Assembly: GCA_010093995.1 (NCBI GenBank)
Contig: ML992518.1
Location: 126,093 to 187,173 of the forward strand
Reading direction: 5' to 3'
Source: Elsinoe ampelina
Lineage: Eukaryota
Length of the DNA stretch: 61,081 nucleotides
Shown here: positions 1-61,081 of the stretch, in pieces
Layout: each line of letters opens with the position of its first letter
Position numbering within the stretch: the first letter of the stretch is position 1
The notes under the pieces: generated by a model
Told to the model about the DNA's origin: nothing
The model's input: only the letters and a program-made list of their open reading frames with translations
The model's database searches: none
Made by a program: the position numbers and the translations under genes

Positions 1-1066
1 CCTTAAGCTACTTAGGGTCCTTATAGGTTTAGGAGAGCTAATAGGCCTTAGAGTTAGAGTATAGTTAGCTAAGGAACATCTAGTATATTAGTTACTATAA
101 GCATAGCAAGTATAGGCCTTATTAAGCTAACTAGGCAAAGTAATACACTTACTAAACTTACTACCCCTACCCTTACTCTAATTATTACTAGAGTTAGATC
201 CCTAACACTTAGTATAGCAATTAGTACTATAGTAAACTACTCTACTAGTAGCACTAGAAGCTATTAAAGTAGTAGAGTAGTTAATAGATCTAGTAAGGTT
301 AACTTACTTAGTTAGATCCTTAACTAGAATAGGATTAGTAACTACTAGGTATATACTATAGGTACTAAAGGCCTAGACTACTATAGACCTCTAGATAGGA
401 TATAAGTTAGCATAGTTATAATAACTAATTATCCTAAGCCTAAGGAGAGTATTCTAGATTATATCGGTTAACTATTAAGTTAAAGTCTAAGTTAATTAGG
501 CTATTAATGTTAGCTTGTGCTATTAATACTTTATAGCTACTTACTAAGAGTATTAAGACAAGTAATTAGTCTTATAGTAGTATTATAATTAACATTAGAA
601 GTACTAGNNNNNNNNNNNNNNNNNNNNNNNNNNNNNNNNNNNNNNNNNNNNNNNNNNNNNNNNNNNNNNNNNNNNNNNNNNNNNNNNNNNNNNNNNNNNN
701 NNNNNNNNNNNNNNNNNNNNNNNNNNNNNNNNNNNNNNNNNNNNNNNNNNNNNNNNNNNNNNNNNNNNNNNNNNNNNNNNNNNNNNNNNNNNNNNNNNNN
801 NNNNNNNNNNNNNNNNNNNNNNNNNNNNNNNNNNNNNNNNNNNNNNNNNNNNNNNNNNNNNNNNNNNNNNNNNNNNNNNNNNNNNNNNNNNNNNNNNNNN
901 NNNNNNNNNNNNNNNNNCTAGCAATTATAAGCTAAACTAATAGTAAATTCTTACTAATAATTAGCTAACACTAACAATTATAAGCAATTATAAAGAGATA
1001 AAGTAATAAGCTAATTACTTTACTTACATATAACAGGACAGTTCTCTAGCTTTAGCAATCTATACT
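1..1066. mobile_element. RIP-degraded AT-rich transposon relic (probably the internal part of an LTR retrotransposon), interrupted by an assembly gap
   Basis: Strong TpA excess and CpA/TpG depletion, stop-rich in all frames; directly followed by a polypurine tract and an LTR. Confidence 0.8.
608..917. other. Assembly gap (N run)
   Basis: 310 N characters. Confidence 1.
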
Positions 1067-1218
1067 AGAGGGGGAGTGTTATAATAGAAGGCTAGTATAG
1101 CTTCTCTGGTACTGAAGAACTAGTACTAATAAGTCAGCGCACGCACAGTAGATAAATCGGTTATTGTAACTCTCTGAATGAAACACACGTCTCTCGATCC
1201 GATTTGCTAGTTACAACA
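1067..1218 (+). mobile_element. Polypurine tract (1067-1076) plus 3' LTR (1077-1218) of a Ty1/copia-like retrotransposon
   Basis: AGAGGGGGAG is immediately followed by TGTTATAA; the segment ends TTACAACA, whose reverse complement TGTTGTAA differs from the start only by a RIP-type TG>TA change. TG...CA termini. Confidence 0.75.
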
Positions 1219-1398
1219 GATACGGAGTTGGGAACTCCGAAGCCGCTTTTGGTCACCGCACGCCCTATGATACAACGTGATCAAGTGAGAAGAGATGCAT
1301 TCCATCTTAGCCGAGAATATCAATATCAGATACAAGAGCACGATCGGCCTTGTGTGATTGAGAAGTAGGCTCCCATTGAACAAAAAACTACCACAATC

Positions 1399-2550
1399 AT
1401 GTCCGCCGACCTCTTCCTCAAAAATCCCACTCCTGAAGAGATCAAAGAACAACTCACCCACAACTCTCTGGAATGGCGAGGCCCCTTGAGCACCGAAGCC
1501 TACTTCCGCCGTGAAGACGTCCTCGCCAACCAAGACCTCACCCGCTCCGGCGGCCTCACCTCGTGGATTTTGGCTCGAAATCTTCCCGATGGATCACGGC
1601 AAGCAGTCTGCTCGTGCGAGACTATCCGTAAACGAGCATTCCTGGCACTTGCATCTACTGGAAAAGTACAGGATGTGACTTGCTACGGTGTTGCTAGCGT
1701 GTTTACGATTCCCGAGCATAGAGGCAAGGGGTATGCGAGCACCATGTTCACCAACTTGGAGAAGTGGATGGACGAAGAAGGGAGGGGCAAAGGGGGGTTC
1801 AGCGTTCTGTACAGCGACGTTGGAAAGGAGTTCTACGCCAAACATGGATGGACGCCGAAGCAAAGTGCTCATGTGACGCTGCTGGTAGGAGGAGCGGAGA
1901 TGGGAAATGTGGACGGAGTGCGGTGGCTGAAGGAAGAGGATCTGCCTGCGCTATGCAAGAGGGATGAGGCGATCGTCAAAGCCAGACTGGAACGACTAGT
2001 GAGCCAAGGGAAGAATGCGGTTGCCATATGTCCAGATCTCAAGACTTTGCAGTGGCAACAGGCGCGCGAGGCCTTCTTGAGTAAGGAGTTGTACGGTAAA
2101 ACCCCAGAGATCCAAGGCGCACTATTCAAGACTGGCACCGGTAAGGATGTCTGGTGCTATTGGACTAGGTGGTGGTACAATGCGGACGTCAAACAGACCA
2201 AAGGCAACACGATGCACATTCTGCGACTCGTCGTCGACGAACCAGAATACGACGACATCGCTGCGTCTGACAAAGGTGTTGAGGAGGTACAAGCAGGGGA
2301 GACAGTCAAGGCTGTGGCAGCTTTGCTGAGAGCTGCCCTACAAGAGGCGAAGGAGTCAAACATGGAGGATGTACAAATCTGGAACCCCAGCTCGACAACG
2401 CTTGCCGCGGCTCGACTGTTGGAGGACAAAGCGGAGGTAGTGCATCGCGAGAAGGAAAGTATTGCCAGTTTCAGATGGTGCGATGACAAGCTCAATGACA
2501 TCGGAGACTCGATCGTCTGGACCGCAGTGGAAAAGTACTCGTGGTGCTAG
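1399..2550 (+). CDS. GNAT-family acetyltransferase (LYC1-like lysine acetyltransferase)
   Basis: 383 aa intact ORF; acetyl-CoA motif A VASVFTIPEHRGKGYAS; LYSDVGKEFYAKHGW. Confidence 0.8.
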   Translation: MSADLFLKNPTPEEIKEQLTHNSLEWRGPLSTEAYFRREDVLANQDLTRSGGLTSWILARNLPDGSRQAVCSCETIRKRAFLALASTGKVQDVTCYGVASVFTIPEHRGKGYASTMFTNLEKWMDEEGRGKGGFSVLYSDVGKEFYAKHGWTPKQSAHVTLLVGGAEMGNVDGVRWLKEEDLPALCKRDEAIVKARLERLVSQGKNAVAICPDLKTLQWQQAREAFLSKELYGKTPEIQGALFKTGTGKDVWCYWTRWWYNADVKQTKGNTMHILRLVVDEPEYDDIAASDKGVEEVQAGETVKAVAALLRAALQEAKESNMEDVQIWNPSSTTLAAARLLEDKAEVVHREKESIASFRWCDDKLNDIGDSIVWTAVEKYSWC

Positions 2551-2595
2551 CATGGACATGAAACCAATTTTATACAACGCAGGATGGAAGACTTC

Positions 2596-3825
2596 CTACC
2601 ACTTTCGAGATCTTGACTCATCGAAGTTACCACCTTGCCGCTCCTTCTCTACCCTGGCGTCAAAGTCGGTTTGTGCTTCCGTCTGAGCAAGCTGTCGATC
2701 TTCCTCCCTTCGAGAGAAAGCGAAACTGTCTCCGACGGTCGATCCCTGTTGCTGTTCACGTTGTGTTCCATCTGCGCCCTTGGTTGCTGCTTCTCTGCGT
2801 AACCGCTCCCACACACCTCCTGTCTGGACTGCCGAGTCTCGCCTCTCCGGGCCAGGTTGCGGGGACTGTCGTCGTTGTGCTTGTTGTTGCTGCGGAGCCG
2901 TACGAGACTCTCTGTCCGCCATTCTTGATTCGTATTGCTGTTTGCGCTCATTCTGCTGCATTTGACTGTCGGATAGAAGCCCAGTATCACCATCGCCGGG
3001 AGCCAGATCATCCATGAAGGCACCTCCGGTGGGCGACATATCATCGTCCTGGGCAGCTGCGGCTTTGGGACGGGAGGCGGCTTGTCGATTTTGGCGGGCT
3101 CTTTCCCACACCGTACCCGCTCGTGCGGCCTGGCTATCCATGCGTCCTTCAGTCGATTCCACCGGACCTCGTTGTGTGGTTATTGGAGGAGGCATACCTC
3201 CTTGTCGCTGCTGCAGCTTGGTTTTGAGGGCTTCTCGGAAGTCTTTGAGTCTCGGGTCTGTCACGGTGCCAGCAACATCAGTCGTCGAAGCCACGGAACC
3301 CCAGAAGAATATGCCTAGGAACATGGCGAACCCTGCATATGTGGAGAATCTCAGACCGTGCCATGCTGCTCTTGCTTGTGATCCCCTCAAGAATGAGAAC
3401 TTGTTGGGATCAAACCAATCTTTCCCGCCCGGGTTGTAAAAAGGGAATTTGAAGGTCTCGCGCCCGCTGTACGTCCAGAGAGCACCCGCAACGAGACCAG
3501 TGGGATATGCGTAGGAAGCAATCGTCACTGATTTTGCAAACTTGAAGGACAGAGCATCGACCTCTTCCTGGCGGAACGGTCTCCCAAGTATGGCACGCGA
3601 CTCTGCTAAGCTCTTCTTGAGGAGGTCTATTCTTGCCGGTGTATCCCATCCGGTAGGACCAAAGGCGCCGATTGGTTTCGGTAAGCCTCCAAGATTTATC
3701 CGCCATTGCTCTTCGGTCTGGCCTGTGGCATCTTGCTGATCGTTCGAGTCGAAGGTGTAGTCATTTGGGGGAGAGTCGGAAAAGCCACTGTCGGAGGCGG
3801 GCGCTACTGCCTCTTGGAGGACCAT
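2596..3825 (-). CDS. Conserved fungal hypothetical membrane protein
   Basis: 409 aa ORF, two hydrophobic segments, Q/R-rich C-terminus ending AQTDFDARVEKERQG. Confidence 0.7.
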   Translation of the reverse strand: MVLQEAVAPASDSGFSDSPPNDYTFDSNDQQDATGQTEEQWRINLGGLPKPIGAFGPTGWDTPARIDLLKKSLAESRAILGRPFRQEEVDALSFKFAKSVTIASYAYPTGLVAGALWTYSGRETFKFPFYNPGGKDWFDPNKFSFLRGSQARAAWHGLRFSTYAGFAMFLGIFFWGSVASTTDVAGTVTDPRLKDFREALKTKLQQRQGGMPPPITTQRGPVESTEGRMDSQAARAGTVWERARQNRQAASRPKAAAAQDDDMSPTGGAFMDDLAPGDGDTGLLSDSQMQQNERKQQYESRMADRESRTAPQQQQAQRRQSPQPGPERRDSAVQTGGVWERLRREAATKGADGTQREQQQGSTVGDSFAFSRREEDRQLAQTEAQTDFDARVEKERQGGNFDESRSRKW

Positions 3826-4605
3826 GCTGTCGGTGTAGTTCGATGTCGTCCTGGAACTAGATCATGATGCGGAGAAGGCGAGCAGGTCTCGAAACAGGTC
3901 GGTGAAAGAAAAGCATCGGCTGCTATCGGTGTTAGATGCTGACCTGGGAAGCTCAAGGTGAGGTTGAAGATGAGGTCATCTTGGCGGGGTCGTTGAACCT
4001 CATACCATAACTACTGTAACTTAGCTTGACAATGTGTTTTCTTCCTGCCAACGCAAGCTTGATGTGTGGTAGTGTTCACTTATTCACCGACCAGCAGTCT
4101 CGTAGATATTTAGGTGATGATGCTCTTATGAGGTCGGTCATCGTTTCTTTCATGTTCGATACAGCTCCTCGATCTTTTCTTCATTCACAACACGCGATAT
4201 TGTCATGTCTGCTTGCACAATACGAGCATTCCCTGCTCGTACAAAGGCGCCCGGTATACATTTGGCTATGGACTTGCGACAGGAGGGAATTGGGGGAGCT
4301 CGAGGCTCTTCCAGCCACTACGACAGGAGGGGCAGGCCAAAGACCGCTGACTAGCGGGACACTCCTTGTCCGGAGAGGTTGAATCATGCTGGACGTAGGT
4401 CTAGCAGTGACGTGGCAGCGATCTGGTACTCGTAGCTGTACTGTAGGATCACAGTCAGACATCATTTCGGCACACAGCCTGATCGAGAATCAAAGGCATC
4501 GGCAAGGCACTCTCGACTGACGTAGTGATGGACGCTTTTCCACTATACGAGACTCCGCCACTAAGCCCACGACGCTTCATCAGTCTTGTTCTCGTCTGCC
4601 AGCAC

Positions 4606-5748
4606 TCAAACCGCCACTGTTCGATACTCCTCGTTCTTGTCTGGTTCCCAGTAGCCGACGTAGCCGTCCCCGCTAGTCAAGTACGTTCCCACTGCTTGCT
4701 CTTCTGCCGCCGCCCGAAACACTGCGTGCTTCTTGTTGGTCCATTCCAAACCTTTCTAAATGTGGCCTACTTCGTCCTCAAACTCAGCATCCATCTCTGG
4801 CCTCAACAGATATACGATTGAGTACTTGTGGCGACCGTTTTCATCCTTGTGGGGAATGATGCGGTGCAATGCCGACGCCAGGACTCCACCCGAGATAAAC
4901 GAAGGGAATCCCCCACATTGACGACCGCATGATCCGGCTTCGGCGCGATATAATACCATTCATCGTCGTTGGGTTTCTGGGCTTGGAGACCGGCCACTTC
5001 GGTAAAGACGATCGAGTGACTGCCGGCATCGGTGTGGGCAATTTGTCCCACCCTGTCCGGCTCTTGTTCAGCTAGCGTATAATTGAGCAGTCCAAGAGCG
5101 GTTGGGCAGGTTTAACCCTCGCGATGGTAGTGTTGGTACGTTTGATCATCTTTCAGACCCAATGCTTCGGAGAGGCGTGTGAGGATGATGTTGCTCATTC
5201 ATCGGAAATCTGCCATTGCCTTCTTCAGCAGATTGAGCCGCTTGGAAATTTCCGCCGGGCCAGGAAATTCCGATGCATCCCTGATCTTGGAGATTGGGTG
5301 CTCGAAAAGCTGCGCGGGAGCAATCGACACCTGTCTGTCTGTAGGGGCTTACAAATCATTGTGCCTTCAACCCCATCCTTGACACCTTCGATTGGACCAT
5401 TACCATGTCCCGCTGGTTTATACCTGGTCTGTCAAGACTTTCCTTCACATGATCTATGGCGTGTCAGATTGAGATCACCTACCCGAAGACCAAGTTCTCA
5501 TCATAGTCTCTGTCTACCAACCAGGCCGACTTCTCCTCTTGGGGAAGATCGTAGAACTTGAGAGACAGATCATACATCTGCTGTACATCCTCCAAGACAC
5601 TCCCAGAGTCGACACCCCGACAGTCCAGGTAGAAGAAGCCGAGACCTACGCAAGCTCGCAGCAGGCTCTGCATTGTTGAGGGTCGTCCGTCGATCAAATC
5701 TGGCAGCGAAACGCTGACCAGCTCGGCATCCTTCCTGTCATCCATCAT
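4606..5748 (-). pseudogene. 2-oxoglutarate/Fe(II) dioxygenase (IPNS-like), disrupted
   Basis: DIOX_N-like ACVGLGFFYL; HTD...H(R) facial triad, VVNVGD, KYSIVYLLRP. In-frame stops at 5199-5201, 5112-5114 and 4756-4758, a frameshift near 4895, and a phase-incompatible second intron. Confidence 0.85.
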
Positions 5749-6176
5749 GGTGGAAGGTCAGATACTCAGGGAGATTCTCGATGAACAAACAGACAAGCCT
5801 CACGGTGCATCCGGAGTCATATGGTCATGGGGCATCGCACTCGATGACTTTCGACTCCATCTCTTGCTTTCAGAGTGCAAGCTGACATAGCCAACGGACT
5901 CTTACCCAATGCAGCAGTTCTCCGGATCCTTCTTCTCCAACTTCAGACTGGGTCTTCGTCATGTCGAACAGGAGATCATCACGACTCACAACACTGGTGA
6001 GACGGAGGCTCGCCACCGGCCTGTGGTATGTCTGCTTGTGTCACAGCTTACACGAGCTGTTCGGTGCCGATGTCTCGAGAAAGCGATACAGGGAAGCCAT
6101 GCCTGATCATGTGGACTTCAACATGATGAGCTCTCCCTCCGCAAGGCTAGTAGATCAATGTTCACTCATATATCGA

Positions 6177-6740
6177 CTACTGGACTCCCTCGATCAATTC
6201 AACGTCATCCTTGTCGTCTTCGTGAAACACCAGCGCCCTGACTTCAATGCTCTGCCGTGGCGCTCGATCAGCCATCTCTGGATCATTAAAGGCAGCATGT
6301 GGTACTCTTCTCGCCCGGTCAACAGCTTTGCTATCGTAGAACTTGATCATAATGACCTCTCTCGGGGTCTGGGCGAACTTTGTAGTACCATTCATGTTTT
6401 GGATTTGGCCTGATCGTACACGGTTCGCCAATCCAGTCGGGGTAGATCGACTTCACCGGTAGTATATCGCTCTCGGGGACGGAGTGAGAATTGCACACAG
6501 CCAGTGGACCCGATAGATGGTGTTGATGGGCCGCCAAACGTTTATGACTTGGTAGCGGCAGCGGAGAAGTCGCTCTGCCTCGGCTCTCATATGACGGCGT
6601 ATCTGGTTCACGGTACCACGTCCAGACTGGTCGGTGTGGGCTCGCTTCACAGGATGTCGTTCGTCATCAGGATCGTGGGCCTCTGGCTTAGGACGACGGA
6701 TGGTATGGTCGGAGATGTGCAACTTAGACGCCCTCGTTCT
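6177..6740 (-). pseudogene. AsaB/GA4-desaturase/CmcJ-like hydroxylase-desaturase, N-terminally truncated and frameshifted
   Basis: Motifs HxxDHTIRR, AHTDQS, RYQVINVWRPI, PLAVC, HEWYY, KFYDS, RVPHAAF and RQSIEVRALV are spread over three frames; the N-terminal part is absent. Confidence 0.85.
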
Positions 6741-6854
6741 GGCCGTTCTCGGCATCATATTGCCACCGGGCAATTACTCGATTGGGAAATATCCGCCATA
6801 TCCATGTCAATCCGTCAGTACACGATCACACATGCTTCAAGATCAAGATTCCAT

Positions 6855-7850
6855 TCATGCACGAAACTCAGTGAGTATTTGCTGAGCTCTGGTCAGTCGT
6901 AAATTCTCTGGTCCCATCCACAGCGCTTTCAACTCTGCTCTCGGCTCTCCAACTTCCGTCCAGGTGTCGCCCAATGTGACTATCGTCCTGCCATTCCATC
7001 TGCCAGGCTTCATGAACGAGTCGTCATCCTTGCCATACAGTTCAACGGGTCTACTCTGCTGAGCCGTCGCGGAAAAGTGAATTGCCCACCCGACGTGGTC
7101 TGCATCACTGACTGGAAGCCCGGCATCTATGATTGGCGCAGCGAGATGTTCTGGCAGCTGATTCGTGATGGTGGCCGCCGGAACTACCGCATTGATGGTG
7201 ATGTTGTCTTTAGCGGTGACCGACCTTGGTGCCCAGACGAGCCCAAGCATCTGGCAAACGAGTATTAGCAGAGTGTTTGTTTGTTGCAGCGTACGATCGA
7301 CCTACCGCAGCTTTGCACGAGCTGTAAAGTGGTAATGAATGCTCGGGCGCCAGGCCTGTGGTACTGGCAACGCGATGCTGCCGCCTCCAACCTGCTTCCT
7401 CATTCGGGAGAGTGCGAGCTTGCAAAAGTTGATGCTTCCTCTGACATTGGTGTCGAAGACATCTTGCGCGGGCAAGGCAAGCTTGCCTTCTTCGTCGAAG
7501 GTGTCGTTGAAATAATTAACGTAGTCACTGGCTCCTCCGTTGGCAACAGCAAAGTCCACACTCGCCGCACGATCAAAAGCCTCGACAAGATCTTTCCAAC
7601 TTGGTTGATCACACCGTATATACTCAATCCTGGGGTGCTACCGCTCTCTCGTAGGTGTGATGTCCAGGTTCAGACCCTTTGCGCCCCGTTCTGCAAAGAT
7701 CTTGGCCGTGGCGAGACCTATTCCCGAGCTTGCACCTACGCCACGTGTTAGCCCAAAACCATGCTAGACATGTGGATGAATCGTACCTGTGATAAGGACG
7801 GTTTTGCCATGCAGCGGAGGTCCACTCTATATCACCTCAATAGTCGTCAT
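6855..7850 (-). pseudogene. Short-chain dehydrogenase/reductase, disrupted
   Basis: Spliced GKTVLITG|ASSGIG, VANGG, YSSCK (YxxxK). In-frame TAG at 7827-7829 and 7638-7640, frameshift near 7370. Confidence 0.85.
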
Positions 7851-7867
7851 CTTGGAATTGGCTGTAT

Positions 7868-9453
7868 CTGTCAGTGTTTTGGCCTAGATTCTTGGAAGAC
7901 ATGCTACTGACTTGCGACCAATGCAGCCTGGTGGTCCAAGGGAGAAAGGCTGGCTAGCTTCTCGCACATCACCGCTATCACTATCGAGCCAAAGTTTTGG
8001 TACAAAGCAGTATGGATCCTTGAAGTAATTATCGTCGTATGTGGCAGTCCATGCAGACGTGTAGACTTCCGTCCATGAATTGTTAGCTAGGTCGCACAGT
8101 TTGGTCGGCCGATACTGACACCCTGTGGAGTCCACATGCCGTCGATCCACTTCCCAGGAGATAAGCGAGGAAAGCCTTGCGAACCAGGTGTAAAGAGACG
8201 AAGACTTTCTTGAATCACAGCGTGGAGATATGGAAGCTGGCTAGTAGCCGTGGCTGTGATCTCTTCCACAGTGGCGAAGCGCCCTCGCAGCTCAATTTGC
8301 AGTTGACGGAGACAGATCGGATACTTGCAAAGGTGATAGGTCGTGGAAGCCAGGAATGTCGATATCGTTTCGCCACCTGCCACACTGTCCGCAGTCAGCC
8401 AAGGACCAATGAACGTCTATCATTACATGAGCTAGGTTCGCAGAATGCGCCGTCAACTCCTCGGCGGAGACACTGCCGCTCTCAACCTTGTCTACTATAT
8501 TGGCCAGGAAATCTTTGCGGCCGCCCCGCTTGGCAAGACGCCTGTCTACATTTCAGATCAGTCAGTATGGTACGAGGCATTCCGACTCACCTTCGAATCA
8601 GGTCACGACTGTAAGAATGATTCTTCTCTTGTATCCCTGCAGTCAAGGGAGCGATCAGCCGGCCGACGGCAAGCACTGCGGGCCACCGTCTCAAATTGTC
8701 CACCAAAGTGATGAAGAAGACATATTTCGTCAGCATCTCAAACCAGAAATGTGGTCTTTCCTTCTCAATGCAACGGAACGATTCTCCGAACGCCATCTCG
8801 CCCAAGATATCGAAAGCGATCGTCTCATACCAGTGCGTCATGTTGAGCCCCTCAGGCGAAGAACCCTTGACCCTTAGTTTGGCCAGCATGCCATGAACAC
8901 AGTCTTTGATCACTTGTTCCTGTTCGGCGAGGGCTTTCGTCGAGAAGGCCGCACCGAGGTTCTTCGTCATTTCAGCATGTCGCTCAGGATTCCGTTCGCT
9001 ACCGATGCATTTCGAATCGTATCCCGCTGCAAAAACGTCATAGAATTCGCTCTTGATACAAGGAATCTGTCCGGCTGGCGGATATCCGTAGATGGTCTTC
9101 CAGGACGTTGCAGATGCGAATGAAAGCTCGTTGGGCGACACTCGAAAGACAGACCCTGTGGCGATCGGAGATCTGGCTTGCACGACCCACCGTGCTTCCG
9201 ATGTTCTTCTTCAATTGTCCGATGGTATCGTCCAGACATTGAGTGGTGGAATCGCCACAGCTGTGGCTTGTCAGTCTTTCAACTACATGTAGGACCGTTG
9301 GCTGACCAGACAACAGCGGCCTAGTATGGGCCCGGGTACACTTGCGAGCGGATGAAACCACAAGTTGTATACGATCGATGAGACCAGATACAGGCCGAGC
9401 ATAATGAGAATGCCTGACACCAATTGGAGCATACTGAGATTTCCTCCACTCAT
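7868..9453 (-). pseudogene. Cytochrome P450 (Tri11/CYP65-like), disrupted, last exon missing
   Basis: N-terminal TM + HPLASVPGP, RVSPNELSF, FDILGEMAFGESF, AGGET, ExxR (ESLR), heme motif FSLGPPGCIG. A likely 4-nt insertion near 8431-8435, a 3' splice site AG>GG at 8074, PER changed to PKL, and no C-terminal exon. Confidence 0.9.
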
Positions 9454-10058
9454 GTTGAGAGTGCTAAAGAGAGGTGAGAATGCCTGCATTACAAGGCTGT
9501 GATGATTGGCGGATAGAGGCCATTGGTGTGATCCTGAGTGATCACAGCCTCTCTGCTGGCAGTATTCCTTGAAATGGCAGTGGTAACGAGCCATACACTG
9601 GACCGGAGGTTTCTTGTTCGAGTTACTGACCACACCAATCGAGCAACCGTGAGGACCAAGCAACTCTCGAAATGCGACTCCAACGGTGTCTGCATAGAGT
9701 GTGATTGAAGAAACCCTAGCAAGATAATTGACCTACGACAGATATGGCGCTCATGGCAGTTGTGTCGGACCTCTCGAATCAATCTTTTCGGTTCCTATCA
9801 ATTGTTGTGTGGCTCTCATTATGACGCCTACTCTCACGGTCACTGACACCTACCAGTGCATATTTCTCTGTATCTATCGCTGGCGCAGGATTGCAACTCA
9901 ACCGTTGAACAAGTTTCCAGGGCCTTGGAGCCGATTCTCGGCGGTGGGAGTTGGTTCTCATAGATGCGTCTACGCTTTGCGATATGCCTTCCTTTTACCG
10001 CATTCGCCACTCGGTGTTGAGTCTGGTCCTGAACTGAATAATATTGTCTGAGAACGCA

Positions 10059-11189
10059 ATGGCTACAGCATCAATTCTGCCTATTCCAATCCAGCACCGC
10101 TATCACACGCCTGAGGTAGATGAGCCTCGGAACGGATTGATTCACCATTGCAGACACCAAAACTGGAGGATAAGATTCAAGCGTCATTTGCAGCGCCGAT
10201 CGACCAACTTGACGCCCCAAGTAGTCGGACAGCGGTGATCCATCCCAATGCAGTTGAGGTCGCCGGACAAGTGGATGGCGACTTCATCAGAGATTGGGAC
10301 TTTCCATCAGAGAAGGCTGTAATGAAGTTCCTCGCCGCCGGCTCCAGTCGAGTGACGTGTCTGTACTTTCCGATGGCAAGGGATGATCGTCTCCACTGGG
10401 CCTGCAGAGTACTGACCATACTGTTCTTGATAGACGGTAGATTCGCCTATGACAGGACGATGAGATTGCAATGGCTAACATTGATCCAGACCTTCTGGAG
10501 GACATGTCATTCGAGAATGGCTTGGCTTACAATAACAAGCTGATGCCTATCATGCGTGGTGATGTCCTCCCTGATCGCACCTGTCCAGTCGAATGGATCA
10601 TGTATGACCTATGGGAAGGAATTCGGGCATGCAACCGCGAATTGGCGGACAATGTCCTCGAGCCGACGTTTCTCTTCATGCGATCACAGACGGATAGGGA
10701 TCTTAGCGTCCTCAAGAACCTCGGGCAGTACCTCGAGCATCGGGAGAAAGATGTCGGAAAGGCCCTTCTGTCGGCTCTCATGTGCTTCGCCATGGATTTG
10801 CGTCTGACTCTGGACGAGATGATCTTGGTCAAACCACTGGAGAGAAACTGCTCAAAGCACATCTAGATCGCAACGACATCTGCGGTTGGGAGAAAGGAGT
10901 CCTCGCCGCGAGCAAGGGTCATGCGGAAGGCGGTGTGCTGTGCTCTGCTGTCCAGATCCTGGCCAACGAGACTGAGTTGACTGTTCCGGCAACAAAGCGA
11001 GTACTCTGGGCCATGGTGAGAGGGTGGAGTGAGCGCCACGATCAACTCGTGTCGACGATAGAAAAGGTAGGATATAGCGGAAATGTTGCAAGATATCTGA
11101 AAGGGCTTGAGTACCAGATGATTGGCCACGAGGATTGGAGTCTGTCGACGCAGAGATACACAGACGTCGAGGATGCGAATGCGTTCTGA
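10059..11189 (+). pseudogene. ari1: Aristolochene synthase-like sesquiterpene cyclase, disrupted
   Basis: Near-colinear with Penicillium/Aspergillus Ari1 motifs: VTCLYFP, spliced DDLLED (intron 10437-10489), RGDVLPDR, REKDVGKALLSALM, ATKRVLW, KGLEYQM, W...T.RY. TAG at 10864-10866 plus a 1-nt frameshift just before a degenerate NSE motif (NDICGWEKG). Possible short intron 10116-10153. Confidence 0.92.
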
Positions 11190-12150
11190 TTTGTACCGCA
11201 CATACTTCGCTACATCGTTCTGGTTCGACTCTTGCCCTCCTGATCAGCCTCAGGTCTTCGTTGTCGTCCACGTGTGAAGTGCGGTGATGGAGAAGAAGAT
11301 GGAACGTCAAACCCGAAGTGCAGCAAAAGGCAAGCCCTCGACTGCAGCAAATTGCCAATCCCGACAAACATCACACGTGTCTCTTGACGCTGCCATGATC
11401 ATGGAAGCTACTCAGAAGATACACAATGACTTTGCCTCAGCTCCCAAGTCTTTCAAATCTGTGTCCATACGTGCGCTTTGCTACCGTGGGCGTTGTGTCC
11501 ATCTTGCGTGGCCCAAACTAGTTGCTAGCCCTAGGAGGTCTCGGTGACTGCCTGTTCGGGCAACATGCGGGACCTCGCCAGGGGACCAACCTTGCAGGTC
11601 TAGTAGAGGGTCGACGGCAGGGACGATCGGACGATGTCAAAGCATCAACGTCAGACACCTGAAATCGTAGGGAGATCTGCTTGGAATTGAGAAGGGCATC
11701 GAGCCATGATGACGCTGGGTACCGTGACAAACATCACCACAAGCTGGTTCGATGTTACGAACAAGCAGCCTTTACTGTCGCCGAGCTTGAAATCTCCATA
11801 CTGGATCTCTGGGTATGTATCCAGACTCTCTGCTAGCCTAACAGGCTGGTGGCATCTGCTCATCTCGGTCTTTACCATCGCCCTGATAGCTCATCATTTC
11901 GGGTGAAACAAGAGACAAAAGCTTGCTCCCGGCATCTTGGTCATTGGTGGTCATGGTAAACAGAGCATTTCGAAGAGCCGTGATCGATTCGTTCACGATG
12001 CGAGATCCATGGTGGTTGAGGGCTATCGACAGGCTAGCATTAGTTCCATGGCACTCGAATATTTTGCTGACCGTAAACAGACGAACAAGGGCATGTTCTA
12101 TGTTCCAAGCAATCTTGGTGAATGTCTCATACTTCCCACCAGGTATCTTA

Positions 12151-12342
12151 GTTTCACTCCACAGGAGCACTAACGTTCTCCACGGGGAAACGAGCACTCC
12201 CCTAGAAACGAGCATACCTGTGCACTTGCCCAATTAGATCGAGAAGATCCTAGGGTATAGCCCTACACTCTGTGAGGGTGCTCGTTTCTTAGGGGTTGCT
12301 CGTTTCTCCATGGAGAACGTTAGTGCTCCTGTGGAGTGAAAC
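12151..12342. mobile_element. MITE-like element with ~65 bp terminal inverted repeats
   Basis: The left arm GTTTCACTCCACAGGAGCACTAACGTTCTCCA... matches the reverse complement of the right arm (first 32 bp perfect); GAAACGAGCA sub-repeats; flanks TTA and TTG. Confidence 0.8.
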
Positions 12343-12664
12343 TTGACGAGAGTGGGCAGTCCAGGTTGAACGATGACTACCTCTTCCGTGCAAACCATGC
12401 CAGCTCCCCCGTGAGCTGCCGGCGTGTGAGATCGCTCCGACATCCATGCCCCCTGACAATGCCAACAAGGACGGATTGACGGAAACTCCCTCAATAGGAA
12501 GGTTTCCGCACGTGGGCGCCGTCGGAACTTTCTCGACATGATCCGTATCATGGTACTCAGGGACCTATAGGTAGGGCTGTAGCACCAGCGAGAAAGGTGG
12601 CAGTTCTGCCCGACCGTATTCAGAGAGAACGGGCTAGCACCAGAACGTCTACACTACTGCCACA

Positions 12665-14473
12665 ATGGTCGCCAATTCAACGGGGAATGAGCCCATGGGA
12701 CCTGATCACAGGCCCCTGATCGCTAATGCCAGCGGCATTGGTATCTCCACAGCCAGTCTCACCTCCAGCCCGTTCAACAGCGGCATGACCACGGATGCCG
12801 ACGGGAAGACCCATGATCTGTTCCAGCCCTACAAGGTGGAGCAATGTGATGAGGGTCTGAGGTACGATACACTTCAGGTTCACGCCGGACACAGACCGGA
12901 CAAAGAGACCCACGCAAAAGCAGTCCCAATCTATAGTAGTGTCGTAAGTTTCATACGAGCCCGCCTTCGTTTGATGACGAACTGAACCATGACGAGTTCT
13001 TTATCTTTACCGACAGCGAGCATGCTAAGCGAGTATGCGCCGCGCAATAAGCCGGCTACTTCTATACAAGAATCTCGAATGTTTATCGGCTCCCAAGGCC
13101 CCTTTGATCACTGATCACTGACTCTTCATCAGCCAACAGTTGGAGTCCTGGAGAAGCGAGCTGCCATTCTGGAGGGCGGTACCGCCACTGTAGCAGTTGC
13201 GTCCGGTCAAGCATCCATATTCAACATAATCATCTGCCTTGCCTCAGCTGGGGACAATGTCGTTGCATACATTAACTTGTATGAAGGCACATACAGCCTT
13301 TTAAGGACTCTGCTACCTCGTCTGGGCATCTCTGTGAAGTCGGCCAAGCGTGAGACACGAGAAAAGTATGAGGAGCTCATCGACGAGAACACGAAACTCC
13401 TCTTTGTCGAGACTATCGGCAATCCAAGATGCAGTGTACCAGATATGCAAGATCTGGCGGATGTAGCTCACGAGAATCTGCTGCCGTTCGTGGTAAGTTG
13501 GGGTACTCGCTAGTCGCGTAGTAGCATATGCTGATCTGTGTACAAGGTGGACAACACATTTGGTGCGTGTGGCACGTGGCGCCGACCCAGAGATTTTGGT
13601 GCCGATATCATCCTTCACTCTGCCACGAAATGGATGGGCGGACACGGAACGACGATGGGCGGCGTCATCATTGACTGCGGAACATTCGATTGGGAAAAAG
13701 CGGGAGTCAAGCTCCCACGATTGATGAACAAAGACGGTCCAATGAGCTTCTCATATCAGAAAACGTTCGGAAATGTCGTATTCGCCATGGCCGTGCGGTT
13801 GGATATCCTGATGGAAGTCGGCTCCATACTCTCCCCTACAGCGACTCAGCAATTGCTCATTGGCATGAAAACGCTGAGCCTCCGCTCCGAGCGACATGTA
13901 ACTAACACATTGGCAGTAGCTCGCTTCCCGGAATCCCATCCCAGGGTTGCATGGGTGCAGTATCCTGGTCCCGAAAGCAATGAGTACCACGCGAATGCAG
14001 TCAAGTACCTTAAGGACGGCTTTGGAGGAGTACTCGCATTTGGTCCCAAAGGCGGAGACGTGGCAAGCAAGACACTCCTCAATCATGTCAGGGTCTTCTC
14101 ACGTCAAACCAACGTCGGCGACCAAAAGACTCTGGCCACGCATCCTTGGAACTCGACCCACGTCGTCGTGTCGGAGAAAGACCGTCGCGAAGCCGGTATC
14201 ACTCCTGCTTTCATCCGCATATCCATAGGTACAGAAGATGTTCGGGACATCATTGAAGACCTCGATCAAGCGCTTGGTAAATTGCCAGAGGAGCTTGTCA
14301 ATTCGTACGACGATAGAAGAGAGTTGAAGGAGGTTCTGGCAGCCAAGGGTGCCGTTGTTACGGGCACGAAGGGCAATGATGGAGTCGGTAAGGTTGATTA
14401 CATTAAGGATGATGTGCTTTTGCAAAGATCAAGCATTCCGGCAGGAAGACAGGACATCACCGGTAATTGGTGA
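12665..14473 (+). pseudogene. PLP-dependent O-acetylhomoserine (thiol)-lyase-like enzyme (Met17/Fub7/LolC family) with a premature stop
   Basis: DTLQVHAG, AVPIYSS, YTRISN|PT, LEGG, ASGQA, ETIGNP, VDNTFG, HSATKW (PLP lysine), NVGD.KTL..HP. In-frame TAA at 13048-13050 in exon 2; three introns. Confidence 0.85.
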
Positions 14474-14831
14474 AATCCGAATGAGCATGTGCTAGTGGGG
14501 TTTCTGACGGCGTAAATTGGCATTGCGGAGGATCTACGATGGCGCTGGATCTCTTGCGGTAGTTTTCGATACTAAAGGGAAGACCCTGCTTATCACTCCA
14601 CTTGACCTTGTGTCCAACTTGACTGGTGGCTTGGCCTCAAGATGCAGGGCCCACCGTCAGCGGGATCAGCGTCGAAGCAGAGTTCTGCTCAAGTTCCTGT
14701 CCCGTTGCGCGTGTGGATAGGGTTTGGATCGGGTGTGGTGAGTGTTGTATTGCCCGAAATTAGACAAGTTGCCGCGATGAGCACTTGAAGAACGGCAGTA
14801 CAGTCTGATACTAGATTTGGTGATGAATGCG

Positions 14832-16171
14832 CTAAGCATTGGGTGGTTGTAGATCAATAGAGCCAGAGAGGGTCTCTCGCAAGTCTCGAATCCTCAGCAG
14901 CAGAGCTTGTAGAGCGTCTTGATGGGACCTCCAATGCTCTTGATCTGCTCGCAGGATGAGTGATTCGCACAAAGCAAAGATACGTCTTGCTTGAGAAAAA
15001 ATCAGAAAGCCGAACAGGTCGGATCGTTCTTGGTGAGTATCAACAGTATACTCTCCAACCAGAACAGGCGCTCCGTCCGATTCCTCAAGATCCGCCAAGT
15101 CGGTCCAGCAGGGAGTTATGTGTGATTGCGCACCTTCCTCCCATGCAGAGGCGACATGCTCGAGCATGCCCGTCATCTTTTCCAACAGCAGGATCAGAAA
15201 TGTCATCAGGCGATGTGAGGATGCGCATGTCTGGCACTGTGAGAGCGTAAGATGTTGTGAGATGAGTTGCTTGAGAAGATACAGGGTCCTGTTGGCTATC
15301 CTGATGTTGGAGACCTTGTCATGGTTTGCCAAAACCTCAAGCAGCCCAAGGGTTTGTGAGAAACATCGGCACGGAGGCTCGCGGCTGTTACCGGAGAAGT
15401 TGTGGATGTAAGAATCGGATATGAAGGCTGCGCTACTACCCGTTTCAGTATTGGAGAAAGGCGGGATGATCTCCTTGTTCGTGGGATGTACTGCGAGTGT
15501 TTGATCCGGTTCTGAGGGCGTCATGCTATATCGTTGAAGCATATCTTTCGTATGGTGTGATTCAAGGTCGACTAGAAAGGAATCGTTGTCCTCAGTATCA
15601 ATGAAAATGAACCCAGGCTCGTCCAGTGAAGGAAGGGGAAATTCGCTGTTGGGAAGGGCCGACCAGGGCGATTGTGCTGCAGGTAGCGCCTCGTGCACCC
15701 CAATCGAGGCAGATGCCGGTGAATTGATCGAAAGTGGCCAGGATCTGGTAGACAATTCATGTTCAGTCGAGATTGCCGAGCCTCTTGATATGCTGTGTAG
15801 CTTATGAACGGTGCGGGAGGTATCCGAAAGGATGACTGAGGATGGTGGGCTCGGCAGAGGTCTGGATGCCAAAGGCCTGGCGGACAATTTTTTTGATCGA
15901 GGACGCTTTGCATACGCAGTATTCGAATAGATGCATGTCAGGTTACGGCTTCGGCAGCGTTGGCAGCCGAACTTCTGACCACTGCATTTCAGCTGTTTAC
16001 GCGTCAGCATCCGACATTGCAACAGATGGAACCTCGTGAGCTTGCCTTTTTCGACCGACAGGCATCGCAAGCAAAATGAACCACACTTTGGCCCGATTGA
16101 GGCGGGAGCGCAGATGAGGAGATGCAAACAACTTCTCCCATATCATCCTGGGTCCGCAAAGTTGTAAACAT
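14832..16171 (-). CDS. Zn(II)2Cys6 transcription factor (AflR-like cluster regulator), apparently intact
   Basis: ACDACRSKK|LKCSGQKFGCQRCRSRNLTCIY joined across a 53-nt GC-AG intron (15993-16045, branch GCTGAC); C-terminal CxC/CxxC helical domain; no internal stops. Alternative ATG at 16141. Confidence 0.85.
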
Positions 16172-17598
16172 TGTGAGAGGTCGTTTGCCTTGTTTAACGA
16201 GCACGGAATTGCCTCTGGGGATGTCCAGGGCATAATAAGTTCTCAGAAAAGAGAGTTCATGTCTCGTACAAAAGGGCTGTAGACGATGCAGCTCTAGAGC
16301 ATTTCTGCGGGGCGGGACCTGTCAGCGACCCGTGGCCAGCGAATTGGTATCTTCCATCTGTGCGGACATGAATCAAGCTTGACTTCCAGGTTGGTGGGGA
16401 TCCAAAAAGCTATTGCAGGGCACTGCGTGCAGTAATCAACGGGACCCTCCATTGTAGCGCTGATGGGACAAAAGATGCAGCTTGGCAAGGGCCCTAGTAC
16501 CTTTATAGTTGGCGAAATGCCCATCGTGTCCCCAGAGTAACTTAGATCCTCGCGGCTAAAAGGTAATCGGCTTCTCGAGCCGAGCACGGAAGGTGTGCAA
16601 CACGGGTGGGCCAGGGGATAAAGCCCTCATGAGGGTAAGCTGTATTGGGAGATAGCACCATGTTTGATTACAACACAGGCGAGCGATTGGCAGATGCGGG
16701 ACCACGATCCAGGTTTCATGTAGAATCTACGAGGGTATCGTTCAATAATCAGAGGTGCTTTCCCCCTGAATTGCGAGCGAGAACATGTTTGTGGAGTCGG
16801 AGTTGGAGTCGAGCAGATTTGGAATGAAGCAGGATGAAGTCAGTTGGCTCCGGCCGCGGTTGATCTGGGAGGCAATGGTGATCGCCGGCAGATAATGATA
16901 AGCCATCTCCCAGGCGTCAGTCAGGTGACATACGAGCGATCCCGGACAGTGTGCGAGGATGAAGACCAGGGGCAATGGATGCGAGGCCATGTTGACTCGG
17001 GAGTCGGGAGAGGACAAGGTGGGAGGACGATTGGAGGTGGCGTCGGAAATCGGACCGATGAAGTGCCGGAAGCTTGAGCTGGTCACATGACCTGGACCCG
17101 CTTTTATCGAGAAAACATCTACCAGAGATCCTCGTCGTTGCACGGCCACACTTTCTCACGAGCCACTCTCGTCTTCAACTTGTTTAGCTCGTGGCTGAGC
17201 AGACACTGACACACTGAACACGCCTCCAGCTTCCTCTGCCTCTGCCTGGACCTCTTCCCGCACAGAGACACTGACATCACCCGCAGTCTGCAGCACAAAG
17301 CCGGTCGAACGCAACTGGACCCGGTCGCGCCTGTATCACGGGCTACATAGCGCCCTCTTCGCGTTTCTCCTCCCTCACATTCACTCGTCGAATACGAAGC
17401 GGCCCCAGCTATCTCGCGTGAAGGTCGGCTTGACTTTTCCCGGCATCAACGGCCCACCAAGCCGAAGACAAGGCACCTCACCTCAACGCGCCCCTCACTC
17501 TCTCGCCCGCTCGAAAGCCCATCGCCTTCACGTGGCATGCGGTCGCACTCTCTCTCGCCATAATTTGCACCATCCCGAACCCTCGAGACACGGCAATC

Positions 17599-21366
<3,768 letters not shown>

Positions 21367-21936
21367 ACAAGGACGACGAAATGACGCACAATGGAGAGAC
21401 GACCACCCACGTTTTGAGGAGAAGATGAAGTAGAAGTAATGATTATGGTTTGGATGATACCTTCTTTCCGTTTCGAGGACATAACACGAACGTCCGTGGA
21501 TATGGCCGGCAGAGGGTGGCTGGCATGATACAGAGCATGTAGAAGAGCAAATGGACATGATGTGTCTCAGGTGGTGCCTTTCGGAATACGAGCTTGTCAA
21601 GATGCTGGGCGCTTGTCGTCGAGAGTCCACGCAGAGGCCCTCTACACGTCTCTACCTTGTGGTCTCTCAAGACGCACGAGAGACCTCGGTCGTTCTCACA
21701 ATACTTGCGCCATTGCTACCTGACCTACATTTCCGCACACACTGGCTTTTTACACAGCCGTCGCACGGAGCATCGTCAATCGGTCTTTGCAGTTGAGAGG
21801 TAAGTGATGTATTACTATTACTATTATTACTATGTACTCATGTTTTTACGTTATCGTTCCTCTCGCTGTTCGAGTCCAAGACCAACTCCATGCACGCAAT
21901 GATTCCTCTACCCTCTATTCCAAACATCACCCTCGC

Positions 21937-23291
21937 TTACAAACCACCAATACCAATACCAAGCCCCTGGGTAACCTGAGCAGCACCACCGGCATCCAAA
22001 GTGATGGTGGGAAGCGCAGTCGCAACTCCACCAACAATCTCATCCACAAGCCCGCCAACAACAGAAGTGACCTCGGCCTCGACCTCGCTGGTGATGGACG
22101 GGACAATCTCACCAGTGACAGACGGGACGATCTCACCGGTGATCTCGGGAAGGATGGAGCCAGTCACGGTCGCGACAATGGAAGAGACGGCGTCCGCACC
22201 GTCCTCGAGGTCGAGACCGCTTCCCTCGTTATCGTTGTCATCATCGGAAGCATCGCTCGACCCAGCGCCAGAGTCGGTGTCGCCGGACGACCCAGATCCC
22301 GAGGCAGAGCCGCCGGCGCCGGTCTGTCCTGATCCTGAGCCACTGCCGCTCGCGACACCGGATACGGATGCTGCGGCAGAAGCGGAAGCAGAGGCGTGGA
22401 CAGAGGCGGTCACGCTTGCGGAGACGGAGATGACGTTGGTGTTGGTGTTTGACCCCGTGGCGCCGGGCAGGAGGGAGAGGATGGAGGAGACGACGTTGCC
22501 GTTTGCCTTGGCTGTGGTGGCTGCTTGGGTGGCCGCGGCGGAAAAGACGGATGTAGTGGCGGCGGCGGCGGTGGTGGTGATGATCTGGCCGTCGGAAGTG
22601 AAAGTGATTGTGCCGATGGAAACAGCTGCTGAAGCCGAGGCCGAGATGGCGGCTGAGATGGCGGCAGAAGCGCTGGGTCCGGCAATGGTGCGGATGGTGA
22701 CGCTGGCCTTGTTCTGCCTGTTGCTGGCTGTGGAGAGGGGCTTGTTGTTGCCCTTCTTCTTGGTGGCTGTCTTCTTGGGCTTGCCTGTGGTCTTGGTCTT
22801 GGTCTTCTTTGGCTTGCCGACGACGGGCTTCTTGGTCTTCTTTCCAGCGGATTTCTTAGTGGTCTTCTTTGCCTTTTTGGCGACCTTCTTGAAGGTCGTC
22901 TTCAAAGGCTTCTTTGCCTTCTTGCTCTTCTTTCCCTTCTTCTTGCTGGCAGCTGCCTTCTTTGCAGCGAGGATGCGGACGTCCTCCGGCGAGGCGGAGT
23001 CATCAAAGGTAGACTCCGAGTCAGGGACGTAGACGGACTCTGGGAGTGCCTCAGGCAGGCTGCTCAATGTCAGTATGAAGAAAGAATATGAGTGGGCGTA
23101 TGTGAAGTGGGTCAATGTTAGGCAACTTACGCTTCCCTGGCGTGGAGCTTGATGTTGTCGGCGAATTCGACAGCGACGGCACCCTCCACAGCTTCCCGGA
23201 CCTGAAGACCATTGGGGACGGTAGCAGCCTGGGCGTTGGGGCCTATAGCGGCGAGGAAGCTGACAAGAGCAGCAGAGTGTGTGAGGAAAGG
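21937..23291 (-). CDS. Putative secreted low-complexity protein (signal peptide, Lys-rich H1-like block, Ala/Ser/Thr-rich, acidic C-terminus); no in-frame AUG
   Basis: Exon 1 reads PFLTHSAALVSFLAAIGPNAQAATVP...HAREA; canonical intron 23060-23130 joins in frame to LPEALPE... and ~370 open codons. TATAAA near 23403-23408. Confidence 0.65.
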
Positions 23292-24433
23292 GGTGTGGAG
23301 GAATAAGTGGTATCAAAGGGTAGTAGTGATGAAGGATTGCCTGTTGAGAATGTTTGATCTGATGATGAGAAGAGCACAGATATAGTAAGAAGGGACAAGA
23401 TCTTTATACATCACGTCCAGCACTCGTTTGGCCACTTCGATCTGTCCCTCGGACACTCCATACCACCAGTATGGCCAGAGTCACTGGATCGTTGTCCGGA
23501 CACTGACTACCTGCCACCTACTGCCTAGCTATGGACTCAGCATCCACGGCATGCCAACTGGGTGCCGTGTCCGTTTGACGGATGCCCAGATAATCCCAGC
23601 CTTATGTGGCTTAAAGTGGTGGCCAAAGTCGAGCAGATCTTGCTCCGTGGACGCGGCTGATCGAATAGTCGCGCGGTGGAGGCGACGGAAGACGTTGGAC
23701 ATGCGAAGGCATGTCTGTCGATCACCGCAAAGGCATGTCTGTCGTTGAGACAGTGACCTTCCGCACTATGCGTTTGCAGACCACACGGCAGTCGTCCATT
23801 GAGATGACGATGTGCCAACACGATCTAGATCTGAGTTTCGAGGGCGATCAAGGTTCGCCGTTGCAACGTTTGATGAGGTTGAATTGATCAAGCATGGAGT
23901 TGCAGGCAGTAGATAAAACGGTCTGATTTGCACGACCCGGCAGAAAGTCCGAGGACATTTGTGTGAGAAAAAAGTTCATTCGAGTATAGATCTGCTGGCT
24001 GAGACACAGCAGATGTTGTACTTCGAACCGATCGTTTCTGTCAGAACAAGGATCGCCACTTCCAGATCGCATGGCAGCTGTCAAAGGCTCAGTCATGGCG
24101 TGCCTTCTCAAGGAGCTGTCATTCACCATGTCGTCGTGGTCGACCTCAACCGTTGCTGTGCCATACGGTTCGTGAAGACGGTCCAGGCCTTGATCTCGCA
24201 CGGCACAGCCGCATCGATGTCCAGAGCTATTTGTGTGCCAGACTGTCCTCTGCCGTCCAACGCTGCCCGCGGACAGCGCGACTACGGCGAGGAAGACCAC
24301 CCTGCCATCCACACAGCCGCGCCACCTCTCTATCGCCCGGTGAGATTCCCGTCCAAGCAGACCATAGTCGTTCTTGGGATTAGTGTCTGAACCCCAATAC
24401 TCTGCCGTGCCTTATCGTCCTAGACTAGCAAAT

Positions 24434-26792
24434 TCATCCGCCTAGTGACTCCAGCTCTGCTCGACGCTCTCTGTACGTCTCTTGTGCTTCTCGTTCCAGT
24501 CTATTGACCAGTGTAACTTCCTCTCGGAGTCTTTCGAGTCGGTCTCGAACTGCGGCATCTTCGCTGACCTGAGCCGCGCGAGCCGTCTCAATATCGATCT
24601 TGGTTCTGGACAAGTATTCGGCGGCCTCGATGATCTTGTTGCGCAAGGTCTTTGCTCGAGCGATGTAACCACCGTGGATCTTGGTAAGCTTCTTCTCAAG
24701 CTCGTTGTTTTTCTGTGCTGTAGCGACGAGTGAGTCTTGAACATTCTATCAGCACGTCAGTGTTTTATCCTAGGGGGCCAACAGCATAGCAACTCACGTC
24801 GAGTGCCTCGCTCATTAGTTGCCTCTCGTCGATCTCGTCCTCGCCGTACTGCGCCAGCCCAGGCAGCATCCGATGGGCATGCAACTCGTCCCACTTGTCA
24901 CCAAAATCTTCGACTAACTTCTCCCTCGTGGCTTCGTCGTTCCTGCCCAGCTCAAATGTTACTTCCATCCTGGCCGTCAATATCTCCTCTTCGGTCAAAT
25001 CGGACATGCGGCCTGCTTGCCCTGTGACCTTCTGCTTCCTCGCGCCAAACTTTTGTGCGTCATTCGCCATCAGAGCTACCACACCTTCAGCAATTTCCCT
25101 CTTGACGGGGTCCTCTTCGCTTCTGGCAACTTTCAACAGAGCCGCGGCGTCAACGACGCTTGGTCTTGGTAGACCTTTCTGCACTACCCGGCTTTGTCTC
25201 CGGAGATCTGCTTGTGCCTCAGCCTCCCTCCTTTGTCGCTCCCGCTCATCCCTGATCGCCGCATCCTCCTTCGATGACTCCGTTGTGACCGCCGTTTCAT
25301 CCCTCTCCTCCGGCAATTCGAGTTCCCAGTCCGTCTCTTTGGGTTTTGGTAGAGATGCCAGCTTGCTTCGTAGATCGTTCCTGATGGCCTGTTCTCGCAT
25401 TCGAATGTCCTTGGGTGTCTGCGCGATAAGCGCCGTGTCGTCTCCCTGGTTGAGGCGAAATGTGTCTCGTGGGGTTCGCATTGGAGTTGCGCCAGTGGCT
25501 GCGATTCCATTGACTTGTTTGTACGGGTTTGGCGTCGCCAGTGTCTGCTTCGACGGTGCAGCTCCTTGATACCCAGTCGTTCCCTCATCCTGGATGTCGG
25601 CACTGTCGTCACCGAGAAGAGCAGATTGGGTCGCTGTTCGAAGACGAGCATTGCGAATCTCGTTGGCAATCCGGTCTTCTTCTTGGGGTGCCCTTGGTGT
25701 CCTCATTGGTGTTGCGCCGACGCGATTCGAGTAGTCGCCAAAAAGTCCACGCGTGCTGTCGTTTTCTCCCGAAGTCATGGTGGCTCGCTCGCCTTGCAGA
25801 CCCATCTTCACAATGTCCTCCATCTCGGCGTCGCTAACTTGCGGTGCAGGTAGGACAAGACCTCGTCGTTTGCTGCTCGCTTCTTGCTCTCTGAGCTTGG
25901 CAAGTTGACCCGCCTTCGCCGCAGCCGCAGAGGCAACAGAGCCACTATCCTTGTCTTTCTTCTGTCTCTTACCCTCGCCCTGTTCTCCTTCACCATCGCC
26001 CTTGCGCTTGTTCTGGAGTTGCTTCTTCCTCGGATCGAAAGCTTCTCGCTCCCGCTCGTTGTCGTCCTCTTCCTCACGTGTGTCGTAGAAGCCAGAAGCC
26101 GCTTGCTTTTCGAAGGGTATGTCAGCATTGTAATCCATCTGGCCCTTCTTCTTGTTCGTGACTTTGATGTTGATCCCGCTAGCCTTGAGCTCTCGCCTCT
26201 TCTGTAAGAGCGCCAACCTCCTACTCTCCTCAAGTTGTCTCTCCCGAGCCTTTCGCTTGGCCTTCTTGCCCTGTGTGTTTGCCAGTCTCGCACGCGCTTC
26301 GCTCAACATCTCCTTCTCGTCTTCGTCCATGTCGATGGTGTCGGGTCGTGCAGGCTTCGATTCCGGATCCGGGTCTGTCTCGCCAGGGCGCAGTCTGCGT
26401 ACATCGTCGGCGCTAGGTGCGGCTCCTTCACCACCAGCCGGACCACCCAGACCAAACTCATCATTCTCCCTCTGTTCCGCCTCGTCAAGTAGCTTCTGGT
26501 ATCGCTCAAGACACTGAGTCGCTGTCCTTCCAACGATGGGCGCTATCGTTCTCCATTGTGTCGGCATCAACTTGGACAGATGTAAAAGCTTCTCATCCTC
26601 CTCTTTGGTCCACTCCACCTTACGAATCGCCGGGTCGAGCCACTCGGTCCATCGTGCTTTGCACTGCTTTGGCGTCTTTCTGGCAAGCAGCGAGGACACC
26701 CGAGCCCATTGGTGTAAGCCATATTTGCTGACAGAAGCTTTGAGGATCTCGTCTTCGATATTCGTCCAGACTCCACCCTTGACGACTGGCAT
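24434..26792 (-). CDS. CEF1: Pre-mRNA splicing factor Cef1/Cdc5
   Basis: [19 protein letters not shown]yb repeats, [20 protein letters not shown]; intron 24746-24797. Confidence 0.97.
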
Positions 26793-27281
26793 CTTGGTGA
26801 TGAAGGCCGGCGCTAGGCCTCAGGTCGAATATGCAGTCGTCCGCCCAAATGACCATTCATTCAAGCAGATGGAGAAAATCGAGATCGGCCGTATCTGAGC
26901 GCTCCAGTGGTATCAGAGTTGGCAAAAAGAGCTTGAAGGGAAAATCTTTGGGCACGCGAAACTGAAAGGATGTGACGGGTTCTCCCGCATCCCCGCCGCG
27001 GAATGAAGCTTGGCACTGGAATCAATGGGCGAAACGGTGATTTCTCTGCTCATGTATTCTGATAGTGCACTATTGCACGCTCCGATCAATTATCACTTGC
27101 ATTCAGTCGTGTCGAGATCTGCAGAATAATATTTCACGTGATTCCTGGCATGCTGCGAATTAAAATGCTTCTGATAGGTCATGATGACTTCAGATGAGCA
27201 TCATTCTCATCTGCCAGTCAATGGAATAGCCTTCGCAGCGAACTCGTCAGTTAATGTTTGACTCATCCATACCCAAACGCC

Positions 27282-27626
27282 ATGCTATTTGCCGGGCGAT
27301 TATGCAAATCACGCGGACTCACGTCACAAATCTTGAAGGGCGGGACACGAGCCATTGCGGCCTCTGTCATGAAAGCTTCAGCTTCGCCACCTCGTGACCA
27401 GGATCAAATAATCGACGCGCAGACAAGTCAGAAAGATGCATCCCAGACCGAACTTCCGCCCACGAAACGGAAGACTCAGGCGGAGTTGGACGCAGAGATG
27501 ATCGCAAAAATCAAAGGCGCCTATGGAGATCGAGACGAAGGCGGTGCAGCAGGTGTCGAGTACGAGGACGGCAAACCGGTGGCGATGAAGCGAGGGGTGA
27601 AGGCGAATATGTTCCGATACATTTGA
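27282..27626 (+). CDS. Small conserved fungal hypothetical protein
   Basis: ORF with C-terminal GVEYEDGKPVAMKRGVKANMFRYI; basic N-terminus resembling a mitochondrial presequence. Confidence 0.65.
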   Translation: MLFAGRLCKSRGLTSQILKGGTRAIAASVMKASASPPRDQDQIIDAQTSQKDASQTELPPTKRKTQAELDAEMIAKIKGAYGDRDEGGAAGVEYEDGKPVAMKRGVKANMFRYI

Positions 27627-28333
27627 GGGCGTATTTGATTAGGAGCACTACAACTGGGATTGGTGGCAAATTAGATCGGTTCGCCTTCGATGCTGACAGA
27701 TTTTTGAGAGTCAGTATGGATGGCGATGCATGAGTCACAGTCACCCCTGTGACCCGCCACGAAAGCATCACGCCAAAACGGCAAAGTGTGAACAAGTCAA
27801 CTACATTCGATTTTGCACCTTTGCAGGCACGGGTATATGTCTAATCCTACTGGCCATGCATGAAGCCGACAATCCCAGCACCGTTTCCCAACAAAGTCAG
27901 CGCAGGTAGCAGAATAAGAAAGTAGAAGCTTTTGTCTAGCCCATGAGAACAACCTAGATCCAACTCCCAAAAGATCCCAAAAGTGAACCTGTACTGATAC
28001 ATCCTGACCCTTGAGCTAAATTAATTGACCGAATGATGGTAAGAAATGAATTGCGCCTTCCCTCCAGCAGTGATATCGATGACGCTTAAGTGGTATCTTG
28101 CGCTAAATGATGAAGCAGGCAGCAGGCAGCAGCAGAAGTAACACCGTAGCGAAGCGACCCCTCCAGCGAAGGGGCCCCATGGGTATCATCGATGCATTGT
28201 TTCTCTCTTTCTGTGGCAAACCCGAAACTCCTTCCGTTTCCTTTGCCGCTTCGATGAAGCGACAAGTACTGTTGTTGTTGTGCTGTCAATCTAGTGATGT
28301 GATGGTGTGATGACATTCTAGTGTGTCATGAAA

Positions 28334-29503
28334 TCAGGTATAGCGGAGGATCTCGTCGCAATTGGCATCGAAGCGCATGCTCCAGAGTCGGACACCGGTC
28401 ATGATCTTCTCCGTCTTGTCCATCTCCTTGTCACGACCGAAGATGCATTTGACAAACTCGACACCGCTGTTCTTGCCGACGACAACCTTCTTTGAAGAGC
28501 GTTCCTTCTTGGCGGCCTTGAGCATATACTGTTCACAGATCTTGAGAAGCTTGCTGAAGCGTTGCCAGAGCCGCTCGCCAGACTCGAGAAAATCGTCAAT
28601 CAACTCCTTGTCATCTGGGTTCCGAACGCGAGGCAACTTGCCCTCGGCACGTTTAATCTTGCCAGCTAGGTCGATAAGCAAGAGCCAGAGGTCACCGGCG
28701 ATCTCCGTGATTGGTGCGCCTGCTCCGTGGGTGGCGACGGTCCAGTCATAGATCCACTTGCCGAGCGAGTTGGCATCGAAGACACTGCCAAGGAGAAGGA
28801 TTGGCTCCTCCGAAGGATCCCAGTGCTTGAGTGAGAATCCTGCCGGGATGCCAGCACGACGGGCATCTGCATCGGTAGCCGCACGAGTCGTGGCGTAAGC
28901 CGTTTGAGGTGGAGCGTGTCTGGCAGAGTAAGATGCTGATCGCTTGGGTCGTGTCTGCTGTTCATATCCAGGAGTCTGAGCGTAATACCCATTAGTATGA
29001 GCCCCATGAGCATATTGTTGTCGATCGTACGGCGGCGGCGGTGAAGTCCGGTACTTTCGCTCGTACGTTGCGCCATGGTCTGCGTTCCCGTATTCGGCAT
29101 TGCGGCCACCAGTGTAGGCGTGATGCGACGACATTTGGGGGTTCGTGTAGTAGGCATTGCTTGCCCGGTATGGTTTACCGGAAGCTTCTGTTGTATACAC
29201 TTTCGGCTGGCGAGTTGACTTGCTGCGACGTCGATCTCCACTTACATGATCGTGATGGCGGTGCGACGAGCTGCGCTTTGGCTTTTCCTCCGGAGAGTAA
29301 TAGTATGTCCCTTGAGGTGCGGCGTATCCATATCCATCCGCTGTAGCGCGTCGTTTGTGCTTGGACGACGACTTTCCCGGAGAGGCTGTGTAGGTGGTGT
29401 AGTAATATTGTGCGCCCGCAGGAGATGAGGGAGACGCTTGATAGTCGTAGGATGTTGAGTAGTACGGTGAAGATTGGTATGTCGAGTACCGTGTGGAGAA
29501 CAT
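28334..29503 (-). CDS. Conserved fungal protein of unknown function (Tyr/Ser-rich N-terminus, conserved helical C-domain)
   Basis: 389 aa; C-domain AGIPAGFSLKHWDPSEEPILLLGSVFDANSLGKWIYDWT...RLWSMRFDANC. Confidence 0.8.
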   Translation of the reverse strand: MFSTRYSTYQSSPYYSTSYDYQASPSSPAGAQYYYTTYTASPGKSSSKHKRRATADGYGYAAPQGTYYYSPEEKPKRSSSHRHHDHVSGDRRRSKSTRQPKVYTTEASGKPYRASNAYYTNPQMSSHHAYTGGRNAEYGNADHGATYERKYRTSPPPPYDRQQYAHGAHTNGYYAQTPGYEQQTRPKRSASYSARHAPPQTAYATTRAATDADARRAGIPAGFSLKHWDPSEEPILLLGSVFDANSLGKWIYDWTVATHGAGAPITEIAGDLWLLLIDLAGKIKRAEGKLPRVRNPDDKELIDDFLESGERLWQRFSKLLKICEQYMLKAAKKERSSKKVVVGKNSGVEFVKCIFGRDKEMDKTEKIMTGVRLWSMRFDANCDEILRYT

Positions 29504-32061
29504 CCTGAACCTCCTCCGCGTCCGCAGACGCCTTTCTTCACGGAATCGTGTTTGTCGTCTCTTTCGTTATGTTCTTTCTCGCCTTGGATCTGGTTGTCGA
29601 GGACTTCCACGGAATTCGGACGCGCAAGGTGAGCCTCGAGAAGTCGACATTTGACGTTGGGAGTGAATCTGCCGTTTGCAAATCCAGAGCGAGACCAGTA
29701 AAGACCTCGCGACAAGCAGTGAAGAATGGATGTGTAAGCGACAGTTGTCCTTGTTGTGGAACGCGTTCGAAGGGAAAAGAGGAGGTTGGGGTCGAGGAGC
29801 AAGATGTAGATACGGGTGGTGTGGAACTGCGGGAACGGTCCAGTCCCGCCAAGGTCAAACAACCAAAGAGTCAAATTTTTTCGCCCAATTTCTCTGTGCG
29901 TGTGGCTGAGAGAACGAGACGATGAGCACGAAGGTGACTGCTGCCTGTGCTCTCAAAGTGGTCAGGGTGCGGCGGATGGAACGAATCAGATTCGTAATTT
30001 CGCAGCAGAGATTGAGGATTATTGGGAGACTCCGAGAAGGGGGAACAGGGGCGTTGAATTTTCCTTGGAAGGGCAGCGCAAGGATCGTGTCTTGCCGGGG
30101 GTGCCGCGTACGGGAGTGCCTGGCTTCGTACCAGGACTCTGTCAGAGCTGGTCCGTTCTCCTATCGATCTACAAATAGTGTGTCGCAGACCAACGAGTCA
30201 ATCTCGACCTTTTGATGATCGCTTGGAGAAGAAGCGTGAAGCGAGGAGGCGAAGATGCCTGTGGAAGTGTAGAGAATAATAACGTCTGGATGATGATAAA
30301 TGATCCTCGTGACAGGTTGTGTCTACGCGCGCGAGGGCAGGGAAGGGAAAAGGCTAGTAATGTATCTTCCCGGGTGGCAGTCCTGAAGTGTGCCCAAGGG
30401 CACCTTGCCATGCAAGGTCGGCAGTAGTGCAGAAGCATACACGTTGGGCTTGACTCGCTCTTGACCGCAGACCATCTTGCATCCGTCATCCTTTTGCCTG
30501 CATGATACTTGCACATGTACCTCAGCTGCATCTATTTCCATCGACACACACCATGAGCGACGACGACTATCGACATGGTCGTTCAAGTGATATTATTGCG
30601 CGCTGGAGTCAGCTGGCAAGGCCATCTTCCAGGGCTCCCCTCACTAGACCGGATGAAAGCCCTCAGCCAATAGCGCGGATCAAGCGTCTTTGCGATGGGT
30701 CGCCAGAGTCTGCGCTGCACCACACTCGTCACCTCGAGGTTGATGAACGATATGATGACTGTTGGGCAGCCTCTACATCAACGTCAAATCAGACGTCAGT
30801 AATAGCCCAGTCTCTTACAAGCCACGGAAATAGTATTGGACGCGTATTGGCTGGAGAGAGAGGGCGTATCGAAGTACCAGGCCGTTTAGCGGGCAAAGGA
30901 ATTCCGTCGTGCCACGCCGAGGGATCGAAGGATCACAGTCGATCACCTTCATCAGCCAATTCCGTGCCTCTCCAGGACTGTGGAACTGGCATCAGGACCT
31001 GCAGATTTTCTTGTTCCATTCCTTCGGCGGAGTGAACAACAGAAGCTGATGTTGGCGCCTAAGACTTCCAACAGAACTATTGATCTGTTCGCAAAATACT
31101 CTTGTGGTAGTGTTCTGGAAGTAGCTCCGGTGGCTTGCCTGACCGGTGTTCGGTCGTTCTACTGTACAAGCCACGCGAGACCTGGTGATGTCGAGTCAAG
31201 TGACCGCTCTGGTGTGAAAAGCCCAACAACGTGCGCTGTCAAGTTGAGGCGAGTCTTGAGTGACTTGTGGTACTCGATTGCGTTTTTGTCTTGGGTGATA
31301 CAAGCCGAAGAGATGCAGCAGGATTTGTTTTTGCTTTGCCGTTCTGTACGACCATCTGCTTCACCCAGGTGACTGGTGATCGATTGGAGAGGAGTGGCAT
31401 GCACGCGCCATACCGTGTCCACCTGCTTGGAGGTAAGGCTGGGTGTTAGAGATGTGATTCGACCGGGGAGGTTGCGGCAAGAAGGAATCAACGTTTGTGG
31501 GCCGTTCCTTCGACGCTGAACCTGCAAACTGCAAACACACCGACAAACGACGCCTTGCTGCAGATATGCCCAAAACAAAGCAGAGAACAGAAGTGTTGGG
31601 GTCCCAGATGCTTGGAGAGCGTTTACACCGCCAAATAATCTGATTCGTGAGGTCAAAATATTTCTAGTTGGACGTATATTGGACACGTCGGTTTCTTAGT
31701 CTAATGCTGCATGGGCACCCGACCATGACATGGCTTGCATACAGCACTCTTGACCGCAAAATTCGGTGCGTGGTCAGTCTTTCTCGCCATGCATTGGTAA
31801 TGACCAGATTGGGCCTCTGCATACCCTGCAGCTTGACCGCTTTGTGCGACGGCATCCAGCCCTGTCTACCTGCAAGCCGCCAGATCCAGATACCCTACAT
31901 ACGTTAGGACTCGAGATCAACCCGCGTCCAGTCCTTCGCGTGCCTGCGAGAGGTGTGCACGACGTCGGCATTGCTCGGTCGTCCTAGGGGGCTGGAACCA
32001 AGACTGGGATCCGGGATGAGGATAGGACAAAGTCATGCCTTTGACTTTCCCTTTCGTTCTC

Positions 32062-32766
32062 TCATGCCTGGCCACCCAGATACTTTTCAACATCTTCGTC
32101 GCGGTAGAAGAGGTCGCGTAGATGCGCATCCTTTCTCCGGAACTCCTCATCCAGCCGTCTTACCTTCCCAGCATCCAGTCGTTGTTGAGGCTTTTTGCTT
32201 GGTCGACTTTTCAAAGCAGCCGCTTCGTTGAGACCGTGGTGATTATGTCCCAACCCATGCCGGTCAGGTTTCTCCTGTGCTCTCACAGGATGCAGAATAC
32301 CTTGTCCTGTAGCGCCTAATCCCTGCCTCCGATCCGGATCCCAGCCATGGCTTTCTAGCATGTTCAAACCCTTCCGCTGTCTGTCCAATGAAGATGGCGG
32401 ATGACTATGAGGAAGACAAACCTGATGCGTGATACTTCCGGCATGTTCTTTTGCTCTCTGACCTTGTGTGACTGGTGTGTTGCAGACAAGGCAGACCGAT
32501 GGATCGATTTCTGGGGGATCGGAAGCCTTATCGACAGTCTCGTCTGCACCCGTTTGACATGGAGAGACAGATGATTTCCGTTTCAAGACAATATTGAGGT
32601 ATGTATTGCACGCTTCCTCACCAGATGTTGTGGGTATCGCGATTATTGGGGCTTCATCGCTGTGGGATGCGGCGACAAACGGGACTCTCTTGCGTTTGAT
32701 ACCGGCGCCGAAATATCTTTGATCCACTAGAGGAACTTCGTATTCTTCGTCCTCGTAGCGACTCAT
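32062..32766 (-). CDS. G-patch domain protein
   Basis: KGLNMLESHGWDPDRRQGLGATGQGILHPV...DRHGLG preceded by a C2H-C zinc finger-like motif. Confidence 0.88.
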   Translation of the reverse strand: MSRYEDEEYEVPLVDQRYFGAGIKRKRVPFVAASHSDEAPIIAIPTTSGEEACNTYLNIVLKRKSSVSPCQTGADETVDKASDPPEIDPSVCLVCNTPVTQGQRAKEHAGSITHQVCLPHSHPPSSLDRQRKGLNMLESHGWDPDRRQGLGATGQGILHPVRAQEKPDRHGLGHNHHGLNEAAALKSRPSKKPQQRLDAGKVRRLDEEFRRKDAHLRDLFYRDEDVEKYLGGQA

Positions 32767-32972
32767 GTGCGCGAATCTGTTGTCTTGAGGAAGAAGGCGG
32801 CAGGGCGAAGGTTGATGATTATCTGCAAGACTCGCGACCTGCGAGCATGACTAAGCAGCCAATTGCGCCCGAGTCATGTCATCAGCTTTGAAAGTCCCGT
32901 CCTCTTCCATCAACTCAAGATCGTGCCCGCTGAGATCTTCATGTACATCTTGTTCGAGCAGGTCAGACACTC

Positions 32973-34272
32973 ATGCCTGTCCCCGTGATCAGGCAGCTTC
33001 TCACCGAGGGGGTTGGCAGCGTGCCCTTGGCTCCTCTCCTCTTCAAGGTAGGCATCGCAATTGGGATCATCTATCTTCTGAAAGCCTACTTCCAAGGAGC
33101 CAGCAATGGATCGGAGCGTAACATGCACGGGAAGGTGGTTCTGGTCACTGTAAGTCAACATTCGGTCAGATGTCGCGACAGCAGGCTGACACGCTTAGGG
33201 AGGGACTTCTGGCATTGGAGCTGAGGTGGTAAGAGGATTGGCTTCTCGCGGAGCACAGATTGTGCTGCTGACCCAAGCGCCTGTCAACGACCTCTTCCTT
33301 ATCGACCATATCGAGGATCTCCGTACTCAGACTGCCAACGAGCTCATCACTGCTGAACAGGTGGATCTGGCGAGTCTCCACTCGATCCGCACTTTCGCAA
33401 CCAAATGGATCGATAATGCGCCTCCACGACGATTGGACATGATTGTGCTTTGCGCGAATACCATCACACCAAGAGGAGGAAAATTACAAAGTACCGAAGA
33501 AGGGTTGGAGGTCAATTGGGGCATCAACTATCTGGCCAATTTTCATCTGCTTAGCATCCTGAGCCCGGCATTGCGAGCACAACCAGCGGACAGAGAAGTG
33601 AGAGTTATCATTGGCAACTGCGTTTCATATCTGGCTGGCGAGCTTCCGATAGTGCCGAAAGAGAAGGGCGGCAAGGACAAGTCACAACCAAATCACGCCT
33701 TCAATGCTGGCACTGCATACGCTTCGTCTAAACTTGCGCTCGCCACTTTTGCCCAAGCCTTTCAGAAACATCTTTCGTCATACTCGCGACCGGACAAAAA
33801 GCCGATGAACACGAGGGTAATCCTGGCTGATCCTGGCTTCACACGTACGCCCGGTATGAGGAGGTTTTTGTCTTGGGGATCGTTAACAGGGCTTGGACTT
33901 TACCTTATTATGTATCCCTTTTGGTGGCTCGTCCTCAAATCTCCGGATTCGGGTGCTCAGAGCTTCTTGTACGCAGCCATGGAGGAGCACTTTGGACGTG
34001 GTGAAGGCGGTTGGCTGATCAAAGAGTGCAAAGAGATTCCATACGGGCGTGAGGATGTTCAGGACGAAGAGAAGCAGAAGCTGCTGTGGGAATACAGTGA
34101 AGCAATGATCCAAGAGGCAGAGAAACGTGGCGCGAAAACGAGGGCGGAAAAGAAGTCGAGGGAAGAGAAGAAGGCCGCCAGAACAGACAATGCTGGAATA
34201 AAACCAACGGCAGAAGCAACCAAAGCCACGGCACAGAAACAGTCGGGGTCACGCCGCTCGCGCAAAGCATAG
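32973..34272 (+). CDS. SDR oxidoreductase, PBR1/YNL181W-like
   Basis: MHGKVVLVT|GGTSGIG across an intron near 33150-33199; FATKWIDNAPPRRLD; YASSK. Confidence 0.85.
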
Positions 34273-34309
34273 ACTCATGCCGCTCAGGTCTACTCCGGTA
34301 CCCCATGCA

Positions 34310-35393
34310 TTATGCCCCCAAGGCTCCCAATATCTCGGTCGAACTGCCAATGAAGCCGTCCAGATTCGCGTTGTACCTAACCATCTGTCTGGCCGAGAAT
34401 GGGGACACGGTCTGGGATATATCATCGACGTATACGACATCATATCCCTGGAATATGTCAGTTCCGGCCGCCTCGACTGTGAATCAGAGCGAGCTACCTT
34501 GTAGTAAGCGTCGAGAAAGGTACCCCAGACACACTGATCCGCATTCACACCACCAAAGAAGAGTGTCGTGATCTGATTTTCTTCCAGCCAGATTCCTAGG
34601 GGTGTTTGGGCTCCCCACAGGCCGGAGAGACGGTCTGCAGATATCAGCCATCACTCAGCAAAATAACATGTCCTGGCGATACTCTTGTTGAAGTATAGGT
34701 CTGTCCCAGTCGCCAATCCCTCGACCATTGCTGGGTACAGATCTCCCCAAGGCTGGGCGTTCCCTGCACGAATGTTAGCGAAGCAATCTGCGGTTGACTT
34801 TCACGGCACCCACAACTTCCCCTCATCAACTTTCTACCAACACTAACTGCTGTTCCATTACTGGCTGTAATCGTGCCCATATCGCTGCCAAACGTGCTTC
34901 CCTCAACATCCGCATCATCACTGGCAAACCCTTCCTTGAAGCTCGCTGGCATTTCCACCAAGTCCTGTTCGGTCAACCCCCAATTCGTCCACAAGATCTT
35001 GCTACCGATGGCTCGGAAGCCGTTAATCATGTTCAGCGTGGGTGCCACCGCACCCCTCCCACCGCTGGCTCCTGGGGAAAGTTGCGGATCAAGAAAGAAA
35101 TTCTGCATATCGATGATGATCAATACGGTTCGGGACGGCTCGATGATGGCAGATTTGCGGGATCCTGTAAAGACGTTCTCAAGCAAACGCGGTTCAGTCA
35201 CCGGGAGGACTGATGAGCGAGTAAGGTCGTAGACATTACTACCTGAGGTGTTCTGGACGGACCAGTAGTTGTAGTAGTTGCCAATCGTCTGAGAGGCGGT
35301 TGTGTTTGGTGGCGAGGATGATATCAGTGGAGTAGATAGCGCAGTGAAAGGGAGGACCAAGGTCGACTGCAGCAGCATAGAAGACACACGCAT
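34310..35393 (-). CDS. Isochorismatase/cysteine hydrolase family protein with a predicted signal peptide
   Basis: IIIDMQNFF (Asp), YFNK (Lys), GGVNADQCV (Cys) assembled over three introns; hydrophobic N-terminus MRVSSMLLQSTLVLPFTALS. Confidence 0.85.
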
Positions 35394-36063
35394 AGTTAAT
35401 CGCAATTCGAGAATCTGGTGTTGCGGCCTCGATATCGTCGCCGCAATTCGTGGTATATATCTACCTTGGAGACATGACGTACATACGGATACATGTGCCA
35501 GAAGCTTATCTTCCCCTCTTTGTGTGACAAGTGCCGCTGCAGGTACAGACGCCATGCTCGCGAAAGAAGTCTCGGGGAAGAGAGATCGGCGGCATCCTGA
35601 CCTGGGCAAGTCGTGGGATGAACGACGAGCCAATCCGCTTGCGGAAGCTCAAAAGTTCACTTCTTACAAGGATAGCTGTCAGCGTCTTGAGCACGAGATA
35701 CTACTGGACCCATGTTTGGGTTTCTTTCTATCGAGATAAGTGAGTCATTAGCGTGGTAATAGGTCTTTCTAAACAGTTACAATAGCATTCACTGCTTGAC
35801 TACTGTACACAAGAACTCGACAAGGATGCTCAACAATCAACATGTCAGAGGAGGACAAAGAGCCTCTCAGCAACGACAATGCCTGCCCCAACTCCCAAAG
35901 ATCTGACGGTAGTTTTCGTCCTCGGTCACCTGGTGTTTCAATTCGTGGGTGCCACTTTCGAAAGAGTGATTCTTCTGCTACCCTATAGCACTGGTTTGCA
36001 CACTTCACTTCAATTCACTCTTTTTCATTCCGTCCTCTGATCAGCCATCTTCTCACCTTCATT

Positions 36064-36983
36064 ATGAAGACCATATTCGCTTTGTCTCTCGCTGCGTTGG
36101 CCACGGAGCTCTGTAGTGCCCACTACACATTTGACAAGCTCTTCGTCAACGATGTTGCAAAGGGTTCCGCCAACACGTATATCCGAAAGCACCAGAACGG
36201 GTATATGCCGACCAAGTTCAAGAACGCCCCCAGTGGCTCCATCTCGCCAACCAATGCCGACTTCACCTGCAATAAAGGGTCCCCCCCCCAGCGGCTCAGG
36301 TCATGTCTGTACAGCCAGGTGACAAGGTTGGACTCCAGCAAGCTTTCGGGGCCACAGGAATGATGCATCCCGGTCCTGTGCAGGTCTACGTGACGCCAGT
36401 CACCAATGCTGCATCCGGTGCCCCTCCAGCCGGACCGTGGTACAAGGTGTACCAGGCCCTGCTGTGCAAAGCTGGCGCCGCGAATACACTCCAGGCCACT
36501 GCGTGGTGCTCGTGGGGCGAGGACAAGATTTCATTCCCCATCCCGGCAACCCTCCCCAACGGACAGTATCTCGCTCGCGCCGAGCACATCGCTACCCACG
36601 GAGGACACGTTGGGAAAGCCGAGTTCTGCTACGCCTGTGCTCAAATTCAAGTAACTGGTACTACAGCTAGTAGTATTCCAGGCAGTAATGCCCAGATTCC
36701 TGGCGTGTACGCCCAGTCCGACTCAGCCGTCAACTTCAGCGTCTGGGGACGTTCGACCTCGTTCGACGCCACTCCTGGTCCAGCGGTCATTGCCGGCGGT
36801 ACGATCAGGGGATCTCCCAGTGGCGCAGGAGGAGACAAGTCAGTCACTGTCGCTGCTGCGCGCACTTCTACAAGCTCTGTTGCACCTGCCCCACCTGCCG
36901 CCCCTGCTAGCTCTTACAGCTCAGTCGCACCCGCAGCCTCTTCCACGCCTGCCAAGCAGCCCCCGACCTGTGGTGGTAATTAA
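36064..36983 (+). pseudogene. AA9 lytic polysaccharide monooxygenase, frameshifted at a C9 run
   Basis: Signal peptide + His1 (CSA-HYTF), HPGP, GQYLARAEH, EFCYACAQ; the frame breaks at the poly-C 36281-36289. Confidence 0.85.
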
Positions 36984-37692
36984 GAGACATTGGACGTGCA
37001 TTCCAGCATACGCAAGGTACAAGAGATGGTGAAGCACAGGAGACATCTGCTTTGTACTTCATTTCTTAGGATTGTACTAGCAGCCTGATATAGTTTTGGA
37101 TTTCATTCGAGGTTGGGAACCATATCACTTTCGTTAATGTCCGAAATGGATTTCACCTTACCCCTAGACACGCATTGCGCGAACAGGAGTTCCTCAACCA
37201 CTCAAATCGTGTGATGTTTTCTTTTGCACGGTAAAAGAAGCAGACTATCATAGTTTGAGACTGAGTCCAATTGTAGAGACAGGAAGCTCCATGAACGTGA
37301 CTTGAGACCACTACATCAGCAATTAGAAAAAGTACTGAAATGATCGGTTTGACTTTTTGTATGGCCTGAGATACGAATTGAACTCTACCTGTCAGTGTTC
37401 CATATTATGTGACCTTGCTGCTATTTTGACCACAGCAAGACAACCTTGCTTGCGAATCCTGCAACAGCAGTGATCTGCAGGATGCGAGACCTAGCGGACC
37501 GTCTCACAGTCAAGTCGGGCGATAAGCGCGTCATATAATGGGGCAATGCAGGCCTTCCGATTTGGCCCAGAGAGTCTCGATTATGTCTACCGTCGATCTC
37601 GAGTTTCTGGTTGTGCTTCTAGAACGCCAGGTGCTTCATGGCGCGAACTCCCGCTGGAGCATTATGGTCGACGGACGCTGCCTATATGGGTC

Positions 37693-39389
37693 TCATGCTG
37701 AATGTGCGAGCTCAAATGTTAGTACCATATTTGGGTTGCCACTAAAGTTAGAAGGCATGCGGTACGTGAAGTTCCAAAATTCGAAGTCACTGCGTCAAAT
37801 CAGTCGTTCGACCGCAGGTAGGAACAGACAGAGGCATACTTGACCACGGACCCTGAACCTCCGAAAGCACCTTGAAAGGTGACATTATATGTGTCTGCTA
37901 CGTTGCCTGAGACATTAATCTTGACGCCCTGCAAGTCTGCCCAATTGCTGACGTCACGTTTGGTCCTAAAAGGCGAGACCATGAAGCTGAACACAGATGA
38001 CGCAGTGCCGTAAGGGTAGGTCAAGTTGAGTACTCCAGGTCGAATATCTACCACGAGACTTGGTTCTGTGGAAAACCATTTCAGCCAAGCAATTTGATCA
38101 GGGGCGTTCCACTGCACGACGGCTGGACTCCAGGTACTGGGATTCAAAGCAGGACCTCCCGCCTTGGTCTCGTTGAAGGTTGAACCGCCAATCGTGATAT
38201 TGTCACTTAGCCAGGTAGTGATGTTTCGAGGGTATGAATCATATGGTGGCGAGAAAGCAGACGTCTCGACAATGTGTTCGCCTGGAAAGGTGGTTAATCG
38301 AGCAATAGCTTCCTCTGGAACGAGCTCGTTGTGGAAGCCGGCAAGGATAGCGATGACTGGTCCCCAAGCATAGTCGCCTGAATGGCTCATGGCGTACGGC
38401 TTGTTGATGAGGGGGCTTGCTTCTCGTCCGACCAAGTTCCAGATATGCAGCGCCAAGATGCTGAGGTACCGGGTCATGTCGTAGCCGTAAGTTCGATCCC
38501 ACGGGCCAGCACTATTCTTCATGCCGGCATGATAGAGATCAGTGACACTATTCCATGTATCTTGGAGCATCCGGCGACCATTTTGGCCCATGATGGAATC
38601 TTCGGGCATGTATCGGGCCCACAGCGAGAGAGCGTACATGGAGACCCCTGCGTAGGTTCCGCTGTTGAATTCGGACAGCGTATTTGCACGATTGAAGAGA
38701 TCCACAATCTGTCTCGCATCTTCTTCTCCAGCCCGGGTCATGTTTGCTTCACCCAGTCGGCGGCCTGTCCAGCCACTGACAAAGGCTCGCATGATGGCAG
38801 GATTGCTGTAGGCAGGGTACAAGTTGTCCCCATCGACTCCGCCGACTCTATAGCTGTCGCCGACAGTATTGTTGTACAATGATTCCAACATCAAGCTCTC
38901 CAGCTCTGGTGTAATCAGACCGGGAAATTCTTCGAGGGCTTGGATGAAAGCGGTGCCGACAAAGCCTCTCCAGTTTGGGTCCCAGCTGTTGTAGATCTTG
39001 GCCGGATATGCATTGCTGTCCACTGTCGGCTCTTCTGGATACTTCTGGTAGGTGCCGTACCATTGGTGCTGCGGGATGTTGTACTGCCCCGAAATCACGT
39101 TTCGAATAATTTGGTTCGCTTCGGCGGCGTCGTTGTCTTGGTTTCTTGCCAACAGCCCCGTCGCATACCACGCTGAGGCTCGAGTGACATGATTAAGAGA
39201 TGTCTGTGTGTTTTGCGAGACGTCGTAAAGATATCCTGCCTCGGGATCGTACAGGCCGTCCAGCCATGACATGGACTGATTGAAGAGGTCCTGTGCGTTT
39301 GGGGGAAGTGTAGATATGAACGAGGCCGAGCCTACGCAGATGAAGAGAGTCCCCACCAGGATGTGCCAACTATCGGTATAGAAAGGCAT
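37693..39389 (-). CDS. Conserved secreted protein of unknown function
   Basis: Signal peptide; long intact ORF with WDPNWRGF and EFNSGTY motifs; a terminal intron near 37790-37839 gives a DFEFWNFTY ending. Confidence 0.8.
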
Positions 39390-39817
39390 GACGAGTGATG
39401 ATAGAGAGATTTACTTCAGCGATGGAACGACTGTACCTACTGTCTTTATTCTCGCGCGCCAAAGTCAAAAAGTCCTGGCCGAGGCTTGGACTTTATCATG
39501 TCATCAGTCCGGCACGCGACCTTGATCCAGTAGAGATGATCGCTTGAGCACAATAGGAAGGAGATGCACAAGCGGAGCGGGGAAGATGAGAGGTAAATGA
39601 TATGAACAAGGCCAAAAAGATGGTCGAAAGGGAAAATTCACATCAGTTACTCCGAAGTTTCGGCGGAGAAGAGGGCGGAAAAATTCCCCACATCGTCATT
39701 CCCAAACTTTCCAGTTTCGAGGGTCCGCCCATTTTTTGCAGATCACCAGAAAACTTGACCACGGCATCATACCTGCGATCAGGACTGTCCGCTGGCCACA
39801 GCATATCACCTCGGACC

Positions 39818-42238
39818 ATGGCTGTTGGCCTATCAGGTCGAACGAGGCCAACAAAACCAAAGAAGCAGCAGGCTGCCCAGAAACGAAAACGAGACGATGT
39901 GGACGGCGCAAAGCTTCAAAACGCCGTCGAGCAGTTGGTATGCGGCCAGACATGTGGTCGTGCAAGATCTGAGGTCACTGATAGCATATAGGACCCAAAG
40001 GCCATCGTCTCTCGCTTCTCCGATCTCCCTCTGTCCGCGCCCACCTCTGCAGGTCTCGACTCTGCTCACTTCACCACCTTGACCGGCATCCAGCAAAAGG
40101 CGATACCTTTGGCGCTCAAGGGGCGGGATATCTTGGGCGCAGCAAAAACTGGGTCTGGTAAGACTCTGGCCTTTCTGATCCCACTTCTCGAGAACCTATA
40201 CCGTGAGCAATGCGTCGGTCCGGATGCTGGTCTATGCGGTATGGTCATCTCCCCGACCCGCGAGCTGGCAATACAGATATTCGACGTGCTGGTCAAGATT
40301 GGACGGAAGGGGCACCTCTTCTCGGCTGGATTGGTCATCGGAGGCAAGTCGCTCAAGGAAGAGAAGGACGCGTTGGCAAGAATGAATATCGTCGTGTGCA
40401 CTCCCGGACGCATCCTGCAGCACCTGTCTCAGACGGCGCTTTTCAGCTGCGATAACTTGCGCATGTTGATCCTCGACGAGGCAGATAGGATCATGGACAT
40501 GGGTTTTCAGAAGGAGATGGATGCCATAATCGAATACCTGCCCTCAGACAGGCAGACGTTGCTCTTCTCGGCCACACAAACCAAGAGGGTCAGTGACCTT
40601 GCGAGATTGAGCTTAAAAGACCCAGAATACATCTCGACAAACGCTGTCAGTGACTCGGCAACCCCGGCGACTCTCCAGCAGAATTACATTGTCGCACCTC
40701 TCAGCCAGAAGTTGGACACCTTGTGGAGCTTCATTCAAAATACCAAAAAGGCAAAGATCCTGGTCTTTCTGTCCAGCGGCAAGCAGGTACGATTTGTGTA
40801 CGAGGCTTTTCGGCGTATGCAACCTGGTATACCCCTCCTCCATCTTCACGGACGACACAAGCAAACGGCCAGGCTCGACATTGTCAACAAGTTCTCTTCA
40901 GCCAAGCATTCGTGTCTCTTTGCTACCGATGTAGTTGCACGAGGTCTCGACTTTCCGGCAGTGGATTGGGTTGTCCAGGTCGACTGTCCCGAAGATGCCG
41001 ACACTTATATCCACCGAGTTGGGAGAACTGCAAGGTACGAGCGGGACGGTAGGGCGATACTCTTCTTGGACCCGACCGAGGAGGAAGGCTTTCTCTCACG
41101 ACTCGAGAGCAAGAAGATACCCATTGAACGTATCAACGTGCGGCAGAAGAAGCAGCGGTCCATTAAAGATGCACTGCAAAGCATGTGCTTCAAAGACCCC
41201 ACACTCAAGTATCTTGGACAGAAGGCCTTTATCAGCTACACTCGCAGCATACATTTGCAAAAGGACAAGCAAGTGTTCCGGATTGACGAGCTACCTCTTG
41301 AAGATTTCGCGGCCAGCATGGGGCTCCCTGGTGCCCCCAAGATCAGATTTGTCAAGGGAGAAGACACTAAAGCCGCCAAGAATGCTCCCCGACACATTCC
41401 AAGTTTGTCCGATGAGAGTGATGATTCGGGTCGTGACGGGAAGTCTGTTCGGACGAGGTACGACAGAATGTTCGAGCGGACCAACCAGGATGTGCTAGCG
41501 GACCACTATACCCGGATTGTGCAGGACGTTGACAGCACCCGCAAAGATGGCTTTGACGCCGAAGTCGATGGAGACGATCTATTCGATGTGAAACAGCGGA
41601 TACCTGTCTCCCTGGACGATCAAGAGGGGTCAAGTGATGTGGAAGAAGGACATGGAATAGCATCTGGTGGCCGCATTGTACACATCGACGGCGCTCGACA
41701 GCCTATCGTCATCGACTCGAAGCGGAAGGAAAAGATGTTGAGTAGCAAGAAGAAGTTGTTGAAGCTAAAAGACAAAGGTACCAAGCTGGTCTTTGATGAA
41801 GAGGGCAACGCGCATCCTGTCTACGAACTGGATGACGGTACCAAATTCAGATCGGAAGGTACGGTCGATGAGCAGAGAAGAAAATTCTTGGAGCAGGAGA
41901 GTGAAAAGGTTCGACAAGCCGACTTGGACGACAAAGCACAAGCAAAGGCGAAGAAGAGGGAGAAATTGCGAAAGAGGAAGGAGAGAGAACGAGCCGACCC
42001 TGCGGACGACTCGGATGGCGGCGAGGTACAGGCTGTGCTTGCGAATGGCGAAGAGCCTATCGACACGCTTGCATCTGACGACGAAGATGATGGCAGCGAC
42101 AATGAAGCGCCTCGCAAAAAGCAAAAGAAATGGTTCCAAAGAGATTCGGACGATGAGAGTCAGACGGAGAATCTTCGCATGCCGGAAGATGTCGAAGACC
42201 TCGAAGGCCTCGAAGCAATGGCGAGCCGACTGGTATAG
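39818..42238 (+). CDS. DBP4: DEAD-box RNA helicase Dbp4
   Basis: Q motif, [34 protein letters not shown]; intron 39938-39991; Dbp4-type [16 protein letters not shown]. Confidence 0.95.
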
Positions 42239-43781
42239 TCATCGTCATCGTCATGGCCAAGTTGTGGATTTGTATTTCTCCGCAAGTTCATCCGTCCGTT
42301 CCATGATCCATCAGACATGCTTCGCCGACCTGGGGTCCGGGGTGCATGCGGGTTAGGCCTCATGTATAGCGTCCGTCGGTCGACCAATAGCAGCGCCTGT
42401 CATTGCAGCTAGGTAGAGGTTATTCAAGTACCGTGTGATCACGGGATGGAGATTTGTGGGAGACTTTACTACTGTGCAAATCTGCATACTAAGAAGCTAT
42501 CTGCAACTTACGCCTTCGTGGAACCGCCAGCAAGAACTACTGAATGCTATTGAGGCTCTGGCCATGGATACACACTCACACACTGACCTTGCTCCATCGG
42601 AGAATTTATTCCTAGTGTCTTGACTGCAGCATCCCGCCGATCGCCACATGCCCCGTATTGACGTGCTTCATGCTGTCACGACCTGAGTGGATGGAACATT
42701 TCTCTGGATTATTGATTGTTATTACACTATAGACACCGAGGGTCAGCAGATGAACAACAGGATCACTGGTACATTTCCCCGCAACCTTGTGACTTTTGAT
42801 CTCATACATGCCCGGGGGAAATAAGCTCCACTTGCATCAAAAGCCGGAACCATGATAGAGTAATTTCCAATAAGTCTGTAGACTAGGCTTCAGCGTACGA
42901 TACTCTCATGTTGAGCATCACCAAGTATGTCTGGCACAGCTTGGGAAGCACTCAGATGGTGCAATGGCTGAAATGAGGTCGGAACGGTGACCACGGTCGT
43001 TTGTGTCTGGAACATCGTCCCCTTGATGGATTCGGGGATCATGTGGATCACATCCTTGTACCTGAGGATCACGGCGGGAGAGCAGCAGGGCGGAAATACT
43101 TTCGACTTCATTGGTGGATCTCCTGCTTACCACGGCTCCTCGTTCTTTCATCAAGACAATTTGTTGCATCGGAGGCCTTCATCATTCCCCATGCAGCATG
43201 GCGCTGCATGACAGGCTTGTCTCCTACTGGCTCGTGTTCGTTCGCACGCGATCTTTATGAAAGAGAGTGCCAAATTGTGTGCTCCCTGGTCGAAGCTCTT
43301 TGGCGTTTTGGCTGTAACGCGGTGGTGGGACAGCCTTGTTTCATCGACGTCGAACCCGGCTTTCTCATCTCGACCACGACGTCTTCCGCAGGGCAAGGTC
43401 CGGATCGAGCCGAATCTCTCTTCTCACTGGTGCAAATACTCATCTCAACTCCGGTGTTGCCAAGTCTTCCCTCACATTGTCTACGCGAGATGAAGGTGGA
43501 GTGCAGAGGGGCATCACCGCTGACTAGCAGGCGCACGCGCTGACACTGCATGCTGCGACAAATCCACCGCTGAAGACATCTAGGCGGCGACGACAAGTCC
43601 GTGGCCGCTGCATCAATGCTCCGGCAAGATTGTGGTATATAGCTGGTCAGAATTCTCTGCTTTTCAGCCCTTTCCATCATCTCAAACCTTCAGTCTCATT
43701 CACTTCTTGCCCTTTTCAGCCCTTTTCAGCCCTTGTTCGGTTTCACCTGAGTACCTGGTAGTATTCACAACCCTATCAACA

Positions 43782-44726
43782 ATGAAGTTCACCCTTGCCT
43801 CGGCCCTGGCGGCCTTTGTCTCAATCGCCTTTGCTCAGCAGGGCTCCCCTCAGGGTTACGCTTCCCTCAACGGTGGTACTACTGGTGGCAAGGGCGGTGC
43901 CGTCGTCACCGTCACCACCCTCGATGCTCTCAACGCCGCTCTCGGCAAGAAGACCGACACAACCGCCAAGATCATCCGCATCTCTGGTCTCATCAAGGGA
44001 TCCTCAAAGGTCTACGTCGGCAGCAACAAGTCCCTTATCGGCGCCAATTCTGGTTCTGGTCTTGAGGGTATCGGTCTCCAGCTCACCAAGTCCAAGAATG
44101 TCATCATCCAAAACTTGAAGATCTCCAAGGTCGTCGCCAGCAACGGTGATGGCATTGGCATCCAGGAGTCCACCAACGTCTGGGTCGACCACGTCGATAT
44201 CTCCAACGACATCACCCACGACAAGGACTACTATGATGGTCTCATCGACGTCACCCACGCCGCTGACTTTGTCACCATCTCCAACACCTACTTCCACGAC
44301 CACTTCAAGGGATCCCTTGTTGGTCACTCGGACAGCAACGGTGCTGAGGACACTGGACACCTCCGCGTCTCGTACATCAACAACTACTGGAAAAACGTTG
44401 GCTCCCGTACTCCATCCGTCCGCTTCGGTACTGCTCACATTGTCAACAACTTCTACGACGGCATCTTCACCTCCGGCATTGACACCCGCCAGAAGGCTCA
44501 GGTCCTCGTTGAGTCCACCGCTTTCGTCGGTGTTGCCAAGCCCCTCGGTACCTACAACGGTGATGTCGCTGGCTTTGCTGTCGTCAAGGATGTCAACTTT
44601 GGCACTGGCGCCAACACTGCTGCTCGCGGTACTCTCACCTCTGCTCCTTATTCTGTCGCCGCCGTTGGCTCTGCTAACGTCAAGGCCGCCGTCGTCGGCA
44701 AGGCCGGCAACACTCTTACTCTGTAA
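43782..44726 (+). CDS. Secreted pectate lyase (PL1)
   Basis: Signal peptide; GYASLNGGTTGG, GSNKSLIG, NVWVDH, YYDGLIDV, RTPSVRFG; strong codon bias. Confidence 0.95.
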   Translation: MKFTLASALAAFVSIAFAQQGSPQGYASLNGGTTGGKGGAVVTVTTLDALNAALGKKTDTTAKIIRISGLIKGSSKVYVGSNKSLIGANSGSGLEGIGLQLTKSKNVIIQNLKISKVVASNGDGIGIQESTNVWVDHVDISNDITHDKDYYDGLIDVTHAADFVTISNTYFHDHFKGSLVGHSDSNGAEDTGHLRVSYINNYWKNVGSRTPSVRFGTAHIVNNFYDGIFTSGIDTRQKAQVLVESTAFVGVAKPLGTYNGDVAGFAVVKDVNFGTGANTAARGTLTSAPYSVAAVGSANVKAAVVGKAGNTLTL

Positions 44727-45484
44727 GCAGTGATTAAAAAGCTTGGAAAAGTCGGGCATTGGGATATTAATTGGAAAGCGTGGGACGATGGTCAATACTT
44801 CATGACAAACACAGCCTTCCGTTGAGCGGGAACTTGTTCTTTTCAATGTCAATATGAGTTTTACGAAATATACTTGGCTTTGACTGAATTCTCTAGATCT
44901 GTGGTCCATGTGAACGTCTGTGAACCTTGTACGCGCGTGCCACGGAGGTTTAGCCTTGTCTGAGATTTGGGCTGGAAGCTATTCAGAAGTACGCGAGCTT
45001 CTAGCTTCTTGAGGCAGATGTTCGATGGAAAGAGTGTCAAATGGAATAGATGTAAAGGCGGCAACTGTTTTGACGGGGGGTTGCCTTGGAATGCAAAGTG
45101 GGCCAAGGCCTGTTGTTGTAACTAGCAAATCGGATCGAGAGACGTGTGTTACATTCAGAGAGTTACAATAACCGATTTATCTACTGTGCGTGCGCTGACT
45201 CATCAGTACCAGTTCTTCAGTACCAGAGAAGCTGTACCAGCCTTCCATTACAACACCTGTGACGTCGCCGATCAAGCTTCATGCTGGAATCTTCAACGAG
45301 AATCACTGCCTGCGACCTCGCTTTCCCTTGCCAATCATACTTTCTCTCCCATCACGCACAGCCAGACATCATACCATCTGAAACTTGATAATTCGTTGCT
45401 ATCGTCAGCCCATTCATTCAATTGACGACCTGTTGAGCTCACTTCGGGATTGGCCGCCCGCCGCCACCCCTCTACGCCTTCAGC

Positions 45485-46387
45485 ATGATCACGCCTTCCG
45501 ATCCCCGAACATCACCCATCTCCTTTGGCATCACTCTCGTCCTGGTGGCATTCTCGCTGGCGCGGGAGAAGCTCACTCCTTTAGGTGTCCTCACTGCCTT
45601 CTCCACCGCCTGCCTTCACGTCTCCTTCCCATCAAAAGTTCCATTTGCCTGCTTGGTCACCTTCTTCGTTGCCGGTATCGTTGCCACCAGGGTCGGCAAA
45701 GCAGCCAAGTCTGGCATCATCGTCTCGTCGGTTGGAGGGAGTGGAGCTGAAGGACCCAGAAATACCGTGCAGGTCCTGGCCAATTCTGGTACTGCAAGCT
45801 TGTTCATCCTTGGAGCATTTGCCGTGCGGTTCACCGGCAGGGATGTGTTGAGCCTGATTACTGGTGGAGACGGGGCAGTCGCAACAGATGCAGCACTCGT
45901 CCGTAGGGTGGTTTTTGCTTCTGCATGTTCGTATGCAGCAGCAGCAGCGGACACATTGTCATCAGAGTTTGGGATCCTAGCCACATCGAGCCCATTCCTG
46001 GTCACTCCTCCATTCAGGAAGGTGCCGCGGGGAACGAACGGCGGTGTTACTATCGAAGGCTTGGGAGCAGGATTGCTGGGGGGTGCCATCATTGGTGCAG
46101 TCTATCACCTTCAGTACCGAGATGCATCGCGAGCTGGGGCGATAGCCATTCTAGGTCTTGGAGGGAGTTTGCTGGACAGCATCCTGGGTGCAGTGGCACA
46201 GGCGACGGTGGAAGACAAGTCATCTGGCAGGGTGGTGGAAGGTGCGAATGGGAAGAGGGCTTTGTTCACCGCAGGTGGAAGCAGAGTGCGACGTGGTAGA
46301 GACCTACTGAACAACAATGGCGTCAACTTCGTTATGTCGTTGACGATAGGAGTTGCAGGCCTCGTGGTAGACCGTTTGCTGAACTAA
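45485..46387 (+). CDS. DUF92/TMEM19-family membrane protein
   Basis: GPRNTVQVLANS, AAADTLSSEFG, VPRGTNGGVT, SLLDSILGA, LLNNNGVNF. Confidence 0.88.
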   Translation: MITPSDPRTSPISFGITLVLVAFSLAREKLTPLGVLTAFSTACLHVSFPSKVPFACLVTFFVAGIVATRVGKAAKSGIIVSSVGGSGAEGPRNTVQVLANSGTASLFILGAFAVRFTGRDVLSLITGGDGAVATDAALVRRVVFASACSYAAAAADTLSSEFGILATSSPFLVTPPFRKVPRGTNGGVTIEGLGAGLLGGAIIGAVYHLQYRDASRAGAIAILGLGGSLLDSILGAVAQATVEDKSSGRVVEGANGKRALFTAGGSRVRRGRDLLNNNGVNFVMSLTIGVAGLVVDRLLN

Positions 46388-46511
46388 TTGATCGCCGCAC
46401 ACAGTACTACAGCATGACGACAGATGGAAGACAATGGAAGAATTGTATATCTGTCATGATCACACACATGGAGTTCAATCTGGTAGTCATGCCGTTCCAT
46501 CGGGTTTATTC

Positions 46512-47797
46512 TCAAGCGCCGAGCACAGTACCATGGCGCCTTTGCTCCTTCGATCATTCGGCATTATCCTTCCTCCATACTCTGGCATGTTTGACGCCAA
46601 AGTCGTCCTCAAATAGCATGCGGACTTGTTCCAAAGGCATTACTGCGACCTCCGGGTGGGAAAAGATGATGAAGAGCCAGCCCAGGAGATTGATGGCGGC
46701 GTAGAAGCCCAAAGCCCCAGATGGAGTCATGCCCTTCATCATGGACAGGAAGGTGGAGGAGATGATGATGTTCATGCCCCAGCATGTGCAAGTGATCATC
46801 ATCGTGCCAACCGCGCGGAACTTACAGGAAGTAGTTCGTTTGCAGTCCGAAGAACACAGCCAAGACCGGAAGCGTAAAAGGCGACAAAGTCGACGAACAT
46901 GACCAGGACGAGGACCCCGGCCCAGCCAGCGTTCTCTGTCTCAAGCTCAAGAGTGCTGAGGTTGATGGGAATGAAATGGAAAGCGACAGCCACAACAGCG
47001 AGAGTGACTGACCTTGCCCACATTGTGGAGAAGGATCCTGCGGCGCCCGACCTTGATGATGGCTACGACGGATCCAACAGCCATGGGGATCTTGAAGCCG
47101 ACGATGGCGTAGAGCGTTGGCGAGATGGATGGTACACCACCCAAACCTACCATGTATCTCCAGTTGTGGTTCACCTTCCCAAATGCGGCAGCGATGGCGT
47201 AAACGAAGACCTGGCCACCGGTGATGGACATGCAGCCGATTACAATCACGCGACCCCGATGCTTGGTCGGTACGAGTTCGCCGATGTACAACGGTACGAT
47301 CATAGCTGCCGATCCAACACCAAGTCCCTGACATTGTTCATCCTGGTCAGCGGGACCTCAAAGATCCATACTCACAACGACCACACGTCCAACGAGTATC
47401 TGGGCAAGTCCAAACGACGCAGCTTGAATGACAGCTCCGAGGGTGAATAGAACGGCTCCGAACCAGATGACTGACTTGCGACCGCATCTGTTCGCAGTGG
47501 AACCAGCATAGACGGCGCGAATAAAGGCATCAGCAGAGTTGAGAGGAGAGAGGAGTGATGAGCACTTTGTTCGAATCGGTCAACTCCTTGCCGCCGAAGT
47601 CGGTCGCAAGTACTACCAGAACACCTAAGATGACACCGGTATCGTAGCCGAAGAGCAGACCACTGATGGCTGCATTGAAGGCGACTCGCTAGACATACTA
47701 GCTCGATTTGGTAAGCTCGATTGAATTGAGCTCATTTTCTCGTCTAGACCCTCGATGTGATCGATCTGATCAACCGCAAGTTTCTTCCATCTTCCAT
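46512..47797 (-). pseudogene. MFS sugar/myo-inositol transporter (ITR-like), heavily degraded
   Basis: [50 protein letters not shown] and GFYAAI fragments with stops, frameshifts and internal deletions. Confidence 0.85.
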
Positions 47798-49639
47798 GGT
47801 AGTATGAATTAAGGCTTGATAACGGTACAGCCTCCAGTCATGGATGGAATGATTCATGGGGAATCGGAGTGGGCAGAAGATATCTTTGTATTTCTTGAGA
47901 AGGTGAAAGAATGACAACGGATAACTTAGCCCTCGTCTCAGCATGTGACAGACCTCGTACATCTTCAACTGATTCGGGAACTGGTCGACCCACCAGTTCA
48001 GCCTAGACGCATTCATTGAGTTCTGGCCACAACGGCTCTGCCCATGGGGACACCCCAGAAATACTGGGAAGGAAAAGCGAATGCTGGTGGGATTGGAGAT
48101 CGCTGTGAAGCATGCTCTGTGTAATAACGGTGACATGGCAAAGGAGTCTTTCTGGACGCAGGGTTTGTAGAGCAGGCGCAGTCAGCCCTATTATTGGAGC
48201 CGAGACATGCAAGAGATTACGTGCTTCAGGTTCTTAACCAAGTATGATCATCTTCACGGCAATGAAGTCTAGCAACCTGTCTGAATTCATTCCATTGATA
48301 TCGATTCCAAGTCGCGAGGCTGGCCGAGACAAGCACTTGAGCTGGAAATCATCCGCGGGGTGAAAGGAGTGAAAAGATCTGTTTGTGGTGGGGAGAGCTG
48401 AGGTTCATATACCTACCTCGCGGAGAATCCAGCCTCATTCGGATACCGAGATCTCGGACATGGCGGGCTCTCCCAAGCATACCATGTTATGTCATCTTCG
48501 GACTGAGGGATACTGGACGTGGGCGACATGCTCGATCGGCCTTCTAGATTACTGTGGCGCTAGGTCTCCAGATGCCGCCTGCTGAACGTCGGCATGCGAC
48601 TGACGATGAGCATAAACAACCAAAGATGATGAACATGATTTCTTCTGTGTGCAGAACACAATCATCTTGCGGATCTTGTTTCGATGATGTAATGACCAAA
48701 GGATACGGGAGTGGAAAAGTCACAGCTTTTGAAACATCACAACTTGCTTTCCACCTCATCTCTTTCATGAACACGGTCCTTTCAACACCGAGATTCGGTC
48801 CATTGCCATACGACTCTACGTGTCTAGTGCTAATGATGGGCGCTCGCTGCTTCCATTACACAAAGATGATCGACCTGCACCAATGGGCAGAAATAGCCAT
48901 TTGAATGCCGGAGCGTGTAGGACATTGACAGCTCTGCGCTTCGCAATGCAATACCAGAAAATACTGCCCACGATCATGAGAGCCATACATCATTTCCATT
49001 CCCCCTTCATCACAACTTGCAGAGCCCAAGGTATATCGGGTCTGAAGAGCTGGTCGAGCGGCATTTCCCTCACAGCGCTCGCGTCCAGCAAGTGAAATCT
49101 GGCTTTTCTCGTCGCGGAGGTGGCTACACCGACTGCATGTTCGACTTGTTTCACATTGCTCGCTCCAACCTCAATACCCCGGCCACGCCGCCCGTCCTTG
49201 CAATTACCCGGCCAAGCCCTGGAGGCCAAGGGACATCCCAAGCTGTTGTACGTCCGTGATCATCCGGACCTGCAGCGGAGCACCGGGGCGCTTGTCAAAA
49301 CCAAGAGTGGCTCTAGCCATGTTCGAGGGTCCACCGAAATGAGCCTCACGTCTCCGTCTTTCTTTAAGTTGCCGCGCAACCTCGTCGATCCTGCACCGCC
49401 CTGGCATGGCCCACAAGGGATGTTTCCAACCATGCGTCGGGACAAGTCAGTCACTACTTCCGCTATATCAATCTCTTGGATCCAAGACCTTGGCCATGAA
49501 ACACGCCCTTTTCGCAACTCGACTGGGGCAGTCGATTTACCCGCATGGGGTGCAAGGGTGTACAAATAGATGGAGGGAGCCAGCCAGATGAGGAGGAGAT
49601 CACACGAATCTGACAGACGAGAACCGCGAGACATTCGAC

Positions 49640-50901
49640 ATGTTCACTCCTCTGATTGCCACTCTTTTGGCCGCAGTCCCAGCGCTCGCAGTGCCGGCAG
49701 CTGCACCCCAGACAACTCCTACACCAGCCAGTGGCAACATCTTTGCCGGAAAGCAGATTTACGCCAATCCCTACTATGCGTCTGAGATTCAGAATCTGGC
49801 AATCCCTTCACTCAAGCCCGAATTGAAAACAAAGGCGGCAGCCGTAGCCAAAGTAGGATCATTCGCATGGCTGTAAGTACGAATACGACATGCAGTCACC
49901 TTGACTGACGCCAGAAAGTGATACTCGTGCCAAAGTCCCCAGCATGGACACCTACCTGGCGAACATCAAGAAAGCAAACCAAGCCGGATCCAACCCGCCA
50001 ATTCTCGGGGCATTCGTCGTGTACAATCTACCAGACAGGGACTGTGCTGCTCTCGCATCCAACGGCGAGCTCGCTATCGCCAACAATGGTGTAGCTCTTT
50101 ACAAAGGATACATCGACTCTATTGCGGCCATCATCCGCAAGTATCCCGATGTCAGCATCGCCCTCACGATTGGTGAGTGATCCGGGGGGCGAGTTGTTGC
50201 CTGTCTGACTGTATGCAGAGCCTGACAGTCTCGGTAACATGATCACCAACATGAACGTCCCGAAGTGTCAGAATGCCGCAGCTGCCTACAAGGACTGCAT
50301 TGTCTATGCCATGAAGAACCTCAACTTCAACAACGTCAAGATGTACCTTGATGCTGGTCATGCTGGGTGGTTGGGGTGGCCAGCAAACTTGCAGCCCTCA
50401 GCCAACATTTTCGCTGAAGTATACGCCGCTGCCGGCAAGCCTGCCTCGGTCCGTGGTCTTGCTATCAATGTGTCCAACTACAATGCTTGGAAGGCCAGCA
50501 CCTGCCCTTCGTACACTCAGGGTAACGCGAACTGTGACGAGAATAGATACGTCAATGCCTTTGCTCCTCTCCTCACCGCGGCTGGCTTCCCGGCGAACTT
50601 TATTGTCGACACTGGTCGCAGCGGGAAGACACCTACTGGCCAGCAGGCCTGGGGCGATTGGTGTAACGCAAAGGGAACCGGCTTTGGACTTCGCCCTTCG
50701 ACCAACACCGGCAGTCCTTTCGTAGACTCCTTTGTGTGGATCAAGCCTGGTGGGGAGTCTGATGGTACATCGAACAGCTCTGCCATCCGCTTCGACTCGA
50801 CCTGTGTCCGCGGATCTGCACTCACTCCGGCGCCAGAAGCCGGGACATGGTTTCAAGCATACTTTGAGCAGCTTCTGGTCAATGCTAACCCAGCGTTCTG
50901 A
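49640..50901 (+). CDS. GH6 cellobiohydrolase II, no CBM1
   Basis: YANPYY, YNLPDRDC, EPDSL, YLDAGHAGWLGW, WGDWCN, WIKPGGESDGTS; introns 49873-49918 and 50173-50218. Confidence 0.95.
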
Positions 50902-51300
50902 GCATTGTGATGGCGGGTTCTGCTGCGGGGCCGGGCGTGAACGAATCCAAGGGGAATCACCTTGTAGAACAAAGTGAATCAAAGCCTGTGGGCACTTCTC
51001 AGTCGCGAATCGCAAGTGATTATGACATTTGTTGGAGCAACGTCACAAGTACAAGAGTCATCTCGGTGAATGGCCGCCTGATCCTGGATGTCATGGCTGA
51101 TCAAGCATCGGATATAACGGGCAATGTACGCTGACCACCGGCCGGCTTTAGGTGTTTAAGGAAGCGAGTGAACATTTGTGGCTCCTACCAAGGTGACAAT
51201 AAATATCGACAGTTGCACCAGTGAATCTGTAAAATAGACTTGAGTGAGGAGGATACCGGCCTGATAATCCGAACATCATCTGACGGCGTTCTACTAAATC

Positions 51301-52107
51301 ATGCCGGCATCCAAGTATATTGTGCTCATCACCGGAGGTCACGTTCATCACCCTCCCTGCTAGATACACCCACCACTGACCTCGGAATCTCGGATAGGTA
51401 ATTCAGGTATTGGACTGGAGCTAGCGCGCCAGCTGATGGCGGATTCGACCAAACACATCATCCTAGGAAGCCGTTCTATCCAGAAAGGCGAAGATGCAAT
51501 CCAAAAGCTTCAGCAGCATCACCAACCTGGAACAATTGAGCTGCTCGAGGTTGACGTCGCTGATGAAAGTTCAATCAGCGCTGCTGCCAAAACAGTGGAG
51601 AACAAGCACGGCCGACTCGATGCGCTCGTCAATAATGCCGCCGTCGCCGTCGTGGACGGTACTTTGGGCGAGCAGATGCAACGATGTTTTTTGGTCAATG
51701 CCACTGGTCCAGCTTTGATGGGTGAAGCCTTCGAGCCTTTGCTGAGAAGGTCAATTGGTATACCGAGGATCTTGAATGTCAGTTCCGGCGCAGGCTCGAT
51801 TGGTCGTCGACTTGACCCATCGTCCCCAAGCTACAAGATGGATCACATTCAATATCGAGCAAGCAAATCTGCTTTGAACATGGTGTCAGCTAGCCAAGCT
51901 GTCAGATTTGGGGAGTTTGGTATCAAGGTCTTTTCCTACTGTCCAGGCTTTACCGTCTCGAATTTGTCGTCGATGAATCACGCAGAGAATGGTGCGAGAT
52001 CAACATCGGAGTCTGTCGCGCCCATGGTCAAGGTTCTCGACGGGTCAAGGGATGCAGAGCATGGCGGCTTTCTACATGCGTATCCAGAAGCTCAGTATCC
52101 TTGGTGA
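51301..52107 (+). CDS. Short-chain dehydrogenase/reductase
   Basis: VLITG|GNSGIG across intron 51338-51396, NNAA, YRASK. Confidence 0.88.
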
Positions 52108-52690
52108 TGAAATTTTCATACGCTGGGAGGCGACATGGCACAAAAGGGAGCTCAAGGGTGGCACTGACCTCTTCTGGCAGGGCACAGCGTTCCACGGCGT
52201 TGTTTGATCTGCAACCTTCTTTCAAAACCTTCAGTCATGCATGAATAATCGTTCCTTGTCTCATGCACGACTCCGCATGATGCGATGTGTGACAGCGTAT
52301 TCTTACACGAATCGGAAGGGCGCAAAACGATGCATGCTCTGATGGAAATTGCAGTCACAGGCCATGTTGGGGCTCTCTTCCTTGTCCATCCCGGTGACAC
52401 TCCCGCTCCGAATTAGCCTGTTTCACATACTCACCTCGAGTCACGCCTCGACATCAGGTCCCTGGTCGACAAGACTCTCCGGAGCTCTCATGGAACAGAA
52501 CAGCCCTAGAAGCAGAAGGTGTCGCCAATCCACTTTGCCCTGTGCGGAGCAGTCCCTTGCGGGTCACAATAATTACAGTAGGTTGGTATGGTTCTCCCGG
52601 ACCTTCGAGCTGGTGGTGGTTATTATTTGACTTGCCTCCCTTGGGCTGCGGTAAAGTTGAGTATTGCGGATTTCTTCATTTCAAAACATC

Positions 52691-54443
52691 ATGTACTGGC
52701 TACAGATCGCTTTACTTCTTGCAGGTGCCGTCAGCGCTGCACCGGCCAGACGCCAGGCTCAATGCGACGGCCAGTTCAGTCAGATCACTGCTCAACAATG
52801 GGTAGATGGCATGAATCCGGGATGGAATTTGGGCAATACCCTAGATGCTATCCCCAACGAGGGCAGCTGGAATAATCCTCCAGTCAACTTTAAGACATTT
52901 GATGATGTCAAGAGCAAGGGCTTCAAGGGTGTCCGCCTCCCAGGTAAGGAATACTGCTATTCTGCTATACTTTTACTGAACCTGATTAGTCTCGTGGTCC
53001 GACCACTTCATCTCGGATTCGCCCAACCACGAGGTAGATCCTGCTTGGTTGGATCGCGTGGAGGCTGTTGTGGACGCCGCCCTGGAAAGGGACTTCTTCG
53101 CTGTCATCAATGTACACCACGATTCTTGGAATTGGGCCGACTTGACCAAAGAGGGAGCCAATTATACATACATCGAGGAGAAGTTTGAGCGGCTTTGGAC
53201 CCAAATTGCCACCCGTCTGGCCTGCAAATCCGAAAAGTTGTCCTTTGAAACCATCAACGAGCCGCCTGGAACTACTCAACAGCATTTCCAGGAGCTCTCC
53301 AAGCTGCAGGAGATTTTCTTGCAGGTCGTACAACGTACTGGCGGATTCAATGACCGCCGTGTGCTCAACCTCGTAGGTCCTCAGCAGTCCGGTGTGCTCA
53401 CTCCTGGCAACTTTGTGAGGCCGACCAACATCACCAATCCATGGCTGATTCAGTATCACTATTACTCGCCCTACGACTTCATCTTCTCGGCTTGGGGTAA
53501 GACGATTTGGGGGTCCGAGGCAGACAAGCAGTCCCTCGAGAATGACATTGCAAGCATGCGAAACAACTTTACGGATGTTCCCATCATCATCGGCGAGTGG
53601 GCCGCTTCACCCGCTGCCACTGAGACAGCTGCACGCAGGAAATACAACGACTTCTTCGTACGAACCGCTGCCAAGTACAATACCCCGACCATACTTTGGG
53701 ACAACGGTGCAGACTACCTGGACCGTTCAGACGGCACTTGGCGGGACGATACGGCCATTGAGATCATTCTCGAGGGACAAGCCGGGGCCGCAAATTCTCT
53801 TGGTGACAGCACTACGGACACTTCGGCCACGTCGCAGTCAAGCTCGGCATTTGTCTTCCAAAAGGTGGGATCTGAAGTCACGGACCAGACCCTGCCATTC
53901 ATCTTCAACGGGAACACCTTGACAGGAGTCGAGTCAAGCACCGGTCCTCTGGCTGAGGGCACTGATTACTCTACATCTGCAAACGGCATCACATTCACTT
54001 CCGGGTTCTTAACTCGTGTTCTGACAAACTCTACCGGCATCGCTGCCAACTTGACGCTGAGCTTCTCCGCTGGCGCAGATTATGAGGTCGCCGTTGTTCA
54101 ATGGGACGCACCCGTACTTGGATCTTCATCCGCCGCCCTCAGCACCATCACTGGTAGCACCCTCAACATTCCCATCACGTGGAAGGGAATCAACAAGCTC
54201 GCCACTGTCCGAGCCAGCACTGCCAATGGTGGATACCTTGTGGATGACTACACTCAGTGGTTCGGTCCCATGTCAGACCATCGAATCACCTACAACGGGC
54301 AATGGAACTTTGACGCCGATAATGTCATTATTGGTCAAAGTGCCATTGCCGCTGTTCAGAGTGTGGGTCAAACAACGACGTTTGAGTTTGAGTTTTATCC
54401 CCGAGTAGCGGGCAACAGTGCCAACTTCACCATCACCGTATAG
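52691..54443 (+). CDS. Secreted GH5 endoglucanase (GH5_4-like) with C-terminal Ig-like/X2 modules
   Basis: Signal peptide, GWNLGNTLDA, NVHHDSW, catalytic NEP and GEW, WDNG; intron 52944-52989. Confidence 0.93.
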
Positions 54444-54541
54444 ATTCAAGCAAACCTTCTGTTCTTTGTAGATACCTTGCAAAATTTGAACTTGCAACGC
54501 TAGCCACCCCTTCACTTCCTGCTGTTCAGACTCTCTCACTG

Positions 54542-55132
54542 CTAACGAAAGTGCTGTATAGTACGACCAGCACTGATCTGTCTAAGAGTAAGACTGGTCA
54601 TGAGTGAAGTCCAAGTCAGCCTACCTTGAAGCGCTGGTACACTCCAGTATGCGGAAAATGGTCTGCAGCTCGCAAAAGGGGCGACCTGAACGGCTACAAA
54701 GCCAATGGCGGCCCAGACAGCGACGGCGTTGATGAATCTTTCCTGCTTGAGACCGGAAGTCAAGCGTCTGTAGACGAGAAGCATAATGACTTTGCAGCTC
54801 CAAATGGTGAAGATCATGGATTGCTCTGACACCAGTACCCACTTGCTGCCAATCACCCTCATCGCCGTCGTTTCTGGCGTCAATGCAGCCACCTCCTCCT
54901 CCGTCATGAAATTACTAATGCCTCCATTGACAATCTTGTAGAAGGAGACAGTCAACAGGGTGTACCAGAAGGCGAGCTGTAGGGCCACCCAATCGTCGGG
55001 TAACCAGTCGGACAAGCTGCTTCGCCTCCTTGCTCGGTCGACTAGACGAACGATGAGGATTGCCGCCCCAACCCCGTACAATGACCAGATCTCGGTAGTA
55101 AAGTTTAGAACAAAGTCTGCGGGGAAGGACAT
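54542..55132 (-). pseudogene. PTH11-like (rhodopsin-domain) membrane receptor, C-terminal half missing
   Basis: EIWSLYGVG...R, WLPDD, IWSCKVIMLLVYRRL, CRPFSAYW, then DQCWSYY, followed by no TM5-7 before the GH5 3' end. Confidence 0.7.
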
Positions 55133-56479
55133 GGTGTCGGTGGTGATTGCGTCCAAGCAAGGCAGGGCCCCAGTGTCATCTTAAATGCAGACGAGTTCTT
55201 CGCGGCAGGTATCTCCAGTTCGACGTTATGTATGAGGTCCATCGACAGGTAGATTCAACGGCCCGGCTTGGTGAATGAACGAAAGATAGTGGATCTCTTG
55301 GATCTTGCCGCCCGGGGCGAGAGTTTACGGGACGCTGAAAAGTATCTAGCATACAGCGGTTGTGATCTGGAAGTTTGAGGAAAGCAGTTCGTTTGTGAGT
55401 ATATCGACTCGTTGCCATCAACGGGATCGTGAGGGTTTCACAGAAGCAAACGAAGATGTATAGATGATGACTTACCAGCCCGTGCAAGGTCACTCGGACT
55501 TCTCCCAGCTAAATCAACAGTATCACAGTGTGCGGTATGACCTAGATGTATCTACCGACATTCGAAAAAGTCAGGTGCAGGATCTGGCGGACGGGTGTCT
55601 CGAGGTGAAAAGGAGGAGAGACATGAGAGGAACCGTTCTTCTTGTGGAAACACAACGGTCGGCCATGAAAGTCATCGTCACTGGTGACGCACCGGTCGCC
55701 TATAGCAGACGCTGTGATCGTTCTTGATGAGGATTGCCGTTACCATGGTGTTGAGCCACTTGTTCTCTCGCGTCGGAAATAATTAGGAGTGGCCAAGACA
55801 GAATGTCGACTTCTCACTGCGGCCCTCGGTGAACAGTCCATGTGTATGCTGGACATCACCACGCTGTGCTTGATGCCCTGTCACCTCCGACATCTAGGCC
55901 CAAGGAGCTCGAATGAAAAGAAAGAGCCATGACAGAGGTCACAGAGGACACCTCACGAGGTCATGCTTGCATCGGCGAGGCCTGCAACGAGTACACACGG
56001 TCGGGCTTCCTCCGATGCGTCAGCACATTTTCTCGCAGCAATAATATCCATCTTCTTTGTTCGTATTGGTGTACATGCCCCTGCCGCCTGCCAACATTCT
56101 CTCGGATGGGCCAAGGTGCCGAGGGTGTCCGCATGCGTCACGGACAATTGGGCGCGCGATTCTTCTCTGGCCGCGGATGTTTCGCATCCTATTCATCCCC
56201 ACCTGTTTGAAGCATCCCTTAATCTCACACCCCCATGCCTCATGCTACGCGAGTGTCGCAGGTGGTCAATCTCGGATGGAGTGCCACGATGAATGACTCG
56301 TCATTGGACTGATTCTCCTGGAAGTCCACCCCAAGGATGTGCGTTACAAGTATGTTCCCTTGACCGCGGCGAAGACTGGGACCAGTTTGCTTTCACTTCG
56401 GATTCAAAGAGCTCCAGGTGGGCCATCATATTTGTTACTTGTCTTTCCAGACCACGCTGTTTTACAGTCTTTTTCCACA

Positions 56480-57236
56480 ATGGTCAAGTACGCTCTGACT
56501 CTGCTTTGCGCGACAGCTTCGGCGCATTGTAAGTCAGCACTACCATACAGCGCCATGCTCGGACTAACGGACTTCAGATGCATTCCCGACAACTACCTTC
56601 AACGGGGTCACTTCCCAGAACTGGCAGTACATTCGACAGACTGAACATGGAGGTCTCACCGACAATACCAACGGACCTGCCGACATGAATGGCGTCCAAG
56701 GAGCCTGCTTCCAGGGCTCTGTCAAGGGCGCCCCCGAAGTCCTGACCGTGAATGCGGGAAGTCAGATCAGCTTCAACGCAAACAACAACATGGGCCACGT
56801 TGGTCCCTTGATGTGGTTCATGGCTCGTGTTCCGGACGGCTCGGATGTCAAGACATGGGACCCTGCTGGCAAACAAGTCTGGTTCAAGATATCACAGTCC
56901 GGCATGAAGGCTGGGTCGACATGGCCTGACTTCACCTCTGGAGGTACCGTACAGACAACCACGATTCCAAAGGCTGTACCCAATGGAAATTACCTCCTCA
57001 GGTTTGAACAACTTGCCTTGCATGTTGCCAATCAGCCGCAGTCATACATCGCTTGCGCCCAGGTCAAGATCACCAATGGAGGCAGCGGGAACCCGTCACC
57101 TCTTGTCACCTTCCCAGGCCAGTATAAATCGACCGACCAAAGTGTCTATGGTAATATCTACAACTACGGAGGCGCATATAGTTACCCTGCCCTATCGGTG
57201 TGGACTAGCACTATAGTAGCCAAGTTTGCAGCATAG
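56480..57236 (+). CDS. AA9 LPMO abutting the RIP block
   Basis: MVKYALTLLCATASA-H|YAFP (intron 56529-56578), GHVGP, WFKI, GNYLLRFEQLALH, QSYIACAQ. Confidence 0.88.
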
Positions 57237-57239
57237 CGC

Positions 57240-60200
57240 GAGATAGTAATATGCTATATAAGAGCCTAGGTGCGAGCGAGAGTAGTATATAGGCGAGATA
57301 GATTATGTAGTTAAACGAGCAACGTTTTCTATTGCGTTGTAAGCGAAGCTAGCTATTTATACTAAGTATATTCTTCCTAGTTGTCTCTAAGATACTTCTT
57401 AGTCTACTTAACTAGTATCTTTAAGATGCTTTAATACTATTTATAGAACGCTAAGAGCACTAGTAAAATAGAAAAGTAGCTTTACTTTATCTAAAGTAGT
57501 ATTATATATTTATTTATATACTATCTCTTACTAATTCTATACTTAACTAATTAAATTTATTAGTCTTTTAAAAGTAGTTACTAAACTATAGTTTATATTA
57601 GATTTATAGTACTTTATATATAGAAACTAATAAAGACTATTATTAACTAAAGAATAGCTATTAGAAATTTAAATATATCTAGTCTAAGTAGTAACTCTAG
57701 CTAAGACTCTATACTTATATAATTATAGTTTAGTCTTTTCTTCTTTATTTTAGACTCTTAATATCTTAATTAATTTAACATAATTAACTTTCTATCTTAT
57801 TAGTTATAGTTATAATATCTATTCTAGAATTAATAATACTCTCTTTACTTTCTTTAGTTACTAATAGTACTTAAGTAACTATATCTTTACTTTCTAATAT
57901 AGAATTAATAATAGTCTTTTCTTCTTTATCTATAATAAGCTTCTTAATTATCTTATCTCTATATTCTACTATAGAATTAATAATATTTTTTTTAATTATA
58001 ACTAGTAAGATAAGAAGTTAATTATATTTATTTATTAAGATATTAAGACTTAGAAGAAGAAGAAGAAAGCTAGTATATAAAGTATATATAATATTAAGAG
58101 TAGAGTAGCTAAAAGTCTAGGCTATAATACTAAAATTATATAACTAATCTAAACTAAATCCTAACTAAATCTAGTTTATATCTATCTTATATTACTACTT
58201 TTTCTCTTAAATGTATTTACTCTTAAACGCTATTATATACTATTTATTAATCTATTTTAGCTTTAGCTTATCTATATAAGAGTCTAGATAGTTATATAGT
58301 ATATTAGCTACTTCTTTAAGATTATTAATTAGCTACTAGATAAGATTCTTTAGATATTTCTTCTAGCTTATATAAGTAACTAGCTTCTCTTATATTATAT
58401 ATATATTAATTATATTATCTACCTTATACTTCTCTTTACTATTAACTTCTATTAGAGGTAGCTCTTTATAGACTTAGCCTAAAAGAGAGTTATTAAGGTA
58501 CTTAGTTAGGAGATTAGTATAGAATATTAAGTAAATTTATTATAGCGCTAGTAGAAGCTCTAGCTTATATAATAGTCTTAAATACTTCTCTAAGATCTTA
58601 TATAGACTAATATATTTTAGTAGTAGCTTTAGATTATCTTAAAGCTAAAGGTTTTTTATTAATAACTAAACTAAATTACCTACTTTAAATTCTATTAGCT
58701 AGTAGTATTTATTAGCCTATTCTACTATATATAATTAAGTAATAGCAAGGTTTACTTTAGTAATAGATAGTACCTTCTTTAGTTATTTAGTAAGTACTTA
58801 GATATTAGCCTTATTAAGCTTAGCTCTTATTAATAGTATATTAGAGAGAGATTAGAAGCTTAGTTTAGACTTATATTCTCTAGTAACTTTAAAGAGTAAT
58901 AACTTAGTACTTTCTAATAGACTAGTATTAGTAGAGAACTCTACTACTAGTAGAATAAGAGTCTAATTACTAAAGCGTATAGTATATAAATAAATAACTT
59001 ACTTAAACTTATAATTTATAACTTTTAATTAGCTATTAGTTTAAGAGTAACTAGTAGTTAAGAGCTTAGCTATAATTTTTAGAATTTAGTAGAGTCTACT
59101 CTATATATTGTTAATAAACTAAAGACTATAGTTAGAGATAATACTATTTAGTAAGCTATATAGTTTCTATATATAGAAGAATAATAACTTAGTAGTTTTA
59201 AATATTAAAGTTTCTCTATCTCTAGAGAAGTAAGAGATTAAGTATTATTCCTTAGATAAATAATTAATAATATAGAGTACTATATTATAGCTATTAGCTA
59301 AGAGTAGACTAGTAATAAAGTCTATTATAATATATTACTAAGGTCTTTCTAGAATAAGTAAAAGTAATAGAAGACTAGCTAGTAAGCTATAGTAAGCCTT
59401 TAAGTATTTATAGTTATAGTAATTAGTAATAAACCTCTTAATAAAGTTATTATAGCTTAGAATAAAAAAGGTAGTCTTAATTATAGTAGCTATTTTAGTA
59501 GCTCTAGTATATATATAGTTCTTTAATATATAAATCTCTTAGATAACTCTTATAGCTATTAACTATAGTATAAATAGTTAGCTAGCGACTTATAATATTT
59601 CTTTATTAATAGTAATATTAGTTAATAGTAGCTATTTTCTCTTTAGAAAGGTCTCTATTATATAGTAAATACCTAACTAAGATAAGGCCTTAGAGGCTAC
59701 TAGGATTAGAGCTAAAATAGGTTTAGTATAGCTAAGAATTTAGCTTTTTTAAGTAGGATCTAAGTAGTAGAATTTAACTTTAAGAACATATATAATAACG
59801 CGCTTAATTACTATACTTTAAGCTATGTTTAAATATACTTTACTTCTATATATTATATATAATATTTAAAAGCTATTAGAGAAAGAATAATATAACTCTA
59901 CGTTTTATATTAACTAACTCTAAGGTCTAAGAATAGAGGTTAAGTATAGAGAATCTCTAGACTACTAATAGATAATAGTAAGCTTAACCTTATTATACTT
60001 TACTTAATTAATTCTTATCTTTAGTAGAATTCTTATCTTTATTTAAATTAATAAAGATAGTCTTTAGGTATAGTTATTATTATCTCTTATATGTTAGAGC
60101 TACTATTAAAGACACTACTTACTTATCTTATAAACTATTATTCTATTCTATATTAAGCTACGTTAGTAATATATACTAACCTATACTATATACTCTCTTA

Positions 60201-61081
60201 AGAAGAGAAGAGAAAGTATCTTTATAATAATAAGCTATCTCTATAAAGTATATATAGTAGCTAGAATAGTATCTATTATAACCTAGAGCTACTTCTTTAT
60301 TCCTAGACACTATATGTCTTAGGAGGAAAGGTATATTCTAATAGTTTTACTAGAGTAGAGTTAGGGTATTTTCCTAGATTCTAATAGGATTTCTAACCTT
60401 TATTCTTTAGAACTTTCTAAGATTTTTTCCCTCTAAATTTTTCAAAGATTACTTATATTACCTAGGTCCTCTATAATACTTAGTATTATCTAGAATTATC
60501 GAGTATTACTCCTAGAATCTAGGTTATAGTATGCTAGGACTATCCTAAAAATCTTTTAAAGTTCCTAAGAAAATATAGAGTAGAGGTCTTAGTAGCTTTA
60601 CTCCTAATAGTTAGGAACTCTAGAATATCCCTATAAATTTAGAAAGGCCTAGGTAGACTAGTAGATAGATATAGAATATATATTAAAGTAGAATAAATTT
60701 CCTAGTAAATAGAAGGTCTAAGAATTATAGATAACTCTATAGTACTTAGATTGTATATATAGATATCGTTCCTAGAGTTATTAGGGAAATTCTAGAGCCT
60801 ATAATCCTTAATTAAATAATAGATAACTAGGATCTTTAGTAGAAATACCTACCTCCTCTCCTGTCTTTGTCTTTTCTAATTACCTCTTAGTATTCCTCTA
60901 TTATTTTCTAGAGTCTAGGGTTCTTAGGATAGCTAGATTAATATTTAATAGCTTTTTATAATACTAGATTTAGATCTAGTAAGTAGATTATATCGGTAGG
61001 AGTTAGAATAGAATTCTTAAGGGCTTATAGTTCTACTAAAGTATAGAGCTATAATTATAAGTCTATCTACCTAAAGGTTTA
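57240..61081. mobile_element. AT-rich RIP-degraded transposon block (family not identifiable)
   Basis: Abrupt GC drop, pervasive TA/TAG/TAA, near absence of CA/TG, no ORFs in the track. Confidence 0.9.

Follow-up and report, generated by a model that had tools for sequence, protein, structure and literature searches.

Eremophilane clusters described to date

The PR-toxin (prx) cluster of Penicillium brings together an aristolochene synthase, a short-chain dehydrogenase (SDR), P450s, and a regulator, as does the locus described here. The jan cluster of Penicillium shows the same likeness, with an aristolochene synthase accompanied by an SDR, P450s, and a regulator, but has no PLP enzyme, unlike our cluster. 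The jan pathway yields an eremophilane-amino acid adduct from a flavoprotein-made enal and free amines (PMC12335561). The pairing of this cyclase with a PLP enzyme has been described in print in one case, the isa (sporogen-AO1) cluster of Isaria felina (Mycology 2026; PMC13647387). That article lists three P450s and an SDR alongside the aristolochene synthase; further isa genes encode a regulator, a homocysteine-like synthase, an ABC transporter, and an NRPS. Experiments reported there established IsaA as the cyclase, IsaC as the C8 hydroxylase, and IsaB as the C8 dehydrogenase; when IsaG (the homocysteine-like synthase) and IsaF (the NRPS) were added in A. nidulans, no new compound appeared.

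A larger set, termed group X, comprises 64 uncharacterized eremophilane clusters, mostly from Colletotrichum and including C. siamense; its defining genes, beyond the Emp2/9/4 core, are an Emp13-type P450 and an aKG oxygenase specific to the group (Shi et al., ACS Omega 2026; PMC13736955). The flavunoidine cluster of Aspergillus flavus resembles our locus in that a PLP lyase using O-acetylhomoserine, an SDR, and an aKG dioxygenase are part of a terpenoid cluster, and the amino acid that they make is joined to a sesquiterpenoid (FlvA/FlvB/FlvE/FlvF/FlvI; PMC8902786).

Gene content and state of the locus

The window is the whole stretch of DNA that was analyzed, 61,081 nucleotides in length, and the locus occupies its positions 4606–16171. 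The organism is Elsinoe ampelina, the grapevine-anthracnose fungus. Eight gene remnants are present, in the order 2OG dioxygenase, AsaB/NvfI-like oxygenase, SDR, P450, aristolochene synthase, P450 stub, PLP enzyme, and Zn2Cys6 regulator. The features are as follows, with the basis of each in brackets:

4609..5757, minus strand, 2OG/Fe(II) dioxygenase remnant, DIOX_N and 2OG-FeII_Oxy (Pfam)
6183..6737, minus strand, AsaB/NvfI-like aKG oxygenase remnant (tblastn of E. batatas P0250)
6858..7865, minus strand, SDR remnant (alignments of Colletotrichum SDR P0267 and L001 exons)
7911..9453, minus strand, cytochrome P450 remnant, P450-A (Pfam p450 on three pieces)
10060..11189, plus strand, aristolochene synthase remnant (PDB matches, E. 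batatas ortholog P0122)
11721..12170, plus strand, N-terminal stub of a second P450, P450-B, tentative (similarity to L001 2–355)
12150..12343, no strand, MITE-like element, 194-bp inverted repeat (repeat search)
12665..14473, plus strand, PLP enzyme of the Cys/Met-metabolism family, O-acetylhomoserine-sulfhydrylase-like (Pfam PF01053, reading of the DNA, alignment with P0006)
14832..16171, minus strand, Zn2Cys6 transcription factor, intact (reading of the DNA, joint 15992>16046)

The initial annotation had named seven gene families and regarded the cluster as a fossil. All seven families are present, as judged by Pfam, PDB, and protein comparisons, and the second P450 stub raises the total from seven to eight. 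ORFs of at least 220 aa number 26 in the window; none falls within 4606–13534, and the only two inside the cluster correspond to the regulator and to the final exon of the PLP gene, in agreement with a fossil status. That status does not extend to the regulator, whose family was correctly named and which is the sole intact gene of the eight. The PLP enzyme was also correctly recognized, with the correction that its lesion is one stop codon only; the remaining broken genes have frameshifts, stops, or missing ends. Pfam matches were obtained for 10 of the 19 ORF pieces (DIOX_N, 2OG-FeII_Oxy, p450 three times, Terpene_syn_C_2, Cys_Met_Meta_PP twice, and, below the Pfam cut-off, adh_short and Zn_clus). 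The housekeeping neighbors of the cluster retain long ORFs, and PKC1 adjoins it as had been proposed, based on its HR1, C1, and kinase domains.

The lesions were mapped by comparison with relatives, among them L001, a fungal metagenome contig. The 2OG remnant contains in-frame stops at 5201–5199, 5114–5112, and 4758–4756, located by alignment with L001 exons, and a frameshift near 4897; the 2OG protein P0284 of C. siamense (354 aa) aligns with it over residues 6–353 in four pieces and three frames at 59–76% identity. The AsaB-like remnant is equivalent to residues 113–297/298, the first ~112 residues being absent, and frameshifts near 6505 and 6380 put its central part out of frame. This piece gave no match in a Pfam search and is 91% identical to P0250 of Elsinoe batatas, which matches the solved 2OG dioxygenases PDB 7eus (E 1.3e-37) and NvfI. 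The SDR remnant has in-frame stops at 7829–7827 and 7640–7638 and a frameshift near 7365, and its intron (7305–7251) is still spliced; Colletotrichum SDR P0267, the neighbor of the cyclase there, aligns with it over residues 3–299. In P450-A the frame is broken near 9190, 8600, and 8430, an intron acceptor near 8072 is lost, and the last exon past the haem-Cys motif (~50 residues) is missing, an exon that L001 retains and that has no counterpart here. Colletotrichum P450s P0439 and P0440 align with P450-A over residues 11–452 in four pieces and three frames. P450-B contains an in-frame stop at 11904–11906, the remainder of the gene being absent, and is 30% identical to the P450 N-terminus that adjoins the PLP gene at L001 2–355; this assignment is tentative because a Pfam search of P450-B gave no match.

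Three pieces of the cyclase matched only aristolochene synthases in the PDB (7/7 matches each; E 2e-47, 1.5e-23, and 1.7e-25), identifying it as a true aristolochene-synthase relative, as initially annotated. The E. batatas ortholog P0122 aligns in four pieces and three frames, with frameshifts near 10120 and 10850. Splicing of intron 10436–10488 yields DDLLED. The NSE motif reads NDICGWEKG, and thus its Ser and Glu are lost; of the 51 columns conserved to 97% or more, the remnant deviates at 5. The PLP gene has four exons (introns 12944–12996, 13081–13132, and 13493–13546), with its single in-frame TAA at 13048–13050, and retains the PLP lysine motif SATKW. The regulator starts with the ATG at 16171 and encodes 428 aa across a 53-nt GC-AG intron (16045–15993); its CX2CX6C...CX2CX6-8C motif is complete, and it is 33% identical to the L001 regulator. 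The MITE-like element consists of two 65-nt arms, 91% complementary and 64 nt apart, in which a tRNA was looked for and not found. It is repeated elsewhere in the organism, with a summed contig depth of 51 versus ~6 for its neighbors and loose contig ends on both sides in four runs.

Independent sequences and transcripts

The lesions recur in contigs of other sequencing runs. X3 contigs, from another sample and study, had 0 differences from the window over 4600–5328 (2OG remnant), 6216–7250 (AsaB-like remnant), 7319–7735, 8199–8658, 8736–10163, 10545–11369, and 14500–15992. An X4 contig over 12977–13201 contains the PLP TAA together with one SNP. Three exon-exon joints were seen in contigs, all at canonical intron ends: 7250>7306 (SDR intron removed) and 10435>10489 (cyclase, intron ends GT..AG) in X3, and 15992>16046 (regulator) in both X3 and X4. 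The relic is still transcribed and spliced.

Intact relatives and linkage

Cyclase and PLP genes are adjacent or at most three genes apart in 13 named species, based on protein accessions or locus tags, a linkage that rests on 221 scored cyclase candidates and covers a minority of the 38 PLP clade members. The two numbers are consecutive in nine species (C. plurivorum, C. sojae, C. musicola, C. abscissum, C. acutatum, C. simmondsii, C. tamarilloi, C. melonis, and, in three strains, Neoarthrinium moseri) and 2–3 apart in four (E. ampelina, Poronia, Hypoxylon sp., and Conoideocrella), the linked groups spanning Colletotrichum, Neoarthrinium, Xylariaceae, Conoideocrella, and Elsinoe. For C. trifolii, Diplogelasinospora grovesii, and A. 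parasiticus, the contigs that carry the representative PLP and cyclase genes are of unequal length and may belong to different assemblies. Six of the remnants have Colletotrichum relatives, and the remnants of the 2OG, AsaB-like, P450, and SDR genes can each be aligned over almost their whole length with a protein of Colletotrichum or E. batatas.

Contig L001 carries, within 12.3 kb, a PLP gene, cyclase, SDR, P450, 2OG, regulator, and second P450, with open frames and with intact DDxxE and NSE motifs. A 93%-identical relative, L006, is collinear with it (dN/dS 0.15; nine exon pieces, no stops). An AsaB-like gene was not found in L001 positions 1–12298, and the one in E. batatas lies ~630 gene numbers from the cyclase. 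The intact syntenic set that the initial annotation envisaged is thus represented by L001 and L006, and Ari1 homologs elsewhere are accompanied by homologs of the PLP enzyme, 2OG, SDR, P450, and regulator, whereas a lack of such co-occurrence would have refuted the pathway that it proposed. Its reading of a decayed cluster holds as well, with the lesions mapped against intact relatives.

The locus resembles isa in clustering an aristolochene synthase with several P450s, a single SDR, a regulator, and a PLP gene, of which IsaG, described as a homocysteine-like synthase, is the putative counterpart. The two differ in that the NRPS and the ABC transporter of the published isa list have no counterpart in the window, and the two Fe/2OG-type oxygenases of the window (2OG, AsaB-like) are absent from that list. 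Like group X, the cyclase-PLP family is rich in Colletotrichum and has its own aKG oxygenase; the window 2OG remnant is 59–76% identical to a 2OG of C. siamense, whose family is sharply bounded, with representatives at 76–80% identity and then 45%. The window copy differs as a pseudogene set in a Dothideomycete, group X being mostly from Colletotrichum. The terms PLP and pyridoxal have 0 occurrences in the main text of the group X paper, and the cyclase-PLP family is probably, rather than certainly, group X of Shi et al. 2026. In flavunoidine biosynthesis, as described, lyase and dioxygenase are fused in one protein, a single-module NRPS performs the joining, a second cyclase-like enzyme forms the C–N bond, and the terpene is acoradiene (PMC8902786); the window cluster has separate lyase and dioxygenase genes, no NRPS, no second cyclase, and a relative of aristolochene synthase. 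Its single SDR would more simply be read as an IsaB-like C8-alcohol dehydrogenase of the eremophilane core than as a FlvB-like imine reductase. The designation of the cluster as undescribed is only partly right, given the gene pairing in isa and the similar, uncharacterized group X (PMC13647387, PMC13736955).

The PLP enzyme

In a tree of 50 PLP rows, the window enzyme and all nine cyclase-linked rows fell inside a 38-row clade (support 100), parted from 12 housekeeping rows, including a basidiomycete, by a branch of 1.34 changes per site. This position outside the housekeeping clade, on such a branch, indicates an old separate lineage and not a recent duplicate. Of 150 columns conserved in both groups, 135 are kept and 15 are fixed differently, among them two housekeeping Arg residues replaced by Ala and Met in the cluster clade. 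A conserved C-terminal tail distinguishes subclade A. Among solved structures, the closest relatives are without exception gamma-replacement sulfhydrylases (480–396 bits), with lyases at no more than 276 bits. The best solved match of the window enzyme is Fub7 (fusaric acid), which shares fold family PF01053 with it, as does CysD/Met17. The enzyme is nevertheless not specifically Fub7-like: housekeeping CysD P0110 scores 671 bits to Fub7 and cluster enzyme P0006 480, indicating that Fub7 is close kin of the housekeeping O-acetylhomoserine sulfhydrylase, with the cluster clade a separate, older branch.

Proposed pathway and alternatives

We consider it about an even chance that the locus is a dead eremophilane cluster whose PLP enzyme acts on O-acetyl-L-homoserine in living relatives. 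By analogy with the characterized Isa enzymes, the cyclase would form aristolochene (IsaA), a P450 and the SDR would oxidize C8 to the enone (IsaC, IsaB), and further P450s and the Fe/2OG oxygenases would then decorate the eremophilane. The PLP enzyme would activate O-acetyl-L-homoserine by gamma-elimination to a vinylglycine ketimine, from which an unusual amino acid would be built or, alternatively, a 3-amino-3-carboxypropyl unit would be moved directly onto a nucleophile of the oxidized eremophilane; this PLP step we hold tentatively, at slightly under even odds. No product is on record for any member of the cyclase-PLP family; as the initial annotation proposed, it may be an N- or S-containing eremophilane conjugate.

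The PLP gene might instead encode a spare homocysteine synthase for self-resistance, sustaining methionine synthesis when the product inhibits the housekeeping enzyme. Fungal clusters with extra target-enzyme copies are a familiar pattern, for example AstD of aspterric acid, and the cluster enzyme belongs to the housekeeping family and keeps most of the shared conserved columns, including the PLP lysine motif. We regard this as unlikely given the long branch outside the housekeeping clade, the fixed loss of two conserved Arg residues, and the distinctive tail of subclade A; furthermore, we know of no eremophilane that targets homocysteine synthase. An enzyme cutting a Cys or homocysteine adduct on an eremophilane enone or epoxide, to leave a terpenoid thiol, would draw on the readiness of eremophilane enones and enals to add thiols and amines (PMC12335561) and on the presence of cystathionine and methionine gamma-lyases in the fold family. 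Such C–S lyase activity is distinctly improbable, given the higher scores to sulfhydrylases than to lyases, and the literature searched ties no sulfur-bearing eremophilane to these genera.

Neither the window cluster nor the 12.3 kb of L001 contains an NRPS, ligase, or acyltransferase, so no known route for joining an amino acid to a terpenoid is visible there. Together with the lack of any new compound on addition of IsaF and IsaG in the reported experiments (PMC13647387), this favors a small separate pathway that travels with the terpene genes, in which the PLP enzyme, perhaps aided by the 2OG and AsaB-like oxygenases, would form an unusual amino acid that stays free and is never joined to the terpene. 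We give that proposal little credence: the PLP gene lies directly beside the cyclase in nine species and in two orders, so tight a linkage being unusual for unrelated pathways, and one pathway-type regulator locus is common to the window and L001. A potential concern is whether the lesions are assembly errors or unrecognized introns in a live cluster, as the published annotation models both a cyclase (323 aa) and a PLP enzyme (433 aa, marked partial). However, both models evade the lesions: that of the cyclase takes its 5' exon from sequence antisense to the P450 and omits the helix that precedes the NSE motif, and that of the PLP enzyme begins past the stop. Contigs of other samples have the same sequence, one with the stop plus a private SNP, homology is continuous over the breaks with no room for introns, and adjacent housekeeping genes are clean. 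A live cluster is therefore largely refuted and very improbable.

With the cyclase frameshifted twice, two metal-binding residues lost, and six other enzyme genes broken or truncated, the eremophilane pathway cannot run in this genome. Judged from its sequence, the locus is a dead copy of a conserved fungal eremophilane cluster and a decayed member of a widespread family. The predicted core of this family combines an aristolochene synthase with an SDR and with a divergent PLP enzyme of the O-acetylhomoserine-sulfhydrylase-like type. The genes that apparently accompany it encode a Zn2Cys6 regulator, a 2OG dioxygenase specific to the cluster, and two or three P450s, with an AsaB/NvfI-like oxygenase added in some lineages. 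Our best guess is that the PLP enzyme supplies or attaches a homoserine-derived amino-acid unit.

Results

Gene content and decay of the cluster

The genes lying between positions 4606 and 16171 were delimited by reading the three coding-strand frames and aligning intact relatives, and their families were identified by Pfam (10 of the 19 ORF pieces in the cluster region gave matches), by PDB matches and by alignment with those relatives. What the initial annotation had described at this position was borne out, and all of the genes it named are present; its count of seven has to be raised to eight.

Gene remnants of the cluster (window coordinates and strand; basis of identification in brackets)
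4609-5757, minus strand: 2OG dioxygenase remnant (Pfam, frames read, relatives aligned)
6183-6737, minus strand: AsaB/NvfI-like oxygenase remnant (alignment with the E. batatas AsaB-like protein P0250)
6858-7865, minus strand: SDR remnant (frames read, relatives aligned)
7911-9453, minus strand: P450-A remnant (Pfam, alignment with Colletotrichum P450s)
10060-11189, plus strand: aristolochene synthase remnant (PDB matches, alignment with the E. batatas ortholog)
11721-12170, plus strand: N-terminal stub of a second P450, P450-B (relative in metagenome contig L001)
12665-14473, plus strand: PLP enzyme of the Cys/Met-metabolism family (PF01053)
14832-16171, minus strand: Zn2Cys6 regulator, intact (ORF read)

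The tailoring genes are damaged. Residues 6-353 of P0284, a C. siamense 2OG protein, align to the 2OG remnant in four pieces and three frames, with three in-frame stops and one frameshift. The AsaB-like piece is 91% identical to P0250, which itself matches the solved 2OG dioxygenases 7eus and NvfI; the part that survives corresponds to residues 113-297 of 298, and its middle portion is out of frame. Pfam gave no match for this remnant or its family, and the fragment used as a search query retrieved a single relative. The SDR carries one frameshift and two in-frame stops. For P450-A, Colletotrichum P450s align over residues 11-452 in four pieces and three frames; with introns allowed for, the frame is broken near 9190, 8600 and 8430, an acceptor is lost near 8072 and the last exon is missing. 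P450-B retains approximately 100 N-terminal residues with one stop and terminates at a 194-bp inverted-repeat element. The regulator reads through in a 428-aa frame that encodes an entire zinc-cluster motif, and its only intron is of the GC-AG type. ORFs of 220 aa or more are lacking from 4606-13534, and 24 of the 26 such ORFs in the window lie outside the cluster, whose housekeeping neighbors (PKC1, a CEF1-type Myb splicing factor and an SPB4-type helicase) have long open frames. The pattern shows an order of decay: deletions and frameshifts struck the tailoring genes first, the cyclase and PLP genes followed later, and the regulator is still intact.

RIP was ruled out as the cause of the decay, the TpA/ApT ratio of the cluster (0.44-0.68) and its GC content (about 0.52) being like those of the flanks. 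The ends of the window (1-2000 and 56000-61081) are AT-rich and RIP-like, with GC of 0.31-0.41 and TpA/ApT of 1.6-1.7; the left block includes a run of 310 N at 608-917 and is adjoined by an intact LYC1-like GNAT ORF (1369-2550). The inverted repeat at which P450-B ends is a MITE-like element (12150-12343) with two 65-nt arms, 91% complementary, and 64 nt between them. Contigs from four runs pile up on it to a summed depth of 51, compared to about 6 in the flanks, and leave into other sequence on both sides, indicating that the element is repeated in the organism; no second copy is found within the window. An 18-nt stretch at 12187 is absent from other copies. A tRNA-derived origin of the repeat is unsupported, as a tRNA search found none.

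The cyclase remnant

All three pieces of the cyclase match only aristolochene synthases in the PDB (7 of 7 sequences for each piece), and named relatives are 60-73% identical. From its sequence the gene is the remnant of a fungal aristolochene synthase of the Ari1/Prx2/IsaA class I type, with a predicted activity of converting FPP to aristolochene. The Asp-rich DDxxD/E motif is kept, the sequence LFLID|DLLED being formed across a spliced intron (10436-10488). The NSE triad (N-D-x-x-S-x-x-x-E) is lost, the window reading NDICGWEKG compared to NDIYSYDKE in 1dgp and NDICSWEKE in E. australis; the Glu column of this triad is conserved in 88 of 90 relatives. After splicing there is still no single open frame: the E. 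batatas ortholog, P0122, aligns in frames 3, 2, 1 and 3, and only one of these three changes is an intron. Of 51 columns with at least 97% conservation among the 90 relatives, the window deviates at 5, whereas 67 of the relatives deviate at none.

A 37-nt GT..AG stretch at 10117-10153 was considered as a frame-restoring intron and rejected, because the E. batatas ortholog codes through it and it is unusually short; the usual fungal introns are longer. No contig spans this stretch with 31 nt on either side. The E. batatas model itself (KVT40_004412) has a 23-residue gap where the second frameshift of the window lies, and the N, D and S of the NSE triad fall within this gap. The cyclase lesion at this site may be older than the split between E. 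ampelina and E. batatas.

The PLP enzyme

Exons 3 and 4 of the four-exon PLP gene span positions 51-380 of profile PF01053; an intact relative, P0006, spans 1-380 of its 381 positions. Exon 4 retains VDNTFGA and HSATKWMGGHG, with the DNT aspartate and the PLP-binding lysine (S-A-T-K). A single TAA at 13048-13050 interrupts exon 2 where relatives carry Gly. Of 31 columns that are invariant throughout, the window deviates at 1; of 77 that are invariant within its own subclade, it deviates at 6. Its terminal branch is 0.54, compared to a median of 0.18.

Phylogenetic analysis places the enzyme apart from the housekeeping enzymes. In a tree of 50 rows, 12 housekeeping rows (a basidiomycete among them) are separated from a 38-row clade by a connecting branch of 1.34 with support of 100 on both sides; the window and all nine cyclase-linked rows are found in the 38-row clade, outside the housekeeping homocysteine-synthase clade. 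Within it, the window belongs to a 19-row subclade with Colletotrichum, Diaporthe, Fusarium, Neoarthrinium and Alternaria. The best solved match of the window enzyme is the fusaric acid enzyme Fub7, and a specific kinship with the Fub7/CndF type, gamma-replacement enzymes that form C-C bonds, was considered. It was rejected: the housekeeping CysD P0110 scores 671 bits to Fub7 (8erb) and the cluster enzyme P0006 only 480, which groups Fub7 with the housekeeping enzymes and sets the cluster clade apart. Among the 150 columns that both groups conserve, 15 are fixed for different residues, and at two of these Arg has given way to Ala and Met. The window's subclade also has its own C-terminal tail of 50-70 residues, which is lacking from the housekeeping enzymes and the other cluster subclades. 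This tail ends in ...DADVSLSK.NVP.GRQ...(G/R/L)NW or a close variant in the window (14300-14470) and in 11 of 18 subclade rows (P0002, P0004-P0007, P0013, P0015, P0016, P0018, P0019 and P0039).

Confirmation of the lesions and transcription of the relic

A potential concern with the analysis of a decayed locus is whether the lesions are artefacts, and we consider this extremely improbable. Contigs of run X3, which come from another sample and study of the same organism, match the window with 0 differences over 4600-5328, 6216-7250, 7319-7735, 8199-8658, 8736-10163, 10545-11369 and 14500-15992, stretches that include most of the lesions, and a contig of run X4 over 12977-13201 carries the PLP stop codon together with a private SNP. 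On the other side stand the published E. ampelina gene models, in which one protein is 99% identical to the last PLP exon and another 100% identical to the cyclase exon. These models sidestep the lesions. The cyclase model P0121 (9574-11186) takes its first exon from sequence antisense to the P450 remnant and leaves out the helix that precedes the NSE motif; the PLP model P0001 (13118-14470) is marked partial and begins just past the stop codon. Both are artefacts of a forced frame that paper over pseudogenes and do not disprove the lesions. Two runs labeled as a second organism contain short contigs identical to the remnants at 5328-5585, 6754-6980, 7268-7596 and 10143-10375, and may be mixed samples.

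The X3 contigs also contain exon-exon joints, each exact at the canonical intron ends, for the cyclase intron (10435>10489, GT..AG), the SDR intron (7250>7306) and the regulator intron (15993-16045; joint 15992>16046, GC..AG on the coding strand), the last of which is spliced in both X3 and X4 contigs. These three joints indicate that the runs are at least partly RNA and that the relic is transcribed and spliced; run kinds being guesses, the claim of transcription is taken from the joints alone. X3 also has unspliced pieces (e.g. 8199-8658), so its contigs cannot prove the absence of an intron.

Linkage of cyclase and PLP genes in other fungi

Relatives were taken from a PLP search (best 120 of 5949 matches) and a cyclase search (119 listed; 221 candidates scored), and linkage was judged from the accessions of 20 proteins and from six pairs on contigs of equal size. 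The two genes are consecutive in nine species: C. plurivorum, C. sojae, C. musicola, C. abscissum, C. acutatum, C. simmondsii, C. tamarilloi, C. melonis and, in three strains, Neoarthrinium moseri. Their spacing is 2-3 in E. ampelina, Poronia punctata, a Hypoxylon sp. and Conoideocrella, and 12-18 in C. scovillei and a fungal contaminant deposited as Quercus suber; in Xylariaceae sp. FL0594, Nemania sp. FL0916 and an 8.9-kb JGI contig they are on contigs of equal size. Several Colletotrichum have the SDR as the following gene. Counting against linkage, the cyclase and PLP representatives of C. trifolii, D. grovesii and A. parasiticus are on contigs of unequal size, and most other members of the PLP clade have no cyclase among the matches listed from the 221 candidates scored. 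In E. batatas the AsaB-like gene is approximately 630 gene numbers from the cyclase, and no PLP ortholog is among the 120 of 5949 matches listed. Six of the eight remnants, including the SDR, cyclase and PLP genes, have Colletotrichum relatives; relatives of the regulator and of the P450-B stub were found only in L001. By the initial annotation, the idea would have failed had homologs of the PLP enzyme and oxygenases never stood with Ari1 homologs elsewhere; the cyclase-PLP pairing does occur elsewhere, in Colletotrichum, Neoarthrinium, Poronia and others. These data show that Colletotrichum, Xylariales, Hypocreales and a Dothideomycete have all retained the cyclase gene next to a gene from an old, separate branch of the homocysteine-synthase family.

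An intact relative in metagenomes

A scan of metagenome contigs yielded L001, for which the data cover positions 1-12298 of a 36.6-kb contig. These 12.3 kb hold a P450 start, the PLP gene, cyclase, SDR, P450, 2OG gene, regulator and a second P450 in open frames, with the DDxxE and NDIYSWDKE motifs intact; no NRPS or ABC transporter is found within positions 1-12298. A second contig, L006, is collinear with L001 at 92.9% identity. Their dN/dS is 0.15 over nine exon pieces without stops, indicating an intact cluster under selection. In a third contig, L002, positions 3-359 correspond to 358-1 of L001, such that the stretch 5' of the PLP gene that holds the P450 start is inverted, which could be either a true rearrangement or an assembly artefact.

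The nearest relatives of the L001 PLP enzyme, cyclase and SDR are the Colletotrichum trio. When compared to 1.84 billion representatives, the L001 2OG exon finds three relatives with identities of 76-80%, beyond which no match exceeds 45%, the best match being the C. siamense protein; the 2OG remnant of the window is orthologous to this tightly bounded Colletotrichum family. The same 90% protein cluster also pulls in C. fructicola proteins named asaB and P450 with consecutive accessions, and this C. fructicola asaB protein shares 70% identity with the AsaB-like protein of E. batatas.

Discussion

Comparison with published clusters

The isa cluster of Isaria felina encodes one cyclase and one SDR along with three P450s, a regulator, an NRPS, an ABC transporter and a protein named a 'homocysteine-like synthase'. 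Aristolochene is the product of IsaA; IsaC places a hydroxyl group on C8, IsaB oxidizes this position, and IsaE and IsaD complete sporogen-AO1, while addition of isaF and isaG gave no new compound (PMC13647387). Compared by gene kinds, five are common to both clusters (cyclase, SDR, P450s, homocysteine-synthase-like gene and regulator), all of them present within 11.6 kb here, whereas the NRPS and ABC transporter of isa are absent from the window cluster: none is found in 4606-16171, where eight remnants and short spacers fill the region and leave no room for an NRPS. Shi et al. 2026 sorted 371 eremophilane clusters, of which the 64 of group X are mostly from Colletotrichum, have their own aKG oxygenase and an Emp13-type P450, and have no known metabolite; the main text does not mention a PLP enzyme (PMC13736955). 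Our 2OG remnant, with its Colletotrichum orthologs including that of C. siamense, is a candidate counterpart of the group-specific aKG oxygenase of group X. The flavunoidine type, as reviewed, combines a fused PLP lyase-aKG dioxygenase with a single-module NRPS, and a further cyclase-like enzyme forms a C-N bond (PMC8902786). All three are missing here; the PLP enzyme and the 2OG dioxygenase are encoded by different genes, which lie 7 kb from each other and on opposite strands, and there is a single cyclase. The jan cluster forms an eremophilane-amino acid adduct without a PLP enzyme (PMC12335561). Literature searches found no characterized function for a PLP enzyme in any eremophilane pathway. 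The 'undescribed' of the initial annotation is only partly right, the family having been glimpsed in print twice in 2026.

Possible roles of the PLP enzyme

With gene identities, decay, transcription and conserved linkage established, the locus belongs, as a pseudogenised copy, to a genuine and widespread cluster family. The reading of the initial annotation is partly supported: its decayed cluster holds, and the N- or S-containing eremophilane conjugate it proposed keeps the standing of a candidate product. By analogy with IsaA, IsaC and IsaB, aristolochene would be converted to a C8 alcohol and then to an enone; the single SDR would be the C8 dehydrogenase of this path rather than a reductase like FlvB. 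The PLP enzyme may then activate O-acetylhomoserine and either build an unusual amino acid, possibly together with the 2OG oxygenase in the manner of FlvA, or alkylate the terpenoid directly; this is a guess to which we give slightly less than an even chance. Where an NRPS is absent, direct alkylation is the more attractive option. In the boldest reading, the divergent PLP clade would be a terpenoid-tailoring enzyme that transfers a 3-amino-3-carboxypropyl group from O-acetylhomoserine onto an oxidized eremophilane via a C-O, C-N, C-S or C-C bond. We consider this proposal speculative and rather unlikely. If true, the outcome would be a class of sesquiterpene amino acids whose assembly needs no NRPS, and the silence of IsaG would be explained by a missing true terpenoid substrate or missing partner oxygenases.

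Other roles for the PLP gene were weighed against activation of O-acetylhomoserine. It is unlikely to be a self-resistance copy, a reading that its position outside the housekeeping clade counts against. We think it quite improbable that the enzyme is a C-S lyase, and equally so that the gene belongs to an unrelated amino-acid pathway that merely travels with the cyclase. Against the last of these stands the recurrence of the cyclase-PLP pairing across the lineages surveyed here.

Being a dead relic, the locus says nothing directly about the present products of this grapevine pathogen. Its value is as a pointer to a conserved cyclase-PLP pairing whose sole published attempt drew a blank, and the intact clusters of Colletotrichum and Neoarthrinium offer a route to the role of a gamma-replacement PLP enzyme in an eremophilane pathway.
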